Origin: Cyanophora paradoxa CCMP329 | Taxonomy: Eukaryota > Plantae > Glaucophyta | NCBI GenBank assembly: GCA_004431415.1 | Contig: QPMI01000457.1 | Span: 124,001 to 188,000, forward strand | Direction: 5' to 3' | DNA length: 64,000 nucleotides | Shown: positions 1 to 64,000 of the stretch, in pieces | How the letters are laid out: each line of letters starts with the position of its first letter | Numbering within the stretch: position 1 is the first letter of the stretch | Translations under genes and position numbers: made by a program | The notes under the pieces: generated by a model | Told to the model about the DNA's origin: nothing | Databases searched by the model: none | What the model saw: the letters and a program-made list of their open reading frames with translations, nothing else

Positions 1-1700
1 CGAATTCTCCCCGTTGGACTGGACATCGCGACCCAGGACGCCCTCGGGTTCTCCGTGCGCGAGAACCTGGTCGACGAGTTCCCCGACGCGTCCCTAGGCC
101 TGGGCGCGGGCGAGGAGCCGGCGGGCCGCGACCCGGACGGGCTCGGGGAGCGGGTCAAGTGCGTCCTGCACAGCGCGAACTACTTCGGTGCGCGTATTAT
201 GCATGCGCAATATTAATTCGAGCGCTTCGCCTCTCATTGCGAGCAGGCCTGGAGGTGAAGGAGTTCCTGCTGTACGCCTCCCGGCGCCTGCCGGACGGCT
301 CCGCACTCGCCGTGAAGCCCACGGCCGACCTCGTCGACGGCGTTTGGTACCTCCCCGACCATGTCTTTGATTTCCGGGCCGAAATTCGCAGCTCAGGGGC
401 TGACAATGACCGAATTTGGGGCGTCGCGCAGGACGTCGATTCGCTTCCGCGAGCGGCTCCGCAGCCTCACCGTCTTCCACGCCTCCGCCGCGGGCGGCCC
501 CCGGCCCTTCGGGGGCTCCAGCAGCTGCCGGTGCGCTCTCCTTGCGATAGATCTAAATTTATGTCTAAGTGCTGATAAATATTCGAGCTGATTCAAACAC
601 GTCGACGTCGTCGATCGCAGGCTCTCCATTCTGTACTACAACGACAAGCCGAAGTTCAATGTCCTGAGGCTGGTCCCCGACTTCTGTGCGTTCTGCCTGC
701 TTTGGTGATTAATATTCGGGTCTACAAGTTAATTCCGCCCAGTGACTCGACTCTGTACATGCCCAGGGTGGCGCCGCGTCTACTCCCGGATCCTGGCCAA
801 CATGGCTATCCGGATCAAGCGGCACCTCCTGAGCCTCGCCATGGGGCCCGCGCCCTCGGGCGGCCCGCCGCTGCCGGAGGCCCCCCGGGGCCTCCGCGTC
901 CCATTCGCAAGCGGGTCTGCGGCGTTCCCGTCGATTGCGAGCTCGCGGCGGGTCGGGGATCTGGAGGCGCCGCCCTCGCCCGCGGCCGGCGCGCTCGCGT
1001 CGGCCGCCCGCGCGCACGTGCACGCCGGCGGGCGCGATCGCGAGTCTCCCTTCGTGCTCCACTCGTACAGTGCCGGCGCGCGGGCGGCACACGCACACCC
1101 GGCGAACGCCGCGCTGGAGAACGTCGAGGAGGCGAACGGCATCAACTCGCTCTACCGGAGGCTCGTCAAGGACGGCTACGACCCCGAGAACGCCATCGAC
1201 CGCGAGCTTGAGGCGCGCAAAATTCGAAATTCTGCGATTTATTCGGATCCGTTCGTCTCACGGCGCACTGCAGAGCGCGCACGTGGTCGCCCTCCAGGTC
1301 AGTCTCCAGCATTTCGCGCATTTTCGCGGCGGTTGGGGGCCCGTCTGAGATTTTCGCAGGAAGCGGCGCGGGCGAGCCTGGACCTCTCGCTCCGCCTTTC
1401 CGGCCTCTCCCTCGCCGAAGGGGCGCCCGCAAAGGCCTCGCGATCGCCGGCTTCTGCTGGCGGTGCCCTCGCGATTGGCGGGACGGGTGCCGGCGGGGCA
1501 GCCAAGACCGGCTGCCGGCCCCGGCCGTGGGCCATCCTCGACGATGGCGACGGGGGCGAGGTGGATGGTCCGGAGGGCCCCAGGAAACTGCGCCCGCCCT
1601 TCGTCTCCTGGGGGGTACGCAAGCCCGTCACCTGCGAGGCCACGGCCAGACCTTGTCTCAAATTTCTGCCTCCTAACCCGAATGCGTGGTGTGCGCTTTC
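1..1700 (+). CDS. Host multi-exon gene of unknown function (5'-truncated; 3' end uncertain)
   Basis: Coding-like segments are joined by short GT..AG introns, e.g. ...LHSANYF|GLEVKEFLLY..., ...LSILYYNDKPKFNVLRLVPDF|WRRVYSRILANMAIRIKRH... No family recognised. Confidence 0.4.
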
Positions 1701-4047
1701 TGCAGGTGCCCCAACTGCCCCAAGCCGGCCAGCTGCAAGAGGAGCTGTCCATTGGCCGTCCGGTCCAGGGCAGCCGCGAGCACCTGCACCTGCACCCCCT
1801 CACGGCCGCGGCGCCGGCCGTCCCCGTCACCATGCTTCGGGCTTCCGCGGGAGCGTTAGCCCCAGCCCCGGACAGGGCAATGAAAGCGGAGCCGGCCGCG
1901 CGGGCGGGTTCGCGCTCGCGATCGGCGCGAAAATCGGACGACGACAGGTTCGCATGCAAATTTCCGCGGTCCTGTGATAATGCGCAAAATTACGCCGTCG
2001 GTCCCCTTAAATTTGGCGCAGCAAGCCGGCCTACCTCGCTGTGGCTCAGCTCCGCGCGGCTCGGGCGCCGGCCAAAGGGTCCGATGTCTCTGATCAACGA
2101 GGTGAGCACGTTATTTAGTTTGACCTAAATAAGTACGGCTCTATCACCATCACTTGCAATTGCATTTGATTGTGCTTGCGAGCAGCAAGCGTACGAGTGC
2201 CGGAACCACCCTGCACCTGCACCTGCCACCTGCTCGAGCTGCAGGCTGCGGCGGCGGAGCGGCTGCCTGGGCTGCGCAGCCTCCGCCCCCTTGTTCCCAA
2301 AGGCGCGGTCGCTCCAGTCGTCAATTCATCTCAACTGCCCGGTACGGCTTCTGTAAAGGCCCTTGTAATTGTCCCGGTCGTCTTTTTATCTGAGACTGAA
2401 GCACCCCCCACGAATTTCCGCCACAGCAACGCCCAGCTGCACCGGCGGCAAGTGCGTCTGCACCGCGAATCCGCAAGTCCATGCTCCGGCGCTCGTCAAC
2501 AAGCATTCCATTCCGGTGCCATCACTGGCATGCACGAAAGTCGATGGCGAGGTCCGATCGCAAGGCGTCGGAATGCAAGACGCGTACGGCACCGCCGTTT
2601 ACGTTTTCGGACCGAGCCCCGACGACCCCAGCGACGTTGATGCGCAATCCCGCGCGCCGCCCATGGCCATGGGGGCGGCGGGGGCCTCGACCTCCAGCTC
2701 GAGCTCGCCGACAGCGGCGACCTCGGGCATGACGCCGGCGCAGTCGCCTCCGCCCGGCGCGGCGTTCGTGATCACGCAGCTGGCCCAGGCCGCCCAGCTC
2801 TGCGACACCTTCTTCGACAACGAGCCGGATCCAGTGGATTTTACCTCTGTTCCCACATTCAATCTCCACGATTTTTGATTTTTTTGAATTATCTCTTAAT
2901 ATTGCGCGATCAGTCTTTTTGTATACGTAGTCACTGACGTTTATTGCGGTGAAGCATACGCAGCGTGAAAATTAGACAGCAATCCGGATTAGTAGGTTAT
3001 AGCTTCTTTTCCCGATCGCGACATTCGATCGCGAACGTTAACTCGATCGCTTGTCTCAGTGCGCGTCCGCGTGCACGTGCCAGCGCACGGTCGCTGCTTC
3101 GTATTCATTAATATTTTTCTATTAATATTAATCGACATTACAGTCGCGAATGGCGAGGCACGCGTACGAGCCGCGGCCCGCGGGCTGTTCACTCGAGCTC
3201 GTCATTCCGAAGTTCGAATCAGGCCCGTCCCACCGTTGCTCACGGCATGCAGCGGCCCCCGACCCCGCGCCGCGGCGAGTGGCTGCCGGCGCCGGGCGCG
3301 GCGCCCGGCGCGCAGGGACCCGGGAGCTGCTTGCGCAGCAGCACTGCGCATGCGTAGCTGCAGGCTGCAGCTGCAGTGCGCCTGCGGCATCAGCACTGTC
3401 ATTGAGCAGCGAGCACGCATGTGCACTGCGGCAGTTGCAGCTCTCGGCTCTTGCCAGCGTGAATTCCGAAGTTCGCCGTGAAATCGTGAAAACCGAAATC
3501 CCCGCCGGGCCGATCGCGACTCGCGAGCTAGCGCTAGATCTAGAGCCAACGCCGCCCATGGCCAACGGCGCACACTGGGCGCAGGCTCCGAGGATAAAGC
3601 TCGAAAAACCCCGAGACTCGAGGATTTGTCGCGTTCCGGTACCCGGGGCCGGGCAGGTTCGGCTTTCCTCGGCGGTTTCTGCAGCGAAGACCAAAGAGAG
3701 CGGTGTGATGGGCTGCAAGAATGCAAAGAGCGCAGGCAAGCAAGCGCAGGCGCAGGCACCTCCTGCAGCAGCACAGCTGAACCCCGCTGCGGCCAGCCAC
3801 GCGCACGGCAAGACCCGGACGGAAGCCCAGAACGTGTTCATCGGCCCTTCAGTCGCTGCATCGCACGGCGCCGTTGCAGCGGATCCGGATGGGCATGTGC
3901 AGCAGCTCGCCAGTGAGTTATTTGCAATTGAGCGCGCGCTAGCGTCAACGTTTCGAATTTCCCCACATGTCCGATCTGCTCGCCGTTACCGCCTTAAGCT
4001 TCGACGCGCAGCGCACCAGGGGCACCGGTCTCGCGGACTTCCCTCAG

Positions 4048-7000
4048 ATGGCGCTGCGGGGTCCAAAGCTCGAGGCGCCGCGGCCGTCGACATACGTAGC
4101 GCGCCAGCGACCGGGTGTGCACGCCCGCACGCCGGCGCCGCGGCCGGCGGCGCCTTAAGCAGCTTGCATGCGCGATACGTTACTTGTGCCCTCTGCGCCT
4201 TGAGCTTCCGCACGCGCGCAGGGCGGGGGCGGGCCCGGGGGCCGGGGCCTTCCAGCGGGACCCGAGCGAGGGCCTCGCGCCGGCGGAGATCGAATTCGCG
4301 GCTCGCGCCCTGGCCAAGTGCCGCGAGCAGCGCACCGTCCGCATCTTCCTCAGCTCCACCTTCCGCGGTCCGGCCCCGCCCCGCCCCGCCCACGGCCGCC
4401 GGCGCCCGGCCCTCAGGCCTAGGAACACTTCAGCTCACGGCTCCGATATCGATCGCGAGGGCAGACATGCAACGGGAGCGGGACGTGATGAACGCGCGCG
4501 TCTTCCCCGCCCTGCGCGAGCTCTGCACCTCCCGCGGCCTCTTCCTCGTCCCCGCCGACCTCCGCTGGTCCGGCCCCGCGCCCCGCGCCCCGCGCCCGCC
4601 CTACGAGGGCGAGCTGAAGGGGGGAGACGGGCGCGCGGGGGGCAGGGGCGTGACGGCGGAGGAGTCGGCGGGCGGCTCGGTGCTGACGATCTGCCTGAGC
4701 GAGCTGGACCGGTGCCAGCCGTACGTCGTCGTCACGGTCGGGCAGCGCTACGGCTGGTCCTTCGCCGCCTCCCCCGGCGACGCCCTCCTGACCGCCACCT
4801 TCGACCGCGTCCGCTCCGCCCCGCTCCTCCCTCCCCCTTCCCGCCCGCCCCCGCACCCCGCCGTTGCCTCCAGTCCAGCCTGCCCCCTCGAGCCCCCGTC
4901 GGCAGCCCCTCCCCCCCTTCCGCTGTCTAGATTTTCCTTGTTTCCATCCTCCCTCCCCCTGCCCCACGTCTCTGCCTTCCAACTTTCGACACCGCCCTCC
5001 CTTCCTACCTCCCCTCCCCCACCCCTCCTCCGGCCATCCCCCCCTCCTCCCGCCCCCGGCCCCCCCGCTGCTCTGAGTCTAGATCCTCCTTCATATAGCT
5101 AATATAGCTATAGTTGCCCCGCCTCCGGCCACACACCATCCCGCCCCCCCCCCCCCATCCCCCTCCTCCCCCCCCAATCCCCCTCCTCCCCCCGCCCCCC
5201 CTTCCCCCTCCCCCCTTCTCCCCGTCCTCCCCCCCTTCCCCCCCCCCCCCTTCCCTCCCTGCCCCGCTTTCATTCCATCCACCCATCCTCCGTCTCCTGC
5301 AGCTGCCCCCGTTCCGCCCCCCCGCTCCGCCCCGTTCCGCCCCACGGGTAGCGCCGCTCCTCACGCCGCCTCGGCCCGACCGCAGGCGGTGGCCGACGGT
5401 ACGCGTTTGTCGACGGCCTCCGCGACCGCAGCGTCACCGAAGTGCGCCTCTGTCTTCTTTCTGAGCCCGGCCCACGCCCTCCTGCAGCTGATCCCTGCGC
5501 GCAGTGCGAAATTCAGTACGGTGGTGCCCACGGCCTCGCGCGCGCCCCTTCCCGCGCTTGCCTCGCCCACGGCCTCCCCCCCCCCCCCCCCCCCCCCCCC
5601 CCCCGCGCGCAGCCCTGCGGCCGCACCTTCGCGACCCCCTCCGCAAGGCGAGAGCCGGCCCTTGTCGCCCGTGGCCGCCTCCCGCCCTGACTGTGCGGCG
5701 GCAGCTCTTCTACCAGCGGGACGCCGGCTGGGCCGCCGCGAACGTGCCGGAGGCCGAGCGCGCCACCTTCCTGCCCGGTGCGATCGCTAGCGCTGCGCCC
5801 GCGGCGGCCGGCCCTCCACGCGTACGATGAACTCAGCATTCGACGTCTCATGGCCGCGGGGCGCGGGCAGAGAACGCGGCGTGCGAGGCGAAGGCGAAGG
5901 CACTCGTCGCGGAGATCGCCGCCGCCGGCTACCCCATCCGCCCCTACCCCTCCGTGCGCCTTTCCGCAGCGCGCCGCCGGCGCCGCGCCACCGACGCCGA
6001 GGCGCGGGCAGCCGGAGGCGCTGTGCGATGCGCTGCTGGCGGACCTGAGCGGGGCGATCGAGCGGGACTTCCCCGTGGAGCCCGAGCCGGGCCCGCTGGA
6101 GGCGGCGCGCGCCGCCCACGCCGCCTTCCTCGCCTCCCGCCTCCGCTTCTACCTCGCCCGCCCCGCCCTCGACCGGCCCCTCGACGCCTACGCCGCCGCC
6201 CCAGCCGACGGCACGGGCCTCGTCGTCGAGGGCCGCTCGGGCCTCGGCAAGTCCAGCCTCATCGCCTCGTTCATCCGCGTGCGCTTTCGCGACCCCGGCC
6301 CGGCCCGCCCGCCGGAGATCGTGACCGCCCGGCCGGGCGGCAGCGCGTGGAGGGGGCGCGGCGGGTGGTGTACCACTTCGTGGGCGGCGCCGCGAACAGC
6401 GCGGACCACGCCGGCGTCATGCGGCGCCTCGTGGCCGAGCTCCACGCCGCCGCGGGGGCGCCCGGCGAGGCCGCCGTCCCCGACGAGGACGACCTGCGCG
6501 CCCGCCCGCTTTTTCGCGGGCTTTGAATTTCGCGCTGCCCGGCTGACGAATTTCGCAGGCTGCCGGCGGCGCTGTGGGGCGCGATGACGGCGGCGGGGGC
6601 GGCGCCCGGCGGCGCTCTCATCGTGGTGGACTCGCTGGACCAGCTGCTCAACCGGCCCGGCGCCCTGGCACGCCCGCCCGGCCCCGCCCCGCGTGCGGCC
6701 ACGCCGAAGCTGATCTCGCCGTGACCGCAGGACCTGACGTGGCTGGTGGGGGCCGGGGGCTCGCCCCTGCCGCCGGGAGTCAAGATGGTGGTATCGGTCG
6801 TGCCCCGCGACGCGGCGAGCGGCGAGGCCGGCCTCGACGGCGGCCGGGCGCACGCGGCTCTCGCCGCCGGCGCCGCCGCCGCCTGGCCCCGCCTCGCCAT
6901 GGCGCCCTTCTCGCCCGACGAGCGCACCGGCGTCATCCACGTGCGCCCGCGCCCGATCGGCCTCGCGACCGCCGACGGCCCTCGGGCCTCACTCGAGCTC

Positions 7001-10000
7001 GTCCCGTCACGACCGCGCAGGCGTTCGAGGGGGAGTACCGGAAGAAGCTGGGGGGGGCGATGGCGGGGAAGATCGCGGGGAGCGGCCTGTGCGGCTCGCC
7101 CCTCTTCCTCCTCTCCCTGCTCGAGGAGCTCCGCCTCTTCGGCGTCTTCGAGCGGCTCGAGGCGCACCTCTCCGCCTGCCTCGCCGTCCGCGACGCGGCC
7201 GGCCTCTACGGCCGCATCCTCGAGCGCTGGGAGGCCTCCCACGCCGCCGTGCCGGTGCGGGAGCTCCTCGTCGCGATCGCGTGCAGCCGGGCCGGCCTGC
7301 ACGAGGCCGAGGCGCGGGAGCTCTGCGGGGCGCCGCCCCAGCGGGAGTGGTCGGCGTTCCTCTTCGAGGCGGGGCCCTTCCTCGCCTCGCACGCCGCCCT
7401 CCTCTCCTTCTTCCACTCCTTCCTCCGCCGCGCCGTCGAGGAGCGCTACGGCCTCGCGCCCGGCGGCGAGGGCCGCAAGGCCGCGCACGCCCGCCTCGCC
7501 GACTTCTGGCGGGGCCAGCCGCACGGCCCGCGGCGCGCCCACGAGCTGCCCGAGGCGGCGCTGCAGGCGGGGCGGCTGCGGGGCCTCGCGGCGGCCGTGA
7601 TGGAGCCGCCGACGCTGGCGCTGCTGGACCGCGCGGCGCGGCCCGACCTCGTGCGCTACTGGCGCGCCGTGGGCGAGTCGGCGCCGACGATGGCGGAGAT
7701 CTGCCTCGTGGAGCGCTTCCGCGTCGCGGCGCTGCTGCCGTGCCTGCCGGGCCTCCAGCCGGCCTTCACGGTCCCCCGCGAGCACAACAGCTACGCCGCC
7801 TTCCCCGAGTCCCTCGCGTCCGCCCTGCCCCGCCCCCGCCCCCGCCCCGCCCCGCCCTGCCCTCGACCGACCCGTGCCCCGCAGGAACCCGGATTCGTGG
7901 GACGGGTACCAGGCCTGGCGGCAGTTCGCGCTCGAGTCCGGGACGCTCCGGGGGATCGACTTCACGCGGGGGTACCGCATGGCGTGGGGCGACGGCGTGC
8001 GCTACTCGAACGGCGTCATCTGCGACCGCCTCTTCGCCTCGGACGGGCGCCTCCCGGACGGCTGCTTCTTCCCCGACGTGCCCGTCAAGTGCGCACAGGG
8101 GAACGACAACGGCGAGGCCCTCACCCTCGCCCGCCCCCTCGGCCTCTACGAGTACCACACCTGGGAGGTGCGCGCTGGAACACGCCCCGCTCGCGCCTCC
8201 TTTCTTCTCCGTTTTTCGCGCCCCTGACGCCGGCACGCCTTATTTGTGCAGAACCAATGGGCCAAGCGCGCCAGCCCGACCCCCGGCCCCTCTCAGCTCC
8301 CGTCCTGACCCTGGCCGCGGCCCGGGCGCAGCTCCGTGTCGTACAAGTTCAACCCCGACGACAGGCCCTTCTGGGACAAGGAGGCGGGGAAGCCGACGAC
8401 GGGGCAGCTCTGGGAGCGGATCATCGAGACGGTGGCGGGGCAGGTCGGTCCCCACCACGCCTGCGTCGCCGCCCTCTGCTTCAACCTCGGCTGGCGCCTC
8501 TGGAACGTGCGCCCGGCCTCCCCCTCCCCCCCCCCTCCCCCCCCCTCCCCCCCCCCCCCCCCCCCCCTTCAAATTTCTCAATTTCCACTCCGCCTCCGTC
8601 CCCGCCATCCCCCCTTCCCCCTTCCCTCCCTTTTCCCCCTCCCCCTTGATCCGCCTGATCCACCCAGGGCGCGCGTGCAGGAATGGGAGGCCGAGAGGGG
8701 GCTGCCGTGGCTGCAGCGCTGCGCCGCCATCCGCCTCGAGCACTACGTGCGCATGCGGCCCCGCCCAGCTCTGCCCGCCTTCTTCTCGCGATCGGCGTCA
8801 CCGATCGTTTGGCGGGCAGCCGGAGGCGCACGTGCTGGTGGGCCGGGCGCACGTCGTGCTGGCGGAGTGCTTGGAGGCGGCGGGGAGGCCAGAGGAGGCG
8901 GCGGCGGCCCGCGAGGTCGCTGAGCGGGCGCGCGAGAAGCAGGCCGCGCTGCTCCTCGACGCCGCCGCCTGGCTCGCCGCCGTGCGCCCGACCTGGCCTG
9001 GCTCGGCCTGGCTCGGGCTCTCGATCTTCTAGAGCTGATATCGATGTCGCTGCGGCCGAATCGCGATTCCGCAGATGGGCCGCCTGTTCATCTCGAGCGG
9101 GGACGCCCCCGCCAGCATCGAGTACCTTAGGAAGGCCGTGGACATCTACAACGTGCGCTCCCACTCTGTTTTCGCGTGCTTCAAAATTTTGCAGACGGTC
9201 CAAAATGCGATTTTCGCAGACGGTGGGGTCGGGCAGTGCGAACGAGCACGCGGCGGCGCACGCGGCGGCACTGGAGGCACTGGCGGAGGCGGACGGGCGC
9301 GGCGAGCGGGCCAAGCACCTCGCTGCCGCCCTCGCCCTCCGCGAGGCCGTCTCGGGCCCCCAGCACCCCGACCTGGCCCGCCCCGCCCCGCCCCGCCCCT
9401 CCTGCCCGACGGCGCCTCACACGCGCGCGCGGTGCACAGCTGCTGGCGCTGTGCGCGCTGGGGCGGCTCGCGACGGGCGGGAAGCGGGAGGACTACCTGA
9501 TGCGCGCCGAGGCGATCGCCGCCAAGGCGCTCGGGAAGGCCCACCCGCGGTGCACTCGGCCGGCGCCTCGAGCTTCTCCTCGCGCCCGGCCCGCTGGCCA
9601 CGGCCGCCCATGCGAGGGGATCTAAGGTACGCCGACGTGCTGGAGGCGCGGGAGGCGGGCGAGGCGGACGCGGAGAAGGCGGCGGGGCTGCTGCAGGCGG
9701 CGGTGCGGGTCAAGGAGCAGGCGCTGGGGGCCTCCCACTGGGAGCTCGCGGGGCCCCTCTGCGCCCTCGGGCGCCGCCTCTCGGCCCTCGGGCGGCACGC
9801 GGAGGCGACGGCGGCGGCGCGGCGCGGGCAGGCGATCGCCGAGCGCGCCTTCCCGGGGCAGCCGCGGGCCGCCGACGCCCTGCGGACCTCGGCCTCTGCC
9901 TCGCGGCCGCCGCGCTCGCCGCGGCGGAGGACCGCGCGGCGCTCGCCGCCGCGGGGGACGAGGCGCACGAGGCGCTCTCGCGGGCGCGGGTCGCGGTGCG

Positions 10001-11191
10001 GGCCGTCTGGGTCGGCTACCAGCTGCACAGGAAGGGCGGGGCGGACCGCGGCGAGGGCGCCGAGGCCGCGTACGCGAGCGCGCGGGTCGTCCTCGCCGCC
10101 CTCGCCGACCTCCACACCAAGCTCGCCGACGGTGCGCCCCGCTGATCGATCGTGAATTCAAAGCGAATTCGAATTCGATCGGGGGCAGCGTGGTGGAGGA
10201 AGCACGGGAGCAAGCCGCGGCAGGACTTCCACCTGGGGCAGGCGCGGGAGGCGGACCCGGCGGCCTTCACCAACTTCCAGAAGATGAGCGACCGCTTCGA
10301 TGTCTACCGGGAGGCCCCCGCCGGGGCGCACGCCCTCCTCGAGGACCCCGCCGCCGTCGCCCGCGTGCGCCCGTCTGGCGCAGCCTCTCGCGTTAATTAA
10401 TCTGCGATTAATATCGGGGCGCCGGCGCCGCGGGCAGGTGTCGGCGCACCGCCCCAAGGCGGCGTTCTGCGGGGCGTGCAAGGCGGGCCCGCTGCAGATC
10501 AACGACCTCTACTCCTGTGCCGAGTGCCCCCCGCGGCCCGGAGTGTACCTCTGCACGAGGCGAGAGCTTCCCCGCCCTCCTTCAGCTCCCCCCCCCCTTC
10601 GCCCCCACCCCCCCCCCGTCGCCCCTTCCCCCCCCCCCCCCCCCTTCCGTTCCCCCTGTTGACGGTGCAGCAGCTGCTTTGGGGGCAAGCCGGACCACGC
10701 GGAGCACAAATTTGTGCGGGTGCGCGTCCCTCCCGCCCGCAACCGGCGCCTTCGCGCGCGTCCCGACGGCCTGGGGGCGGCAGGTCGCAGACGTGCCGCG
10801 GCAGGTGCCGCCCGCACCGAAGGAGGGCATGAAGGCGCGGCTGCTGCCCCTGCGCACACGCCCCTCCCCACACTCCCGTCGGCCCGGCGGGCCCTGACAT
10901 GCACGTGGGCCGGCGGCAGCTGTGCACGCGGTGCGAGGCGTGGTTCGACCCGGGGGCGGCGGCGGGCTGCGCCAGCCACTCGGCGTACTTCATGAACTCG
11001 CGGGGCTGGGTCTGCTGCACGTGCGCCAGCGCTATCTTCCTCTCAATATTTCCTTCCTTTACTGTATAATTTCACTATGCAGGAAGCAAGGGCGGGACGC
11101 GCCGGGGTGCCGGAAGGACAGCCACACGGACGCGGCGCGGAAGTGGCAGCAGGACCCGTCGTACGGCACCTACACCTACGTCCCCGCTTGA
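4048..11191 (+). CDS. Host DUF4062-NACHT(STAND NTPase)-TPR protein (NPHP3/TTC41-like) with C-terminal Cys-rich (ZZ-like) fingers; many introns
   Basis: DUF4062 motifs VRIFLSSTFR-DMQRERD and DLRWG..CLSELDRC..GQRYGW; Walker A GRSGLGKS (~6230-6255); Walker B LIVVDSLDQ (~6617-6645); TPR-like helices 8800-10100; CxxC motifs 10460-11020; stop at 11191 followed by AATAAA at 11201. Confidence 0.8.
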
Positions 11192-11327
11192 CGCGCTGCG
11201 AATAAAATTCCGTATCGGCCTTTATATTAGCATTTTGTCCGTCATGTGGTTACGTAGAAGCATGCGCAGTGCACGCGGTAAAATACGACACGATGCATTG
11301 GCCATGGCGACAGAGACAGAAATTCCG

Positions 11328-14300
11328 CTAGAAGCGCGAAGCGATATTAATATTGCTTCTTGGCTGTCTATCACGTATGCGCTTGCGAGTCCACCACCGC
11401 CGCATCAGAACGACGAGTCCCACTAACGACGGTAACAGAAGCAGGAGGCCGAAAGTGCCGAACATGAGTGCGCCCGGCAGTATTTCTCGGTGCAGTACGC
11501 GTAGCTGGCTGGAGGAATAGAAGATCCCAGAGCGATCCAATACAAGTGCGGAAAAAGACCCTAATACGAAAACGAATCCCCAGATAAACAGACCAACTGC
11601 ATCAAAGAAGGTTCTTTGATCGTTGTGCGCGTTATGCTGAAGTAGGATCCTCTGGGCGAGAGCGACTCTCATTTTGACAGGCAACAAATCCACGACAGAC
11701 ATTCTATTCGATTCAAAATCAAATCGAATACATTATTCAATCAATTGAATGGATTTACGAACCCCGCTAGAACAAGCAGCGCTAGCGCCCCGCACGCGAA
11801 GAACAAGCTTTGTCCGAACTTCGACTGAAATCGACAAGTCGTCCAGAACCATAACTTTGAGCTCGACGCCGACGTCGACGTATTCGTTTGCGAGAGCCTC
11901 TCGAGACTGGCATTGACCGCAGCATACGCAGCGGTTATGGCGGTTAAATTCGCTTTCGGGGACGCCGTTCGACTTATGTTCGCGAGCTCGGCTTGATATT
12001 GCTTAAGACCGTCGATGTACGCTGCTTGCGCGGCTTGGTTTCGCTTGATACCGTCAATGTAGGCAACAGCATCTGAAAAGCTCGAGTTTGGAGATGAATC
12101 CGCAACGCAGATCACCGGGCCGTAAAAAGCGTGAATGAAATGGTCTACGTCCAGATTGAGTGTGGTTGCGTTCAGGCTTACGGAGAGTATGTAATTCTCA
12201 TCCCCCGAGAACGGCTGACTCCAAGATGACAGGTGAATACCGATGTAGATACATACCCCGCCAAAGATGATGAAAAGCATAATTCGAAGAAAAAATGCCA
12301 CAATGCTAAACACTTTCCTTAGAGCTCGCCTTATCGCTTCACTAGCTGGCTGATTCTGTACGGGATGGTGAGCATATTTGCATGTGCAACATTTGAGGCT
12401 CTGGATCGGAATCGGCACTGGCGCTGCACCTGAGCCGGATGTTCTGTTCTGTGACAATAAAGAAATGAGCCGGCCGATCGCGACGTCGTGCACACAAGTA
12501 ACTGCGCTTGCCACGACTTGTCCAGCGCATTTGTCTAACGGAGCAATCGCCTTCAAATTAAATTATGAAGGTGATCGCGACTTGACTTTATAAAGTAAGC
12601 AAGCAATGGGGACACCGTCTCACACAATCGGAAATCCACGATAGGACTGTCGTAGTTCAGCGTTTCGATTCGGCGGAATTCTATATTCGAATCATCGAGG
12701 CCGTTCGGCGTCGATTGTCTCAATATGGAGACTTTCCCGTCTGTACTTCCGCAGCACAGTACGTGAAATCGCTTGTCTGCGCGAGTCTGGGCGCGCCGCT
12801 CGTGATGATCAGGAACAGAAGCTTTTGAATCACATGCAGATGTCAAACACAAAAGCTGCGCATACTTGAAGAAAAGCAGTGGAGAGCGTTGAGATGACGT
12901 TTGAATGCACCTCCATTGTCGAAATAAGCTTCTCATTTCTCCGGTTCCAGACGTACGCCTTGCCATCAGACGCCCCTGCGAAAACATGCGCCTGCGCGAA
13001 GTTTTATATTCTCCTCAGCCGTATCGCGATCGGCCTTCATCTTTTAATACTCGCACCTGCGACAAAGCTAAAGCAGTGCACCGGTTAAGCGCAGGAATCT
13101 GCATCTGATGGCGTTTCGTGGATTTTCCCGGTTTCTTCAAGTGCAGGCTCCTTGCATCGAAAATCAAGACCATGCCGTCGTCACATCCAACCGCAAATTG
13201 CGTCTCTCCCGCTTCCTGAGGCTAAGCATGTTAATGGTATTTGTTTTTGTCGATCGCAAATAATTATAAATATCACTGACGACTGCTGCAGCTGTCGCGG
13301 AGGACAGACAAAGTCGCTGTGCGACCACCCCCGACACGACATCAAATATTGCAATATCGCCATCCGACTGGAGGGCGATGGCGTGCATGCGCCTTTTCTA
13401 CAAATTTGCAGATCGAATGCAGATCGAACTTTAATAATGACAAACGACGTCCAGAATGCACACAGCACTTGCCTGCGGTTTGTCGTCCAGGAAAGCGATG
13501 TTTGAAATCTCGCTCGAAAAGATGGGGTAATCCGCGTCGCCTATCTCTGTCCCAGGAGCGCCGTCCACGTTGATGCATCGAACCGCGGCTCTTCCGGTGC
13601 TCGTCCCGCAAACCAGCATACCGCCAGACTGCCGGATCACGATCAATTATCTCCTGCTTGCAATTATCTCCACGTGCACACCCGTGCGCGCACCTCTGAC
13701 ACTGCGATGCAGCACATTTCACCGGATGTGCGCCCGATAAGAATTTCTGCCCACGCAATCGCACGCCCAGATCTCCAGGCGAAAACGCGATAGCCGTCGG
13801 CATCTCCCAAGACGACCGTTGAACCCGCCTGCAAAAGTTATGTATATTATACTAAGTTATAACTTATTACTTATGACGCATGCGGACACCCGTAAAAAAA
13901 CTCAGTCTTCACGGGACGGCCGAGCCAAAAATCCTCGGTAGTTTGATTGAGGTCAGAAAACTTACCTTAGGGTTGTGTCAACGCATATGAGAACACAGTG
14001 TGGCATAACGTAAATTACATCAGAATCACAAATTAAATTTTGACTTCAGATTTACAGTTATTTACCGCGCTTATTCTCGAAAATCTGCTGCGATAACGCC
14101 AGATCGACACATTACCCCAAGTGAAACTAAACTCAAAATGTCAGCACGTTAATTTAATTAAAAACCGCAATTTTAATTTTGCCCAGCCGCGCGCGGATCG
14201 AAATCGATCGATCGAAAACCGGTTCCAGTTTGGGTTTTAAAGAAATTTAATGCATGCCACATGGATTCGCAGTCGTAGTGCGCGCCTGTTGTAAAGGGGA

Positions 14301-17300
14301 GGACCCCCCCCCAAACCAGACCGCCCCCAAAGTCTGGTTTTACCTTCAGGGATCCACCCCTTCTAGCGTCATCAATTAACGATTTCCCTGAAAACAGTTA
14401 GACGTGCCAATTAGGCGTGTTGTTCGCTATATTACAGATTCATTGTTAGCTAGGCGTGTGCAAGTGTAGCTTTGGATCTGTTGCGGATATATTAAGTTAG
14501 GTTGCTTGAGGGCGCGATAGCTACTGGCCATGGGCCACACTTGCTTGTGCACGGTCTGGTTTGGCCTCAGGAGAGAGTGTCAGCTAGCTTGCGTAGCATT
14601 TGACTCACAAGAAACCTAGCTGATTTCCGAATCCATCGACGTCGACTGAAGCTAGCTTGCATAGCCTTTGGCTCACAAGAAACCTAGCTCTAGAAAATAC
14701 TCTCAGAAAGAGAAGTAAGCTTTCTTTTTCTGTAGACACTTAAGCGATCTTTGGCCTTCTTTATGAGTTCATCAACATTCTCGAGTTCTACTATTTCACC
14801 CTTGCACTCTTTCAGAAAGAGTTCAAAAAAGATCATATCTCTGTCTGAAACGTAATTCTTTTGGCCAGCCTGATAGAGCTTAATTTCCTGAACTTTCCTG
14901 GCATTTGTGAAAATGTAAACCTCTGCAGCCCGCCAGATACAATTGCTATATAACTGTGGCAAATATGGTTTGGTGCCTTTCATGCAGGCATTTTGGAGAA
15001 CATTTAGCGAGATATCGCCTTCAAACCTTGGTATGATGATAGTTCGCTCCCCGTTGTAGTTGTCCCAGAATCCAGGTCGGCCCTGTGGCCATGCTGTGTT
15101 AAAACCACGATGTTATGTAATTAACGTATACATTCCAGGCCTGCAAACCATGCCATCTCGCACGCAGTAGGTATTAGGAGGCAATGAGTTCAACAAAGTT
15201 TGGATGACAGGTTCAGGTGCTCCACCTGGGCAATGGTTACAGCGTGCACAAAATAGTGATAAGCGGTCAAACCTACGACAAAATAAATCGTCGTGTATGA
15301 GGACTTGTCCGGTGAGTACATGCAATATTTATACTGTTGATCCCTCTCGTCACGGAAATTGCCAACAGGAAACATCCTCTGGAACTCTGCAAATGACTTT
15401 CCACCTAGTCAACATCGTGATCAAGTTAGATGGAAGCACAGCACGTGGTTGCGAAAAGAACTACCATGGTACCTGCTAGAAAAGTTTTCATGCGTTGAAT
15501 AAATTGTACGTGGACTTGAGAACGACCTGGGTGGTCCAACTGTATACTGGTCGTTAATATGCACGCGCACATGGCAGGAATAGAGAATTAAAGTACCGTT
15601 CCAAATGCAAAATATCCGGGATGGGCGCAATTCACGTCAATATTCCGAAAGCAATCAAGAAAGTCCCGTTGTTGGCGTTCTTCGATTCGAAGTACAGTTG
15701 GGGCATGGCCCATAGCACGATAATCTTTGTCGCTGAATGCGCGTTCAAGCATCAACTTCATAAAATTCAGCGATTTCTTGTGGTACGTAGTAATGTATCC
15801 CTGTCGGGCGTTAATGGGGCCGGGGTGACGTCGGGCCACATGGATATAAATGAAACACGTTTAGGCAAACCTTGATGATGTACTGGTTCTCCTGGTCTGT
15901 ATAAAAAACCCGGAATTCAGCATACTTTACTTCCTCCTTGCATTGCCCGTTATTTTCGAATACTTTGCGAGTTGAGCGGAAGCATCGTCTCCAGACAGAT
16001 ATGTCGGCAGGCTCATCCCGCGTAAATTTCTCAAATGTGAAGAAGTGGCGTTTGCGTATGTTAGGATCATCCGAGCCATAGCCCTTAAGAGTAATGGTGT
16101 AAGGCATATATACTGTTGCAGGTTTGAGTTAGTGCACATACGCACACACATATATAAGATACCGAATTGGACACCTGTGCACGTGGGCGTCGATCGACGT
16201 CTAGCGTTTGCGAGTATGTGTGCACGTCGCCAGTGCCTGTGTAATGTATGTATATATCTGGTATACGTAGAACCAAAGCGATATCGTGAGCCACCATCAT
16301 GGCATCGGACGCACCGTATCGCAGGCGCTAGCTACTGGTACGCGGGCAGTAGCCTTGGTGGCCGGCGCCAGTGCTACTACCGAGAGCAGTCTCAGCGAGC
16401 TATGCGCGCTACTGCGGCTACTAGGCTAGCGCGGCACTACTAGGCTGCGGCACGCCCGCGCCTCGCGTGTACTACCGTAGTACGGTACTAGTTTACTCAG
16501 TGACCACGCTATCAAAGCCTATCATAGTATAGCCTGGTACTACGGTAGTAGCCTCAGTACGGTACTAGCCTGGTACCGGTATATAGCTACTAGGCTATCA
16601 TCAGCCTGACAGTAGCCTATCGGCGCGCGCGTCTCAGTCTATCATCGCATATCGCCGTCGATTCGCCGAGTCTACCGGGCTATCGCCGTACTACGGTAGT
16701 ATACTACTAGGCTAGCGCCATACAACCAAATCCGAGTCAAAATGTACGGCGAGTTCGAATTCTCGCCGCCGGACCGTCGCCGAGTCGGACCCGGGGCCTA
16801 GCCTAGGCCTACTGTAATTCGGGTAATATTTAAGGCGGCCCCGTGCCTAGCCTCGTGATAATTCGGTAATAACTACCGGTAGCCTCGTGGCACGTGCCCG
16901 GCGGCCCCGGCCACGGGTGCACAACCGTTGAACCGTTGAACTTTCGGAACTTCGCTGACGTACCGTCGGACCGTCCGACGGTCGGACTGAGCCTGACTCG
17001 CCGCGAGTCGGTGAGTCGGAGGCGCGCGTGGCCCGCGGACTGTAGCAGGGCATCGAATGCCCAGAGGTTGTTGAAAGAATATAAACCATATCAGGGCATC
17101 GAATGCCCAGAGGTTGTTGAAAGAATATCAGGGCATCGAATGCCCAGAGGTTGTTGAAAGAATATAAACCATATCAGGGGCATCGAATGCCTAGAATACT
17201 AAAGTTGCTTTTTATAACCTCTGGGCATTTGCAATTGCAATACCACAATCGCAACATTAATTTGTACAAAAGTTGATTTTAAACCCTTCCACAATCGCAA

Positions 17301-20300
17301 CATTAATTTGCACAAAAGTTGATTTTAAACCCTTGTCAATGCCTAGAATACTGAAGTTGATTTTTAAAACCTCTGGGCATGCGTAATATTACAACATTAC
17401 AATGTTTGCAATGTTTGCAATGTTGAAGATTTTGGACAGGAAGTTATAAAATTTATATAATAAATGGCGCCCGCAGACTATATAATGACTCTAATAATGG
17501 CGCCCCGGCGAGCGACTAAACAATTACATAATAAACCTTTAGCACTGAATTCCCCAACTTACGTCAATTCCCCAATTTACGTCAGTTCCCCAACTTACCG
17601 TACCGCAGCGGCACAGTTTGCAAACTGTTGATTGGCTAGATCGGCAAACCCTGAATTTGATTTTTGATTGGTCGCAACCGTTTCACTAAGCGATTCACGA
17701 AATATGTAACATGTATATGATATGTTTGGGGCCTGGCGATTCATGTTCAGGCCGGTACACGTACTAGGTTTTGATTGGTCGCAACCGTTTCACTAAGCGA
17801 TTCACGAAATATGTATATGATATGTTTGGGGCCTGGCGATTCATGTTCAGGTCGGTACCCGTACTAGGCTCGGCGAACACGAACCCTCACGATTCAAGTT
17901 CAAGCTGCGAAAAAACCAACTGGAAGAAAACAAAAAAACACGAAAAGTGAGTACAAAAACAACCAATCGCAAATGCCGGAGGTTTCACAGTCGCGGGCCA
18001 TGGGGCGCCGATTGCACTACTGCGCGGGCCTGCAAGGTAGAAGCCTAGATTGCATGGCTTAGAGGTTTCCTGCACTCTATCTAGCAGTCAGAGATTGTTG
18101 CGCTGAAATCCGAAATTAATTTCAGTCCCTCTTCTTGGAAGCGCATGCAATGGCCAGCACTGCAGCACTTAAGGCCGAACTTAGAAATTTAGCGACAGAA
18201 CTTTATGATCGTGGATATGTTCACGGGACATTTCGAAACAAACTGATGCGCCTGGCGGACGCTAGCAGCGGGACCTGGGGCCGAACGATTCGCAAATATA
18301 TAGCAACACTGCTGCGACTGCGGAGCACGATTCGCCCAGCACGCCGCTTATATGAAGGCCAGCTCGCAGGCCATTTTGGCGCAATTGCAGCAGCTCGCGC
18401 AAACGCGGTTCAGGCCGAGGAGGCGATACTGGAGGACGTACCTAATATATTCCAAGATGTTGAAGAAATTCCCGTGCCACGAGATCTGGATGGGGTGCTC
18501 TCTCACAGGCACCACCGCTATCCGAATTTACTATTCGATAAGCACGTATATGCAATCGAGCCCAGTTTCGATCCGGAGTCCGTAAAGAATTTAACGATTG
18601 ACATCCTCGGGCAGCTGGGCGTTGCGGAGATGATAGGGCGATTTGTGATAATCCGGTTCCGCTTTGACAATAATCACATGTATACGACCCAGCTAATTCA
18701 AATCAGACAGAACGGGTTGCAGACTTTGACTGAGAGTTTAGATGAGCGGATTGCGCAGTGGATGTCAGCGCAAATGTCATATCAGGAGGACGATATTTGG
18801 GTGGTAATATTGATCGAGGTGTTAATTGCAGACAACGCGGCTGGCGCCCTAGGCAATGTTCCGAAATTGCCATTTTATCATCGGACAGTCGATAAGCTAT
18901 ACTGCCCGATGTCCCCAGCGAATGACTGCGTGCTCGAATGCTTTGAGTACGTTAAATTAGATCCACGCGGACTGAGCCTGAAGACAGTAATCGAAAAGCT
19001 GGCGAAGGCACCCTATGCATCTATTCGAGAGCGGCTCGGACTGGGAAAGGGCATGATATCTCTTGATCGCAGCACAGTAGAAGCGATCTGCGGAATATAT
19101 TCGATAGATGCAACTGTGACGGAGTGGGCAAACACGAAATTCAAGGAGCTTTTTCGAACCCAGTTTGATTATTCGAAGCGTGCAATTCTCTGCAACATCG
19201 ATGGGCATTGCTACCTGATTAAAAAGGAGGCGACACTAGGTCTGGAGCGGTGCCCTTGCTGCGGAAAGATGTTTGATTTGGCAACGCATGTGGAGCAATG
19301 CACGTTCTGCAATAACTGCAAACGCGCGTACGACCCCAGAAAAGATCATTCATCAGAGTGCCAGGAGATGACGCGCCGTCAAAACGTGATCGGGCGGCAG
19401 ATCAAGCCCTGCAAACCGGAGACAGAATTTACAGCGTTGGACAGCGTTGTCTGCGCGGATTTTGAAACGTTTGCTGCCAACGGCAAGACGCACGTTCCAT
19501 ATGCTGTCAGCTATTGCATGATTGAAAAAGGGGAGGTCTCGCCATGCGAGCTAATTTATGGTGAGCAAACGTTGGACTTGTTCATGCGCTGGCTTGAGCG
19601 CCGCAGCGAGAAGACGACGTTGGTGTTCTACAATGGGTCTGGCTTTGACTATATATTTGTCTACAAATGGCTCGTGTTAAATCGACCGAATACAGCATTA
19701 AACGTTCTGCGGTCGAACGGCAAGATCAAGAATATGTCGTGGAAAACGGCTGCAGGCGGGCCTATAAGTACGTTTGATCCGTGCCTGCACATCCAGGCTT
19801 CGCTCAAACAGGCCTGCAAGGACTACGGCTGCACTAACGTAAAGGGAGATTTTGATCATAGCAAGATTAAAACGTGGGAGGACGTTGAGCGCTTTAAATC
19901 TGAATGGGAGCCGTACGTGGAAGACGACGTTAAGGCAATGACAGAGCTTTACATTAAATATTCGACAGCAGTCTTCGATCTGTACGGCTTAAACGTGAAC
20001 ACAACGCAAACAACCACAGCTTCGGCAATGGCGTTCCAGATTCATCGGCAGACGTTGATCAATCCAATTTCGCTACCGACCTACAAGGATGATCAGGTGC
20101 TGCGCCAGGCAATATATGGTGGACGGTGTCTCCCATTTAAACGCAAATTCGTCTCATCGGGCCCGGATGATTATTTAGTCGACCTGGATGTTGTAAGCTT
20201 GTATCCGACGGCTATGTACGAGAATTGGTTTCCAACTGGAAAGTACAAGCATATTACGTCGCCCGATGCGCTGGACAGATTCTGCAAGATATTACAATCG

Positions 20301-23300
20301 AATCAGCGTTCGTTGATGTTTATTGCGTGCGTGGACGTGACAATTCCGCAAAATCTGCTGCTCTCTCCGCTGCCACGGCACGAATCTAATCTAGGCTGGT
20401 CTAATCTCAAGCCAATTGAGCGCGGTTGGTATACGTCAGTCGATATTAATCGTGCAATTAAACTGGGATGCGAGGTGACGAAGGTGCGCGAGGTCTACCT
20501 GTTTGACGGTAAAGATCAGATGTTTAAGACCTACATGGAGCGGATGTACTGCCAGAAAGCTAGATCTCGCAAGGGAACAGCTCCGTATGCGACGTCAAAG
20601 ATTTACATGAATGGCCTTTACGGTAAATATTGCCAGCGGCCTGTGATCACAACCTCGGATCTGGTCACATCATACAAGCGATTTCGAGAAATTCAGCGAT
20701 CAGCGCAGATCACAGACATTTCGATCGAATCAGACACGCGGATGTTTGTCACGTACGAGATTGAGGAGTCCAAGCGTGATAGAGCTGTCACTAAACCGTG
20801 CTTTATTGGCGCATTTATTCTGTCATATTCGCGGGAGATCATGGACAGGTTTCTGATTGAAATAGGCGCATACTGGAGCATCGATGCAATGCCGTTTTAT
20901 ACTGATACGGACTCTTTGATTGTCCATCGAAAATACGCTGATCTGCTGCGGGCAAAAGGTTATATGAAGCCAGCATATGATATAGCGACGGCAACAGATG
21001 CGGACATTTGCAGGCAGGAACTAGGGAAACTTGACTGTGACATTAAAGGGCGGATTGTGGAAGCGTACTTCATTGGGCCGAAGCTTTATACGTGTTCATT
21101 TGTACGTGACAGCGACGCGCAGCTTGATCTGCATGTACGCGCAAAGGGGATTCCGCAATCGTGGATCCAGGAGCACTGGCTACCAGACGAACCAGAGGAG
21201 AGGAAAGGGGCCCTCGACCGCAGGATCGCTCTGGATGCTTACAGGTGCATGCTCGAGGATCCCACGTACCAACCCAAATGCACAATCGAATCAAAGCTGG
21301 CCCGTGTTTATAAACCGAACGGGCGGCAACGGGAGAGCGGAATCAGCTTTAGTTCCATGATCCAAATTCCGTTCGCTCGACAGCTGAACAAGTCGCAGTA
21401 TACAAAGCGCAAGATAATTTCGGACGAATACTATAGTAGCGTCCCCATGAGTACCGCGCAGGCGAGCCGAATTAAGCAAGCTTATTACGATCCGGAAACT
21501 GGCTTTCAGTCTGCGGCGAGGATAGCTAAGCGGCTCAATTTACCGCTATCAAGAGTGCAGGACGTACTTTCAAAATTGACGACTGCGCAGCGTTTTGCGA
21601 AACCTGTAAAGGAAAAGCCATCGACCAGCATAATTTACGGGGAGCCCGAAAAGTACTACGAAGTCGATCTGATTGATGTGACCCCGTACGCGAGAACTAA
21701 TCGAGGGATTACTTTTATTATGAACGGTATCGATGTGACGACGCGCAAAGCGTATAGCATCCCTATGAAGACGAAATCGGAAAGCACTCTGCTAGCCAGT
21801 TTGAAGAAATTGATTGATGCACTCCCCTCGAAGCCGGACGTCATTCAGACAGATCAGGAGTTCAAAGGAACCGCAGCAACAATGCTAGCGAGTATGGGCA
21901 TCAAGCATAATGCAGTGGAGGCGCATCGCCCGCAAGCAAACGGCAAAATAGAGAGATTTAATGGTACGCTTAAGCGCATCATTGCAAAGTACATGGATGC
22001 GTACGACACGGACAGATATATCGATAAGCTGCCTGCTTTCTTGCGCAATTATAATTCGTCAGAGCATAGGTCAATTGGTACGTCGCCGAACGCTGCAGCA
22101 GAAAATCCGAAGGAGACAATTGCACGCAACGACTACCAGAGAGAAGCGTACGAGCAACAGCACTATTTTGCCCAAGCGGAATTTAAGGTAGGCGATCGGG
22201 TGCGAGTGCAGCTAGAGCGGCAGCGTTTCGACAAGTCTTCAAAGCCGACGTATTCAAAAGAAATCTATACGATCACGGAGATAGGTGGCTTTGGACCGCT
22301 GCTCAAATTTACGCTTTCGGGCTACGACAAAGCGGTGACCTACCAGCGACTATTGAAAGTAGCGGCAGATTCAGAGGAACGTCGTGCGGGCAATGCAGCA
22401 CAGCGGGCACAGCAGCGCAGGAAGAAAGAGATTAATCTAATGCAAGAGAATCTAGACAAGAGTGATATAGAGAGAGCGCGCAAACTCGAGCGTTTGCAGA
22501 AGCAATTGTTGACTGCAGGTAAAGAGAAGCTGAACCCAGGAGGGGCAACACAGAGATGGTATTCGTCGTTCCAGAATAAAACTGCAGCGTACTCAGCCCC
22601 TGGCAATACGCGAACTCTCCGCCCACGCGCGTGAAAAAGAAAGTGAGCCATCTTGGCTTTCTCCTTCTTTCGCTCCCCTCTTTTTACTTATTGCCGGCCA
22701 TTAGAGAGCTATAACAATTGTTTGTTGGAGGGACTCTAGCAGTGCTAACTTTTCGTAGATTCGATTGCGATAGCGGCGATTGGCCTCCAGATGGCCCTCA
22801 CTGTTATTGCGTTGATATTTCAGACTGGCTTCGATGTGACGTCGCCGGTAATCAGGATCTTCATTGTACCTGCGCCGATGGCTCTCGGCTCGCTTGGCCT
22901 TCCGTGCCGCAGCGATTTCAGGGGTGACAACAATTGGCTTGCGGCCTGGGCGCTTTGGCGATGATTCGGCATCCATATTTGCGGGTTTCTCGTCACAAAC
23001 AAGGAGCGAAATAATTTTATGGCATCAATCGCAGAACGACCAACTGCGTTGGATTTCGAGAATTAAATCCGAGATATAATTAAAACAATGCCAGCAACGA
23101 TCCGATTCGGCAAGTATCGAGGGGAGACGCATCTGGAGGTTGTTTACAGGGATCCAAAATATGCAGAATGGTTAATTTCGTGGCCGCATTTGCGCCCATA
23201 CGATAAGCAAAAGCTTGAGCGTGCATTCGAAATGTGCCGCACAATAGAGGGCTCTGAGCTTAGGAAGATGATTGACTTCGCAAAGCAGCAGCGACGTCCT

Positions 23301-35300: not shown

Positions 35301-38300
35301 CTACTCACTGGGCTCCCCAGCCATCCATATGAGGCAGCATGAAGTTAGCGATGCTATTGCGGGATTAGAGTCCACTGAGCGTCCAAACTCAACTAATGCA
35401 TTTGATCAACGATCTGTGATTCGGTGTAAAGAATTGCGAGCAGATAAAAACTCTGGGGTTGTAAAAACAACGCGATTATTAGTCACTAATGCAAATTTTT
35501 CCCAGCCCATAACAGGGGGAGTTGATTCGTACAGTGTTGACCTCCGAAGCATAAACTATGATCAAAACACTGCTGCCCTCACTGTGCGCTCCGGGGGAGC
35601 AGCTATTACTGGAGCTTGCCGTGTTAGTGGAGGACTATCATCATCGATTGCCATCAATGATGTTCCAGACTTTTCATTAGAGAATGTCGAAAATCGTAAA
35701 CGAGTTCGAATGTACTTACCTTGCTGTGACCTCCCCTATGCACAAGCTCTAGTAGAAGTTGAGATAACCATAGCAAATTCAAGTACACCAAATGGTCTGG
35801 ATGGTGAGAGGCTGCTTTCAAACAGAGAAATACCGAAGGCGCTTCAATCACTCTGTCAGGATCAAAATGATCAGATAGGGCATGTGTATACGTTCTTTGT
35901 GCAAGGCCTTGGACACGCTGGACGTGGATACGTTGTTCGTAATATCAATTCAAGACATCTTTTTGATTTATATGCTACTGCTATAGGCAGATACTCTATC
36001 CTAATCATCGGCTATCGCTCCGATGTAGCTGCATCAGTGGCCACTAGAGGACTGAACCCTGATCCGGCACTGAATAATATGTATGAGGAAGGCAATCCGG
36101 AAAATCCTATACCTTAAGTGGAAAGTTTTATCTCCTGTTTTCTAAAATGGAAGCTGTTGAAAGAATTGTTGTTCCCTCTTTGACACTAGCAGCCCCAGCA
36201 AATCACGTCCTGCAGCATGCTGTCTCAGACGATGTCCCCGGCCTGCAATCAACTGAGCAGCAGCCAACTCTAAACACCTTCCGAGATAATCACATCATAC
36301 GTTTAGGAGAGGTTAGATGCGACAAAAATAATGGAGTGGTCAAAACAACAAATCTTGTCGTAACAAACGCAAACTTTAATGCGCATTATGGGGATCCTGA
36401 TAGCTATGATGATGCTAACAAGGTTCACACTTTTACCTATGAATCAAGATTAGGGGCTGTTACCTGCAGGTCCGGAGGTGCTTATATTGGAGATGGCCTG
36501 AGAGTGGGTGGAGCTGCTTGCGCCCCTATATTTGTAAATGATCAACCTAACCCTGAAAACACTAATGAAAGAATCAGAACGTATGTTCCCGGTATGAATT
36601 TGCCTTATATCATCAAAGTCTTCACGCTAAACATAAATGAGCAAACATCGATCGTAGATAACGTTCAGCCACTCGGAATCCATTTCAAGAGTGTTGTTGA
36701 TATTCCCCCGGATATCTACTTCCTTTGTAGGAGAAACGATGCTCTCCGGCCAAACATAGCTGTTTTAATTAATCCTATTGACAATTTTGGTGTCGCTTTC
36801 CATTCTACTCCAGTGGGGGTTGAAGATTACCAGTTTATTGTGAGGGCTACGCTTATGGGCGCCTACAAAATCATTCTATTTGCCGAAAGAACAGATGTGA
36901 TTGCAAATGGTGTCAAGTACGGGGAGACCTTCAATTCGAATCGTTATTTCCCGATTGGAGGGGCTGATCCCAACCCATAGAATCTTTGTTTTATATATAG
37001 CCCATACTAGATGGATTTGCTCCGTAAATGCATGGAGATGTTCCATCTCAACGTCACCAGCAAATTGAAATGCAGCTGCTGCGAGACAACTATTAACCTC
37101 GAAATATCTGACACTGAGGGGTCGCGCACCCCTGATACTCAGCTATCGCCTAATAACACACCCGGGACTTCAAGGTCCAATTCTCCTTTTACACGATCCG
37201 ACTCACCTGTACCATGGCTTGATTCTGATAACCGAAGATCGTCTTGGCCACCCCCAAATATCCCAAAGCCCCTGAAAAGAAAGAAGTCCCTGCTATCAAG
37301 TTTCAGAAAGGAGAAGCAACCAGCTGCAGATCAAGTGGAATGAGGCTGCGGCCTCTGAATCCGCACTATCAGCGCACTATCAGCGCACTATCAGCGCACT
37401 ATCAGCGCCAATCTTTTGTGTGTCACGTATCTCACCGTTTTCTCGCCACGTCACGTCACGTCACGGCGTCACGTCACGGCGTCCGCAAAGTTTTCTCGCG
37501 AACTTGACCCTCCGAATTAAAACAATTAAAACAAAAGAAAGGTGAGCTTCTGCAGCTGTTCAGCTGTGGTGCTCCAGCTGCATCAGCTCAAACCTGGAAA
37601 GCTCTGATTGCAGTGCTAGCTCTAGAATCGAAGAGATCCTGAGCAAGCACGAACTCCAGAAGTTGAGGCACAGACAAGCACAGGCAAGATACTCACAGAC
37701 ACCGCTAGGCAAAGAAACAAGGGTGCGCTCTGAGCAGAAAAGGAAGCAGAAGCTCTCACCTCAACGCCTAGCATCTAAAGCCATGTCTGATCTGTCAACA
37801 CCAAGAGACGGAATGCAAGTCGATTCCGTAGACCAACGAAACGCTGTTGCTGAGCGAGATCTACATAGCCTAAAGAGAAAGATCCAGCATCGCGAGAAAA
37901 AGGATCAAAAACGGCAAAAGCGACATGAATTCGGAGCTATGTGCAAGCAAATCACGGATCTAGCTTATCAGAAACTCCGAGGACTGGAGCAAATGAATCA
38001 GAGCATTACTGACATTATTGTTGCCTGCAAAGTACGTGCAATGTCTACCGATCCTAGGCCTGCTGCCTGGTAACGTTTCGTCAGGCCGCAATCGACAATC
38101 CGTTGTTTGACAGCACAAAGACTAAGAGCGTCCTTGATTCGCTGAAGACGAAACTGGAAGGATTTGACATTGACGAAGACGATGGGTTGGACAGCTGCAG
38201 TGATTCCGATGTCTAAAGTGGCAGCTGTCCACACTTAGCATAGGCTGTTCTCTTTATGTAGAAGTACACTTGCACACGCCTAGCTAACAATGAATCTGTA

Positions 38301-41300
38301 ATATAGCGAACAACACGTCTAATTGACACGTCTAACTGTTTTCAGGGAAATCGTTAATTGATGACGCTAGAAGGGGTGGATCCCTGAAGGTAAAACCAGA
38401 CTTTGGGGGCGGTCTGGTTTGGGGGGGGGTCCTCCCCTTTACAACACGCGCCAAATGCGTGCGGAGTCAACTGCGGACGCGATCGTAGTACTACGGTACG
38501 TGCACGTGCTCGCAAATGCAAATGATTGAGCCGATCGCGACGTCGCAATCGCGAGCCCGGGCCGCGACGTCGACTTTGACTAGGACTCTTTCAGTGAGCT
38601 GTCGGGCAACTTCTATAAAACAAATTAAATTAAAATCGAATCGATCCGATCGACGATCCGGTACCCCTCGGCCTTCGCCAGTACCAGACTACTACTACCA
38701 GTTCGATCCGATCGGACGTACCGGATTTTCCTTCACTCAGGTTGACGTGTCACAGTGTGTCACCGCGGGTACCGGTAGGCGGCGGTAGCGCCCGGCGCGC
38801 GGCCAAGCGCGCAGCGGCGCGCTGCGGGCCTGCGGCGCGCGCTGGCCGCGGGCCCGTGGCCGCCGCCACGCGGCGCCGTCGACGTCACGGCGTGGCGCGA
38901 GCCGCGCGACTGTCGCGTGAGTCGAGTTTTTCCCAGCAGTTTAAGCTGGCCAGTGGCGTGCATGGAAAGTGGCAGATAACGGAAGTAACGGAAAGTGGCG
39001 GACCCGAGATAATTATAACGGACGTTTCCGGAAAGTAACGGACAGCTTAAGTGGCGGATAGCGAAAAGTAACGGAAAGTAACCGAAACACACTGCAGTCC
39101 GACGGTCGACGTCTAGCTGCAGGCCCGCTGATCATGATTCGAATTCATGAGCAGCAGCAGCAGCGGTCGTTGCTGCAGTTGCGCTTATATTAGCAACCGC
39201 GTACATACTAGCGCTGCTGCGCATGCTTGTGCAGACGGAGCACTGCGGCGCATCAGCAGGTGAATTCGAAGTCAACGCAGCGATTGCGATCGCGAAAGCA
39301 GTGATCCTGATTTTGTCGAAGCCGCTGCTTATAAGCACCCGCTCCGGATCGTGAAGTGCCCGGCGGCCGCGAAGATTATTCGAATTCTTTTGTCCTGAAA
39401 AAGTCCGTCGTTCTGGCAAACTGCGCAAGATTCGAAATATATAATAGCTAATTGGAACAGTTCCGATCTATCGCTAGATCTTATAGCTCCGCTTCCGAAG
39501 CTCAAGATCTGAGAGTCTAGATCGAGGTCGGCGCGGCCGACTCGACGCGTATGGCGCTGACGTCAACGCTGCGCGTTTCTCGATTGAAGTTCAGCTGCAG
39601 ATCTAGATCTACGTATACATGCTTCGAATTCCAGATCGCGAAAAAATTCATTTCTGCATGTAAGTTTCTTTCGAATTCGCGTGCGATCGCTATAGCTATG
39701 TCCGACGGTCATGATATCGATCATCAGTTAATGGGGGGGTGCGGGGGGGCTTGCCCCCCTGCTTGTATCAGGAGCCGATGAAGTGCAAACGTAGGTGTCT
39801 TTAATTGTATTTTATCGATTGCATGCGCACGCTTGTAACGGCGAATAATGGGCGAGGCCGCGAAAGAACACATTGAACAGGACGTCCGCGCAAAAGAGAT
39901 CGATGTCCATGTGCTCGAGGGAACTTTGCGTCTTCTATATTAACCGGCCAGATCTTCAGTTTAACATCCGGATCCTTCGATAGAACAAACGCTTGACGCG
40001 ATCCAGCATGCAGCTGCGCATCTTATTTAAACCGCGCTTTTAAAAGAGCATTCTGATTTAAATTCATTAAATAATTTATAATTACGTCAACGTTCTACCT
40101 TACCTCGTTTTCGTTAGCGATCTCGAGAAGTTGAGCTCGATTAGGAGACAGTTTATGGTACTTTGTGGCAAACCCCTGAAAACATGCAGCCTCCGCGAAC
40201 AGAGCCATGTCAGACGTCGACTCCCTTGCCCATACACGACACGTTTGGTCTTCGGAAGCTGAAAGAAAGCTATTGCCATCCTGCAATAAAACGGTTTCAA
40301 TTCTACTAAAACATGAAAGGCATTATTGGGGAAGGGAAAATCACTTCCCCTGTCCCTGTCCCTCGGGCCCAACCCTACCCCAAATCCCATTTCCCCGACC
40401 TCCGCAAAACCCGGGCCGCGCGGTACATGCTGAAAGCCCATCCCCAGGGGACCCCGAAACCGTGTCTCCCGGTCCCGTCCGACCAAAGGGTGATCCAGGA
40501 ACAGGCACCAACACCCGGGACAAAAAGGGGTCCAGCGAGGCACATGGAGCAGATATACGGGCCGGACCAGTTCGAGGTCAATGCTTGCATTATGCCCGAC
40601 ATTCCGTACTGCAAGAGCGAGGCCGGGCGCGAGCGCGGTCGCGTAGGAGGACGCCGCGCGTGCTAGCCAATCGCATTGGAGAGTGCGAACTTACCCTGCG
40701 GAAAGTCTTTTTGCGGTACCCGCACGATCTCCTGCGTTCGCTGCAATGAGCCTCCCACGCTCCGGCCGCCCGAGCGGCAGCGGCGGCGCGAAGCCACCGC
40801 CGGGCATCGCCATCGGAGTCGATATCGAGCCGGCCAGCAAGCCCTGCAGTCAGCCAGGCTGCGGCGGATCTAGGCAGAAGTACGGCGGCAAGTGCCTGCA
40901 CTGCGGCCAGCACTTCTGCACGAGGGACGCGCTTTACAGTCATGTGCTGCGATGTAGACATCCGGCGGCAAGCAGCGCAGCCGTGAAAACCCGGGCAGCT
41001 GGCGCCCATGGCCACGCGTTCAGCGAGCGGCCTGAGTGCGGGGACTGTCAGCAGAAGAGCAAAGCCACCGGCAGCAAAGACGTGTGGGGCTGTGACCTCT
41101 GCGCTGCCCACTTCGTGCGCTTCGGCCCGGCGAAGGTGGTGGCACACCACGCAACTGCATCCTGTGAAAAGAACCGCTTACGTGGTACGCGGTCATTATG
41201 CTTTCGAAGCGTTCGAAACTTACCTTTTCGCTACGTGTATACGCTGTCGCAGATGAGCCGGAGCTGCAGAGCATCGCTGCGCGCGCGGAAGCCGCGCGCG

Positions 41301-44007
41301 ACCGCCGCCTCGGCGCCTGTACACGTCGGTCCGCGAGGCGCACCAAGTGCTCGACTTGCGATGCGAGCTCACAGCGCTCAATCGCAGAGCACGGGCAGCC
41401 GGCTGCTGCGGGATCGATTCCGCCTGCTGGCAGTCACAACCTCGCCTCGCGGCGCGGCTGCAATCGCTGCACGGACAAGCAGCTGCAAGCGGCGGCCGGT
41501 GCGAACGTCTGGGGCTGCGACTACTGCGGCGAGCACTACGTCGGCTACCAATGTGTGGTTTCCGGTACTAGATGGCCACGTCCACTTCATCCCCCAGCAG
41601 TACACTCGGGAGTACGTGATCACGGCCAAGGACGAGAAGACCCAGGCGCTTGACGCCCTCTACGACGCATTCCGGTGGGCACTTTCCACCCCTCTCCCGC
41701 GTCTGTTTGCTTTCGTGTGCCCACCGCCGTCCCTGCAGGAACGGCACGGCCACTCTGCAGTCCGGCCCAAGTCCTGCCTGGTGATGCCGGCCCACCTGCC
41801 CCGATTGCGGCCCTGCCTGCCCCACAGCTGCCCGAGGACGACGACGAGTGCGTCCCTCTTTCTTGCTCCCGGATGCTCCATCGCTCCTCAATCCCAGCCC
41901 GCAGGGATACGCCAAAGCGCCGCTCGGGTGGCCGCAAGGCCACCGTGATCTCCTCGGACGAGTCCGACAACGCCTCCGCCACCGGGTCTGCCGCCCTCCG
42001 TCTCCTTCCCCGCCCAACCTCCCCCCTCCCCCCCCCCCACCCCCCCCTTCCCCCACCCCTCCTCCCTCTCCTTACCCGCTCTGCCCTCAGGGACGACCCC
42101 ATCGAGGTCTCCTCGGACGAGGAGGGGGCAGCGCCCGAGCTCGACGCCGCCGAGGCGCCGGTCGTGAAGTCGGCCTCCGCCCCAAAGAAGGCCACCGGCA
42201 TGAAGGGCCTCATGGCCCTCGCTGCGCCCCGCCTCCTCGGCACCAAGGCCGCGCGCCTCCTGGGCGCCGGCGTCTCCAAGGGCAAGAAGACCAAGAAGCC
42301 GGCGGCCCCCAAGGCCGCCAAGTCCAAGGACACCAAGGGCGGAAAGAAGACCAAGGCCGTGCAGTGACAGTGCAGTCCCGCACGGGGCTGCCAAACTGCA
42401 GCCCCCCCGCCCATTTTGTGCGAGTCTTGTGCGCGCTGTGAATGCCAAGCCACTGCAGTGCAACAGTCCCGTTCACATGATTAAATTCCCTTCCCCGGAC
42501 CCAACTGACGCGCGCGGCAAGTCAGTGGCTCTTTTTTTTTTGATGCATACCTTAGATGCGGACAGAGAATAAACTGGCTTAGTGTGCCCTGATATGCTTT
42601 GCGCAATCTCGAGAGGGCTGGTCGTCCAGAGATACGTAACAAAATCGTCGCAGCCGGTCAAGAGCTGCCCGTTCTGTTTGAGTGCTAAATGAGAGGGGCC
42701 AGACGAAATTTACATTTGCCCATAAACGGGAATCCAGCAGCATATAGTTACCGCCAAAAAAGCGAGACTTGCAACTTTAGCTTTGCCTGGAACTTGGCCT
42801 CTTTGGACGCGGCTAGCTGGAGTAGCTATAGAGCCCGGTTTTAAATCGATATCCGCAACAAGCAACACAGCTGCAAGACCCTCCTTGTCAGAGCAGCACG
42901 AGCAGGCAACGGAAAATGTCGCGGCGTCGTCGGAGTTCTGATTGATCATGACTTGAGGTGGCGAATATGTAGAACGCGGATGCACTTGTTTCACCTCGTT
43001 TACGGCGACATGCTCGAACTTGCGCGTGCATTCGAGCTCGGCGCCGACATCGATATCTTGCTGAGCGCACTTTCGAATGCCGTACGGGTCGGCCAGCGAC
43101 CACAATTCGAGGGCAAGACCGCCTTCGGCGCGATTTCGAATGACCAGCGCGAGCCCGTCAGAATTGTGGGCCTGGCATAACCGATTATCGGTCTGCAGCC
43201 GGGGCAGTGACATAAATATGCGGGGGCGGGGCGCTCACCTTTTCCAGAGCTTCACAATCGCAGAGCGTCAAGCGGCGGATCGATTCGGAGCCTTCGCCGA
43301 GCCGGGCGACCTCGAACCCCAGCTCTATCGACCAGATTCGAATCGAGCCGTCCGAGCTGGCGGAGACGATCTGCCTCTGCTTCTGCAGGCAACGTAAATT
43401 GAAAACCTCGACCGTCGGACCGCAGAAGACGGGCTTGCCTGCATGAGCTGGACATCGACGACATCGCCAGTGTGGCCCTTGAACTCGACGACGCGCTCCA
43501 CTCTCCAATCGCTCGGCCATCTCAAGAGCAGGTCCGACGCCCGCCAGCAAAGGCAAATGATTGAGCGGCTCTCACATTCGAAGTCTGCATGTGCACAGAA
43601 CGCGACGAGCACAGGCTCGGCCCGCGCATCGACGTCGCTGATCATGAGCCTTGCCACTGGCAGCTTCTGCGGATTCGAGCTCGGTGATCATGATCGATAT
43701 CATGATCCGGCTTAAATGTGTACATGTATGAACTTCGGAATGTACGCACGAACACGGCGGGGTCCACATCCGCGACACAATTAAGCAGAGCAAGCCTCCC
43801 TCCAGCGCTCGCCCAGTCGTGCGTCGAGGAAGCTGGGAGCCGATCTTGCAAAGTGATAATTTCGTCGCCAGTCGAAGCGAACAGGGTCCTGTGGCTAGCT
43901 GCCAGCTCTCGGATCACACCACGCTCAAGCTCCGAATCCGCGGTCGACTGAACGCGCAGCCTTGGGCGGAGCATTTGATGATCTTGCGTGCGTATATGAA
44001 TACGCAC
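11328..44007 (-). CDS. Host WD40-repeat protein with C-terminal multi-pass transmembrane region, split by two element-filled introns (ends approximate)
   Basis: WD40 exons: FKGHTGDVVDV/IVSASSDGSIRIWS (43250-43520), ISGHTKPVYSL (42550-42660), FLSASEDQTCRVWA (40100-40281), exon 39831-40013, resuming below ~13829 (LVCGTSTG, LCCGSTDGKVSI). Hydrophobic TM segments at 11328-12330. Splice donors and acceptors are visible at the breaks. Confidence 0.6.
14287..14468 (+). repeat. Left terminal inverted repeat (182 bp)
   Basis: TGTTGTAAAGGGGAGGACC...CAAGTGTA is the reverse complement of 38265-38446, with 2 mismatches. Confidence 0.95.
14690..16107 (-). CDS. Intron-containing, degenerate CRESS-DNA-virus-like Rep (HUH endonuclease + SF3 helicase fold)
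   Basis: Spliced reading: RHFFTF (motif I-like), YIIK|GYI..KKSLNFMKLML (motif II-like), GFWDNYNGERTIIIPRFEGDI (WDGY/Walker B-like), LPQLY..EVYIFTN (motif C). GT-AG introns at 15801-15870 and 15547-15596; a further acceptor at 15094. The middle exon structure is unresolved. Confidence 0.6.
17046..17380. repeat. Iteron-like direct/inverted repeat array
   Basis: CAGGGCATCGAATGCCCAGAGGTTGTTGAAAGAATAT x3 (46/37/~47-bp periods) plus a partial fourth copy; inverted AACCTCTGGGCAT at ~17216 and ~17368; 46-bp tandem duplication at 17243-17334. Confidence 0.85.
17549..17868. repeat. TTCCCCAAYTTAC x3 and a ~100-107-bp tandem duplication upstream of pPolB (candidate promoter/enhancer)
   Basis: TTTTGATTGGTCGCAACCGTTTCACTAAGCGATTCACGAAATATGTA... 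occurs at 17662 and again at 17769, each with a reverse CCAAT box. Confidence 0.75.
18150..22634 (+). CDS. Protein-primed family B DNA polymerase (terminal-protein region, vOTU-like protease, Zn-finger, exonuclease, polymerase) in frame with an rve/c-integrase
   Basis: ExoI ADFET, ExoII YNGSGFDY, ExoIII YVEDDV, YGGR, motif A DVVSLYP, motif B KIYMNGLYGK, motif C YTDTDS, KLY, AKG. From M at 21447: YYDP, EVDLID, QTDQE, NGKIERFNGTLK, YNSSEHRSIG, FKVGDRVR. Confidence 0.93.
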   Translation: MASTAALKAELRNLATELYDRGYVHGTFRNKLMRLADASSGTWGRTIRKYIATLLRLRSTIRPARRLYEGQLAGHFGAIAAARANAVQAEEAILEDVPNIFQDVEEIPVPRDLDGVLSHRHHRYPNLLFDKHVYAIEPSFDPESVKNLTIDILGQLGVAEMIGRFVIIRFRFDNNHMYTTQLIQIRQNGLQTLTESLDERIAQWMSAQMSYQEDDIWVVILIEVLIADNAAGALGNVPKLPFYHRTVDKLYCPMSPANDCVLECFEYVKLDPRGLSLKTVIEKLAKAPYASIRERLGLGKGMISLDRSTVEAICGIYSIDATVTEWANTKFKELFRTQFDYSKRAILCNIDGHCYLIKKEATLGLERCPCCGKMFDLATHVEQCTFCNNCKRAYDPRKDHSSECQEMTRRQNVIGRQIKPCKPETEFTALDSVVCADFETFAANGKTHVPYAVSYCMIEKGEVSPCELIYGEQTLDLFMRWLERRSEKTTLVFYNGSGFDYIFVYKWLVLNRPNTALNVLRSNGKIKNMSWKTAAGGPISTFDPCLHIQASLKQACKDYGCTNVKGDFDHSKIKTWEDVERFKSEWEPYVEDDVKAMTELYIKYSTAVFDLYGLNVNTTQTTTASAMAFQIHRQTLINPISLPTYKDDQVLRQAIYGGRCLPFKRKFVSSGPDDYLVDLDVVSLYPTAMYENWFPTGKYKHITSPDALDRFCKILQSNQRSLMFIACVDVTIPQNLLLSPLPRHESNLGWSNLKPIERGWYTSVDINRAIKLGCEVTKVREVYLFDGKDQMFKTYMERMYCQKARSRKGTAPYATSKIYMNGLYGKYCQRPVITTSDLVTSYKRFREIQRSAQITDISIESDTRMFVTYEIEESKRDRAVTKPCFIGAFILSYSREIMDRFLIEIGAYWSIDAMPFYTDTDSLIVHRKYADLLRAKGYMKPAYDIATATDADICRQELGKLDCDIKGRIVEAYFIGPKLYTCSFVRDSDAQLDLHVRAKGIPQSWIQEHWLPDEPEERKGALDRRIALDAYRCMLEDPTYQPKCTIESKLARVYKPNGRQRESGISFSSMIQIPFARQLNKSQYTKRKIISDEYYSSVPMSTAQASRIKQAYYDPETGFQSAARIAKRLNLPLSRVQDVLSKLTTAQRFAKPVKEKPSTSIIYGEPEKYYEVDLIDVTPYARTNRGITFIMNGIDVTTRKAYSIPMKTKSESTLLASLKKLIDALPSKPDVIQTDQEFKGTAATMLASMGIKHNAVEAHRPQANGKIERFNGTLKRIIAKYMDAYDTDRYIDKLPAFLRNYNSSEHRSIGTSPNAAAENPKETIARNDYQREAYEQQHYFAQAEFKVGDRVRVQLERQRFDKSSKPTYSKEIYTITEIGGFGPLLKFTLSGYDKAVTYQRLLKVAADSEERRAGNAAQRAQQRRKKEINLMQENLDKSDIERARKLERLQKQLLTAGKEKLNPGGATQRWYSSFQNKTAAYSAPGNTRTLRPRA
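22701..22976 (-). CDS. Small basic putative DNA-binding protein
   Basis: 91 aa; AT-hook-like KRPGRKP and an Arg/Tyr-rich helix. Confidence 0.55.
   Translation of the reverse strand: MDAESSPKRPGRKPIVVTPEIAAARKAKRAESHRRRYNEDPDYRRRHIEASLKYQRNNSEGHLEANRRYRNRIYEKLALLESLQQTIVIAL
23088..23384 (+). CDS. Small FGKY/H-motif protein (DUF3820/ExoX C-terminal-like)
   Basis: N-terminal IRFGKYRG...DPKYAEWL signature. Confidence 0.6.
   Translation: MPATIRFGKYRGETHLEVVYRDPKYAEWLISWPHLRPYDKQKLERAFEMCRTIEGSELRKMIDFAKQQRRPTVEADGLGELITVESADHPELPSFESL
23332..23964 (-). CDS. Hypothetical viral coiled-coil protein
   Basis: 210-aa ATG ORF directly downstream of the ATPase; basic N-terminus MPRGVPRKG; central coiled coil. 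Confidence 0.55.
   Translation of the reverse strand: MPRGVPRKGYRERRVLAEPNAPLIESGSTEGAAVADPSGELASDPRLNAPVAKTIASAAANASATDDRHGQVKTVSEMQSDIDDDASRILQAMASEPRYSGPKIKTATVSKSQIEELTAKLRDLEARSANIESYVKEKQERAKIREMLRSEMFKHRPMDVPDLRYLKIEKEKASQVLDDAAVKPATPYVSESNTTSSQMKGALGGRRIRL
23974..24717 (-). CDS. A32-like FtsK/HerA genome-packaging ATPase
   Basis: Walker A SKSNSGKS, Walker B LLVLDD, LFTQGRHFNIS..LMTQ, IRSNSDY. Confidence 0.92.
   Translation of the reverse strand: MDQSQELAQFQPGDMRVPFKALFISKSNSGKSFYCTKHLLRLLYPKINRVVVFTATKFNGEYSAITKELYDDFQPAIVAEIIDSQRKLIENKEKAPQILLVLDDLVAASETVDLRNSKAVNRLFTQGRHFNISTILMTQKLTALSQSIRSNSDYCFFFSYSNHTELEAIYREFSHLPKDKFIALFETWAHDYQCLVLDGTKYDTAWYVDKAVEDKSFRFTKWLRQEEPKKENSTPVHPKKKRFKILP
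24780..26167 (-). pseudogene. Double jelly-roll major capsid protein (~462 aa) interrupted by a 1-nt frameshift at ~25812-25814 (true lesion or sequencing error)
   Basis: The N-part FGKRVTYFLPR..LQFTLPEL..VGALVKRIEI joins in the adjacent frame to PEDWLVHS...VKIPCPW..LPIGALSGEVSVEVWFR...LNGQRLY...TGFVDLTN. It is adjacent to the ATPase and penton genes. Confidence 0.8.
26243..27199 (-). CDS. Minor capsid (penton) protein 1
   Basis: FKVRLPKVYQDVKAVRLVSAEIPN, IPPGNY, C-terminal IEIYD..DLNG.PVSFILEI; this pattern is typical of NCLDV/PLV single jelly-roll pentons. Confidence 0.8.
   Translation of the reverse strand: MPTDYVCIASHQAEELTSTSKFKVRLPKVYQDVKAVRLVSAEIPNTMSTIDVLDPAEDLVFDTYIYWCKYDPTNEGPDPPQAGFGAWNNIAIPPGNYDVTSLVTEINERLTGTGITCTYNSAIKLIGFTANFEFFIALMLPTNQGGREVRNYQAVARAQRTAKLLGLRSILPIRSKTLSINTEYIAGAYEPDVTPDDHVLLRIPEIGDLVSMPNTSIPGFFSKLSIPSVLRPGEIAYYDSTEAHPLYKYIYSKLDLYSVTIEIYDFMQRIADLNGGPVSFILEIRYGPDEPNGDVVYELAKLQLQKRSKTYPWINSSN
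27227..28117 (+). CDS. Minor capsid (penton) protein 2
   Basis: N-terminal FDSRDR..NF.L.INEPI, YLFL.CEEL, C-terminal L.LHIVDRDG..V.LNG..WS.EL.F. Confidence 0.75.
   Translation: MRLTFDSRDRRPIDSEANFVLEINEPIINPVAVRLTQCEFANSLYTSIKDEYLSITFPYIGTENLAVFEPGIITTANLGETDMYNFGLSFKFEVEGIVIAYFKLFRDPETLKMSAYCNRSCTLTCQFKALSNLLGLNRNEPLQLSPIVLEGPQRPVTAAERYLEVAGIPVTPAHPDYGIDFTERMRSEPLGYAVEFPKIIDMNSDQYLFLVCEELRPFASKLRRGAKTMCNYGLARIQMSQDVGKFVYINQEHDGEWIPIEERLVLTSLRLHIVDRDGDDVSLNGLPWSGELQFLV
28109..29593 (-). CDS. Patatin-like phospholipase with C-terminal discoidin/F5-8-like domain
   Basis: LSLSGGGARG, GTSTG (catalytic Ser), ASSAAPTFF, VDGA..NNP; C-terminal PWIKVEFPKPFELHQI. Confidence 0.9.
   Translation of the reverse strand: MKVILSLSGGGARGIIITRILQRIEAITGKAIPQLFDFVAGTSTGAIIAAGLAIPSTPGSVLAYRYSAGDILSLYQTNLPVIFANPRSLTSLLAGSRYDANPLESVLLDVAQDYTIAESTKDILITAFDTVRMQPVVFTKDGPYSSTLIRDAVRASSAAPTFFPPKVLGDKNLVDGAIACLNNPSVAALSHASKIYDAEDPIVLVSISCGEVQASDQLTAGFSNAETSGWGALGWILSLSGSPIISMLMAGSELESHFQMQELLPIDADRSLTRYWRLSVPLPAAVMSKLDDASPSNISYLISTTDLWLKQTEISAKINALCSFLLANYDLLNDERLIISSTLTVEPPFDVNWFIIPDANITSNDFEELHPPSHVRPNSTGFQGGTLPNPWIKVEFPKPFELHQIIMYGPAFAAGVLFNFSILTNLGYVQDGRLFENTVLANVLAAKPSMTGFDLMHSDSHLITPQVYNYVQIITNEFINVNAFRLDFRGRYLN
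29618..32791 (+). CDS. Phage-tail-fibre-like virion protein (1057 aa)
   Basis: FPPEDHRHDWDDIDNKP repeats, YLPLTGGT, FSGxYNDLxNKP, HTHTKAEITD repeats, and a C-terminal F.NAFASPPVVTAT tip domain. Confidence 0.8.
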   Translation: MSYILKKPVPLRKAPDTVDDRLINIRVFGSTLIDYNSDKDIHQTAFNRPAALILRNSHVGAPNIAQRFCLGPAENYVAEIVGSRALPRHLHIASSGTVSKYDSGRLIFRLQNDRGIHISALRLIDESNAITNKTAAQITGRILLGEDAGISVLSSQIQPFPWDLLYTAARETNILYGFDVNQIDTEPATRLDIPGCTFGSILIEADRHLLPALHDSYDLGLRTRQWRNIHGTNIYQDGKKVITEPEIINIFNYYFGPIVPIPPIPPLPGLPKPNPEGPGRERVADETIPFGQNIISWEAVRNRPVIEPYKHPHEEYLPPDIEVFPLEMYTEPEEQLIPDGLDVQELEYEQPVIPHEQLLPDGFDPIFFPLEFTVDWESINNKPEHFPPEEHRHDWDEIDNKPLQFPPEDHRHDWDDIDNKPPKFPPEDHRHDWGDLDNVPLEFPPEDHRHIWSEIDEQPEFAKIELPVTLAVSLYKSINTPERLYLNEHYVHRQGIRANTDMSGSLFVRIPRGMEIVAAGGNIGLQDTFPSIYVTNYYASDIEMTSVLPPLPSLPLDPLSHADFHSAIQINVTDVSDLDSSRPKLVFSRERLLPNALIGNRDDYKKCEIAWIKTNYNGGVGEGILEINQRAAAKNIHNETISRVVTEDYLQAQNYVDETELALVIAGLAVTGNYLPLTGGTIDGTVTADNFFVHTESDQTFPVVHPGAEYEIPIDPAIMPIKIDLPSDYVGRGELKLISFTGDYNDLLNKPTAENLHPVAYSGNFLHLNNRAHTHTKAEITDFAHTHTKSQITDFAHTHTRADITNFAHTHVKSEITDLGNVAYVGHTHTKAEITDLGNVSYVGHTHDWNTDIYNKPALFSGNYNDLTNRPTLDPFTATTIRANNTMYVGSGQIVEPAGPMFEETWFFHNSQNYFDKTLLVRGNAYARNFYAMNPSNNATISRCITEADLSSQLNAYFNGKIQAGKYVYTTPVLDYNNLYVFNLTIYFTNAFASPPVVTATVRHEGQDPNYQLTPVVFTVNLLNVYSNYFTCELFTDPYAMLNSSKTVTIHYIAVAI
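32811..33872 (+). CDS. Fibre paralogue A: shared N-terminal module + C1q-like tip
   Basis: H.V.D..PG..CTE...KEIRCDRNGGK.RTT module; FTAPVAGVYRVFF and LTLNMGDNV C1q-like motifs. Confidence 0.75.
   Translation: MTSLLEIPNYELAAKSLHSPSHGVVDSTPGYICTETSNNTSFTENNILRVKEIRCDRNGGKIRTTGIIISNKNQVQAGQVVPDSAVYDNVGGFSTAQIVTFDNTINNSALVVRSGGAYIGDGAIVVGTVTANQLTVNGTSVFTQLMTISSGLLGNIIYGTLQAFLRVQAPEIGSGTDSNMSYKRNGNAIVTLEKTTVAEIEINSFTLSPTCYLKRTYCPRFCVTKLLPNQAASSSSWSSGVRITFTVPNFATYYVNNEGNWNDSYIFTAPVAGVYRVFFTALRIDTQTSYVTILKLSINGIASDYEFQCSLTGQMAITYETLLTLNMGDNVGVLNSTGVTITISTRCYLGAIS
33906..34931 (+). CDS. Fibre paralogue B: shared N-terminal module + C1q-like tip
   Basis: Same N-module as paralogue A; FNTGNGRYTAPVAGHY and LNLAAGEYV. 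Confidence 0.78.
   Translation: MATQIAVPVFCYAAPKIHQLNHTVTDATPGFICTETTGADSFSQNSLIRCKEIRCDRNGGKVRTTGLIVSNKNQVQSGQIVSDSAIYDDVGGFTTPKIVTFDNTSNNSALVVKSGGAYIGDGARIDGNLTAEQLTVTGTTTFNNLVTANGGVYVPGAQQSIVTATTKIVTPEVDTGSSSNLLLKRNSNLMATLEANSLTLNTGCYFKYDFQPRFCAQLGYTHVASSAAPLINWTTVFIDNRGAFNTGNGRYTAPVAGHYRLTVNSSSTSSTAVSLTLQVNDTNPGGLTIFTSGTSTTIAAKPLYINVILNLAAGEYVTIVTGTAGSYASRTTFTAELLSIT
34954..35220 (+). CDS. Small phage-like fibre-associated protein
   Basis: 88 aa; LSDTEKLGMEY.AASVQDWIDN..HNRARIAIDEI resembles, from memory, small ORFs that follow C1q fibre genes in marine phages. Confidence 0.55.
   Translation: MSNIYQVVLSDTEKLGMEYCAASVQDWIDNVVHNRARIAIDEIVQKEIQSCISSGVQIPTSKEAIVSQAFQRGTVKKGIEYNNVTEEQ
35269..36117 (+). 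CDS. Fibre paralogue C: shared N-terminal module + non-C1q C-terminal domain
   Basis: HEVSDAIAG..STE...RCKELRADKNSGVVKTT; ALTVRSGG; C-terminus homologous to paralogue D. Confidence 0.7.
   Translation: MTEYNRVQLPIYSLGSPAIHMRQHEVSDAIAGLESTERPNSTNAFDQRSVIRCKELRADKNSGVVKTTRLLVTNANFSQPITGGVDSYSVDLRSINYDQNTAALTVRSGGAAITGACRVSGGLSSSIAINDVPDFSLENVENRKRVRMYLPCCDLPYAQALVEVEITIANSSTPNGLDGERLLSNREIPKALQSLCQDQNDQIGHVYTFFVQGLGHAGRGYVVRNINSRHLFDLYATAIGRYSILIIGYRSDVAASVATRGLNPDPALNNMYEEGNPENPIP
36147..36980 (+). CDS. Fibre paralogue D: shared N-terminal module + non-C1q C-terminal domain
   Basis: HAVSDDVPG..STE...EVRCDKNNGVVKTT; CRSGGAYIG; shares R.R.Y.P...LPY and AT..G.Y.I....R.D with paralogue C. Confidence 0.7.
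   Translation: MEAVERIVVPSLTLAAPANHVLQHAVSDDVPGLQSTEQQPTLNTFRDNHIIRLGEVRCDKNNGVVKTTNLVVTNANFNAHYGDPDSYDDANKVHTFTYESRLGAVTCRSGGAYIGDGLRVGGAACAPIFVNDQPNPENTNERIRTYVPGMNLPYIIKVFTLNINEQTSIVDNVQPLGIHFKSVVDIPPDIYFLCRRNDALRPNIAVLINPIDNFGVAFHSTPVGVEDYQFIVRATLMGAYKIILFAERTDVIANGVKYGETFNSNRYFPIGGADPNP
37011..37343 (+). CDS. Small viral protein with CSCC motif and Ser/Pro-rich tail
   Basis: ATG ORF after TATATATA; KLKCSCC; SP/TP-rich region; KRKK. Confidence 0.5.
   Translation: MDLLRKCMEMFHLNVTSKLKCSCCETTINLEISDTEGSRTPDTQLSPNNTPGTSRSNSPFTRSDSPVPWLDSDNRRSSWPPPNIPKPLKRKKSLLSSFRKEKQPAADQVE
37363..37480. repeat. Short tandem repeats GCACTATCAGC x4 and GTCAC repeats
   Basis: Read directly at 37363-37406 and 37449-37478. 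Confidence 0.8.
37663..38073 (+). CDS. Basic coiled-coil hypothetical viral protein
   Basis: K/R/Q-rich ORF before the right TIR; start uncertain. Confidence 0.4.
   Translation: MRHRQAQARYSQTPLGKETRVRSEQKRKQKLSPQRLASKAMSDLSTPRDGMQVDSVDQRNAVAERDLHSLKRKIQHREKKDQKRQKRHEFGAMCKQITDLAYQKLRGLEQMNQSITDIIVACKVRAMSTDPRPAAW
38265..38446 (-). repeat. Right terminal inverted repeat (182 bp)
   Basis: TACACTTG...GGTCCTCCCCTTTACAACA, followed by the TSD CGCGCC. Confidence 0.95.
40325..42530 (+). mobile_element. Non-autonomous Helentron/Helitron2-like insertion inside a WD40-gene intron
   Basis: Sub-terminal IR GGGGAAGGGAA (40328-40338) / TTCCCTTCCCC (42486-42496); 5' hairpin GGGGAAG..CTTCCCC; 3' hairpin ACTGAC..GTCAGT (42504-42526); T-rich flanks. 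Confidence 0.55.
40746..42367 (+). CDS. Multi-Zn-finger protein with Lys-rich tail (spliced; cargo of the insertion)
   Basis: CSQPGC..KCLHCGQHFC..H; repeated VWGCDxCxxH; C-terminal KKTKKPAAPKAAKSK. Confidence 0.5.
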
Positions 44008-45272
44008 TATCTGTAATTAGATGATGTTCGTGGCCGGTCGGGCCCCTGGTTCCGCGCGTGCGGTACGGCGCCGACGCCAGCGGCGGTCGACAGGGGAGGC
44101 GCCCCAGCTTGGCAGCACTGCGGCAGCTGGCGGCCGCAGGACCCTCAGCCTGGCCCGATCGCGGGGGGTCGAGGCATGCGCAGCGAGCTCGATCCTCGAA
44201 ATTGCAGATGCCACGCGCACACGGCGCTAGCGCTGTACAGCCTGTACTAGTGCGCGCGCGCTCGTCCTGCGAATCGGACCGTCGGACTGCTGGCAGTCTG
44301 CAGCTGCTAGCTTCGCTAGCTGGCCCGTGGGGCCCCTATATAGGTCCCTGGCCCTAGCTGCAAGTTAAGCCTGCAACTCAGGCCTGCAGGCGGACTCCTC
44401 CTCAGACTCTCAGAGTCCTGCATGGAGCTGGGCCGCGACTCGGCGACTCTCCGGATTCTGCGCGCGTTACGGATCCCTGGCCATTTCGAATTCGCTCAGC
44501 TAGCGCTAGCGCTCGATCATGATCAGGCTACCGGCGCTCAGATTCTCGCGATCGATCGATATCACGAGATCTAAAATTTCCGAACTCATCGCATGTGCGT
44601 GCTCCTGAACACATGCATATGAATCGACGCCATCAGGGGGCAGCCGGCCGCAGCCCGGACTCCGGGACGGGCCGCCGCCTGCCCGCCGGGCGGCCGGGGG
44701 CCCGGGAGTCCGGGACCGGGCGGCCCGGCCCGGCGGGCCCGGGGTGGCGGGCCGCCGGGCCGGGCCCCGCGCCCCCGGCCCCCCGCCCCGCGGCGGGCCC
44801 ACTCATCATGGCATGATCAGTGAGTCAGTGACTGGCCCAGTGGGCCAGTGGCCCCGGCCCCCGCGGCGCCGGCGCCGGCCGGCCCCTGCCAGGGGCCAGG
44901 GCCCAGAGGCTGGCCCCCATAATATAGGACCATATGCATGCAGGCCCCGGGAATGCAGGCCGGGGCCCTGCCCGCCCGGGATTTCATGGTTTCATGATGA
45001 CATGATCCACAAACGTTAACGGCCGTTGATCGTGAACCTCTCACAAAAGCTACGTATACGTCTGATATCGTAAATTCAAATTTACATTAATTCGCACAGT
45101 CTCTACTACTAGTACTGGACTCTCTAGACACCAGCACTGCGGGGCCCCCCCAGGCCTGCACTGCGGCAGGGGGCACAAAGGACAACAGAAACAAAATAAC
45201 TAGGACAAGCGCACGAAGAACAACAAGACAAAGAGCCTTGCCGACAGAGCTGTAAATGTGCATCATCTAGAT

Positions 45273-47611
45273 CTACGCGGCGGCGGGGGCCCAGGGCCCC
45301 AGGACGAGGGGCCCGGCCCCCGACGAGGAGCTCGAGGCGCGCCGGTGCCGCCCCGGCGTCCCCGGCCTCGCCACCGGCGCCCCCAGGGCCGGGGCCTCGC
45401 CCTCTGCTGCGGGCCCGCCGGCGCCGGCGCCGGCGCCGGCGTCGGCGGCCGGGGCGGGGGCGGGGCCGGAGAGGTAGCCGTAGAACTCGAGGGCGGTGAG
45501 GCAGAGGCCGTAGGGGCACGCCAGCTTCAGGTAGCGCAGCGGCTCCCCGCCCGCCTCCACGCTCCACTTGGCCGCCCGGCCCGCCCCAGGAGACGCCTCC
45601 CCCTTGTGCTGCCGCAGCGTCCGCCACCTGCCGCCGGACCGGGCGCCGTGAGCTTAGAAGCTAAAGGTGCGAGCGGGGCGGGGGCGCGCCGGCGGCCGTC
45701 GGGGGAGCCGTGCAGGCTCCAGTAGCGCATGGCGCGGTCTGGCCGCCCCGCGCTGAACTCGAAGGAGAGGACCTGCGCTCCGAGGTAGCTCCGGGTCCAG
45801 CCACACCGGCCAGAGGCGCGGGGCGGAGCTCGCGATCGAGGAGCGGCAGCGCACCTCGCACCGGATGGAGGGCCCGAAATCGAGCTTGATCCACCCGGGG
45901 CCCTGCGCGGAAGCATTCGTACCCCCAAGAACGGGAGCGGAGAGTAGGGCCGGGGCGGGCGGGCCTGGATCTCGTAGGGGCGGGCGCCCTCGAGGGCGAG
46001 GGCGAGGGCGGCGGTGCCCGGCGCCTCGCCGCGCTCCGACGTGTACAGGCGGAGGGCGCCCGAGAGGGCGGGGTTCGTCCAGTAGCGCGCCAGCCCGCAC
46101 CGCTGTCGACCGCCGCCGCTCAGGCGGCGCGGACGGACGGCGCGGAAGCTTCTAGGGCGGGGGGGGGGGGCGGACGCGGCCGAGGAAGGAGACGACGGGG
46201 ACGACGCCCTGCGGCCGCAGCTCGTGCCGCCCCGGCCCGAACGCCGGCACCGCCTCGCTCTCCAGTATCTGAAGTCAAGGCGGAGTCAGGCGAAGGGGAC
46301 TTCCGAGGAGTTCAAAGAAGGGCGGGCCTCGAGGCGGCGGGCCATCGCCTCCGCGACGAGCTCCCGGTCGAAGACGGCCCTGCGCGCCCGTCAGCGGAGG
46401 CAGCGCGAGCGCGGGGCGGGCGCCGGAGCCGGCGCGCACCGCTTGAAGAGGGCCTGAAGGGACTCCGCCTCCAAAAAGCACAGCCGCGCGCACTCCTGTC
46501 GGCTTATAAGCTTAAGGAGGCGGGGCAGGGCGGGGCGGGGCGGAGGCGGGGACGGGGCGGGCCTGGAGGGAGCGGCGTAGGGACTGCTCCATGCCCTCCC
46601 CGCGCGCCGCCAGGTGCGCCTCGATGCAAGCCACCACCGACGCCTCGCTGCGAGCCGGCCGCCACGCTCAGGCTTTGGGGCGGGGGCGGTGCGTGGGGCG
46701 CGCCTGCGGGGCCGGAGGGCGGGCGAGGAGAGGAGCTCTACGAGGCAGTCCGTCGGGACCGTCCCGAAGTCGATCTCGTCCGCGAGGGCCTCCCACTGCG
46801 CCCGCCATCCCGCCGCTCGCGACGCGCAGAGCGCAGAGCGCAGAGCGGGCGCAGAGCAGGAGAGAGCTCGCGTGCGCGCTGCGCTGCGCGGCGCTGCGGC
46901 GCGCGGCGCGGGGCGGGCGCACGTTCGCGGCGATGTAGCGGACGCAGAGGGAGGCGAGGGGCGCGTTGCCGCAGAGGACAGCGTCCCGCAGCAGCGCCGG
47001 CGCCGTCGCCACGTTCAGGTGCGACTCCACCAGCGCCGCCAGGTGCGGCAGCAGGCTCTGCGCGCGCGCGCACTCGTCGCCCGGCCCGCGGGGTTCCTCG
47101 CGGCGAGGAAAGCTGAAGGCGCGCACCGTGACGCGGAGGCGGTCGGCGAGGGTGGCGAGGCCGACGCAGCGCCCGAAGTCGTCGGGCAGCAGGTCCAGCG
47201 GCGGCCTCCCGCCGGGCGCCGCGTACAGCACCCGCAGCACGTCCTCGAAGAACTCGTTCTCCGGCGCTTCCTGCGCGGCGTCAGCGCGCCCAGCGGCGCG
47301 GCCCAAGGCAGGAGGGGCCAGTGGGGCGCGCGCGCACGTCGAGGCGGACGCAGGCCTCGCGGTTCTCGACGAAGGCCGAGCTGGAGGTAAAGAGAGACCT
47401 GAAGTACTCGCTCCCGGCGGCGAGGACGACCTGCGCGTGCCGCGCCGTTAGCCGAGCGTGAACCAGATCCGTACTCGTGCGCCGTCCGCACCCTGTGGAG
47501 CCGCCACGCCCGGTCGCCGCAGCAAACTGTCACATCTGCAAATTCACTGCTCTCTAAGAACGAAAGCAGCGGAAACGCAGGCGCCAGATCGCTCTCCGGC
47601 GCGGGCTGCAT
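45273..47611 (-). CDS. Host BTB/POZ-BACK-discoidin(F5/8C)-like protein
   Basis: FADVTVCCGDRAWRLHR|VVLAAGSEYFRSLF; LCVRYIAAN; WIKLDFG; MRYWSLHGSPDG; LEFYGYL. Confidence 0.75.
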
Positions 47612-48071
47612 GGTCGATCTGGTTCTCGGCGCGGGCTGCAACGCGCAAGACCGGCAAACACGGCAGCTAAAACGTGAAGATGCGTTTTCAGAAGCACCGA
47701 GAAGGCGAGTTCGATGCAAGAGGCGAGACGCTTGCGATTGAAAGTCGAGCTAGCCCACGCTAACCACGGCTGCGGCTCGGCTGCGCGATTGCGTGGCGGA
47801 GCGGGTTTCACCAAGGCGCTCGTCGATGGGTGCCGGGGCTTACGAGGCTCTGCAGCTGGCAATGGGCCATGGGCCGGGGTACGGCCGGCGCCGGCACATG
47901 TACGCCAGAGCGACCTAGCCGAGCTGGCTTCACCGCCTGGCCCCGCTGCGCCGGCACAGTGGCTCCGTCCCGGCCTGCAGCGCCCGCACCGGTTCTGCAG
48001 CGCCCGCGCGCCCAGGACTGCCAGCCAGTGCCAGGGAATTTGGAGCAGTTTCTTCAGTGGATTCTTCCATC

Positions 48072-48143
48072 GGCTGCTTGGTCTAGGGGTATGATTCTTG
48101 CTTCGGGTGCAAGAGGTCGTGGGTTCGATTCCCGCAGCAGCCC
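48072..48143 (+). tRNA. tRNA-Pro (anticodon CGG)
   Basis: Acceptor stem GGCTGCT/AGCAGCC, D-loop GGTCTAGGGGTATGA, anticodon arm CTTGC-TTCGGGT-GCAAG, T-loop GGTTCGATTCC, Pol III terminator TTTTT at 48146. Confidence 0.95.
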
Positions 48144-48526
48144 GCTTTTTCTACCCATCGCTTTTCCCCGCTTCGAATCCGCCGGAGTCCATTTCGGTCA
48201 TCGGAGCCGGCGGCGATGAAGCGCGCGCATGAGCGTGGCTGCTGTAGTGAACTAAAGCGATGTAGCTGAGTGGCGCCGACCGCACGCGTCGTCGCTCTTG
48301 CTTCGCCGGGGCGCCGGCGCGCGGCCTCGAGCTAGCGGCCGTCGGATCCGGACCTCAGATTAAAGGCTTTCTAAGAGCGCGCTAGCGTGCATAATGGCGC
48401 ACGCGAACGGTACAACTGTACAGTGTATATGTTAGCATGTAGCTACGGCGAAGGCAGACTACGGGAAAGGCAAACCTAAGTTACGGCGGGAATTCGAACG
48501 AGAGCAGCCTCTGTCCTAATCGATCC

Positions 48527-50688
48527 CTAGCAGCAAGCGGAAGCGAGGCCCGGAGGGCCCGGTGGCGCGGGGGCGGGGCGGCCGCCCGAGGCGCGGCTAG
48601 CGGCGGCTGGTCTCGCTCTTGACCGCGCGGGGGTGCTTGGCGGGGCCCGGCCGCTGCGCCTCCTCCGGCCCCTCCGCCCCCCGCCCCCGCTTGCCCTGCC
48701 CCTGCGCGGCGGCCGGCTGCGCGGCGGCGGCGGCGGGGCTGCCGGCCCGGCGCTGGCTCTCGAGCTTGACCATCGAGGGCCCGCTCCCGGGCGGCAGCGC
48801 GCGCGACGCCCCCGGCGTCGCCGGCTTCGCGGCGGCCGATGAAGAGGAGGAGGAGGAGGAGGAGGGGCTGAGGGCCGGCGGCGGCGGCGGCGGCGGCAGA
48901 GGAGGAGGAGGAGGATGGCGGGGCGGGGAGGGCGAGGGGGTCCGGCAGGGAGTAGAAGACGCGTGCCGGCCCCGGCGCGTTCGGGACCTTCCTCTTGTCC
49001 TGCGCGCCCGCTCAGCCGAGCCGACCTGGGCGGGGCGGGCGGGCCGGGGCGGGCCGGGGCGGGGCGGGGCGGGGCGGGGCGGGGCGGGGCGGGGCGGGGC
49101 GGGGGCGCACGCGCTGGGCGATGGACTCGTCCTTGACTCCGGCGCGGAGGCGGTTCGCGATGTGGTTCACCTCCCGCTGCTTCTCCGCCCCCTCCGCCTC
49201 CGTGAAGAAGCCGGCGCTCACCCCCGCCTGCGCACCAGATCCCCGGGTCGGTCAGACCGGCTCGCACCGCTCGGATCGGGCCCGGCGGGGCGCACGGCGT
49301 AGACTTCGGCGGCGGTGAGGGGCTCCGCGGCGCGCTCCAGGACGGCCCGCACGCGCTCGTCGTACTCCCTCAGCGCCGCATCCCTCGCCTCCTTGCTCCC
49401 GCTCGCCACGTACAGCGGGAGCCGCCCCTGCCCCGCGGCCGCTACCGGCGCCGGCGCCGCCGGGGGCGCAGCGGGGGCCTGCTGCGCCGGCGCGGCGGCG
49501 GCGGCGGCGGAGCTGGAGGCCGCCGCTGGCTTCGCGGGCGCCGGGGCGGGCTTGGGCTGCAGCGCCGGCTTCGGCTGCAGCGCCGGCTTCGGCTGTGGCG
49601 CCGCCTTCATCGCCGCGGGCGGCGCCGGTGCGGGTGGCTTCGGGCTCGCGCCCGAGGGCCCGGCGGCAGGCTGAGCGAGCGCCGGCGTGAGCGGGCGGGC
49701 GACCGAACAAGCTAACGGCGCCGGCGGCCCAAGCGGCGCGCACCTGGTCGCCCTTGTCCTTGTCCGTCTCGAACGGGAGCGGCTGGGGCGGCTTCTTCGT
49801 CTGCGCGGGGCGGCCCTCAGGACTTCAGAGGCGCGGGCGGGGCGCGGGCGGGGCGGGGGCGGGCGCGGGCCAGGGACTCGGAGAGGGTGCGGGCGAAGGC
49901 CATGCTGGCCTTGAGCGTGCTCTTCGTCCACATCTGCTCGGGCTCCCCGTACCGCTTCCGCTCGTACTGCCGGTCCAGCTCGTGGTGCTTCACCCCTGGC
50001 CCGCCCCGCCCGGTCGGAGGAGGGCGCGCCGGGAGGGGCGGCGGAGCGCGGCGGGCGCCAGCGGGGGGCGCGCCCTTCTCCCAGGAGATGACGCCCTCCT
50101 TGGGCGTGATGCTCCACTTGCAGGAGAAGTACCTGCCCCGGCGCCTGAGCCGGCGCGGCGCGGCGCGGGGCGGGGCGGAGCGGGGCGTGGCGGGGCGGGC
50201 TGGGGGCGCACATGAGGACCATGTGGCCCGGGTGCTTCTTGAGCTCGGCCTGGATCTCGGCGTGCTCCTTGGGCGTGATGGGGAGCTCGCTCGGGTCCAC
50301 CACCACCGCCGGCCAGTGGCCTGCGGGCGGCGAGGGGCGCGTCGGCGCAGGCGGGACAGGGAAGGGCGACAGAAATGTTACCGGAGCGGTCCTCGTCGGC
50401 CAGGACCAAGTCGCCGGGCCGGAACTTGTGCGACGGGTCCAGGAGCTGCAAGCCCGCCTCGCGCTTCTTCTCCTCTGACGGCGGGTTCGGCTGCTTGGAC
50501 TTCCGGGCCTTCTGCTGGCGCTTCGCCCGCTTCGGCTGCTTCGAGCCCTCGTCGGGGATCGCTTGGCTTGCCTGCTTCCTTTTAGTCGGCGCGGCGGGGC
50601 TGGCGCCCGGCGCCGGAGAGGCGGATGCCTTCAAAGGCTGTTTTCCTTTCGCCGCTCGCATCCTTTCCGCTGCTCCCCTCGTGTTCAT
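48527..50688 (-). CDS. Host PWWP/Tudor-like chromatin protein (spliced)
   Basis: FRPGDLVLA...HWPAVVVDP...LM|YF; basic N-terminus; Pro/Ala-rich linker. Confidence 0.55.
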
Positions 50689-51004
50689 GGCGCCGATACC
50701 GAGAACAACTTTGACGCAAGCTCGGCAGGCGAAACTCCCTTATACGCAGCTAATCGATGCGCGTTGCCTGTGTACGCCGCCGCTGACGTTCGCGGGCGTC
50801 GCGGACGAGCTGTCAGGCGCGATGTTTCTCCGGGCCTCGTTCGGCGGCAGCGGATGCCCTTCTGCGGGCTCTATGGATGTCTCCGGCACGCTGCGGCAGG
50901 TCGGCGGTGCTCGAAAGGCTGTGGCGGGCAACTCAAGGGCTGTGCGCGCAATTGCGTACCCCAAGAGCCACAAAACTTGAAAAAGCGGCGCCTGCAGCGC
51001 CTTA

Positions 51005-52430
51005 ATGCCGTACCGCGCGCCTGTGACCAGCGCTCTGGTGCTGATTGCGGCGGCGGCGCTCTCCACGTGCCCCGTCTCGGCGGCGCACCCGTTCGACCCG
51101 CGGCCCGTTCCGGCGCTCGGGCCTTTCTTCGATGGCTACTACGTGCGCGTGACGACGCGCGAATTCGATACGCCCGACCTGCTCTCCGTCGCGGCGCTTG
51201 CAGGCATCGTCTACGGAGACGGCGAGGCGATCTCCGCGTACTTCGCGGTCCTGGCGCACCGGCGGGGCGGGCGCGGTCTGCTCTTCTTCGATGATCACCC
51301 GCCCCCGAGTAGCGCGCGCTTCGAGGCATGCGCGCCGACTTCTCCGCCTCTCCCCGGCCCGTGCTTCACGCTGAGCTTTGAGGGCGGCTCTTTCGCGATG
51401 CAAAACGGTGAGCCGTGATCCAGCGCCGCAGGCTATCTTCTCCGCCCGCGCTGACCGCCGACGTCCGCCCGCATGCAGGCTCTCTCTCGCTGCACTTCGC
51501 GCTCGGGGACTCTCAGCTCCTCATCCAGACGCTCGGCGAGGCCGTCCCGTGGGGCAGGGACGGGCGGGACCCGGAGGGGGTCCTGGGGCGCGGCCTGGCG
51601 CCGCTGCCCCTCCACTGGGGCGTCTTCAGCCTCGCCTCCCCCGCGGAGGGCGACCTCGCTCCCGGGGGCGGCGCCCCGGCGCTGGGCTTCCGCGGCTGGG
51701 CGCACGTGGAGAAGAACTGGGGCCGCGCCTTCCCCCCCGCCTGGATCTGGCTCCAGGCCGCCGCCCGCAACGGCTCCGCGCAGCTCTCCGTCACGGGCGG
51801 GCCCCCGGTCCCCGGCAGGCGCGCCCTCCCCGCCTGGCTTGAAGCCGAGCCGAGCCGAGCCGTCCTGACTCCGGGGCTGGGCGGCAGCCCGAGCTTCTAC
51901 TTCGGGAGCCTGCGGGTGCGGGACGGGCCCCGGCAATCCTGGACCTCCCGCCCGGGCCAGGACCTCGTCCGAGCCAAGCCCGACCCGTGCGCGCGCGCCG
52001 CGCCGGCGGCGGGTCACAGTGGAGGCTATAGCTGACTGCGGCTTCGGTCAGGTGCGGGGGCCGCCTGGCGCTGGCCTTCGAGCGGCTGGACCTCCTCGAG
52101 CGCGTCGAGGTCGAGGCCGCCTGCGGCCCCGGCTCGGCGGCGGCGCCCTGCCTCGCCGTCCCCACCGCGCGGGGCTTCCTCCCGGGCGCCCGCGAGGCCT
52201 TCGGCTGCCGGGCCGCCGCCCGCGTGTACCGCAGGGGGCCCGGGCTCGCCGGGCTCTGGCCGGGCGGCGGCTGGCGCCTCCACGCGGAATTCGTTGCGCC
52301 GCTCGGACTCTATTTTCAAATTAGATCACTTCCGTGTCTGACGGGCGCGCGGGGCCGCAGTCTTTCGAGGAGGCCGCGCTGGAGTTCGGCGGGGAGTCCA
52401 TGTGCACGCCTTGCGGCAGCTAGCTACTAA
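51005..52430 (+). CDS. Tocopherol-cyclase-like protein with signal peptide (spliced)
   Basis: FFDGYYVRV, HWGV, HVEKNWGRAFPPAWIWLQA, LEFGG; hydrophobic N-terminus. Confidence 0.7.
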
Positions 52431-52520
52431 ATGTAATCCATGATATGTACATGTATCGATTTCACTGAGTCATATCATATTCATACGCTGCGGAAGCGTT
52501 GCACCAATCGAAGTTGGCGA

Positions 52521-55500
52521 TCAGTTGAATTCGACGGGCCGGGGCCGAGGGCCGAGGGCGCGGCCTCCCTCAGGCGCGGAGGAGTGCGTCGATAAGGGAC
52601 GTCGGGGCCTGCGCGCGCGGGGCTCAGATCACGCGGGGAAGTTTAAAAGGCCCCGCGGCGCGCGGGGCGGGGCCCCGGGCGGGGCGGGGCGGGGCCCCGG
52701 GCGGGGCGGGGCGGGCCTCGGGGCGGGGCGAGCGGGCGCCGCGGGGCGACTCGGTCGTCTCCATCGGGTCCCCCTCCTGCCGCCCGAAGCTCAAGAGGAC
52801 CGCTCGGAGCAGGTCGTCTCTAAGGAGAGCTCGGGGGGCACCGGCGGGGGCAGCGGAGTCTTCTTCGAGCCCCTGCGGGGGTGCCCGGGCGGCAGCTCCG
52901 GGCCGTACACCACCTGCGGGGGATCAGGCGCCGGGCCGGGGCGGAGGGGAGGAGGGGCCGGACGGACCGGGGCCGGGGGCTTCAGGAGGGGGAGGCCGGC
53001 GGGGCCGCCAGCGGTGGCGGCGTCTTTGGACGGGGGCGCGTCGGCGCCGGGCGCGTCATCCGCAGCGTGCGGGCGCGGGCTGCAGCAAGCTCAGACGCGC
53101 TCAGCTCAGACAGAGAAGGCGGGGCACGGCGGGGGCACCTGGATCCCCCGGAGGAGGACGCGGCGCCCTCGACGAGCCGCGCCGGCAGGCCGGCCTTCTC
53201 CCGCAGCTGCGCCCAGAACGTCAGTCTAGATCTGGCACCCGGCCCGGGCCGGGGGAGGAAGGGAGCAGGGCCCGGCGCGCCGCGAGGATCTCGACGCGGG
53301 CGGCCGCGAGGAGCGCCTCGGCCGCCTGCACCGCCGGGCGCGCCCCTGCCCGGCCGGCCCTTGGCTTAGGCCCGCGTGCGAGAGAGAGAGAGACGGTGCC
53401 GCCGGACGGACGGACGCACCGGGCTCGAGGTCGTTCTCGAAGACGAGGACGGGGACAGGGGCCGCCGCCCCGTCCCCGGCGGCCTGGAGGGCGAGGGCGG
53501 CGGACCCGGAGGGGGCCCCGGGCTCCTTTCCCGGGCCGGGGAAGTAGGAGGCGAGGAGGAGGGCCTTAAGCTCGCCCTTGTCCGCCAGCACCCGCGCCAG
53601 CGCCCTCGACATCATCGACTGCGCACGAAGGCTTCTTGGCTGCTTCTTCATCTTAGGGGGCGCCGGGGCGGGCGGACGAGGTCTGCGGAGGAGGCGTCCA
53701 GGGCGTCCCCGAGGTGCCGCAGCTCCCGCTCCGCCGCAGCCAGCTGCTGCTGCGCCTGCCGGGGAGGGTCAAGGGGGGGGAAGAGTCGGGGGGGGGGGGG
53801 GGTACGGGCGCTCGCCTCCTCGTGGAGGGCGCGGAGCTCGTGGAGGCGGCCCCGCAGCTCGCCCTCCCGCTCCGCCCTGCTCGTATCCCCCTTCAGGTGT
53901 CGGGTACAGGGAACGTAGAAGAACGAGTACAGACCACTCGGGGCGGCCGGCGGCGCAGCGGGGACACTCCTGCGGCCCCGGGGCGGGGGCGGGGGCCGGG
54001 GCCGGCGCCGGGGCCGCAGGGCCTCCCCCGGACTCGAGCCTCTGGCGCAGCTGCGCGCGCGAGCCGTGAGCTTCTTAAGTGGGGCGCCGGAGCTCGTGAG
54101 GCCGGCGCACGGCGAAGTTCTCGAGGCGGAGGGCGGCGAGGAGGGACTCGGCGGCCTGCAGCACCGGCGGGCACGCTGCGCCACGTCCGCCTCAGAAGAG
54201 ACGGCGGCGCAGGGGAGCGGGCGGGGCGGGGCGGGGCGGGCGCGCCCTCGTCGAGGTCTTCCTGGTAGAGCAGCACGGGCTCCGCCTGCTGCCGGCCCCC
54301 CGCCACCTTCTTCACCTGGGGCGCGGGCTTAGAGGAGGGGGTAGGGGGTTGCGAGGGCAGGGGGTAGGGGCGCGCGTGGAGGGCGGCGCGGGGGCCGGGG
54401 CGGCCCGGGCCGGGGGCCTGGGAGCCCGGGAAGTAGGCGGCGAGGAGGGCCTCGCGGAGGCCCGGCCGGTCGTCCAGCAGGTGCGAGATCGCCCGCGACA
54501 CCGAGACCTGGGGGCGGGGGGGTGGCGGAGCTGAGAAGGGGCTTCCCCAGCCCCTCGGGCCGGGCCGGGCCGGGGCGCACGAGGTCGGAGGAGGTGGCGT
54601 CGAGGGCCTCCTCCAGGCGCCGCGCCTCCGCCTCCGCCGCGGCCGCCCGCCCCGCCGCCTGCGCCCGCGTTAGGGGAGGAGGGGAGGGGGAGAGGAAGGG
54701 GAGGAGGACGGCACGCCTCCTCGTGGGCGGCGCGCAGGTCCACGAAGCGGCTCTGTTGTTGGGGCGGGTCGGGTCGGTCAGGGCGAGCGCAAGGAGCTCA
54801 CGGGCGGGCGGGAGGGCGGGCCTGGAGGTCGGCGTGCTGGAGGCAGGCGAGGTCCAGCATCTTCAGCGCCCGCCCGTTCTGCGCGATCAGCCTCCCCTGC
54901 CCCTCCTCGCCCCGCTCCTGCCGCCCTTTGACCTTGAGCCGCGCGGGCCGGAGGAAGGGACGGGCGGGGCGTGGGCGGGCCTGGGCGGCGCGGAGCTCGG
55001 CGGTGAGGCGGGCGACGGCCGCCGTCAGCTGCGCCTTCTCCTTCTCCAGCCCCGCCGCGCGCCCCTCCACAGCCTGGCGCGAGCGAGCGAGCGGGCCTGA
55101 GAAGGGCCGCGGCGCAGGGAAACAATACAAAAGGGGCGCGCCTGGACGTAGGCGCGGACCTCGCGCGCGTCCTTTCGGAGGCGCGCCGCCTCCTCCTGCG
55201 CCGCCGCCGCCTTCCGCCGGAGCTCCAGCGCCTCCTCCAGCTCCGGCGCCGGGTCTGCCGCGCGCGCGCGGGCACGTTCGGGCCGCGCAGAGCCGGCTGG
55301 GGAGGGCGGGCGGGCGGGAGGGCGGGCGCGCCGGTGTTGGAGCCGACGGCGCACGTCTCGCCGAGCAGGTCGAGCACCATCCTGCGAGCCGTCGAAGGAG
55401 GCGGCGGGGCGGCGGGGGAGGCGGCGGCGGCGGCGGGGCGCACGTGGAGCGGCGGCGGGCGTTGTCGGCGCGGGCGCGGGCGGCGCGGTCGATGCCGTGC

Positions 55501-56334
55501 GCGATGCTCTCGCCCGCCAGCTGCAGCTCGTCCAGCATGTGCATCATCTGCGCGCGCCGCCGCCCCGCAGGCCAGGCCGGCGACGTTCAGCGCCCGCGCG
55601 CGGGCGGCGGGGCGGGGCGGGGAGGGGGCGCGCCTGGTCCACGTTGTCGACCTCGCGGCTGAAGCGGTCGATGAGCTGCGGAGCTGTTTTAGAAGGCGGC
55701 CCGGCCCGGCGGAGCAGATGGGGGTCCGGGGGGAGAATTTCGAAAGGGGCGGATGGGGGTCCAGGGGGGTACGGACCCGGGCGCGCTCCTTCTCCCAGTC
55801 GAGGCAGGATTCGATCTTCCTGCGCTCCAGCGCGTGCAGCTGCGGCGCGGCTCGCTCGCCCGGGCGGGGCGGGGCGGGGCGGGGCGGGGCGGGGCGGGCC
55901 TGCTGCGTGAACTCGGCGTGCCAGTGGAGTTTCTCGAGCACCGACTCGGGCGCCTCCGTCGCGCTGCAGCACCCGAAGAGGAACGAGGCCGGCGCCGCCG
56001 GCGCCGACTCCGCCGCCGACTTGCGCAGGACGGCTGCAGACCCGCGCGCGGCGTGACCGCGGGCAAGGCGGGGCGGGGCGGCCGCGAGCCGGCGACGGCG
56101 GCGGCGGAGCGCACCGCGGAGCTCTGCGCTGGAGCGTCCCTTGGGGCTGACTTTGAGGGCGGGGCCGGCGCTGTCTGCCCGCTGCAGATCTGCGAAAGTG
56201 GGCGGCGCCAGCGCCGCCTCCGCCTTCGGGGTCGGCGCCGGCTTCGGCGTCGCGGGCTTCCCCGCCGCCTCGGCGCAGCAGTCCGGCTTCGAGCACGCTG
56301 CGTCCCGTCGCGGCCGCTGTCAGGAAGGAACATA
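52521..56334 (-). CDS. Host coiled-coil protein of unknown function with an internal duplication (spliced; ends approximate)
   Basis: Coiled-coil exons; duplicated unit SRAISHLLDDRPGLREALLAAYFPG / SRALARVLADKGELKALLLASYFPG. Confidence 0.4.
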
Positions 56335-57697
56335 GGCAGCGGAGGGCGCGCGCCGAGCGGGTGAACGCATGCGCACCCGTCATCTTCGAATTCAAGAATC
56401 GATATCCGGGGCGCAGGCGCAGCTGGAGAGAAAGATCTGGAGGCGAGCGAAGCGGGCTTCCGATCCAAACGCCGCTACCGCGGCCGTTGCGGCTCTGTAC
56501 GACTGGCCTGGCGGGCAGCTGCAGCTGCAGCCGTCAATGACTCGGAGGACCTCTGCGGCTGACGCGGGTCAGATCTGGGCCGGGCGGAAGTTTGTCTGCT
56601 GCGCACGTTCCGCATACGCCCGCGGGGCGTGCATGCAGGGCTCGAGCTCGAGCTCGAGCTCGTCGATGTCTGGTTGCAATTGCCAAAGTTGCAGCCGACG
56701 CAGAGAGACCGCGATCGAAGATGACAGCTCGATCGAAGTCGCGTCTTCGATCGCCCTCAACCACTCTCGAGCTCGAGCCCGCCGACCACTTGTGATCGCT
56801 GTCCGCACGCGCGCGCTGCGCCGGCTCGACTGCGCCGGGGTTTACGGCTCGACGCGTGCAGCGGGATCGGGCGCGCCGGAATCATCGGAAGAGCGAGCTC
56901 GAGGAGCGCGCGCAGTTTCGACCGGACCGCGGCCGGGGGTACGCGTGCTCGGCGACTTCGAATCTGAATTCGAAGCAGAATTCGAAGCAGCGCTAGCGCT
57001 CTTAAGCTTGTACATGTACATCCCGCCGCGGCGCTCTTGCCGCACTCGCCCCGACTCGGCGAGCGGCCGATATTTTGAGCGCATGCCCGGCGGCCTCATG
57101 CGTTGCGTCGGAATCAGCCCGGCAACGCTTCGAATTAAAATTCAGGCTTCAGCTTTCAGGATTGAAATAACGATGCAAGGCTTGCCAGGATTAAAAAGCG
57201 ATCGAAGACTAATTAAGCCTAAGAATCGAAACTGTACATGTAATCGATTTACTGCACGATCAAGTACTTGAAAAATCGATCGAATTCGAAGGCTCACAGA
57301 ATATTTATCGATCAAGCTGGCGCTCAAGATCGACTCACGGAAAACATCGCAGTCCAGCTGTGGATCAAGCCTTAAGCTTGAAGACTGTACAAGAAAATCT
57401 AAAGGTTTGTCAGACATGGATCAAGACTGTACAAGAAAATTCGAAGGTTCATCAAACCACCGCGGCACAGGAATTCGAAACATCAAAGGAAGAACCGAGA
57501 CTCTGAGAATGAGAAGGAGAGGGCAAAGCTTAGCTTCAAGCTAACTTAGTAAGATGGATGAATACAAATGGAAGACCGTCGGACTGTACTGGAGTCAACA
57601 ATCTCTCAAGAGGAAAAGGGCCGCACTACAGCTGATTTAATTACTAAGTTATAAGTGTGGGGAAGCACGAGGGTGCAGGCGCGCCAGGCACCTGCCC

Positions 57698-60600
57698 TCA
57701 GGGGAGGGCGAGGGCCTGCTGCAGCTGCGCGCGGGCCTGCGCCGCCTCCTCCGAGCCCGCCCCGTGCACCGCCTCGGCAGCCTCCAGCGCAGCCTGCCGC
57801 CCCGCCCCTCGCAAAACATTGAAGGTGCGCGGCGGAGGCGGGGGCGCACCCGGAACATCTCCTGGGCGGCAGGGGCGTCCCCCATCTCGAGGTACGCCGT
57901 CCCGCAGTTCTGCGCCGCTCGTTCACCCAAGCGGGGGCGGCGGTGGGCACGGCGGGCGGGCGGGCGGGCGGGCCTGCATGGTGGCGATGGTGGCGGGGTG
58001 GCGGGGCCCGTGGGCGGCGACGCGGGCGCGGAGGGCGGCCTGGAGCAGCGGGCGCGCCGCGGCGTGCTCCCTCAGCTCAACCAGCGCGATCGCGAGGTTC
58101 TGCGCCGCGTGCGCCGTCGACGGGTGCGACTCGCCCAGCGAAGCGCTCCGGATGCGGTGCGCCTCCTGCGGGCAAGCATGGGGCGCGTCGGGCCGCGGCG
58201 CGGGCCGGAGCGCGAGGAGGGGCGGGGGCCGGGGCGGCCTCGCCTCGAGCAGGGGCCGGGCGGCCACGAAGGCGCCCCGGTTGATGTAGATCGCCGAGAT
58301 GCTGCGGGGAGACTGTGAGCGCGCGCCGGGGCTGCCTCGAGAGCGCTTAAGCCTGAGCCCCGGACGGACTTGAAGAGGGAGCCGGCGACGTCGGGGTGGT
58401 CGGGCCCCAGCGCCGCCTGCCGGATCGCCAGCGACTCCTGCCGCCCCCTCAGAGGAAGAAGAAGCAACGAAGACAACGCGCGCCTCAGAAACTCCTGCAA
58501 TCAACTAAGCAGCTCCTATAATTAACTAAGAAATTCTTATACTGTTAATCAGCTAAGAAATTCTCTTAGTCGGCGGGCCTGGTAGAGGGGCAGGGCGGCG
58601 GCCTCGGCGCCGCGCTCGTCGAGGAAGGCCGCCAGCGCCTCCACCGCCCGCGCCGTCTCCGGCGCCCCAGGCGCCCCCGCCCGCCGCGCCTCCGCCGCCT
58701 CCTGCACGGGCGGGCCGTCGGACCGCCCCACGAAGGATGCGGGCGGGAGGGCGGACGCGGAGGAGGGCGAGCTGCCCCGCGGCGTCGCCGGTGCTCTTGT
58801 ACGCGAAGGCGAGCGCCTGCTCCACCTGCCCGGCCCCCCGTGGCTCAGCTCGGAGCTCAGCTTCCAGCTTTGAGCGAGCTGCAGGGTGCGAGCCTGCTGA
58901 GTCTCGGCGTGGTGGGGCCCCATCTTGGCCCGGAACGCCCGCAGCGCCGACTGCTCCGAAGTGAGAGGGCGCGAGACTGGTGGCTCATAATCAGAGCGGG
59001 GGGCGGGCCTGGAGGTGGGGGACGGCCTCGGGGGTGCGCCCGAGGCCGGCGAGGCAGGCAGCGAGGCTCTTTGCGGCCCGGGCGACGGGCGGCTCGTCGG
59101 GCCCGAGCGCGCGGGAGAGGGCCGGCACGGCCTCCTCGAAGAGCGCCCGCGCCGCCTCCAGCTCCCGCAGCTGCAGGTGCACGCTGCGCGGAAGCTCGTG
59201 AGAGGAGGCACTCGAGGCGACGCTCTAAGGGCTCTTCGAAGGGGCGCGCCTGGCGAGCTGGTAGAGGGTCTCGGCGGTCGTCGGGTGCGCCCGCCCCAGC
59301 GCCTCTCCGCGCACGCGCAGCGCCTCCTGCAGGCAAGTGCGGACGAGGCTAAGGCAAGAAGGCGAGGCGAGGCCGGGCACGCCGCGCGCACCTCGAAGAA
59401 CGGCTTCGCGGCCGCCGCGTCGCCCAGCCCCCTGCTGACGACCCCCATGCTGCGGACGGCGGCGGCGGCACGACGACCGTGAGCGAATTTCATGGGCCGA
59501 GGGACTGCAGGGACCGGAGGGCATCAAAAGGGGCCGTATGCGTACTTGTGGAGCGAGGCAGCCGTGTCGAGGTGGTCGGGCCCGAGCACCTTCCGCCGGA
59601 TCCTCAGCGCGTCCTGCGCGCGCCCCGCGTCTTCAGATCTAGGGTTGCGAGGTACAGCGGGGCGGAGCGGAGCGAGGGCGGGCCTCGTGAAGAGCAGAAG
59701 GCGAGCAGAGCAGCGAGCTCGAGCGCGCCTGGGCGGTGTCGGGGTGGTCGGCCCCCGCGACCCGCTCGAAGAACGTGAGGGCCCAGTTCTGGTGCTGCAC
59801 CGCCCCCTGCGCGCCCCGCAGCGACGGCGTCAGATCGAGAAGGCTCCGCCCAAGTCAAGCGCCTCGGGGCGCCTTGTTGAAGGCGCGGGCGTCCTCCTCG
59901 CGGCCCATCGCGAAGAGGAGGCGCGAGACGAGGGGCAGGTGCCCGGGGTCCGCCCCCGCCTGCAGCGCCGCCATGTACCTGGGGGTACGCCGTTAGGCGG
60001 AAAGAACGCTCCTCCAGCGGGGGCGCGGGGGCGCGGGGCGCGCCGGTCTGCGGCCTGGTCGGCGCGGCCGGATGCCTCCCTGCGGGCGCCCGCGCGTGCC
60101 GTCAGCCATTTCAAAGCTTTGCCTCGGAGCTCGCTCGGGATGGGAGGAGCGCGCCAGAGGCGGGCGAGCTCGTGGGCGTCGAGGTGGAAGAGGGTCGCTG
60201 GCTCCGCCAGCAGCCCCGCCAGCCGTTCCCCTGCCCCGCCACAACTCGGGCGTGCATGGAGGAGGAGGGGCGCGGGGCCGGTGTACCGGCGGCGGGCCCC
60301 GCGCGGGCGAGGGCCCAGGAGCCCTCTTCCGACCGCCGCCGCGACTCGGGCTGCGTCCGCCGTCAAGCCGTGTCTGATCAGAATTGATCTGATCAGCGAG
60401 GGACCTGGCGGAGGAAGTAGTCTCCGAGGCGCTCGTGGAAGGCCCGCCGCGCCTCGCCGCCCGCCGCCAGCCCGCACTCCGCCTCCGCCGCCTGCCCCGC
60501 CGCGGTTCGATCGCGAGGAGAGGGCGTGCGGGGGGCGAAGGGAGGGCGCGCGCGCCTCGGCCGCGCAGCGGTGGAAGAACGTGTAGAGGCCGTCTGCAGA

Positions 60601-63600
60601 AGGCGGGTTCAGCGTAAGACGCGGGGGGGAGAGGGGGGCGCACCGCGGCAGACAAGGAGGGAGACGATGCCGTACCAGAGCTGCGAGAACGCCACCTGCC
60701 GCGCGCGCTCCATCTCAGCGGCGCCGGAGCGCGGATCCACGATCCAAGATCTAGAGGTGCCTGGGAGGGCCCGCCGGCGCCGGCGTCGAGGAAGTCCGCG
60801 AGCTCCCCCTCCGCCATCCCGTGCCTGCCGCGCATCATGAAAAGCAGACGGGCACGCTTTCGGAGGGCTGGCTGGCGGGCGAACCGGGATGAGACGAGGG
60901 CGGCGAGGATGTCCCGCAGGAGGGCCGCCCCGTGCCGCGCCCCGAGCCGCCGCAGCAGCTGCCCGAAGAGCTGGCCCCAGGAGCTCAGGCCCCGCCCTCT
61001 CCCCGCAAAGAGAGCGGGAGAGCACGCACCGCCTGGGGCCCCGGGCAGGCGACGAGGGCGGCAATATCGGCGTCCAGGTTCGCGTGGATCTGAGCGGGGG
61101 GGGGGGCCTCAGCGTTTGCTCGGAGGGAGGGGGGAGCTCGAGGGGCCGCGCACGCTGGTGGAGGAGAGCTCCTCGAGAAGTACGGTGAGGAAGAGGGCTG
61201 CCGCCGGCGTCGGGTGCCGCGGGGCGGGGCGGGCGGGCCGGGACGGACGGGGCGGGCGGGATTCATAGGGGCGGACCGTTGCGGCAGGGGGCGGCCCCCA
61301 CGATGCGCTCCAGTCGCTCCTCGGACAGGGCGCGGCCCTGCGGGCCCAAGTTTTAGTAGAGAAGGAGGGCAGAGGGGGCGCGGCGCGGGCAGGGCGGGGC
61401 AGGAGCGCCTGGCTGGCGAGGACGCCTGCGACGAGGGCGCGGCGGCGGGGCCCGTCGAGGGGCGCCAGCACGCGCAGCGCGTGCGGCCGCGCCCGCGCCG
61501 CCTCCAGCGCCGCCCCGGGCGTGCACGCGAGCACGAGGCGCAGGCGGGGGCCCGCCGCGGCCGGCAGCCACGCCAGGCCCGTGGCCGCCGCGTCGCCCCT
61601 CAGCTGCTCGGGGCGTGAGGGGGAGGTGGGGTACTACGGTAGGGGAGGGCCGGGGGGGGGAGCTCGAAGGGCGCGCGCCTGGTCCAGGCCGTCGACGACC
61701 AGCACGACGCGGGAGGGGTACGCCGACGCGCCGGCGGCGAGGGCGGAGGTGAGGCGGTAGGCGACCTCGGCGTCGGATCCCGCCGGGTCCACTTTCGTGA
61801 GGCGCTCGTCGAGCCCGGGGAAGCGCGCCGCCAGCTCCTCCCCGACCCGCCTGCGCCGACGCCGGCGCCTCAGAGGGGCGCGCCGAGCGAAAGGAGAGAG
61901 GAATAGGGCGGACCGGGCGAGAGGGGGCAGCTGGGCGCTGTCGTTGCTGGCGCCGGCGAAGTGGACGAGGGTCAGGTCCTCCGGGTGGCCCGCCGCCCAC
62001 GCCGCCGCCCAGTTCGCCACCAGCGCTGCCAAAAGAGGCTCGCTCGGGCCAAGGAAGACACAGAGGGGTACAGAAAACGAGAAAGGGGGGCACCGCTCTT
62101 GCTGGAGCCGCCGTCGCCGGTGAGGACGAGCGCCTCGGGCCCGCCGCCCGCCGCGTACGCGTCCAGCGCCGCGAAGTCGCCTTCAAAGAATTCAGAGGGA
62201 CGGGGGGGTGAGGGGCGAGATCGAAAGGGGGGCGGGCGTGCCGGGGGGCGGGGCGAAGGCGCGGCGGCGGGAGGCGGCGAAGGCGGCGTGGGCGGCGCGC
62301 TCGCGCTCGAGCCAGGGGCGCCCCGCCTCCTCCTCCGGGAAGTCCCGCCCGATCACCTGCGCCCCCGCTTCTTACTTCCTTTCCTCCTTTCGTTCTTCGA
62401 TCTCTCTGTACCCTGGCGAGGTCGTCGCGGAGCGCGAGGGCGAGCTCGTCGGGCCCCTCGTACTCCGCCACCGGCACCCCTGCCCGCGAGTCGAAGTCTC
62501 AGATCCAGAGGGCGTCTGGACGGCGGGCGGGGGGAGGGCCGGACCCGAGGCGCGGATCTCGGCCTTGAGGGCGTCCAGGCGGGCGCCGGCGGCGGGACCC
62601 TCGCCCCCGCCCGCCGCCGCCCCCCGCAGCAGGTCCCGCCCCGCGTAGTAGAAGAGCGCCCGGCCCCGCGCCCCCTGCGCCGCCGTCGCGTCGGCCCCGT
62701 CCGAGCCGCTCGGCGTTCTGTGGCAAATACAAAGCAAGCACCTCGGGGTCGTTGAGGAGGCCCGCGCGGATCTCGATCTCCGTCACGCTGCGGTCCCGCC
62801 AGGCCTCCACCCAGGGGAACTCGCCCGCCGCCCGCCGCAGGTTCCTGCCGCCCCCGCGCTCGGCCGCACGCGGGGGGGGGGGGGGGGGGGGGGGGAGGGG
62901 AGGGGGGAAGGAGGAGGTGTATGGAGGGGGCGGAGGAGAGGGGAGGGGGGATGGAAGCGGGGGAGGGAGGGGGGGGTGAGGGGGTGGTGGGATGGAGGCG
63001 GGGGGGGGGGGGAGAGGGGAGGGAGGGATGGAGGGGGGGGGGGGGAAGCGCAGCGCACAGAGAGAAGAGGGCGTTCCCCTCGTCGCCCGGGGCCGCATCG
63101 GGCCGGTGGTGCCACCCGTAGCGCCCTGCGGGGCGCCGCGACCGCACGCGTCAGAGCGGAAGCGGAGCCCGGGGCCGGGCGGCGCAGGGGCGGGGGCGGG
63201 CCCTTGATGATGCCGACGAAGTACGCGCTGCGCGCGACCTCGCGGAGGCAGAGGAGGCAGACGTCGCCCTCCTTGCAGCTCTCGTCCGAGATGCCCCACC
63301 TGGCATGGCCCAGCGCGCGCCGCCCCCGCCCGTACACGTAAGCTACGCTCGGCGCCTTTTGGAGGGAGGGCGGAGGCCTAAGCGCGGACCGGAGGTCGAC
63401 GGCGTGGAAGAAGACGCCGCGGGCGTCGCAGAGGGCGCGCAACTTGGGCGAGGCGAGCGCGCGGATGGCGTCCCGCTCCGCCTGCATGTCCTGGAAGGTG
63501 CTCGAGAGGAAGACCCGCGCCACGTGCGCGCGCGTCTCCCGCCCCGGGCGCCCTCGCGAGGCCGCGGCGACGGCGCCGCTCTTGCTTCTAATCGATCCCT

Positions 63601-64000
63601 GCGCGCGTGCGCACGCGCCCGTGAGCGCGGCGGCGGCGGCGATCGACTTAGCCGCTCGAGCTCCGCGCCGGATCCATGTTAACACTCGGCTTGATCATGA
63701 CGTATGCGCCGTGCGGGGCGGGCCCAGGCGATCGAAGCAAGCAAAGAGGTAGATAGCCTTGAGACGCACCTCTAGCTGGCCCAGTGCCGACGGCGTCGCG
63801 CTGGGGGACCTGGTGGAGGCTTGAGTGGCGACGGCCGAGCTCCCGCCCGTGCGCTGCGTGGAAGTGGGTGGCTCGATCGTTATCTGGGGCTTTAGAGAGT
63901 TCTGTTGTGCTGGTTTCGGCGGCTCGCAGGCGTCGAACTGCACGACAACCTCTTTGACAGATCTAGAGCTGATCGCAACGTGCCCGTCACGGCGCAGGCC
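57698..64000 (-). CDS. Second host DUF4062-NACHT-TPR protein (5' end may lie outside the window)
   Basis: VARVFLSSTFQDMQAERD, DLR|WGISDE..CLREVARS..GRYGW, SVTEIEIRAG; Walker A GDGGSSKS; VVLVVDGLDQ; kinesin-light-chain-like TPRs (LGPDHPDVA, LGESHPSTA). Confidence 0.8.

What the first reader, a model, noticed from the sequence alone, without database searches (positions are those of the whole stretch)
14287..38446. Near-intact endogenous Polinton-like virus with retroviral-type TG...CA ends and an unusual gene set
Seen: 182-bp TIRs with only 2 differences, a perfect 6-bp TSD (CGCGCC) and a near-complete replication plus morphogenesis gene set. Known: canonical Polintons typically start with AG-type ends, whereas TG...CA is the retroviral/Ginger integrase substrate. 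Inference: a recent insertion, possibly of an undescribed lineage, that combines pPolB-integrase, a dead CRESS Rep, an NCLDV-like MCP, two pentons, a patatin and phage-derived fibres.
Basis: partly seen in the sequence, partly recalled or inferred. Interest (0 to 1): 0.88.

Follow-up and report, generated by a model that had tools for sequence, protein, structure and literature searches.

The report
Algal provirus with spliced dead Rep
This is a real, recently inserted 24-kb DNA virus genome in an algal chromosome, very likely one of a family already catalogued in glaucophyte algae; its new features are TGTTGT...ACAACA ends and a passenger gene, predicted to be spliced, that is likely a disabled replication protein taken from small single-stranded DNA viruses.

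Summary
The structure is confirmed: 24,160 bp, 182-bp terminal inverted repeats with 2 mismatches, TG...CA ends and a 6-bp duplication (CGCGCC). A short-read contig of the empty site holds one copy of the target. The lineage is not undescribed. The capsid protein is 60-75% identical to a Cyanophora paradoxa MCP already listed with an NCLDV-type hit (PMC10120064). A 2025 survey counts 156 glaucophyte PLVs with RVE, pPolB and lipases but no protease, and names a PTR-PTR-H-lectin fibre like this one. The single pPolB-integrase frame and the broken MCP both sit at C/G runs where short-read contigs carry one more base. Both are probably assembly slips, so the fusion is probably not real and this copy may be intact. 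The pentons are unproven. Not found in my searches: (TGT)2//(ACA)2 ends, and a copy-specific CRESS-Rep-like gene that reads as one 369-aa frame after five GT-AG introns are removed (TAAC branch motif in 5 of 5, background 5%). Its nicking and Walker residues are replaced. Rep homology has moderate support only.

The parts
14281..14286 (.). Left copy of the 6-bp target-site duplication (CGCGCC)
   Evidence: empty-site contig
14287..14468 (+). Left terminal inverted repeat, 182 bp, begins (TGT)2
14582..14689 (.). Two 40-bp direct repeats (93% alike) just downstream of the Rep-like gene
14690..16107 (-). CRESS-Rep-like gene: six exons, five predicted GT-AG introns (15870-15801, 15596-15540, 15472-15405, 15272-15226, 15148-15083), 369 aa if spliced; HUH, active-site Tyr, Walker A and Walker B residues replaced; at single-copy depth
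   Evidence: exact contig 14652-16755 at the depth of the unique flank
16400..18149 (.). Non-coding stretch with short tandem and inverted repeats between the divergent Rep-like and pPolB genes; likely control region (inferred)
18150..21475 (+). [quoted passage not shown] In the window it runs on into the integrase; with the extra base of the short-read contigs it stops at 21475
   Evidence: Pfam DNA_pol_B_2 E 5e-50
21447..22634 (+). Retroviral-type (RVE) integrase, 395 aa from its own ATG, D-D-E triad present
   Evidence: rve_3 E 2e-8; foamy-virus integrase E 3e-7; motifs
22701..23964 (.). Three small ORFs (91, 98 and 210 aa) of unknown function; the 98-aa one has a borderline ExoX-like_C match
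23974..24717 (-). A32-type genome-packaging ATPase, 247 aa
   Evidence: Pox_A32 E 2.4e-9
24780..26167 (-). [quoted passage not shown]
   Evidence: 75% and 60% identity of its two halves to P0003; fold and feature searches on P0003
26243..27199 (-). 318-aa ORF, candidate penton (unproven)
   Evidence: only a faint DUF5901 match, E 0.12; position beside the MCP
27227..28117 (+). 296-aa ORF, second candidate penton (unproven)
   Evidence: no family hit in Pfam; fold unusable, pLDDT 33
28109..29593 (-). Patatin-like phospholipase with catalytic motifs present and a C-terminal extra domain of about 170 aa
   Evidence: Patatin E 3e-25; potato patatin E 2e-21; no Pfam hit for the extra domain
29618..32791 (+). 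1,057-aa fibre-like protein: 57-nt and 36-nt repeats, two PTR stretches, weak C-terminal H-type lectin match
32811..36980 (+). Four paralogous ORFs (353, 341, 282, 277 aa) that share an N-terminal domain of about 130 aa; two end in weak C1q-like heads; plus an 88-aa ORF. Likely fibres (inferred)
37011..37343 (+). 110-aa ORF of unknown function
37783..38216 (+). Right-end gene with one predicted 44-nt GT-AG intron (38070-38113), 129 aa if spliced, acidic tail; at single-copy depth
38265..38446 (-). Right terminal inverted repeat, ends (ACA)2
38447..38452 (.). Right copy of the target-site duplication

Best explanation
This is a recent, integrase-made insertion of a Polinton-like DNA virus, likely of the multi-copy family already catalogued in the glaucophyte Cyanophora paradoxa and likely intact, which carries a copy-specific passenger gene predicted to be spliced and likely derived from a CRESS-virus Rep that has lost its catalytic residues. 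Shown: the TIRs, the 6-bp duplication, an empty site, sibling ends with other flanks, and genes for pPolB, RVE integrase, A32 ATPase, MCP, patatin and fibre-like proteins. Inferred cycle: the integrase joins the CA-3' ends of the linear genome to host DNA across a 6-bp stagger. pPolB would copy the excised or incoming genome by protein priming at both ends, the terminal (TGT)2 serving as a jump-back repeat. The ATPase would package it in a double jelly-roll capsid with fibres, and patatin would help it cross membranes. The two intron-bearing end genes would be read by the host's nuclear machinery while the element is latent; the intronless capsid block, with AT-rich leaders, would be a late block, possibly needing a helper giant virus. 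The Rep-like protein most likely works as a non-cutting DNA-binding oligomer, a regulator or decoy, and not as a replication initiator.
For: Ends and duplication. Empty site with one target copy. Sibling ends: 4 contigs of X16 with loose ends at 38446 (agreement 0.56), and one contig each in X21 and X24 with another flank. Core genes. MCP halves 75% and 60% identical to P0003, an EukProt C. paradoxa protein printed in Table S2 of PMC10120064 with an iridovirus MCP hit of 98.47%; PBCV-1 and iridovirus MCPs lead the fold search (E 2e-11); Atlas neighbours carry Capsid_N or Capsid_NCLDV, score 0.98. Family profile: of 156 glaucophyte PLVs, 85 rve, 49 PF03175, 89 lipases, 0 proteases, 0 tyrosine recombinases; a PTR-PTR-H_lectin fibre named from a C. 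paradoxa PLV. Both frame oddities lie in C/G runs where contigs have one more base, while four single-copy pieces (578, 2104, 542 and 748 nt) match X1 contigs without a difference. Introns: five GT-AG introns give one open 369-aa frame; TAAC lies 11-22 nt before the acceptor in 5 of 5, against 84 of 1,574 YAG sites in the element. Rep likeness: best of 2,133 targets against a profile of 64 Reps (12.2 bits, E 0.01; best of 1,000 shuffles 5.2); a free spliced alignment scored above all 129 controls, z 5.4, and found 4 of the 5 acceptors.
Against: Host identity rests on the nearest named homologue and on literature likeness; no host gene was tested. Logan contigs drop rare variants, so the two one-base differences could be real, private changes in this copy; at 25811 only part of the summed depth carries the extra base. 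No listed contig was seen to bridge either junction of this very copy. The MCP model is poor (pLDDT 46, TM about 0.3) and its Atlas recognition value is under the tool's threshold. Neither candidate penton was confirmed. The Rep profile was collected with the motif that matches best; with that region masked the spliced score falls to z 2.4 and no longer beats the best controls, and the N-terminal part alone is reached by 4 of 2,000 shuffles. Single exons hit no Rep family in Pfam, PHROGs or PDB. The free alignment chose other donors for several introns and missed intron 4. TAAC was noticed after the introns were chosen; the a priori pattern YTRAY fits 4 of 5. Jump-back priming, helper dependence and the Rep's role are untested.
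Confidence: 0.72

Rival explanations
1. This copy is a young but already defective provirus: the MCP frameshift is real, and the pPolB-integrase join is a real private one-base loss that made a chance fusion. It could move only with capsids supplied by siblings.
For: The window itself reads this way; contigs drop rare variants, so a single deviant copy could be hidden (tool note); the TIRs already differ at 2 places.
Against: Both differences are one-base losses in C/G runs inside multi-copy sequence, while single-copy pieces match exactly. That is the pattern expected of long-read consensus errors left unpolished in repeats (own knowledge). No other long frame is broken.
Confidence: 0.2
2. 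The family really encodes a pPolB-integrase polyprotein that couples protein-primed replication to integration, in every copy or by programmed frameshifting at the overlap.
For: One 1,494-aa frame in the window with both catalytic sets present; in the contig form the two frames still overlap by about 30 nt; pPolB and DDE integrases are reported to travel together.
Against: All laid depth at 21442 in 3 of 3 DNA runs carries the extra base; the integrase has its own ATG at the join; a search of proteins of 821-2,615 aa found no fused relative, only a 982-aa stand-alone pPolB and a retrotransposon polyprotein (a search of limited reach).
Confidence: 0.05
3. The left-end gene is not Rep-derived, or is a decayed fragment; the introns are chance or belong to a captured host gene with no role for the virus.
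For: No database hit for single exons; the masked spliced score does not beat the controls; the region is at single-copy depth while the core is higher.
Against: The alignment to the Rep profile is colinear over 189 positions and crosses four predicted junctions; joining exons 1 and 2 improves the rank from 173 and 37 of 1,000 shuffles to 5 of 1,000; branch motif in 5 of 5 introns; no stop in the spliced frame.
Confidence: 0.25

Closest known systems
Endogenous PLVs of Cyanophora paradoxa (366 MCP hits in 2 clusters, PMC10120064 Table S4; 156 elements, PMC12220804 Table S6)
   Same: MCP family (60-75% identity to a listed MCP), A32 ATPase, RVE, pPolB, lipase, no protease; a PTR-PTR-H_lectin fibre is named there from one C. 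paradoxa PLV, so this element or a sibling is probably in that set.
   Different: In the passages and rows I saw, nothing on terminal sequences, introns or a Rep-like gene. I saw only searched rows of those supplements.
Maverick/Polinton elements (Polintoviricetes)
   Same: pPolB, RVE integrase, long TIRs, 6-bp duplication, and a short repeat doubled at the very end.
   Different: Ends are (TGT)2//(ACA)2, not (AGT)2//(ACT)2, (AG)3//(CT)3 or (AC)3A//T(GT)3 (PMC8097293); no maturation protease found; NCLDV-type MCP; predicted introns.
NCLDV-like PLVs and mriyaviruses (Zoravirus VC102, VC218; 10.64898/2026.06.19.733378)
   Same: NCLDV-like MCP, 20-30 kb size, RVE common, HUH gene in part of the members.
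   Different: The HUH-like gene here lacks catalytic residues and is predicted to be spliced; no VLTF hit among the ORFs scanned; Mriya48 not tested; no tree could be built.
Mavirus and its endogenous forms
   Same: pPolB, RVE, TIRs, 5-6 bp duplication, latent in a protist genome (10.1101/068312).
   Different: MCP closer to NCLDV than to virophage capsids in the fold search; no protease found; helper dependence unknown.
Ginger1 transposons and Gypsy LTR elements
   Same: TGTNR 5' end pattern (PMC2836005), which TGTTG fits; related integrase.
   Different: Ginger1 has 4-bp duplications and a single gene; this element has a whole virion module.
Circovirus Rep-like nickases of Gulliviroviridae virophages (10.64898/2026.10.13.758929)
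   Same: A Rep-like gene within a small dsDNA polisuvirus.
   Different: There it is counted among the replication genes; here it sits beside pPolB, lacks catalytic residues, is copy-specific and has predicted introns.

Membership tests
Polinton-like viruses (broad sense) | [quoted passage not shown] | tested here: met
   Shown on homologue P0003 (60-75% identical): Foldseek to PBCV-1 and iridovirus MCP, E 2e-11, on a low-confidence model; Atlas Capsid_N clusters at 0.98; HHpred hit in PMC10120064 Table S2
Polinton-like viruses (broad sense) | A32-type packaging ATPase | tested here: met
   Pox_A32 E 2.4e-9, above cut-off
Polinton-like viruses (broad sense) | [quoted passage not shown] | tested here: inconclusive
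   Two candidates beside the MCP; DUF5901 E 0.12 for one; no PDB hit; fold unusable; BLAST between them E 0.33
Polinton-like viruses (broad sense) | 14-40 kb genome with terminal inverted repeats | tested here: met
   24,160 bp, 182-bp TIRs; range from PMC12220804
Polinton-like viruses (broad sense) | Virions or free genomes | not testable with these tools
   Only contigs were laid; no end-to-end or strand-change joint was listed
C. paradoxa endogenous MCP clusters (PMC10120064) | MCP at 25% identity or more over 30% of the length to a listed member | tested here: met
   60% over 346 aa and 75% over 125 aa to P0003, whose printed start matches a Table S2 row
Polintoviricetes (Maverick/Polinton proper) | pPolB and RVE integrase with a 6-bp duplication | tested here: met
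Polintoviricetes (Maverick/Polinton proper) | Adenovirus-type maturation cysteine protease | tested here: not met
   No protease family among the 20 ORFs scanned in Pfam; 0 of 156 glaucophyte PLVs have one
Polintoviricetes (Maverick/Polinton proper) | AG-type end motifs as in vertebrate Mavericks | tested here: not met
   (TGT)2//(ACA)2 here against PMC8097293
Polintoviricetes (Maverick/Polinton proper) | Mavpol-type MCP | tested here: inconclusive
   Nearest matches are NCLDV-type; the group HMMs were not available
Mriyaviruses and Zoravirus-like PLVs | NCLDV-like MCP | tested here: met
Mriyaviruses and Zoravirus-like PLVs | Active HUH endonuclease | tested here: not met
   The HUH histidine and active-site tyrosine positions are replaced in the alignment
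Mriyaviruses and Zoravirus-like PLVs | Mriya48 gene; ATPase tree position | not testable with these tools
   No profile or reference set on hand; no ATPase relative found
Virophages (mavirus type) | Virophage-type MCP and protease | tested here: not met
   Sputnik ranks 9 and mavirus 48, behind NCLDV MCPs, on a weak model; no protease
CRESS-DNA virus Rep | HUH domain followed by an SF3 helicase domain, in order | tested here: inconclusive
   Colinear match, E 0.01, best of 2,133; z 5.4 unmasked, 2.4 masked; N-terminal part reached by 4 of 2,000 shuffles
CRESS-DNA virus Rep | Catalytic residues: motif II His, motif III Tyr, Walker A Lys, Walker B Asp-Asp | tested here: not met
   All replaced in the profile alignment; motif names from own knowledge

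The most novel reading that the evidence does not exclude
A latent algal Polinton-like virus has domesticated a CRESS-virus Rep: nickase and ATPase both switched off, five spliceosomal introns gained, and the protein made by the host nucleus as a DNA-binding decoy or repressor that holds the provirus latent or blocks rolling-circle rivals. Intron-bearing end genes and an intronless capsid block would form a two-stage programme, host-read early and helper-read late, in a 24-kb virus.
Probability: 0.2. Interest if true: 0.72.

Novelty: new variant of a known kind. Interest (0 to 1): 0.4.

Why it matters
The element is a clean, probably intact provirus in a glaucophyte alga, so it is a good candidate for induction tests in a group for which I recall no isolated virus of this kind (own knowledge). 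A large survey states that such endogenous viruses contain no introns and predicts their genes with a prokaryotic tool (PMC10120064); spliced end genes like these would be missed systematically. The (TGT)2//(ACA)2 end keeps the doubled-triplet form of Maverick ends while offering the retroviral CA-3', which allows a direct test of how one end serves both protein priming and integration. It also shows that an eye-catching domain fusion in a repeat can rest on one base of an assembly.

Tried and rejected
No whole genome is held, so siblings could not be listed directly. Scans for relatives found none: ATPase, MCP alignment, integrase and pPolB in viral contigs; MCP and ATPase in metagenome contigs. 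The MCP found only P0003 and P0004 as real relatives (five weaker hits were long repetitive proteins), so no tree was built. A 35-nt intron as the cause of the MCP break was considered and dropped, because P0003 aligns through that stretch. A family-wide pPolB-integrase fusion was rejected. A local spliced alignment found only single segments and chose no intron; the glocal version was used. The last Rep exon found no relative among longer proteins or in PDB; the Atlas did not read it or the 318-aa ORF. The penton fold was unusable. No RNA holder was listed for 17000-26900; the three RNA-guessed runs laid covered only TIR pieces and short bits, so they say nothing on expression or splicing. 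No Rfam family in 11000-44500. No earlier findings of the scan. The original Polinton paper is not held. Searches for print on PLV TG...CA ends, an inactivated Rep in Polintons, spliceosomal introns in PLVs, pPolB-integrase fusion and Cyanophora elements gave no description of these ends or of a spliced dead Rep; the library lacks most subscription papers, and preprint supplements and external data sets were not seen.


Full report
1. Observation. The element runs from 14287 to 38446 (24,160 bp, GC 0.46). Its ends are 182-bp inverted repeats with 2 mismatches, beginning TGTTGT and ending ACAACA, and CGCGCC stands on both sides. Of lengths 4 to 8 only 6 gives a duplication. The terminal 21-mer is found twice in the window and never in 100 shuffles. 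The gene-rich host DNA further out has GC 0.70-0.79, but the near flanks are also low, about 0.5.

2. The insertion is real and has siblings. In run X16 a 630-nt contig at depth 228.7 follows the left flank to 14286 with its letters 1-309, and a contig of the same length and depth matches from 38447 with its letters 304-627. Taken as one record, the six shared letters are the target, present once: an empty site. Its depth is several times that of single-copy pieces (about 40 in that run), so the target is itself a repeat. At 38446, four X16 contigs run on into unlike flanks (agreement 0.56), and one contig each in X21 and X24 holds a variant TIR with another flank. The polymerase and capsid regions have higher summed depth than the unique flank; the tool warns that this is no copy number. 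The two end genes lie on exact contigs at flank depth (92 and 87 against 95 in X1), so at 85-90% likeness they are private to this copy. No listed contig bridged a junction of this very copy; the tables were cut.

3. Genes. Pfam gives pPolB (E 5e-50), rve_3, Pox_A32 (2.4e-9), Patatin (3e-25), two PTR stretches with a weak H_lectin end, and weak C1q heads. The integrase aligns with foamy-virus integrase and keeps D-D-E; the patatin keeps its catalytic motifs. A Cys/His pair before the exonuclease aligns with P0001 and may be the vOTU domain of PMC11161782 (section read); this is inferred, and the pairwise E is 0.12. Four ORFs share an N-terminal domain of about 130 aa. The large fibre has weak matches to phage tail fibres (14 records, best E 4e-4). 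The MCP halves are 75% and 60% identical to P0003. A poor model of P0003 (pLDDT 46) still ranks PBCV-1 and iridovirus capsids first, and the Atlas agrees (score 0.98, recognition under threshold). The two penton candidates gave only DUF5901 at E 0.12 for one of them; that this family is a penton family is recalled, not from a call. No protease was found among 20 ORFs.

4. Two one-base artefacts. The window has pPolB and integrase in one 1,494-aa frame. In 3 of 3 DNA runs the one contig over 21442 has one more base in a C run. Read so, pPolB stops at 21475 and the integrase starts at its own ATG at 21447. No fused relative was found among proteins of 821-2,615 aa. The MCP breaks at 25811, also in a homopolymer run, where 2-3 contigs per DNA run have one more base. 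Single-copy pieces match exactly. I put about 75% on both being assembly slips; contigs hide rare variants, so private losses are not excluded.

5. The lineage is catalogued. P0003 is a Cyanophora paradoxa protein. Its printed start matches a row of Table S2 of PMC10120064 with an iridovirus MCP hit at 98.47%, and Table S4 lists 366 MCP hits in 2 clusters for that species (supplement rows). PMC12220804 (passages and supplement rows) counts 156 glaucophyte PLVs, with 85 rve, 49 PF03175, 89 lipases, 0 proteases and 0 tyrosine recombinases by my reading of the columns, and names one C. paradoxa PLV with a PTR-PTR-H_lectin fibre, the layout of 29618-32791. PMC8502044 (passages) also mentions such contigs in that species. 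The host is therefore likely C. paradoxa or a close relative; no host gene was tested.

6. The ends. Vertebrate Mavericks end in (AGT)2//(ACT)2, (AG)3//(CT)3 or (AC)3A//T(GT)3 (PMC8097293, passages). Ginger1 and Gypsy start with TGTNR (PMC2836005, passages). This element has (TGT)2//(ACA)2: the doubled triplet of a Maverick end with a CA-3' strand end. A doubled terminal triplet suits jump-back priming by protein-primed polymerases, and CA-3' is the strand end that retroviral integrases join (both from own knowledge). I found no statement on the end letters of protist PLVs or mavirus, so I cannot say how rare this is.

7. The Rep-like gene. The minus strand 16107-14690 looks like broken fragments. 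Removing five GT-AG introns of 47-70 nt gives one open frame of 369 aa. TAAC lies 11-22 nt before the acceptor in 5 of 5 introns, against 84 of 1,574 YAG sites in the element; the pattern was seen after the fact, and YTRAY fits 4 of 5. A sixth predicted intron, 44 nt, lies in the right-end gene. To test homology I fetched 122 viral loci by a Rep motif and kept the 64 with a Rep frame of 240-420 aa. The spliced frame was the best of 2,133 targets (1,131 window frames, 1,000 shuffles, the reversed and the true sequence), 12.2 bits, E 0.01, colinear over profile positions 27-215. A spliced alignment free to pick its own introns beat all 129 controls (z 5.4), found 4 of my 5 acceptors and intron 3 exactly, but chose other donors and two other introns; with the collecting motif masked it fell to z 2.4, below the best controls. 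The N-terminal 237 aa alone were reached by 4 of 2,000 shuffles, the C-terminal 106 aa by 207. In the alignment the HUH histidine, the motif III tyrosine, Walker A and Walker B are all replaced. So: splicing likely, Rep origin fairly likely, catalysis lost if it is a Rep. Rep-like nickases are known in one virophage group (10.64898/2026.10.13.758929, sections 10 part 1, 11, 12, 13 read) and HUH genes in NCLDV-like PLVs (10.64898/2026.06.19.733378, Results read). Introners in dinoflagellate Polinton-like proviruses are also in print (PMC11957031, passages), so introns in such elements have a precedent. PMC12721341 (abstract and one section) describes helicase-pPolB fusions, not integrase fusions. 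PMC10045372, 10.1101/068312 and 10.1101/2023.08.22.554363 were seen as passages only.

8. How it likely works. Shown: insertion with a 6-bp duplication, sibling ends, the gene set. Inferred: integrase joining at CA-3' ends; protein-primed copying from both ends; packaging by the ATPase into an NCLDV-type capsid with fibres; patatin for membrane passage. The genes fall into two styles. ATAWA stands within 25 nt of the start in 8 of 14 ORFs from 23088 to 37343, in 0 of 5 others, and before 51 of 760 ATGs overall (chosen after the fact, and these leaders are AT-rich anyway). Introns are predicted only in the two end genes. This suggests host-read latent genes and a late block, perhaps helper-read; it is untested. 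A Rep without nicking or ATPase most likely binds DNA as an oligomer.

9. Verdict. The end motif and the spliced, disabled Rep-like passenger make it a variant worth a modest follow-up. Interest 0.4.

Noticed in passing
window 13900-14286 and 38453-38900: The target is itself a multi-copy repeat (contig depths several times single copy), so the virus is nested in another repeat of unknown kind.
   Followed up: partly
window 38265-38446 and 14286-14478: One contig per DNA run, at about twice single-copy depth, reads through a TIR end and goes back to the TIR's inner edge: elsewhere in the genome two TIRs seem to stand in tandem, as from an element inserted into or beside another.
   Followed up: no
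window 38314-38446 (runs X21, X24): A 1.3-kb contig in two RNA-guessed runs ends in a variant TIR (133 nt, 8 differences) with another flank; a sibling's end may lie inside a host transcript.
   Followed up: no
window 38314-38359: Loose ends at 38314, 38340 and 38359 show TIR subfamilies that share only the outer 90-130 bp.
   Followed up: no
window 18150-24717 against 24780-37343: CpG observed/expected is 1.1-1.3 in the six ORFs from pPolB to the ATPase and 0.3-0.85 from the MCP to the last fibre-region ORF: the two modules may have separate histories.
   Followed up: partly
window 17043-17868 and 37362-37483: Short tandem repeats (46, 37, 18, 100, 11 and 13 nt units) in the two non-coding stretches before pPolB and before the right-end gene; the 37357-37527 stretch has very high summed contig depth.
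   Followed up: no
window 4400-10150 (+) and 58000-63700 (-): Two host genes with short GC-rich introns that look like DUF4062/NPHP3-type NTPase genes with repeat tails (DUF4062 E 1e-7 for the right one, faint AAA_16 for the left).
   Followed up: partly
window 11328-13014 (-): Low-GC (0.49) ORFs of 134, 273 and 153 aa with hydrophobic stretches and no clear Pfam family, unlike the GC-rich host genes; possibly foreign or part of another element.
   Followed up: partly
P0004: A 431-aa MCP relative from an unnamed Logan contig, 35-36% identical, resembling other C. paradoxa MCP rows printed by eye.
   Followed up: no

Follow-up and report, generated by a model that had tools for sequence, protein, structure and literature searches.

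A Polinton-like virus (PLV) integrated in the window, a term used here for the whole 64,000 nt stretch of DNA analysed, carries beside its left terminal repeat a Rep-like gene at 14690–16107 on the minus strand. Comparisons with known Reps support the derivation of this gene from a circovirus-like single-stranded DNA (ssDNA) virus: a Rep gene would have been captured by the PLV and its ATPase motifs replaced, and splicing is predicted to join its six exons.

The integrated virus and its left end

The element is a complete integrated PLV, as the original prediction held: terminal inverted repeats (TIRs), a target duplication, an integrase, a protein-primed DNA polymerase B (pPolB) and a packaging ATPase are all present, as is a gene resembling that for a major capsid protein. 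The relevant features are:

14287–38446, no strand: integrated PLV, 24,160 bp, with TIR pair, target duplication and lower GC
14287–14468: left TIR, with its partner at 38265–38446
14582–14689: pair of 40 nt direct repeats directly following the stop codon of the Rep-like gene, with diverged versions in sibling elements
16200–18075: non-coding region, rich in repeats and hairpins, that separates the Rep-like and pPolB-integrase genes and is single-copy like the former
18150–22634, plus strand: pPolB and rve integrase fusion (pPolB-integrase), 1494 aa (Pfam DNA_pol_B_2, E 5e-50; rve_3, E 1e-7)
23974–24717, minus strand: A32-like packaging ATPase (Pfam Pox_A32, E 2e-9)
24780–26167, minus strand: probable gene for the major capsid protein, with a frame break near 25816
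37783–38216, plus strand: right-end gene, with a candidate 53 nt intron at 38032–38084

The TIR pair, 187 nt long, is 98% complementary, and a 6 bp target-site duplication, CGCGCC, flanks both ends of the element (14281–14286 and 38447–38452). With a GC content of ~0.39–0.55, against up to 0.79 in outlying host DNA, the element forms a lower-GC island. Its capsid gene is assigned as probable from its size, position and PLV context, a double jelly-roll being a candidate only; a Pfam search gave no match, and an unbroken 456 aa relative with 60% identity is found in EukProt. As the frame of its own capsid gene is broken, this copy of the element may be inactive. A patatin-like lipase and C1q-type fibre-like proteins are also encoded. 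Scans with the ATPase and capsid sequences returned no relatives of the element.

The Rep-like gene lies head-to-head with the divergently oriented pPolB-integrase gene across 1.9 kb of repeats, comprising direct repeats of 18–107 nt as well as hairpins; no Rfam match was obtained within 16200–18075. The whole of the gene is spanned by a single contig, with no differences and no gaps, in all four of the short-read DNA runs compared, three of which are flagged as a possible source of the assembly; these exact matches indicate that the frame breaks in the gene are real, rather than assembly errors.

The contig over the gene is single, free of variants and of flat depth, the lowest found. The start of the pPolB-integrase gene is covered about five times as deeply and has a second variant; directly behind the Rep-like stop codon, several variants of 86–90% identity exist. 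This suggests that there are around six sibling elements having both flanks in common, depth being only a rough guide to their number. The siblings have nothing 80% alike between ~14684 and 18075, suggesting that the Rep-like gene and its 1.9 kb of upstream repeats constitute a variable, single-copy left-end cassette of ~3.4 kb, at the ends of which no terminal direct repeats were recognised. Hence the Rep-like gene is not a core gene, as these siblings lack the cassette at 80% identity. A whole-library search for relatives of its last exon gave no matches among 1.84 billion representatives, and none were found among 133 candidates or in metagenome contigs. A second viral contig matched by this exon, L002, was dropped as a chance phage hit.

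Gene model and introns

The best model of the Rep-like gene has six exons, separated by five introns of 47–70 nt, and encodes 369 aa; its acceptors are firmer than its donors. All of the following are on the minus strand:

15871–16107: exon 1, start of the first HUH-like region; motif I-like FFTF, with motif II His and Gln replaced
15801–15870: intron 1, 70 nt, GTTTGC...TAAC...CAG
15597–15800: exon 2, in which the first HUH-like region ends and the disputed middle region starts
15540–15596: intron 2, 57 nt; acceptor at 15547 less likely
15473–15539: exon 3, H-V-Q, with codons starting at 15512 and 15506
15405–15472: intron 3, 68 nt, containing CTAAC
15273–15404: exon 4, Tyr-Cys (codon 15327) without motif III Lys, then the first helicase strand
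15226–15272: intron 4, 47 nt
15149–15225: exon 5, degenerate Walker A without GK
15083–15148: intron 5, 66 nt; alternative donor at 15163, alternative intron 15194–15094
14690–15082: exon 6, SF3 helicase remnant and helical tail
16113–16174: candidate sixth intron, 62 nt, CTAAC, upstream of the ATG; in the 5' untranslated region, or coding if the donor is at 16182

The fragmented open reading frames and landmark peptides reported from the first inspection are present at the positions given for them. However, the original argument, that these frames can be joined through short GT-AG introns, does not hold as evidence: at least four introns are needed to open the frame, 614,385 open GT-AG models exist, and 288 of 400 shuffled sequences also contain an open GT-AG path, such that joinability alone is at chance level. 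The evidence comes instead from a branch-type motif. Only six of 29 usable acceptors have TAAC 8–22 nt upstream, and those six suffice to open the frame; when paths were restricted to introns with a branch motif, the real gene remained open, whereas none of the 400 shuffles did, whichever of eight TNAY motifs was required. TAAC-type acceptors number seven in 1.1 kb, where the remainder of the element would predict 0.97, the motif having been chosen after looking at the data; one of the seven, being a short way upstream of the ATG, is independent of stop codons. When the motif is broadened to T[AG]A[CT], the excess is not significant (10 versus 6.3, P 0.11). Intron-like stretches of the host are enriched before the AG for CTGA (21 versus 2) and CTAA (7 versus 0).

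Codon usage adds to this. Under a codon model built from 12 other genes of the element, and with donor 15163 used for intron 5, the frame of the gene model scores best in five of the six exons, that of exon 3 being a tie (-2.0 versus -1.5). The intron originally placed at 15801–15870 is borne out by a profile match that runs across its junction. For the one given as 15547–15596, the donor at 15596 is retained, but its end is more likely to be at 15540, as the acceptor at 15547 lacks the TAAC spacing; this changes the frame of exon 3. With a GT donor, branch motif and YAG acceptor, and a frame that opens on their removal, the introns are of the spliceosomal type anticipated, and the Rep-like gene very probably contains all five. 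In four sequencing runs presumed to be RNA, no contig covers the gene and the matches elsewhere in 11000–30500 are all short and scattered; these runs are hence uninformative on splicing.

That this is no real gene at all, but a decayed Rep fragment the introns of which are an artefact of reading, is very improbable. The frequency of open GT-AG paths in shuffled sequence would be in keeping with such a fragment, as would the restriction of clear database signal to the last exon; nevertheless, the failure of every shuffle to yield an open path with a branch motif, the codon-phase signal, the profile match across the first junction and the intron candidate upstream of the ATG all speak against it.

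The further claim, that this is the only gene in the element with introns, is doubtful: in the right-end gene, the 53 nt candidate at 38032–38084 is of the same type, is in phase and joins two frames, and stands at about an even chance of being an intron. Around nine similar candidates occur elsewhere, several of them opposite known genes, and single ones also arise by chance. An introner origin of the introns was rejected, there being no clearly similar pair among the 15 compared (lowest p 0.035).

The exons have a GC content of 0.43 and a GC3 of 0.47, typical of the element and unlike the GC-rich host genes. Since 369 codons remain open and the splice signals intact at only 15–29% identity to the nearest Reps found, the protein has probably been under selection during its divergence. 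It could alternatively be a silent passenger, once functional in another PLV subfamily or as a host-domesticated endogenous Rep, that arrived when the left-end module was exchanged and is now unused. The absence of the cassette from near-identical siblings, the broken capsid gene of this copy and the lack of relatives of the gene among the sequences searched would all be expected of a passenger; we nonetheless regard it as unlikely, because the five introns each keep donor, TAAC and acceptor around a frame open throughout (allowing that loss of function may have been recent), and the base composition is not that of a host gene.

Descent and active sites of the predicted protein

Four methods support the last exon as being CRESS-Rep helicase-like. 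Its sole matches in the PDB at E≤10 are two circovirus Rep sequences (E 0.29 and 0.69); pairwise, it aligns with the Rep of a 1.86 kb contig, L001, encoding Rep and Cap (E 3e-9, 36% identity over 59 residues); against an alignment of 20 Reps, hhalign gives a probability of 81% (E 1e-5); and its top ESM Atlas clusters are Cressdnaviricota, scoring 0.92–0.93. The predicted capture of a Rep is thus upheld by the CRESS-type homology of this exon. Searches of the exon pieces against Pfam returned nothing relevant, exon 6 being too diverged for detection there, and the AlphaFold model of exon 6 made without an alignment (pLDDT 41) was set aside.

Over its full spliced length, the gene was compared with a set of 75 Reps. 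For both of two overlapping profiles, none of 150 shuffles and none of 80 other windows reaches the score of its end-to-end alignment; local alignment retains just 25 residues around Walker B. Profile similarity to Reps, which had been set beforehand as a check, is therefore found for the SF3 part, and is modest for the N-terminal HUH region, the score of which is reached by 22 and 9 of 1000 shuffles, with an E of 2e-4 to 4e-4 for one comparison. Exon 2 gives an hhalign E of 0.005 for a single pair, and exon 1 alone has no relevant match in searches that included the ESM Atlas. PDB matches obtained when exons 2–3 were read through intron 2 were discarded as chance hits. No other feature of an endogenous CRESS genome was found alongside: 16108–18149 contains no ATG-initiated open reading frame of at least 100 aa, no capsid gene was found beside the Rep, and a sequence resembling the origin nonamer, TAATATTAC at 17384–17392, does not lie in a stem-loop or hairpin loop.

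Judged by its residues, the helicase is dead. The Walker A, Walker B and RR finger patterns, present in 74, 75 and 74 of the 75 Reps respectively, are all absent from the predicted protein, in agreement with the proposal that both Walker motifs had been replaced. Within exon 6, the FWD sequence and the Asn of motif C are retained, the DD of Walker B has become PR and the Arg finger is lost; the DNA-contacting Trp is also still present. The roles assumed here for the helicase Trp and Asn, and for the nuclease Glu and motif III Lys, are those described in the available text of PMC8780604.

The nuclease is less clear-cut. The suggestion that the HUH histidines had all been replaced is accurate for the first nuclease-like region, which lacks the motif II His and Gln, but not for exon 3, which in its corrected frame encodes H-V-Q, followed 39 residues on by Tyr-Cys. 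In this middle region (residues ~114–205), the His, Gln and Tyr are hence kept, but Thr of motif I, the ligand Glu and Lys of motif III are replaced; the Glu, and the Lys of YCxK, are found in 56 of 56 Reps having the pattern, and both are replaced in the Rep-like protein. A complete nuclease site, of motif I Thr, HUQ, Glu and YxxK, is not found in the predicted sequence. As the canonical Thr/His/Gln/Glu/Tyr/Lys set is incomplete under either alignment, nicking is unlikely, and the protein most probably has no such activity. The original description of the protein as catalytically dead consequently stands for the helicase and is likely to be correct for the nuclease, one alignment of which keeps the His, Gln and Tyr.

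Whether the middle region is a second HUH domain or an ordinary motif III followed by an oligomerisation domain is finely balanced, with the sequence comparisons leaning slightly to the former. Its match to the HUH profile is reached by 5 and 1 of 1000 shuffles; for a profile from strand 2 to motif III the figures are 1 and 0 of 600, compared with 105 and 65 of 600 for motif III and the oligomerisation domain, and family-wise over 63 Reps they are 2–4 of 300 compared with 23–33 of 300. A His/Gln/Tyr spacing pattern common to 56 of the 75 Reps is present in the region and in none of 20000 shuffles, the pattern and the segments having been picked after looking. None of 72 middle segments from real Reps attains its HUH score, and a profile with two HUH domains is ~20 bits better than the ordinary layout.

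Conversely, in P0005 and P0004, the Reps closest in the helicase, the middle region aligns collinearly and nearly without gaps as motif III and oligomerisation domain, such that this reading requires no duplication. The profile of the oligomerisation domain is not significant, with pairwise z scores of 4.0–5.6 to P0005. No direct similarity was detected between the two putative HUH regions, and the fit of the middle region is not significantly related to closeness in the helicase under either reading (rho 0.20, p 0.13; rho -0.06).

A tandem-HUH protein, the dead first domain of which would read DNA while the second (~114–205) nicks the repeat hairpins, could make the gene part of a selfish or recombinogenic Replitron-like cassette with a decaying helicase. 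The profile, spacing-pattern and shuffle tests of the middle region favour its HUH component; the single-copy cassette lies between common flanks with hairpins adjacent, and Replitrons, in the available text of PMC10288648, have introns and HUQ but no helicase. The loss of the motif I Thr, Glu ligand and motif III Lys, the post hoc choice of pattern and segments, the alignment of P0005 and P0004 without duplication, and the presence of a single copy with no recognised terminal direct repeats tell against such a nickase, which we think rather improbable. An equally speculative extension has the gene as a three-way chimera, with a duplicated nuclease, lost oligomerisation and helicase functions, five or six introns, a position in an exchangeable PLV end module, and a second head still nicking hairpins. 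Were this long shot true, the gene would bridge CRESS viruses and Replitron-like HUH transposons as an intermediate that is still extant, and it would show the ends of PLVs to house a set of nuclear genes transcribed by the host and spliced.

Possible functions and relation to known systems

Introns require host nuclear transcription. The Rep-like protein would hence be a product of a nuclear or integrated phase, its expression needing host RNA polymerase II and the spliceosome, as opposed to a cytoplasmic giant-virus factory. Inactivated HUH domains serve as DNA readers in the initiators of polyoma- and papillomaviruses. The reading that we favour over all others, although at somewhat less than an even chance, is that the protein regulates latency or early expression by binding DNA, non-catalytically; as a guess of the same standing, it would bind the adjacent repeats, in the promoter region shared with the pPolB-integrase gene, and so tune latency, early transcription or replication.

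A dead Rep might instead act in defence, as a dominant negative: by entering the hexamers of co-infecting CRESS viruses, or by sitting on their origins, it would protect the host cell and the provirus. The full-length Rep layout with dead catalytic sites is compatible with such a function, as are the location of the gene in a terminal slot that varies, where a defence gene would be expected, and the nuclear expression implied by splicing, since this is where CRESS Reps work. We know of no CRESS virus of this host. With an identity of just 15–29% to the nearest Reps found, and an oligomerisation domain that is not significantly matched and may be absent, interference of this kind is a weaker proposal than regulation, and we judge it improbable; the same idea has been put forward for the apvReps of avipoxviruses (available text of PMC10193959).

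Intron-blind gene callers, which are standard in PLV surveys, would miss PLV genes that contain several spliceosomal introns, and part of the PLV programme may run on host nuclear transcription, bearing on the latency and reawakening of these viruses. The available text of one PLV survey treats PLV and Maverick-Polinton elements as intron-free, with the exception of one species (PMC10120064), and introners have been reported in dinoflagellate PLVs (available text of PMC12166617); the introns of the present gene, by contrast, are not mutual copies. In other respects the carrier resembles the endogenous PLVs and Maverick-Polintons of protists, which are 15–30 kb in length, with TIRs, pPolB, rve integrase, A32 ATPase and capsid genes (PMC10120064, available text).

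The Rep-like protein shares its order of motifs with Reps of unclassified circovirus-like Cressdnaviricota (L001, P0001–P0060; PCV Rep 7lar and 8xms), and the FWD-Y-GE and DG signature before Walker B with 50 of the 75 Reps. It differs in that all of its catalytic motifs are degenerate, it contains insertions or a duplicated nuclease domain, and neither a capsid gene nor a stem-loop origin was found alongside. Like the genes of Replitrons it is a nuclear, intron-containing and CRESS-related HUH gene with an HUQ signature and nearby hairpins; however, Replitrons encode an intact Y1 nuclease and no helicase, and have short terminal direct repeats and many copies (PMC10288648, available text), whereas the gene here has a helicase remnant, lacks the motif III Lys and exists as one copy inside a PLV. 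Mriyaviruses, dsDNA viruses too, encode HUH endonucleases, with a duplication in the gamadviruses, but theirs are predicted to be active, are encoded by separate genes, are closest to a rudivirus protein and replace the polymerase (10.1101/2024.02.29.582850, available text), while pPolB is present in this element. A supposed HUH domain in nematode Polintons was set aside, the available text of the publication giving HNH instead. Neither a CRESS Rep in a PLV nor tandem HUH domains in one Rep were found in the literature searched, including the available text of PMC10120064, PMC12220804, 10.64898/2026.10.13.758929, PMC11296320, PMC11071296 and PMC10748475.

Dead captured Reps are already known from poxviruses and herpesviruses; none was found reported for PLVs, or with several introns. 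U94 of HHV-6 and ORF12 of fowl adenovirus are also ssDNA-virus Reps co-opted by nuclear dsDNA viruses, and U94, which has a role in latency, similarly has a dead nuclease; both are of parvovirus origin, unlike the gene here, and U94 keeps Walker A and B (PMC10193959 and PMC11071296, available text). Along with U94, the closest parallels in kind are the avipoxvirus apvReps, CRESS Reps captured by a dsDNA virus in which the HUH motif is inactivated and a non-enzymatic or dominant-negative role has been proposed. These belong to cytoplasmic poxviruses, their expression and purifying selection have been shown, and several keep Walker A and B (PMC10193959, available text), whereas the present gene has a PLV as carrier, a dead helicase and five predicted introns. 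The capture of Reps by dsDNA viruses would extend from the poxviruses, herpesviruses and adenoviruses of animals to a PLV of a probable protist, implying that a circovirus-like lineage once shared the host of this PLV.

Genes at the ends of the Polinton-like virus

The Rep-like gene, CRESS-Rep-derived and predicted to be spliced (14690-16107, - strand), and the gene at the right end of the integrated Polinton-like virus (PLV) are each directed outward, toward their own terminal inverted repeat (TIR).

37546-38216, + strand: right-end gene, a 175-codon open frame with its first ATG at 37783

Within the latter is a candidate 53-nt intron (38032-38084), the predicted removal of which would give the product an acidic tail; both end genes may be spliced.

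Internal genes and flanking host DNA

18150-22634, + strand: pPolB with rve integrase, a single open frame of 1494 aa
24780-26167, - strand: probable major capsid gene, compared with its relative P0077
29618-36980, + strand: one array of five long fibre-like genes, with PTR repeats and C1q-like ends
11328-12280, left host flank: two intronless membrane-protein-like ORFs

The exonuclease domain of the pPolB-rve protein is preceded by a Cys-rich stretch. The capsid gene has an apparent frame break near 25816 relative to P0077, an unbroken protein of 456 aa with which it shares 60% identity; the break may reflect either genuine decay or an error in the long reads. All five fibre-like genes have a common N-terminal motif, and the 1057-aa protein of this array carries an acidic His/Trp repeat. 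The flanking host DNA (11000-14280 and 38453-41000) is also low in GC, at about 0.5, and the PLV may have inserted into an AT-richer island.

TIR-like and repeat-region sequences

In all four runs presumed to be RNA, a 134-nt stretch 94% like 14286-14419 of the TIR was found inside a contig of 1.3-1.9 kb at a depth of about 40; this related piece sits at another, probably transcribed locus. In two DNA runs, a contig of a different locus joins short pieces of 16493-16969, from the non-coding repeat region beside the Rep-like gene; therefore some of its motifs are present elsewhere in the genome. Also within this region, outside any predicted hairpin loop, is the palindrome GTAATATTAC (17383-17392), which includes the geminivirus-type nonamer, a match that probably arose by chance.

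Follow-up and report, generated by a model that had tools for sequence, protein, structure and literature searches.

The apparent polymerase-integrase fusion in the window (the whole stretch of 64,000 nucleotides analyzed here) is probably a misread, and it is not the state of the family to which the element belongs. The evidence points to two neighboring and overlapping genes, one for a protein-primed family B polymerase (pPolB) and one for a rve (DDE) integrase, joined in the window by a C run that is one base short, probably through a consensus error of the assembly. The original prediction had described one frame running from pPolB directly into the integrase, and this is what the window holds: the forward-strand frame from 18150 to 22634 is open throughout its 1494 codons. 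Its interpretation as a self-processed PR-Pol-IN polyprotein or a tethered replicase-integrase did not withstand the comparison with sequencing runs, all eight of which have five Cs at the junction, and with relatives, none of which is fused.

The element and its genes

The two genes lie in an element of 24,160 bp, which has 182-bp terminal inverted repeats (TIRs), is flanked on both sides by the same 6-bp target duplication, and is a Polinton-type endogenous DNA virus, its host being probably a glaucophyte alga (Table 1). Capsid candidates of fitting size adjoin the ATPase gene and have no sequence-family match: the putative major capsid gene has no match in Pfam, PHROG, or PDB sequences, and the two putative minor capsid ORFs match no family. 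The second of these is a candidate by an N-terminal motif of its product. No ORF scanned in the element has a Pfam match to an adenain/vUlp1 maturation protease, a search that a remote homologue might escape. In the flanking host DNA, 5 of the 50 ORFs scanned match TPR, DUF4062, or NPHP3-like families, none of which is a lineage marker.

Table 1. Coordinates of the element's features in the window.
Feature	Position	Strand	Evidence or remark
Target-site duplication, left, CGCGCC, 6 bp	14281..14286		Identical to right copy
Left TIR, 182 bp, begins TG	14287..14468		2/182 mismatches to right repeat
pPolB gene as implied by the runs	18150..21475	+	TP - vOTU - Cys-rich stretch - exonuclease - palm
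Terminal-protein (TP/D1) domain, aa 127-228	18528..18833	+	AlphaFold2 pLDDT 74-89
AAGALG linker, aa 230-235	18837..18854	+	Low-pLDDT linker between TP and vOTU domains
vOTU cysteine-protease domain, aa 243-365	18876..19244	+	Model pLDDT 87.9, pTM 0.82
rve (DDE) integrase gene with own ATG, 395 aa	21447..22634	+	Starts at Met1100 of the fused frame
A32-like packaging ATPase	23974..24717	-	Pfam Pox_A32, E 3e-9
Putative major capsid protein gene, frameshifted at 25812-25814	24780..26167	-	Suggested by size and position
Putative minor capsid protein	26243..27199	-	Weak match to L005 ORF, E 1e-4
Putative second minor capsid protein	27227..28117	+	Weak match to L019 ORF, E 0.008
Patatin-like phospholipase with C-terminal extension	28109..29593	-	Pfam Patatin, E 3e-25
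Fibre-like protein, two phage-tail repeats (PTR) and weak H-lectin end	29618..32791	+	PTR E 2e-7, H_lectin E 0.04
Four paralogous fibre-like genes, two with C1q-like ends	32811..36980	+	First carries short G run 33857-33859
Right TIR, ends CA	38265..38446		Pairs with left repeat
Target-site duplication, right, CGCGCC, 6 bp	38447..38452		Identical to left copy

Domains of the polymerase and the integrase

The TP-vOTU-pPolB architecture, which is already published, is supported here by domain matches and models. Pfam DNA_pol_B_2 (PF03175) matches at aa 485-903 (E 5e-50), and the best solved relative is 1xhx, a DNA polymerase of 575 aa (E 4e-23). Residues D437, E439, D680, D919, and D921 are invariant in 71 sequences, and the exonuclease and palm motifs are intact. 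The best structural matches of the TP domain model are little-finger domains of the Y family (Z 8.5-9.7, rmsd 2.8-3.2, 93-100 residues); eight Y-family polymerase chains take ranks 1-8, as expected of a D1 domain of the little-finger/PAD type, and the Foldseek search by itself produced no E under 0.001. By the position rule of PMC11161782, Ser210/Tyr211 (18777-18782), placed by the model between helix 2 and strand 4, are candidate linking residues.

The intact Cys/His pair of the original prediction corresponds to Cys260 (18927) and His353 (19206), conserved in 151 and 153 of 160 relatives, respectively, the remainder being gaps. The structure prediction that had been proposed for this region returned an OTU fold. 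Re-examination of Foldseek's list for the model gave OTU-domain entries in 50 of 50 rows (Z 7.4-8.8, rmsd around 3-4, some 100-117 residues), and an independent wide structure search also retrieved OTU structures, with Z up to 8.4; a Z of about 8 is moderate when taken alone, and the best Foldseek E is 0.006. Sequence searches were less telling: Pfam has no match for the window's OTU domain, and of 30 aligned relatives, five matched Peptidase_C39, one otubain C65, and two C36. The PDB profile match, to a 187-aa segment of a viral L protein, is weak (E 0.1-0.2); this segment, a vOTU, ranked below two designed repeat proteins in one PDB search. In the atlas, the OTU part matched only unnamed clusters.

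The small-residue site noticed upstream of the protease, AAGALG, aligns with the GG[C/S] of relatives, 29 aa ahead of Cys260. In 66 of 70 relatives, a Gly-Gly motif (here Ala-Gly) precedes the vOTU cysteine by about 29 residues. It likely marks the TP cleavage site, with self-cleavage predicted from the alignment after Gly232; our literature search for a diglycine in pPolB listed no paper on such a motif.

The integrase is retroviral-like. Pfam rve_3 matches at aa 1250-1310 of the fused frame (E 1e-7), and the DDE residues, as had been claimed, are present: they align with those of the foamy-virus integrase (E 3e-7) at D1173 or D1176, D1235, and E1268.

The C run at the junction

The run at 21443-21446 has four Cs in the window and five in publicly available sequencing runs from this organism. 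We compared 8 of the 20 runs containing the sequence (seven sample codes, from 2012, 2019, and 2024), which may represent few strains and may include the window's own source. No RNA data set is among those listed as containing the sequence, which has no bearing on its expression. All eight have an extra C inserted behind 21442, in every case matching the local depth in full (59.2/59.2, 768.4/768.4, 177.9/177.9, 585.7/585.7, 365.1/365.1, 613.1/613.1, 524.6/524.6, and 536.1/536.1), and in each the sole contig covering the junction carries five Cs. These data are contigs, from which rare variants are dropped, and the extent of the contigs beside the C run lies outside the matches listed.

In the five-C form, pPolB stops at a TAA at 21473-21475 and overlaps by 29 bases with the integrase gene, whose ATG is at 21447. 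The frames can be joined by a one-base loss only within the 58 bases from 21418 to 21475, and the C run is the only run of at least four in that interval. The length of this run in sibling copies had been set beforehand as the test of the fusion, and all eight runs gave another length and separate overlapping genes. A homopolymer error had been anticipated as well: its kind was right, its direction was not, since the runs read CCCCC rather than CCC. The ATGA stop/start overlap expected from the removal of one C is arithmetically possible but is not what the runs show.

Two other short runs in the same copy resemble the junction. All 4 runs compared at the G run 33857-33859 have an extra G there, again at full depth. 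In the putative capsid gene, an intact relative of 456 aa (P0022) aligns in two frames (75% and 60% identity) that meet at the G run 25812-25814. Since this frameshift is absent from the indels listed from the runs (threshold of 60 in 100, with many short contigs at that place), its evidence is one protein relative. The other large genes of the element have no in-frame stop. The three one-base losses in short G/C runs look like homopolymer consensus error, and false frameshifts have been described for assembled multi-copy endogenous viruses (PMC10120064).

Polymerase and integrase in relatives

None of the 160 related polymerases has an integrase match, while all five rve proteins in the same set do. 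Most of the related polymerases (151 of 160) end at most 30 aa from the profile end, which is where the window polymerase meets the C run. After the terminal Pro, the five-C frame reads His-Glu-Tyr and the fused four-C frame Met-Ser-Thr. Of 131 relatives with Pro at that place, His follows at +1 in 17 and Tyr at +3 in 66, whereas the residues of Met-Ser-Thr are outside the six commonest at each of the three positions. As a counterpoint, the Gly conserved at +2 (104/131) is Glu in the five-C frame.

Among the 109 related loci listed, 22 have a rve integrase, which in 20 follows immediately downstream of pPolB in the same orientation and in none shares its ORF; these loci include the best 80 of 146 from a metagenome scan and some partly redundant pairs (e.g., L044/L047, L033/L036, L104/L107), so that 20 and 22 overstate the independent cases. 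In the best-matching locus listed (L030), the polymerase and the integrase are overlapping separate genes, and the integrase start in the window matches the stand-alone starts of the loci listed. Two related polymerases with tails of integrase size (P0142 and P0166) were considered as natural fusions and rejected, their tails having no integrase match. The viral_contigs set has no close relative of the whole ORF or of the integrase. Our searches of open-access literature listed no pPolB-integrase fusion or frameshift; the fusions named in the available text of PMC10748475, PMC13215967, PMC11071296, and two bioRxiv preprints are with helicase and primase only.

Alternative explanations

It is also conceivable, if rather unlikely, that the four-C allele truly exists, though in no copy but this one, which would have lost a C after its integration, and that the fusion is an accident in a decaying provirus whose capsid gene is broken too. 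Short homopolymers slip in vivo as well, the window differs from the majority at about one letter in 100 (share of words 0.69-0.75), and its TIRs differ at two of their 182 bases. Contigs cannot show absence: a true four-C allele private to this copy would be invisible in them because they drop rare variants, and several other window substitutions (e.g., at 18254) are likewise missing from every contig. On the other hand, each of the three one-base losses falls in a short G/C run and the large genes carry no nonsense change, which has the look of a systematic read error. The 39 best-supported substitutions listed within the ORF fall in 35 codons, of which 20 are silent, and create no stop. We infer that the base was lost by error rather than by mutation.

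With five Cs in the template, a low-rate +1 slip of the ribosome at CCC-C might still yield, in addition to the two single proteins, a minor TP-vOTU-pPolB-integrase product. Slippage by +1 is known for the CCC-C context, and the integrase frame is in +1, right after a Pro codon that has a C next to it. It has been proposed that pPolB and DDE integrases are functionally linked at genome ends (bioRxiv 10.64898/2026.10.13.758929). If true, the slip would keep the integrase attached to genome ends capped by protein, and a DNA virus would retain five Cs for a Gag-Pol-style recoding that couples its protein-primed replication with its integration. We consider this very improbable. Of the 20 related loci listed, 4 have an integrase frame that stays open in +1 across the polymerase stop and one has it open in +2, while in 3 it follows the stop in frame; in 12, however, a stop separates the two frames. 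Recoding is not conserved among these loci, though a signal specific to this family is conceivable. Moreover, the integrase begins with an ATG of its own, placed as in stand-alone integrases, the C run has no stop or obvious pause codon behind it, and the only nearby heptamer of the -1 type (21273) is in-frame, with stops following in the other frames. Least credible of all is a conserved TP-protease-polymerase-integrase polyprotein cut by the vOTU in the manner of retroviral Pol. Such a polyprotein would bear on TP removal and on the hand-over of ends to the integrase, an open question in PMC11161782. The open frame, the intact OTU fold, and the presence of other C-terminal fusions in the same polymerase clade (P0142, P0166, L016) speak for it. 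Against it stand the five Cs in every run, the absence of one conserved reading frame among the 160 proteins and the 22 loci listed, and a polymerase-integrase border without a small-residue site. A weaker point is that a search for longer relatives of the integrase gave, among 6111 candidates, only two retrotransposon polyproteins. Two overlapping genes and a lost base remain the preferred reading, and they carry a caution: in a multi-copy endogenous virus, one base lost in a stretch of 58 is enough to make a convincing fusion of 1494 aa.

Predicted mechanism and comparison with known systems

With two separate genes, the polymerase would prime replication on the Ser or Tyr of its own N-terminal TP domain, and the vOTU domain would release the TP by cleavage at the Ala-Gly/Ala site (aa 231-233). 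The TG...CA ends and the 6-bp duplication are the likely traces of an insertion of the linear genome by the DDE integrase, translated as a protein of its own.

The element resembles Polintons/Mavericks and the Polinton-like viruses (PLVs) of protists (Preplasmiviricota) that have a pPolB and a rve integrase. It shares with them a 15-30 kb insertion with TIRs and a 6-bp duplication, an A32 ATPase, putative capsid genes, and a phospholipase, as well as a GC drop relative to the host, a pPolB (PF03175), and a separate rve integrase gene (PMC10120064, PMC12220804, bioRxiv 10.64898/2026.06.19.733378). As a possible difference, no adenain/vUlp1 was found among the ORFs scanned, and with a capsid that matches no family, its class may be Polintoviricetes or a PLV group. 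The likeness extends to endogenous PLVs of Cyanophora paradoxa: the sole database relative of the putative capsid is labelled with this species, a protein with two PTR and an H-lectin occurs in a Cyanophora paradoxa PLV, and patatin fusions occur in glaucophyte PLVs (PMC12220804). Adintovirus-like PolB/integrase contigs have been mentioned in the species (PMC8502044).

Fusions of pPolB do exist elsewhere. The pPolB-SF1 helicase of Tlr1 and transpovirons and the SF1 helicase-pPolB of the Oxyrrhis OmPLV (PMC12721341) are likewise large pPolB-based proteins, some 1500 aa long, but they occur in many copies and with a helicase as partner, whereas the window fusion is in one assembled copy only. 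The order protease, polymerase, DDE integrase in the window frame is that of retroviral/Ty3 Pol (PR-RT-IN), and the integrase core is homologous; the element, however, has a cysteine OTU instead of an aspartic protease, a DNA-dependent PolB instead of an RT, and, in the runs, a separate integrase.

The closest parallel for the polymerase itself is the TP-vOTU-EXO-PALM pPolB of Krupovic et al. 2024 (PMC11161782), which has the same succession of a little-finger/PAD TP and an OTU fold, the OTU Cys on the first helix and the His on the last strand, and the same structural neighbors (PolIV little finger, OTUD2 4BOZ). Proteolytic release of the TP is a hypothesis in that work, whose available text names no cleavage motif. 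The small detail that remains from our analysis is the motif ahead of the vOTU cysteine, Ala-Gly-Ala in this element and Gly-Gly-Cys in most relatives, as a likely site of this cleavage.

Junction between the polymerase and the integrase

The window contains an uninterrupted frame of 1494 codons in which a polymerase domain is followed by an integrase core (see table). Translation of this ORF confirmed the landmarks of the original prediction, i.e., Cys260, His353, the AAGALG stretch and Met1100, and a foamy-virus integrase aligns with the integrase part across all three acidic residues. Yet a polymerase-integrase polyprotein is not a feature of the family: the public sequencing runs have two genes, and none of the relatives examined is fused to an integrase.

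Twenty public runs of one organism contain 69-75% of the sampled window words, and we compared the junction in eight of them (7 sample codes; years 2012, 2019, and 2024). In all eight, a single contig at 21442 carries one extra C at full local depth, so that the C run (21443-21446) has five bases instead of the four of the window; the three Cs suspected originally were not found. The frame then reads His-Glu-Tyr-Arg-Ala-Gly-Glu-Pro-Asn before a stop at 21473-21475. Hence, the polymerase ends nine codons on, and the integrase starts from a separate ATG in the +1 frame, overlapping the end of the polymerase gene by 29 bases. Losing one base can join the two frames solely within 21418-21475, and this stretch has no run of four or more bases other than the C run.

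Table. Features of the element and of the ORF under study.
Feature	Position	Strand	Remarks
Element carrying the ORF	14287-38446		24,160 bp
ORF	18150-22634	+	
DNA_pol_B_2 domain	aa 485-903 of the ORF	+	
rve integrase core	aa 1250-1310 of the ORF	+	
Putative major capsid gene	24780-26167	-	
Four paralogous fibre-like genes	32811-36980		
Fibre protein			Two phage-tail repeats (PTR), weak H-lectin end; encoded in element
A32-like ATPase			Encoded in element
Patatin			Encoded in element

The joined frame might instead reflect a genuine deletion private to the copy in the window, which we consider rather improbable. Rare variants get lost in contigs, several substitutions of the window are likewise absent from every contig, and the four-C state is known from one assembled copy, the sequence bridging the junction in contigs not having been seen. 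However, one-base shortfalls occur at two further short G/C runs. At 33857-33859, all four runs examined there have one more G than the window, at full depth. The putative capsid gene switches frame at a three-G run (25812-25814), where the intact relative P0022 (456 aa; no Pfam, PHROG, or PDB sequence match) continues, matching in two tblastn segments of 75% and 60% identity. This frameshift is seen solely against P0022 and is absent from the indel list of the runs (threshold 60 in 100), at a place where thousands of short contigs overlap. The other large genes of the element have no in-frame stops. With losses limited to G/C runs, a consensus error fits better than decay, and PMC10120064 describes spurious frameshifts in assemblies of endogenous viruses that are present in many copies.

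Gene organization in related polymerases and loci

In a profile search, 17,876 proteins passed an E cutoff of 0.001; we examined the best 150 of them together with 10 from another search. None of these 160 polymerases matches the integrase of the window or a profile made from it, while all five rve proteins in the file searched do. Most (151/160) stop no more than 30 residues away from where the profile ends; tails exceed 100 residues in five, and none is an integrase. A Pro near the C-terminus is shared by 131 of 154 relatives, and the residues after it are mostly x-Gly-(Tyr/His/Phe). With His-Glu-Tyr after the Pro, the five-C frame agrees at +1 and +3, but not at +2, and the fused frame (Met-Ser-Thr) lies outside the six commonest residues at each of the three places.

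Among 109 related loci, 22 have an rve integrase, directly behind pPolB on the same strand in 20 and in the same ORF in none. Close coupling of the two genes is the rule in the clade, and fusion was not seen among the relatives examined. In L030, the best-matching locus, they overlap as separate genes, and the ATG at 21447 corresponds to the place where integrases begin in other loci. The frame relation varies among the 20 loci (a stop lies between the frames in 12, the integrase frame is open in +1 in 4 and in +2 in 1, and in 3 the integrase follows the stop in frame), and therefore no recoding signal is conserved.

A terminal protein (TP), a vOTU protease and pPolB with a separate rve integrase is a known architecture, and Polinton-like elements have already been published for the likely host; this one may already figure in supplements of the cited papers. 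Our searches of an open-access library listed no pPolB-integrase fusion. A real one would be new, but is not supported by the evidence here.

Two related proteins, P0142 (tail at aa 1379-1751) and P0166 (tail at aa 1634-2007), and a related locus (L016:8320-9435), which may be the source of P0142, have a complete TP-vOTU-pPolB with a C-terminal tail of ~370 aa. We take this tail to resemble a primase of the archaeo-eukaryotic type that ends in a zinc-binding Cys/His part; it matches a PHROG "primase" weakly (E 0.03) and no Pfam family. As it occurs in two proteins from different clusters, the pPolB-primase fusion is probably real.

TP and vOTU domains

The region aa 127-367, modelled from a 30-sequence alignment (pLDDT 80), is predicted to form two domains with a linker of low confidence (aa 231-245) between them. 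Little-finger domains of Y-family polymerases take ranks 1-8 among the matches to the first domain (Z 8.5-9.7, rmsd ~3); the second resembles OTU domains of both cellular and viral origin (Z up to 8.4). Modelled alone (pLDDT 88), the second domain had only OTU-domain entries among the matches listed (best Z 8.8; best Foldseek E 0.006). Its putative catalytic pair is conserved, Cys260 in 151 and His353 in 153 of 160 relatives, the remainder being gaps.

In 66 of 70 relatives, the Cys is preceded by a GG[C/S] motif at a distance of 25-41 residues (median 29). The corresponding site of the window, 29 residues ahead, reads Ala-Gly-Ala, and here a diverged sub-family seen in the runs differs at silent positions only. 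OTU enzymes cut after the Gly-Gly of ubiquitin, and by analogy cleavage is predicted after Gly232. The two domains correspond to D1/TP and D2/vOTU as presented in PMC11161782, where cleavage between them is proposed.

The element, its likely host and a possible life cycle

The element has a GC content of 46%, against 71-73% in its flanks. It has terminal inverted repeats of 182 bp, with two mismatches between them, TG...CA ends, and a flanking 6-bp duplication (CGCGCC). DNA synthesis could be primed by the TP domain on Ser210 or Tyr211, after which the vOTU would release TP at the linker. The linear genome would be inserted by the separately made integrase, which the ends and the duplication fit (PMC12220804). 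Particles would be built from the ATPase, capsid, and fibre gene products.

The putative capsid genes match no family in Pfam, PHROG, or PDB sequences, and P0022, labelled Cyanophora paradoxa, is the only relative that the databases returned for the putative major capsid protein. The PTR-PTR-H-lectin architecture of the fibre also occurs in a Polinton-like virus of this glaucophyte alga, as reported in PMC12220804. Hence, the host is likely Cyanophora paradoxa or a relative. The fibre-like paralogues have a common N-terminal region (~130 aa, 31-48% identity) and different ends, two C1q-like and two without assignment; they are likely an enlarged set of fibre or receptor-binding proteins.

Around the element, 11200-14280 and 38453-40400 have ~50% GC, against over 70% in host DNA further out, and the element may be nested inside another mobile or viral one. 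Host genes with DUF4062, NPHP3-like, and TPR domains lie on both sides (3150-10155 and 57900-63700), in opposite orientation. In the left arm, short pieces with frame changes along them (14690-16107, minus strand) look like a decayed gene; they have no Pfam or PHROG match, and may resemble a CRESS-type Rep or superfamily 3 helicase. Upstream of pPolB, ~1.7 kb without long ORFs (16400-18140), a possible regulatory region, has short tandem and direct repeats at 17043-17179, 17243-17330, and 17651-17870. Over 18000-37300, the runs contain several sub-families. Their contigs are 80-95% identical across the polymerase and much more numerous at the structural genes than at polymerase and integrase, which suggests that related elements share the capsid module.
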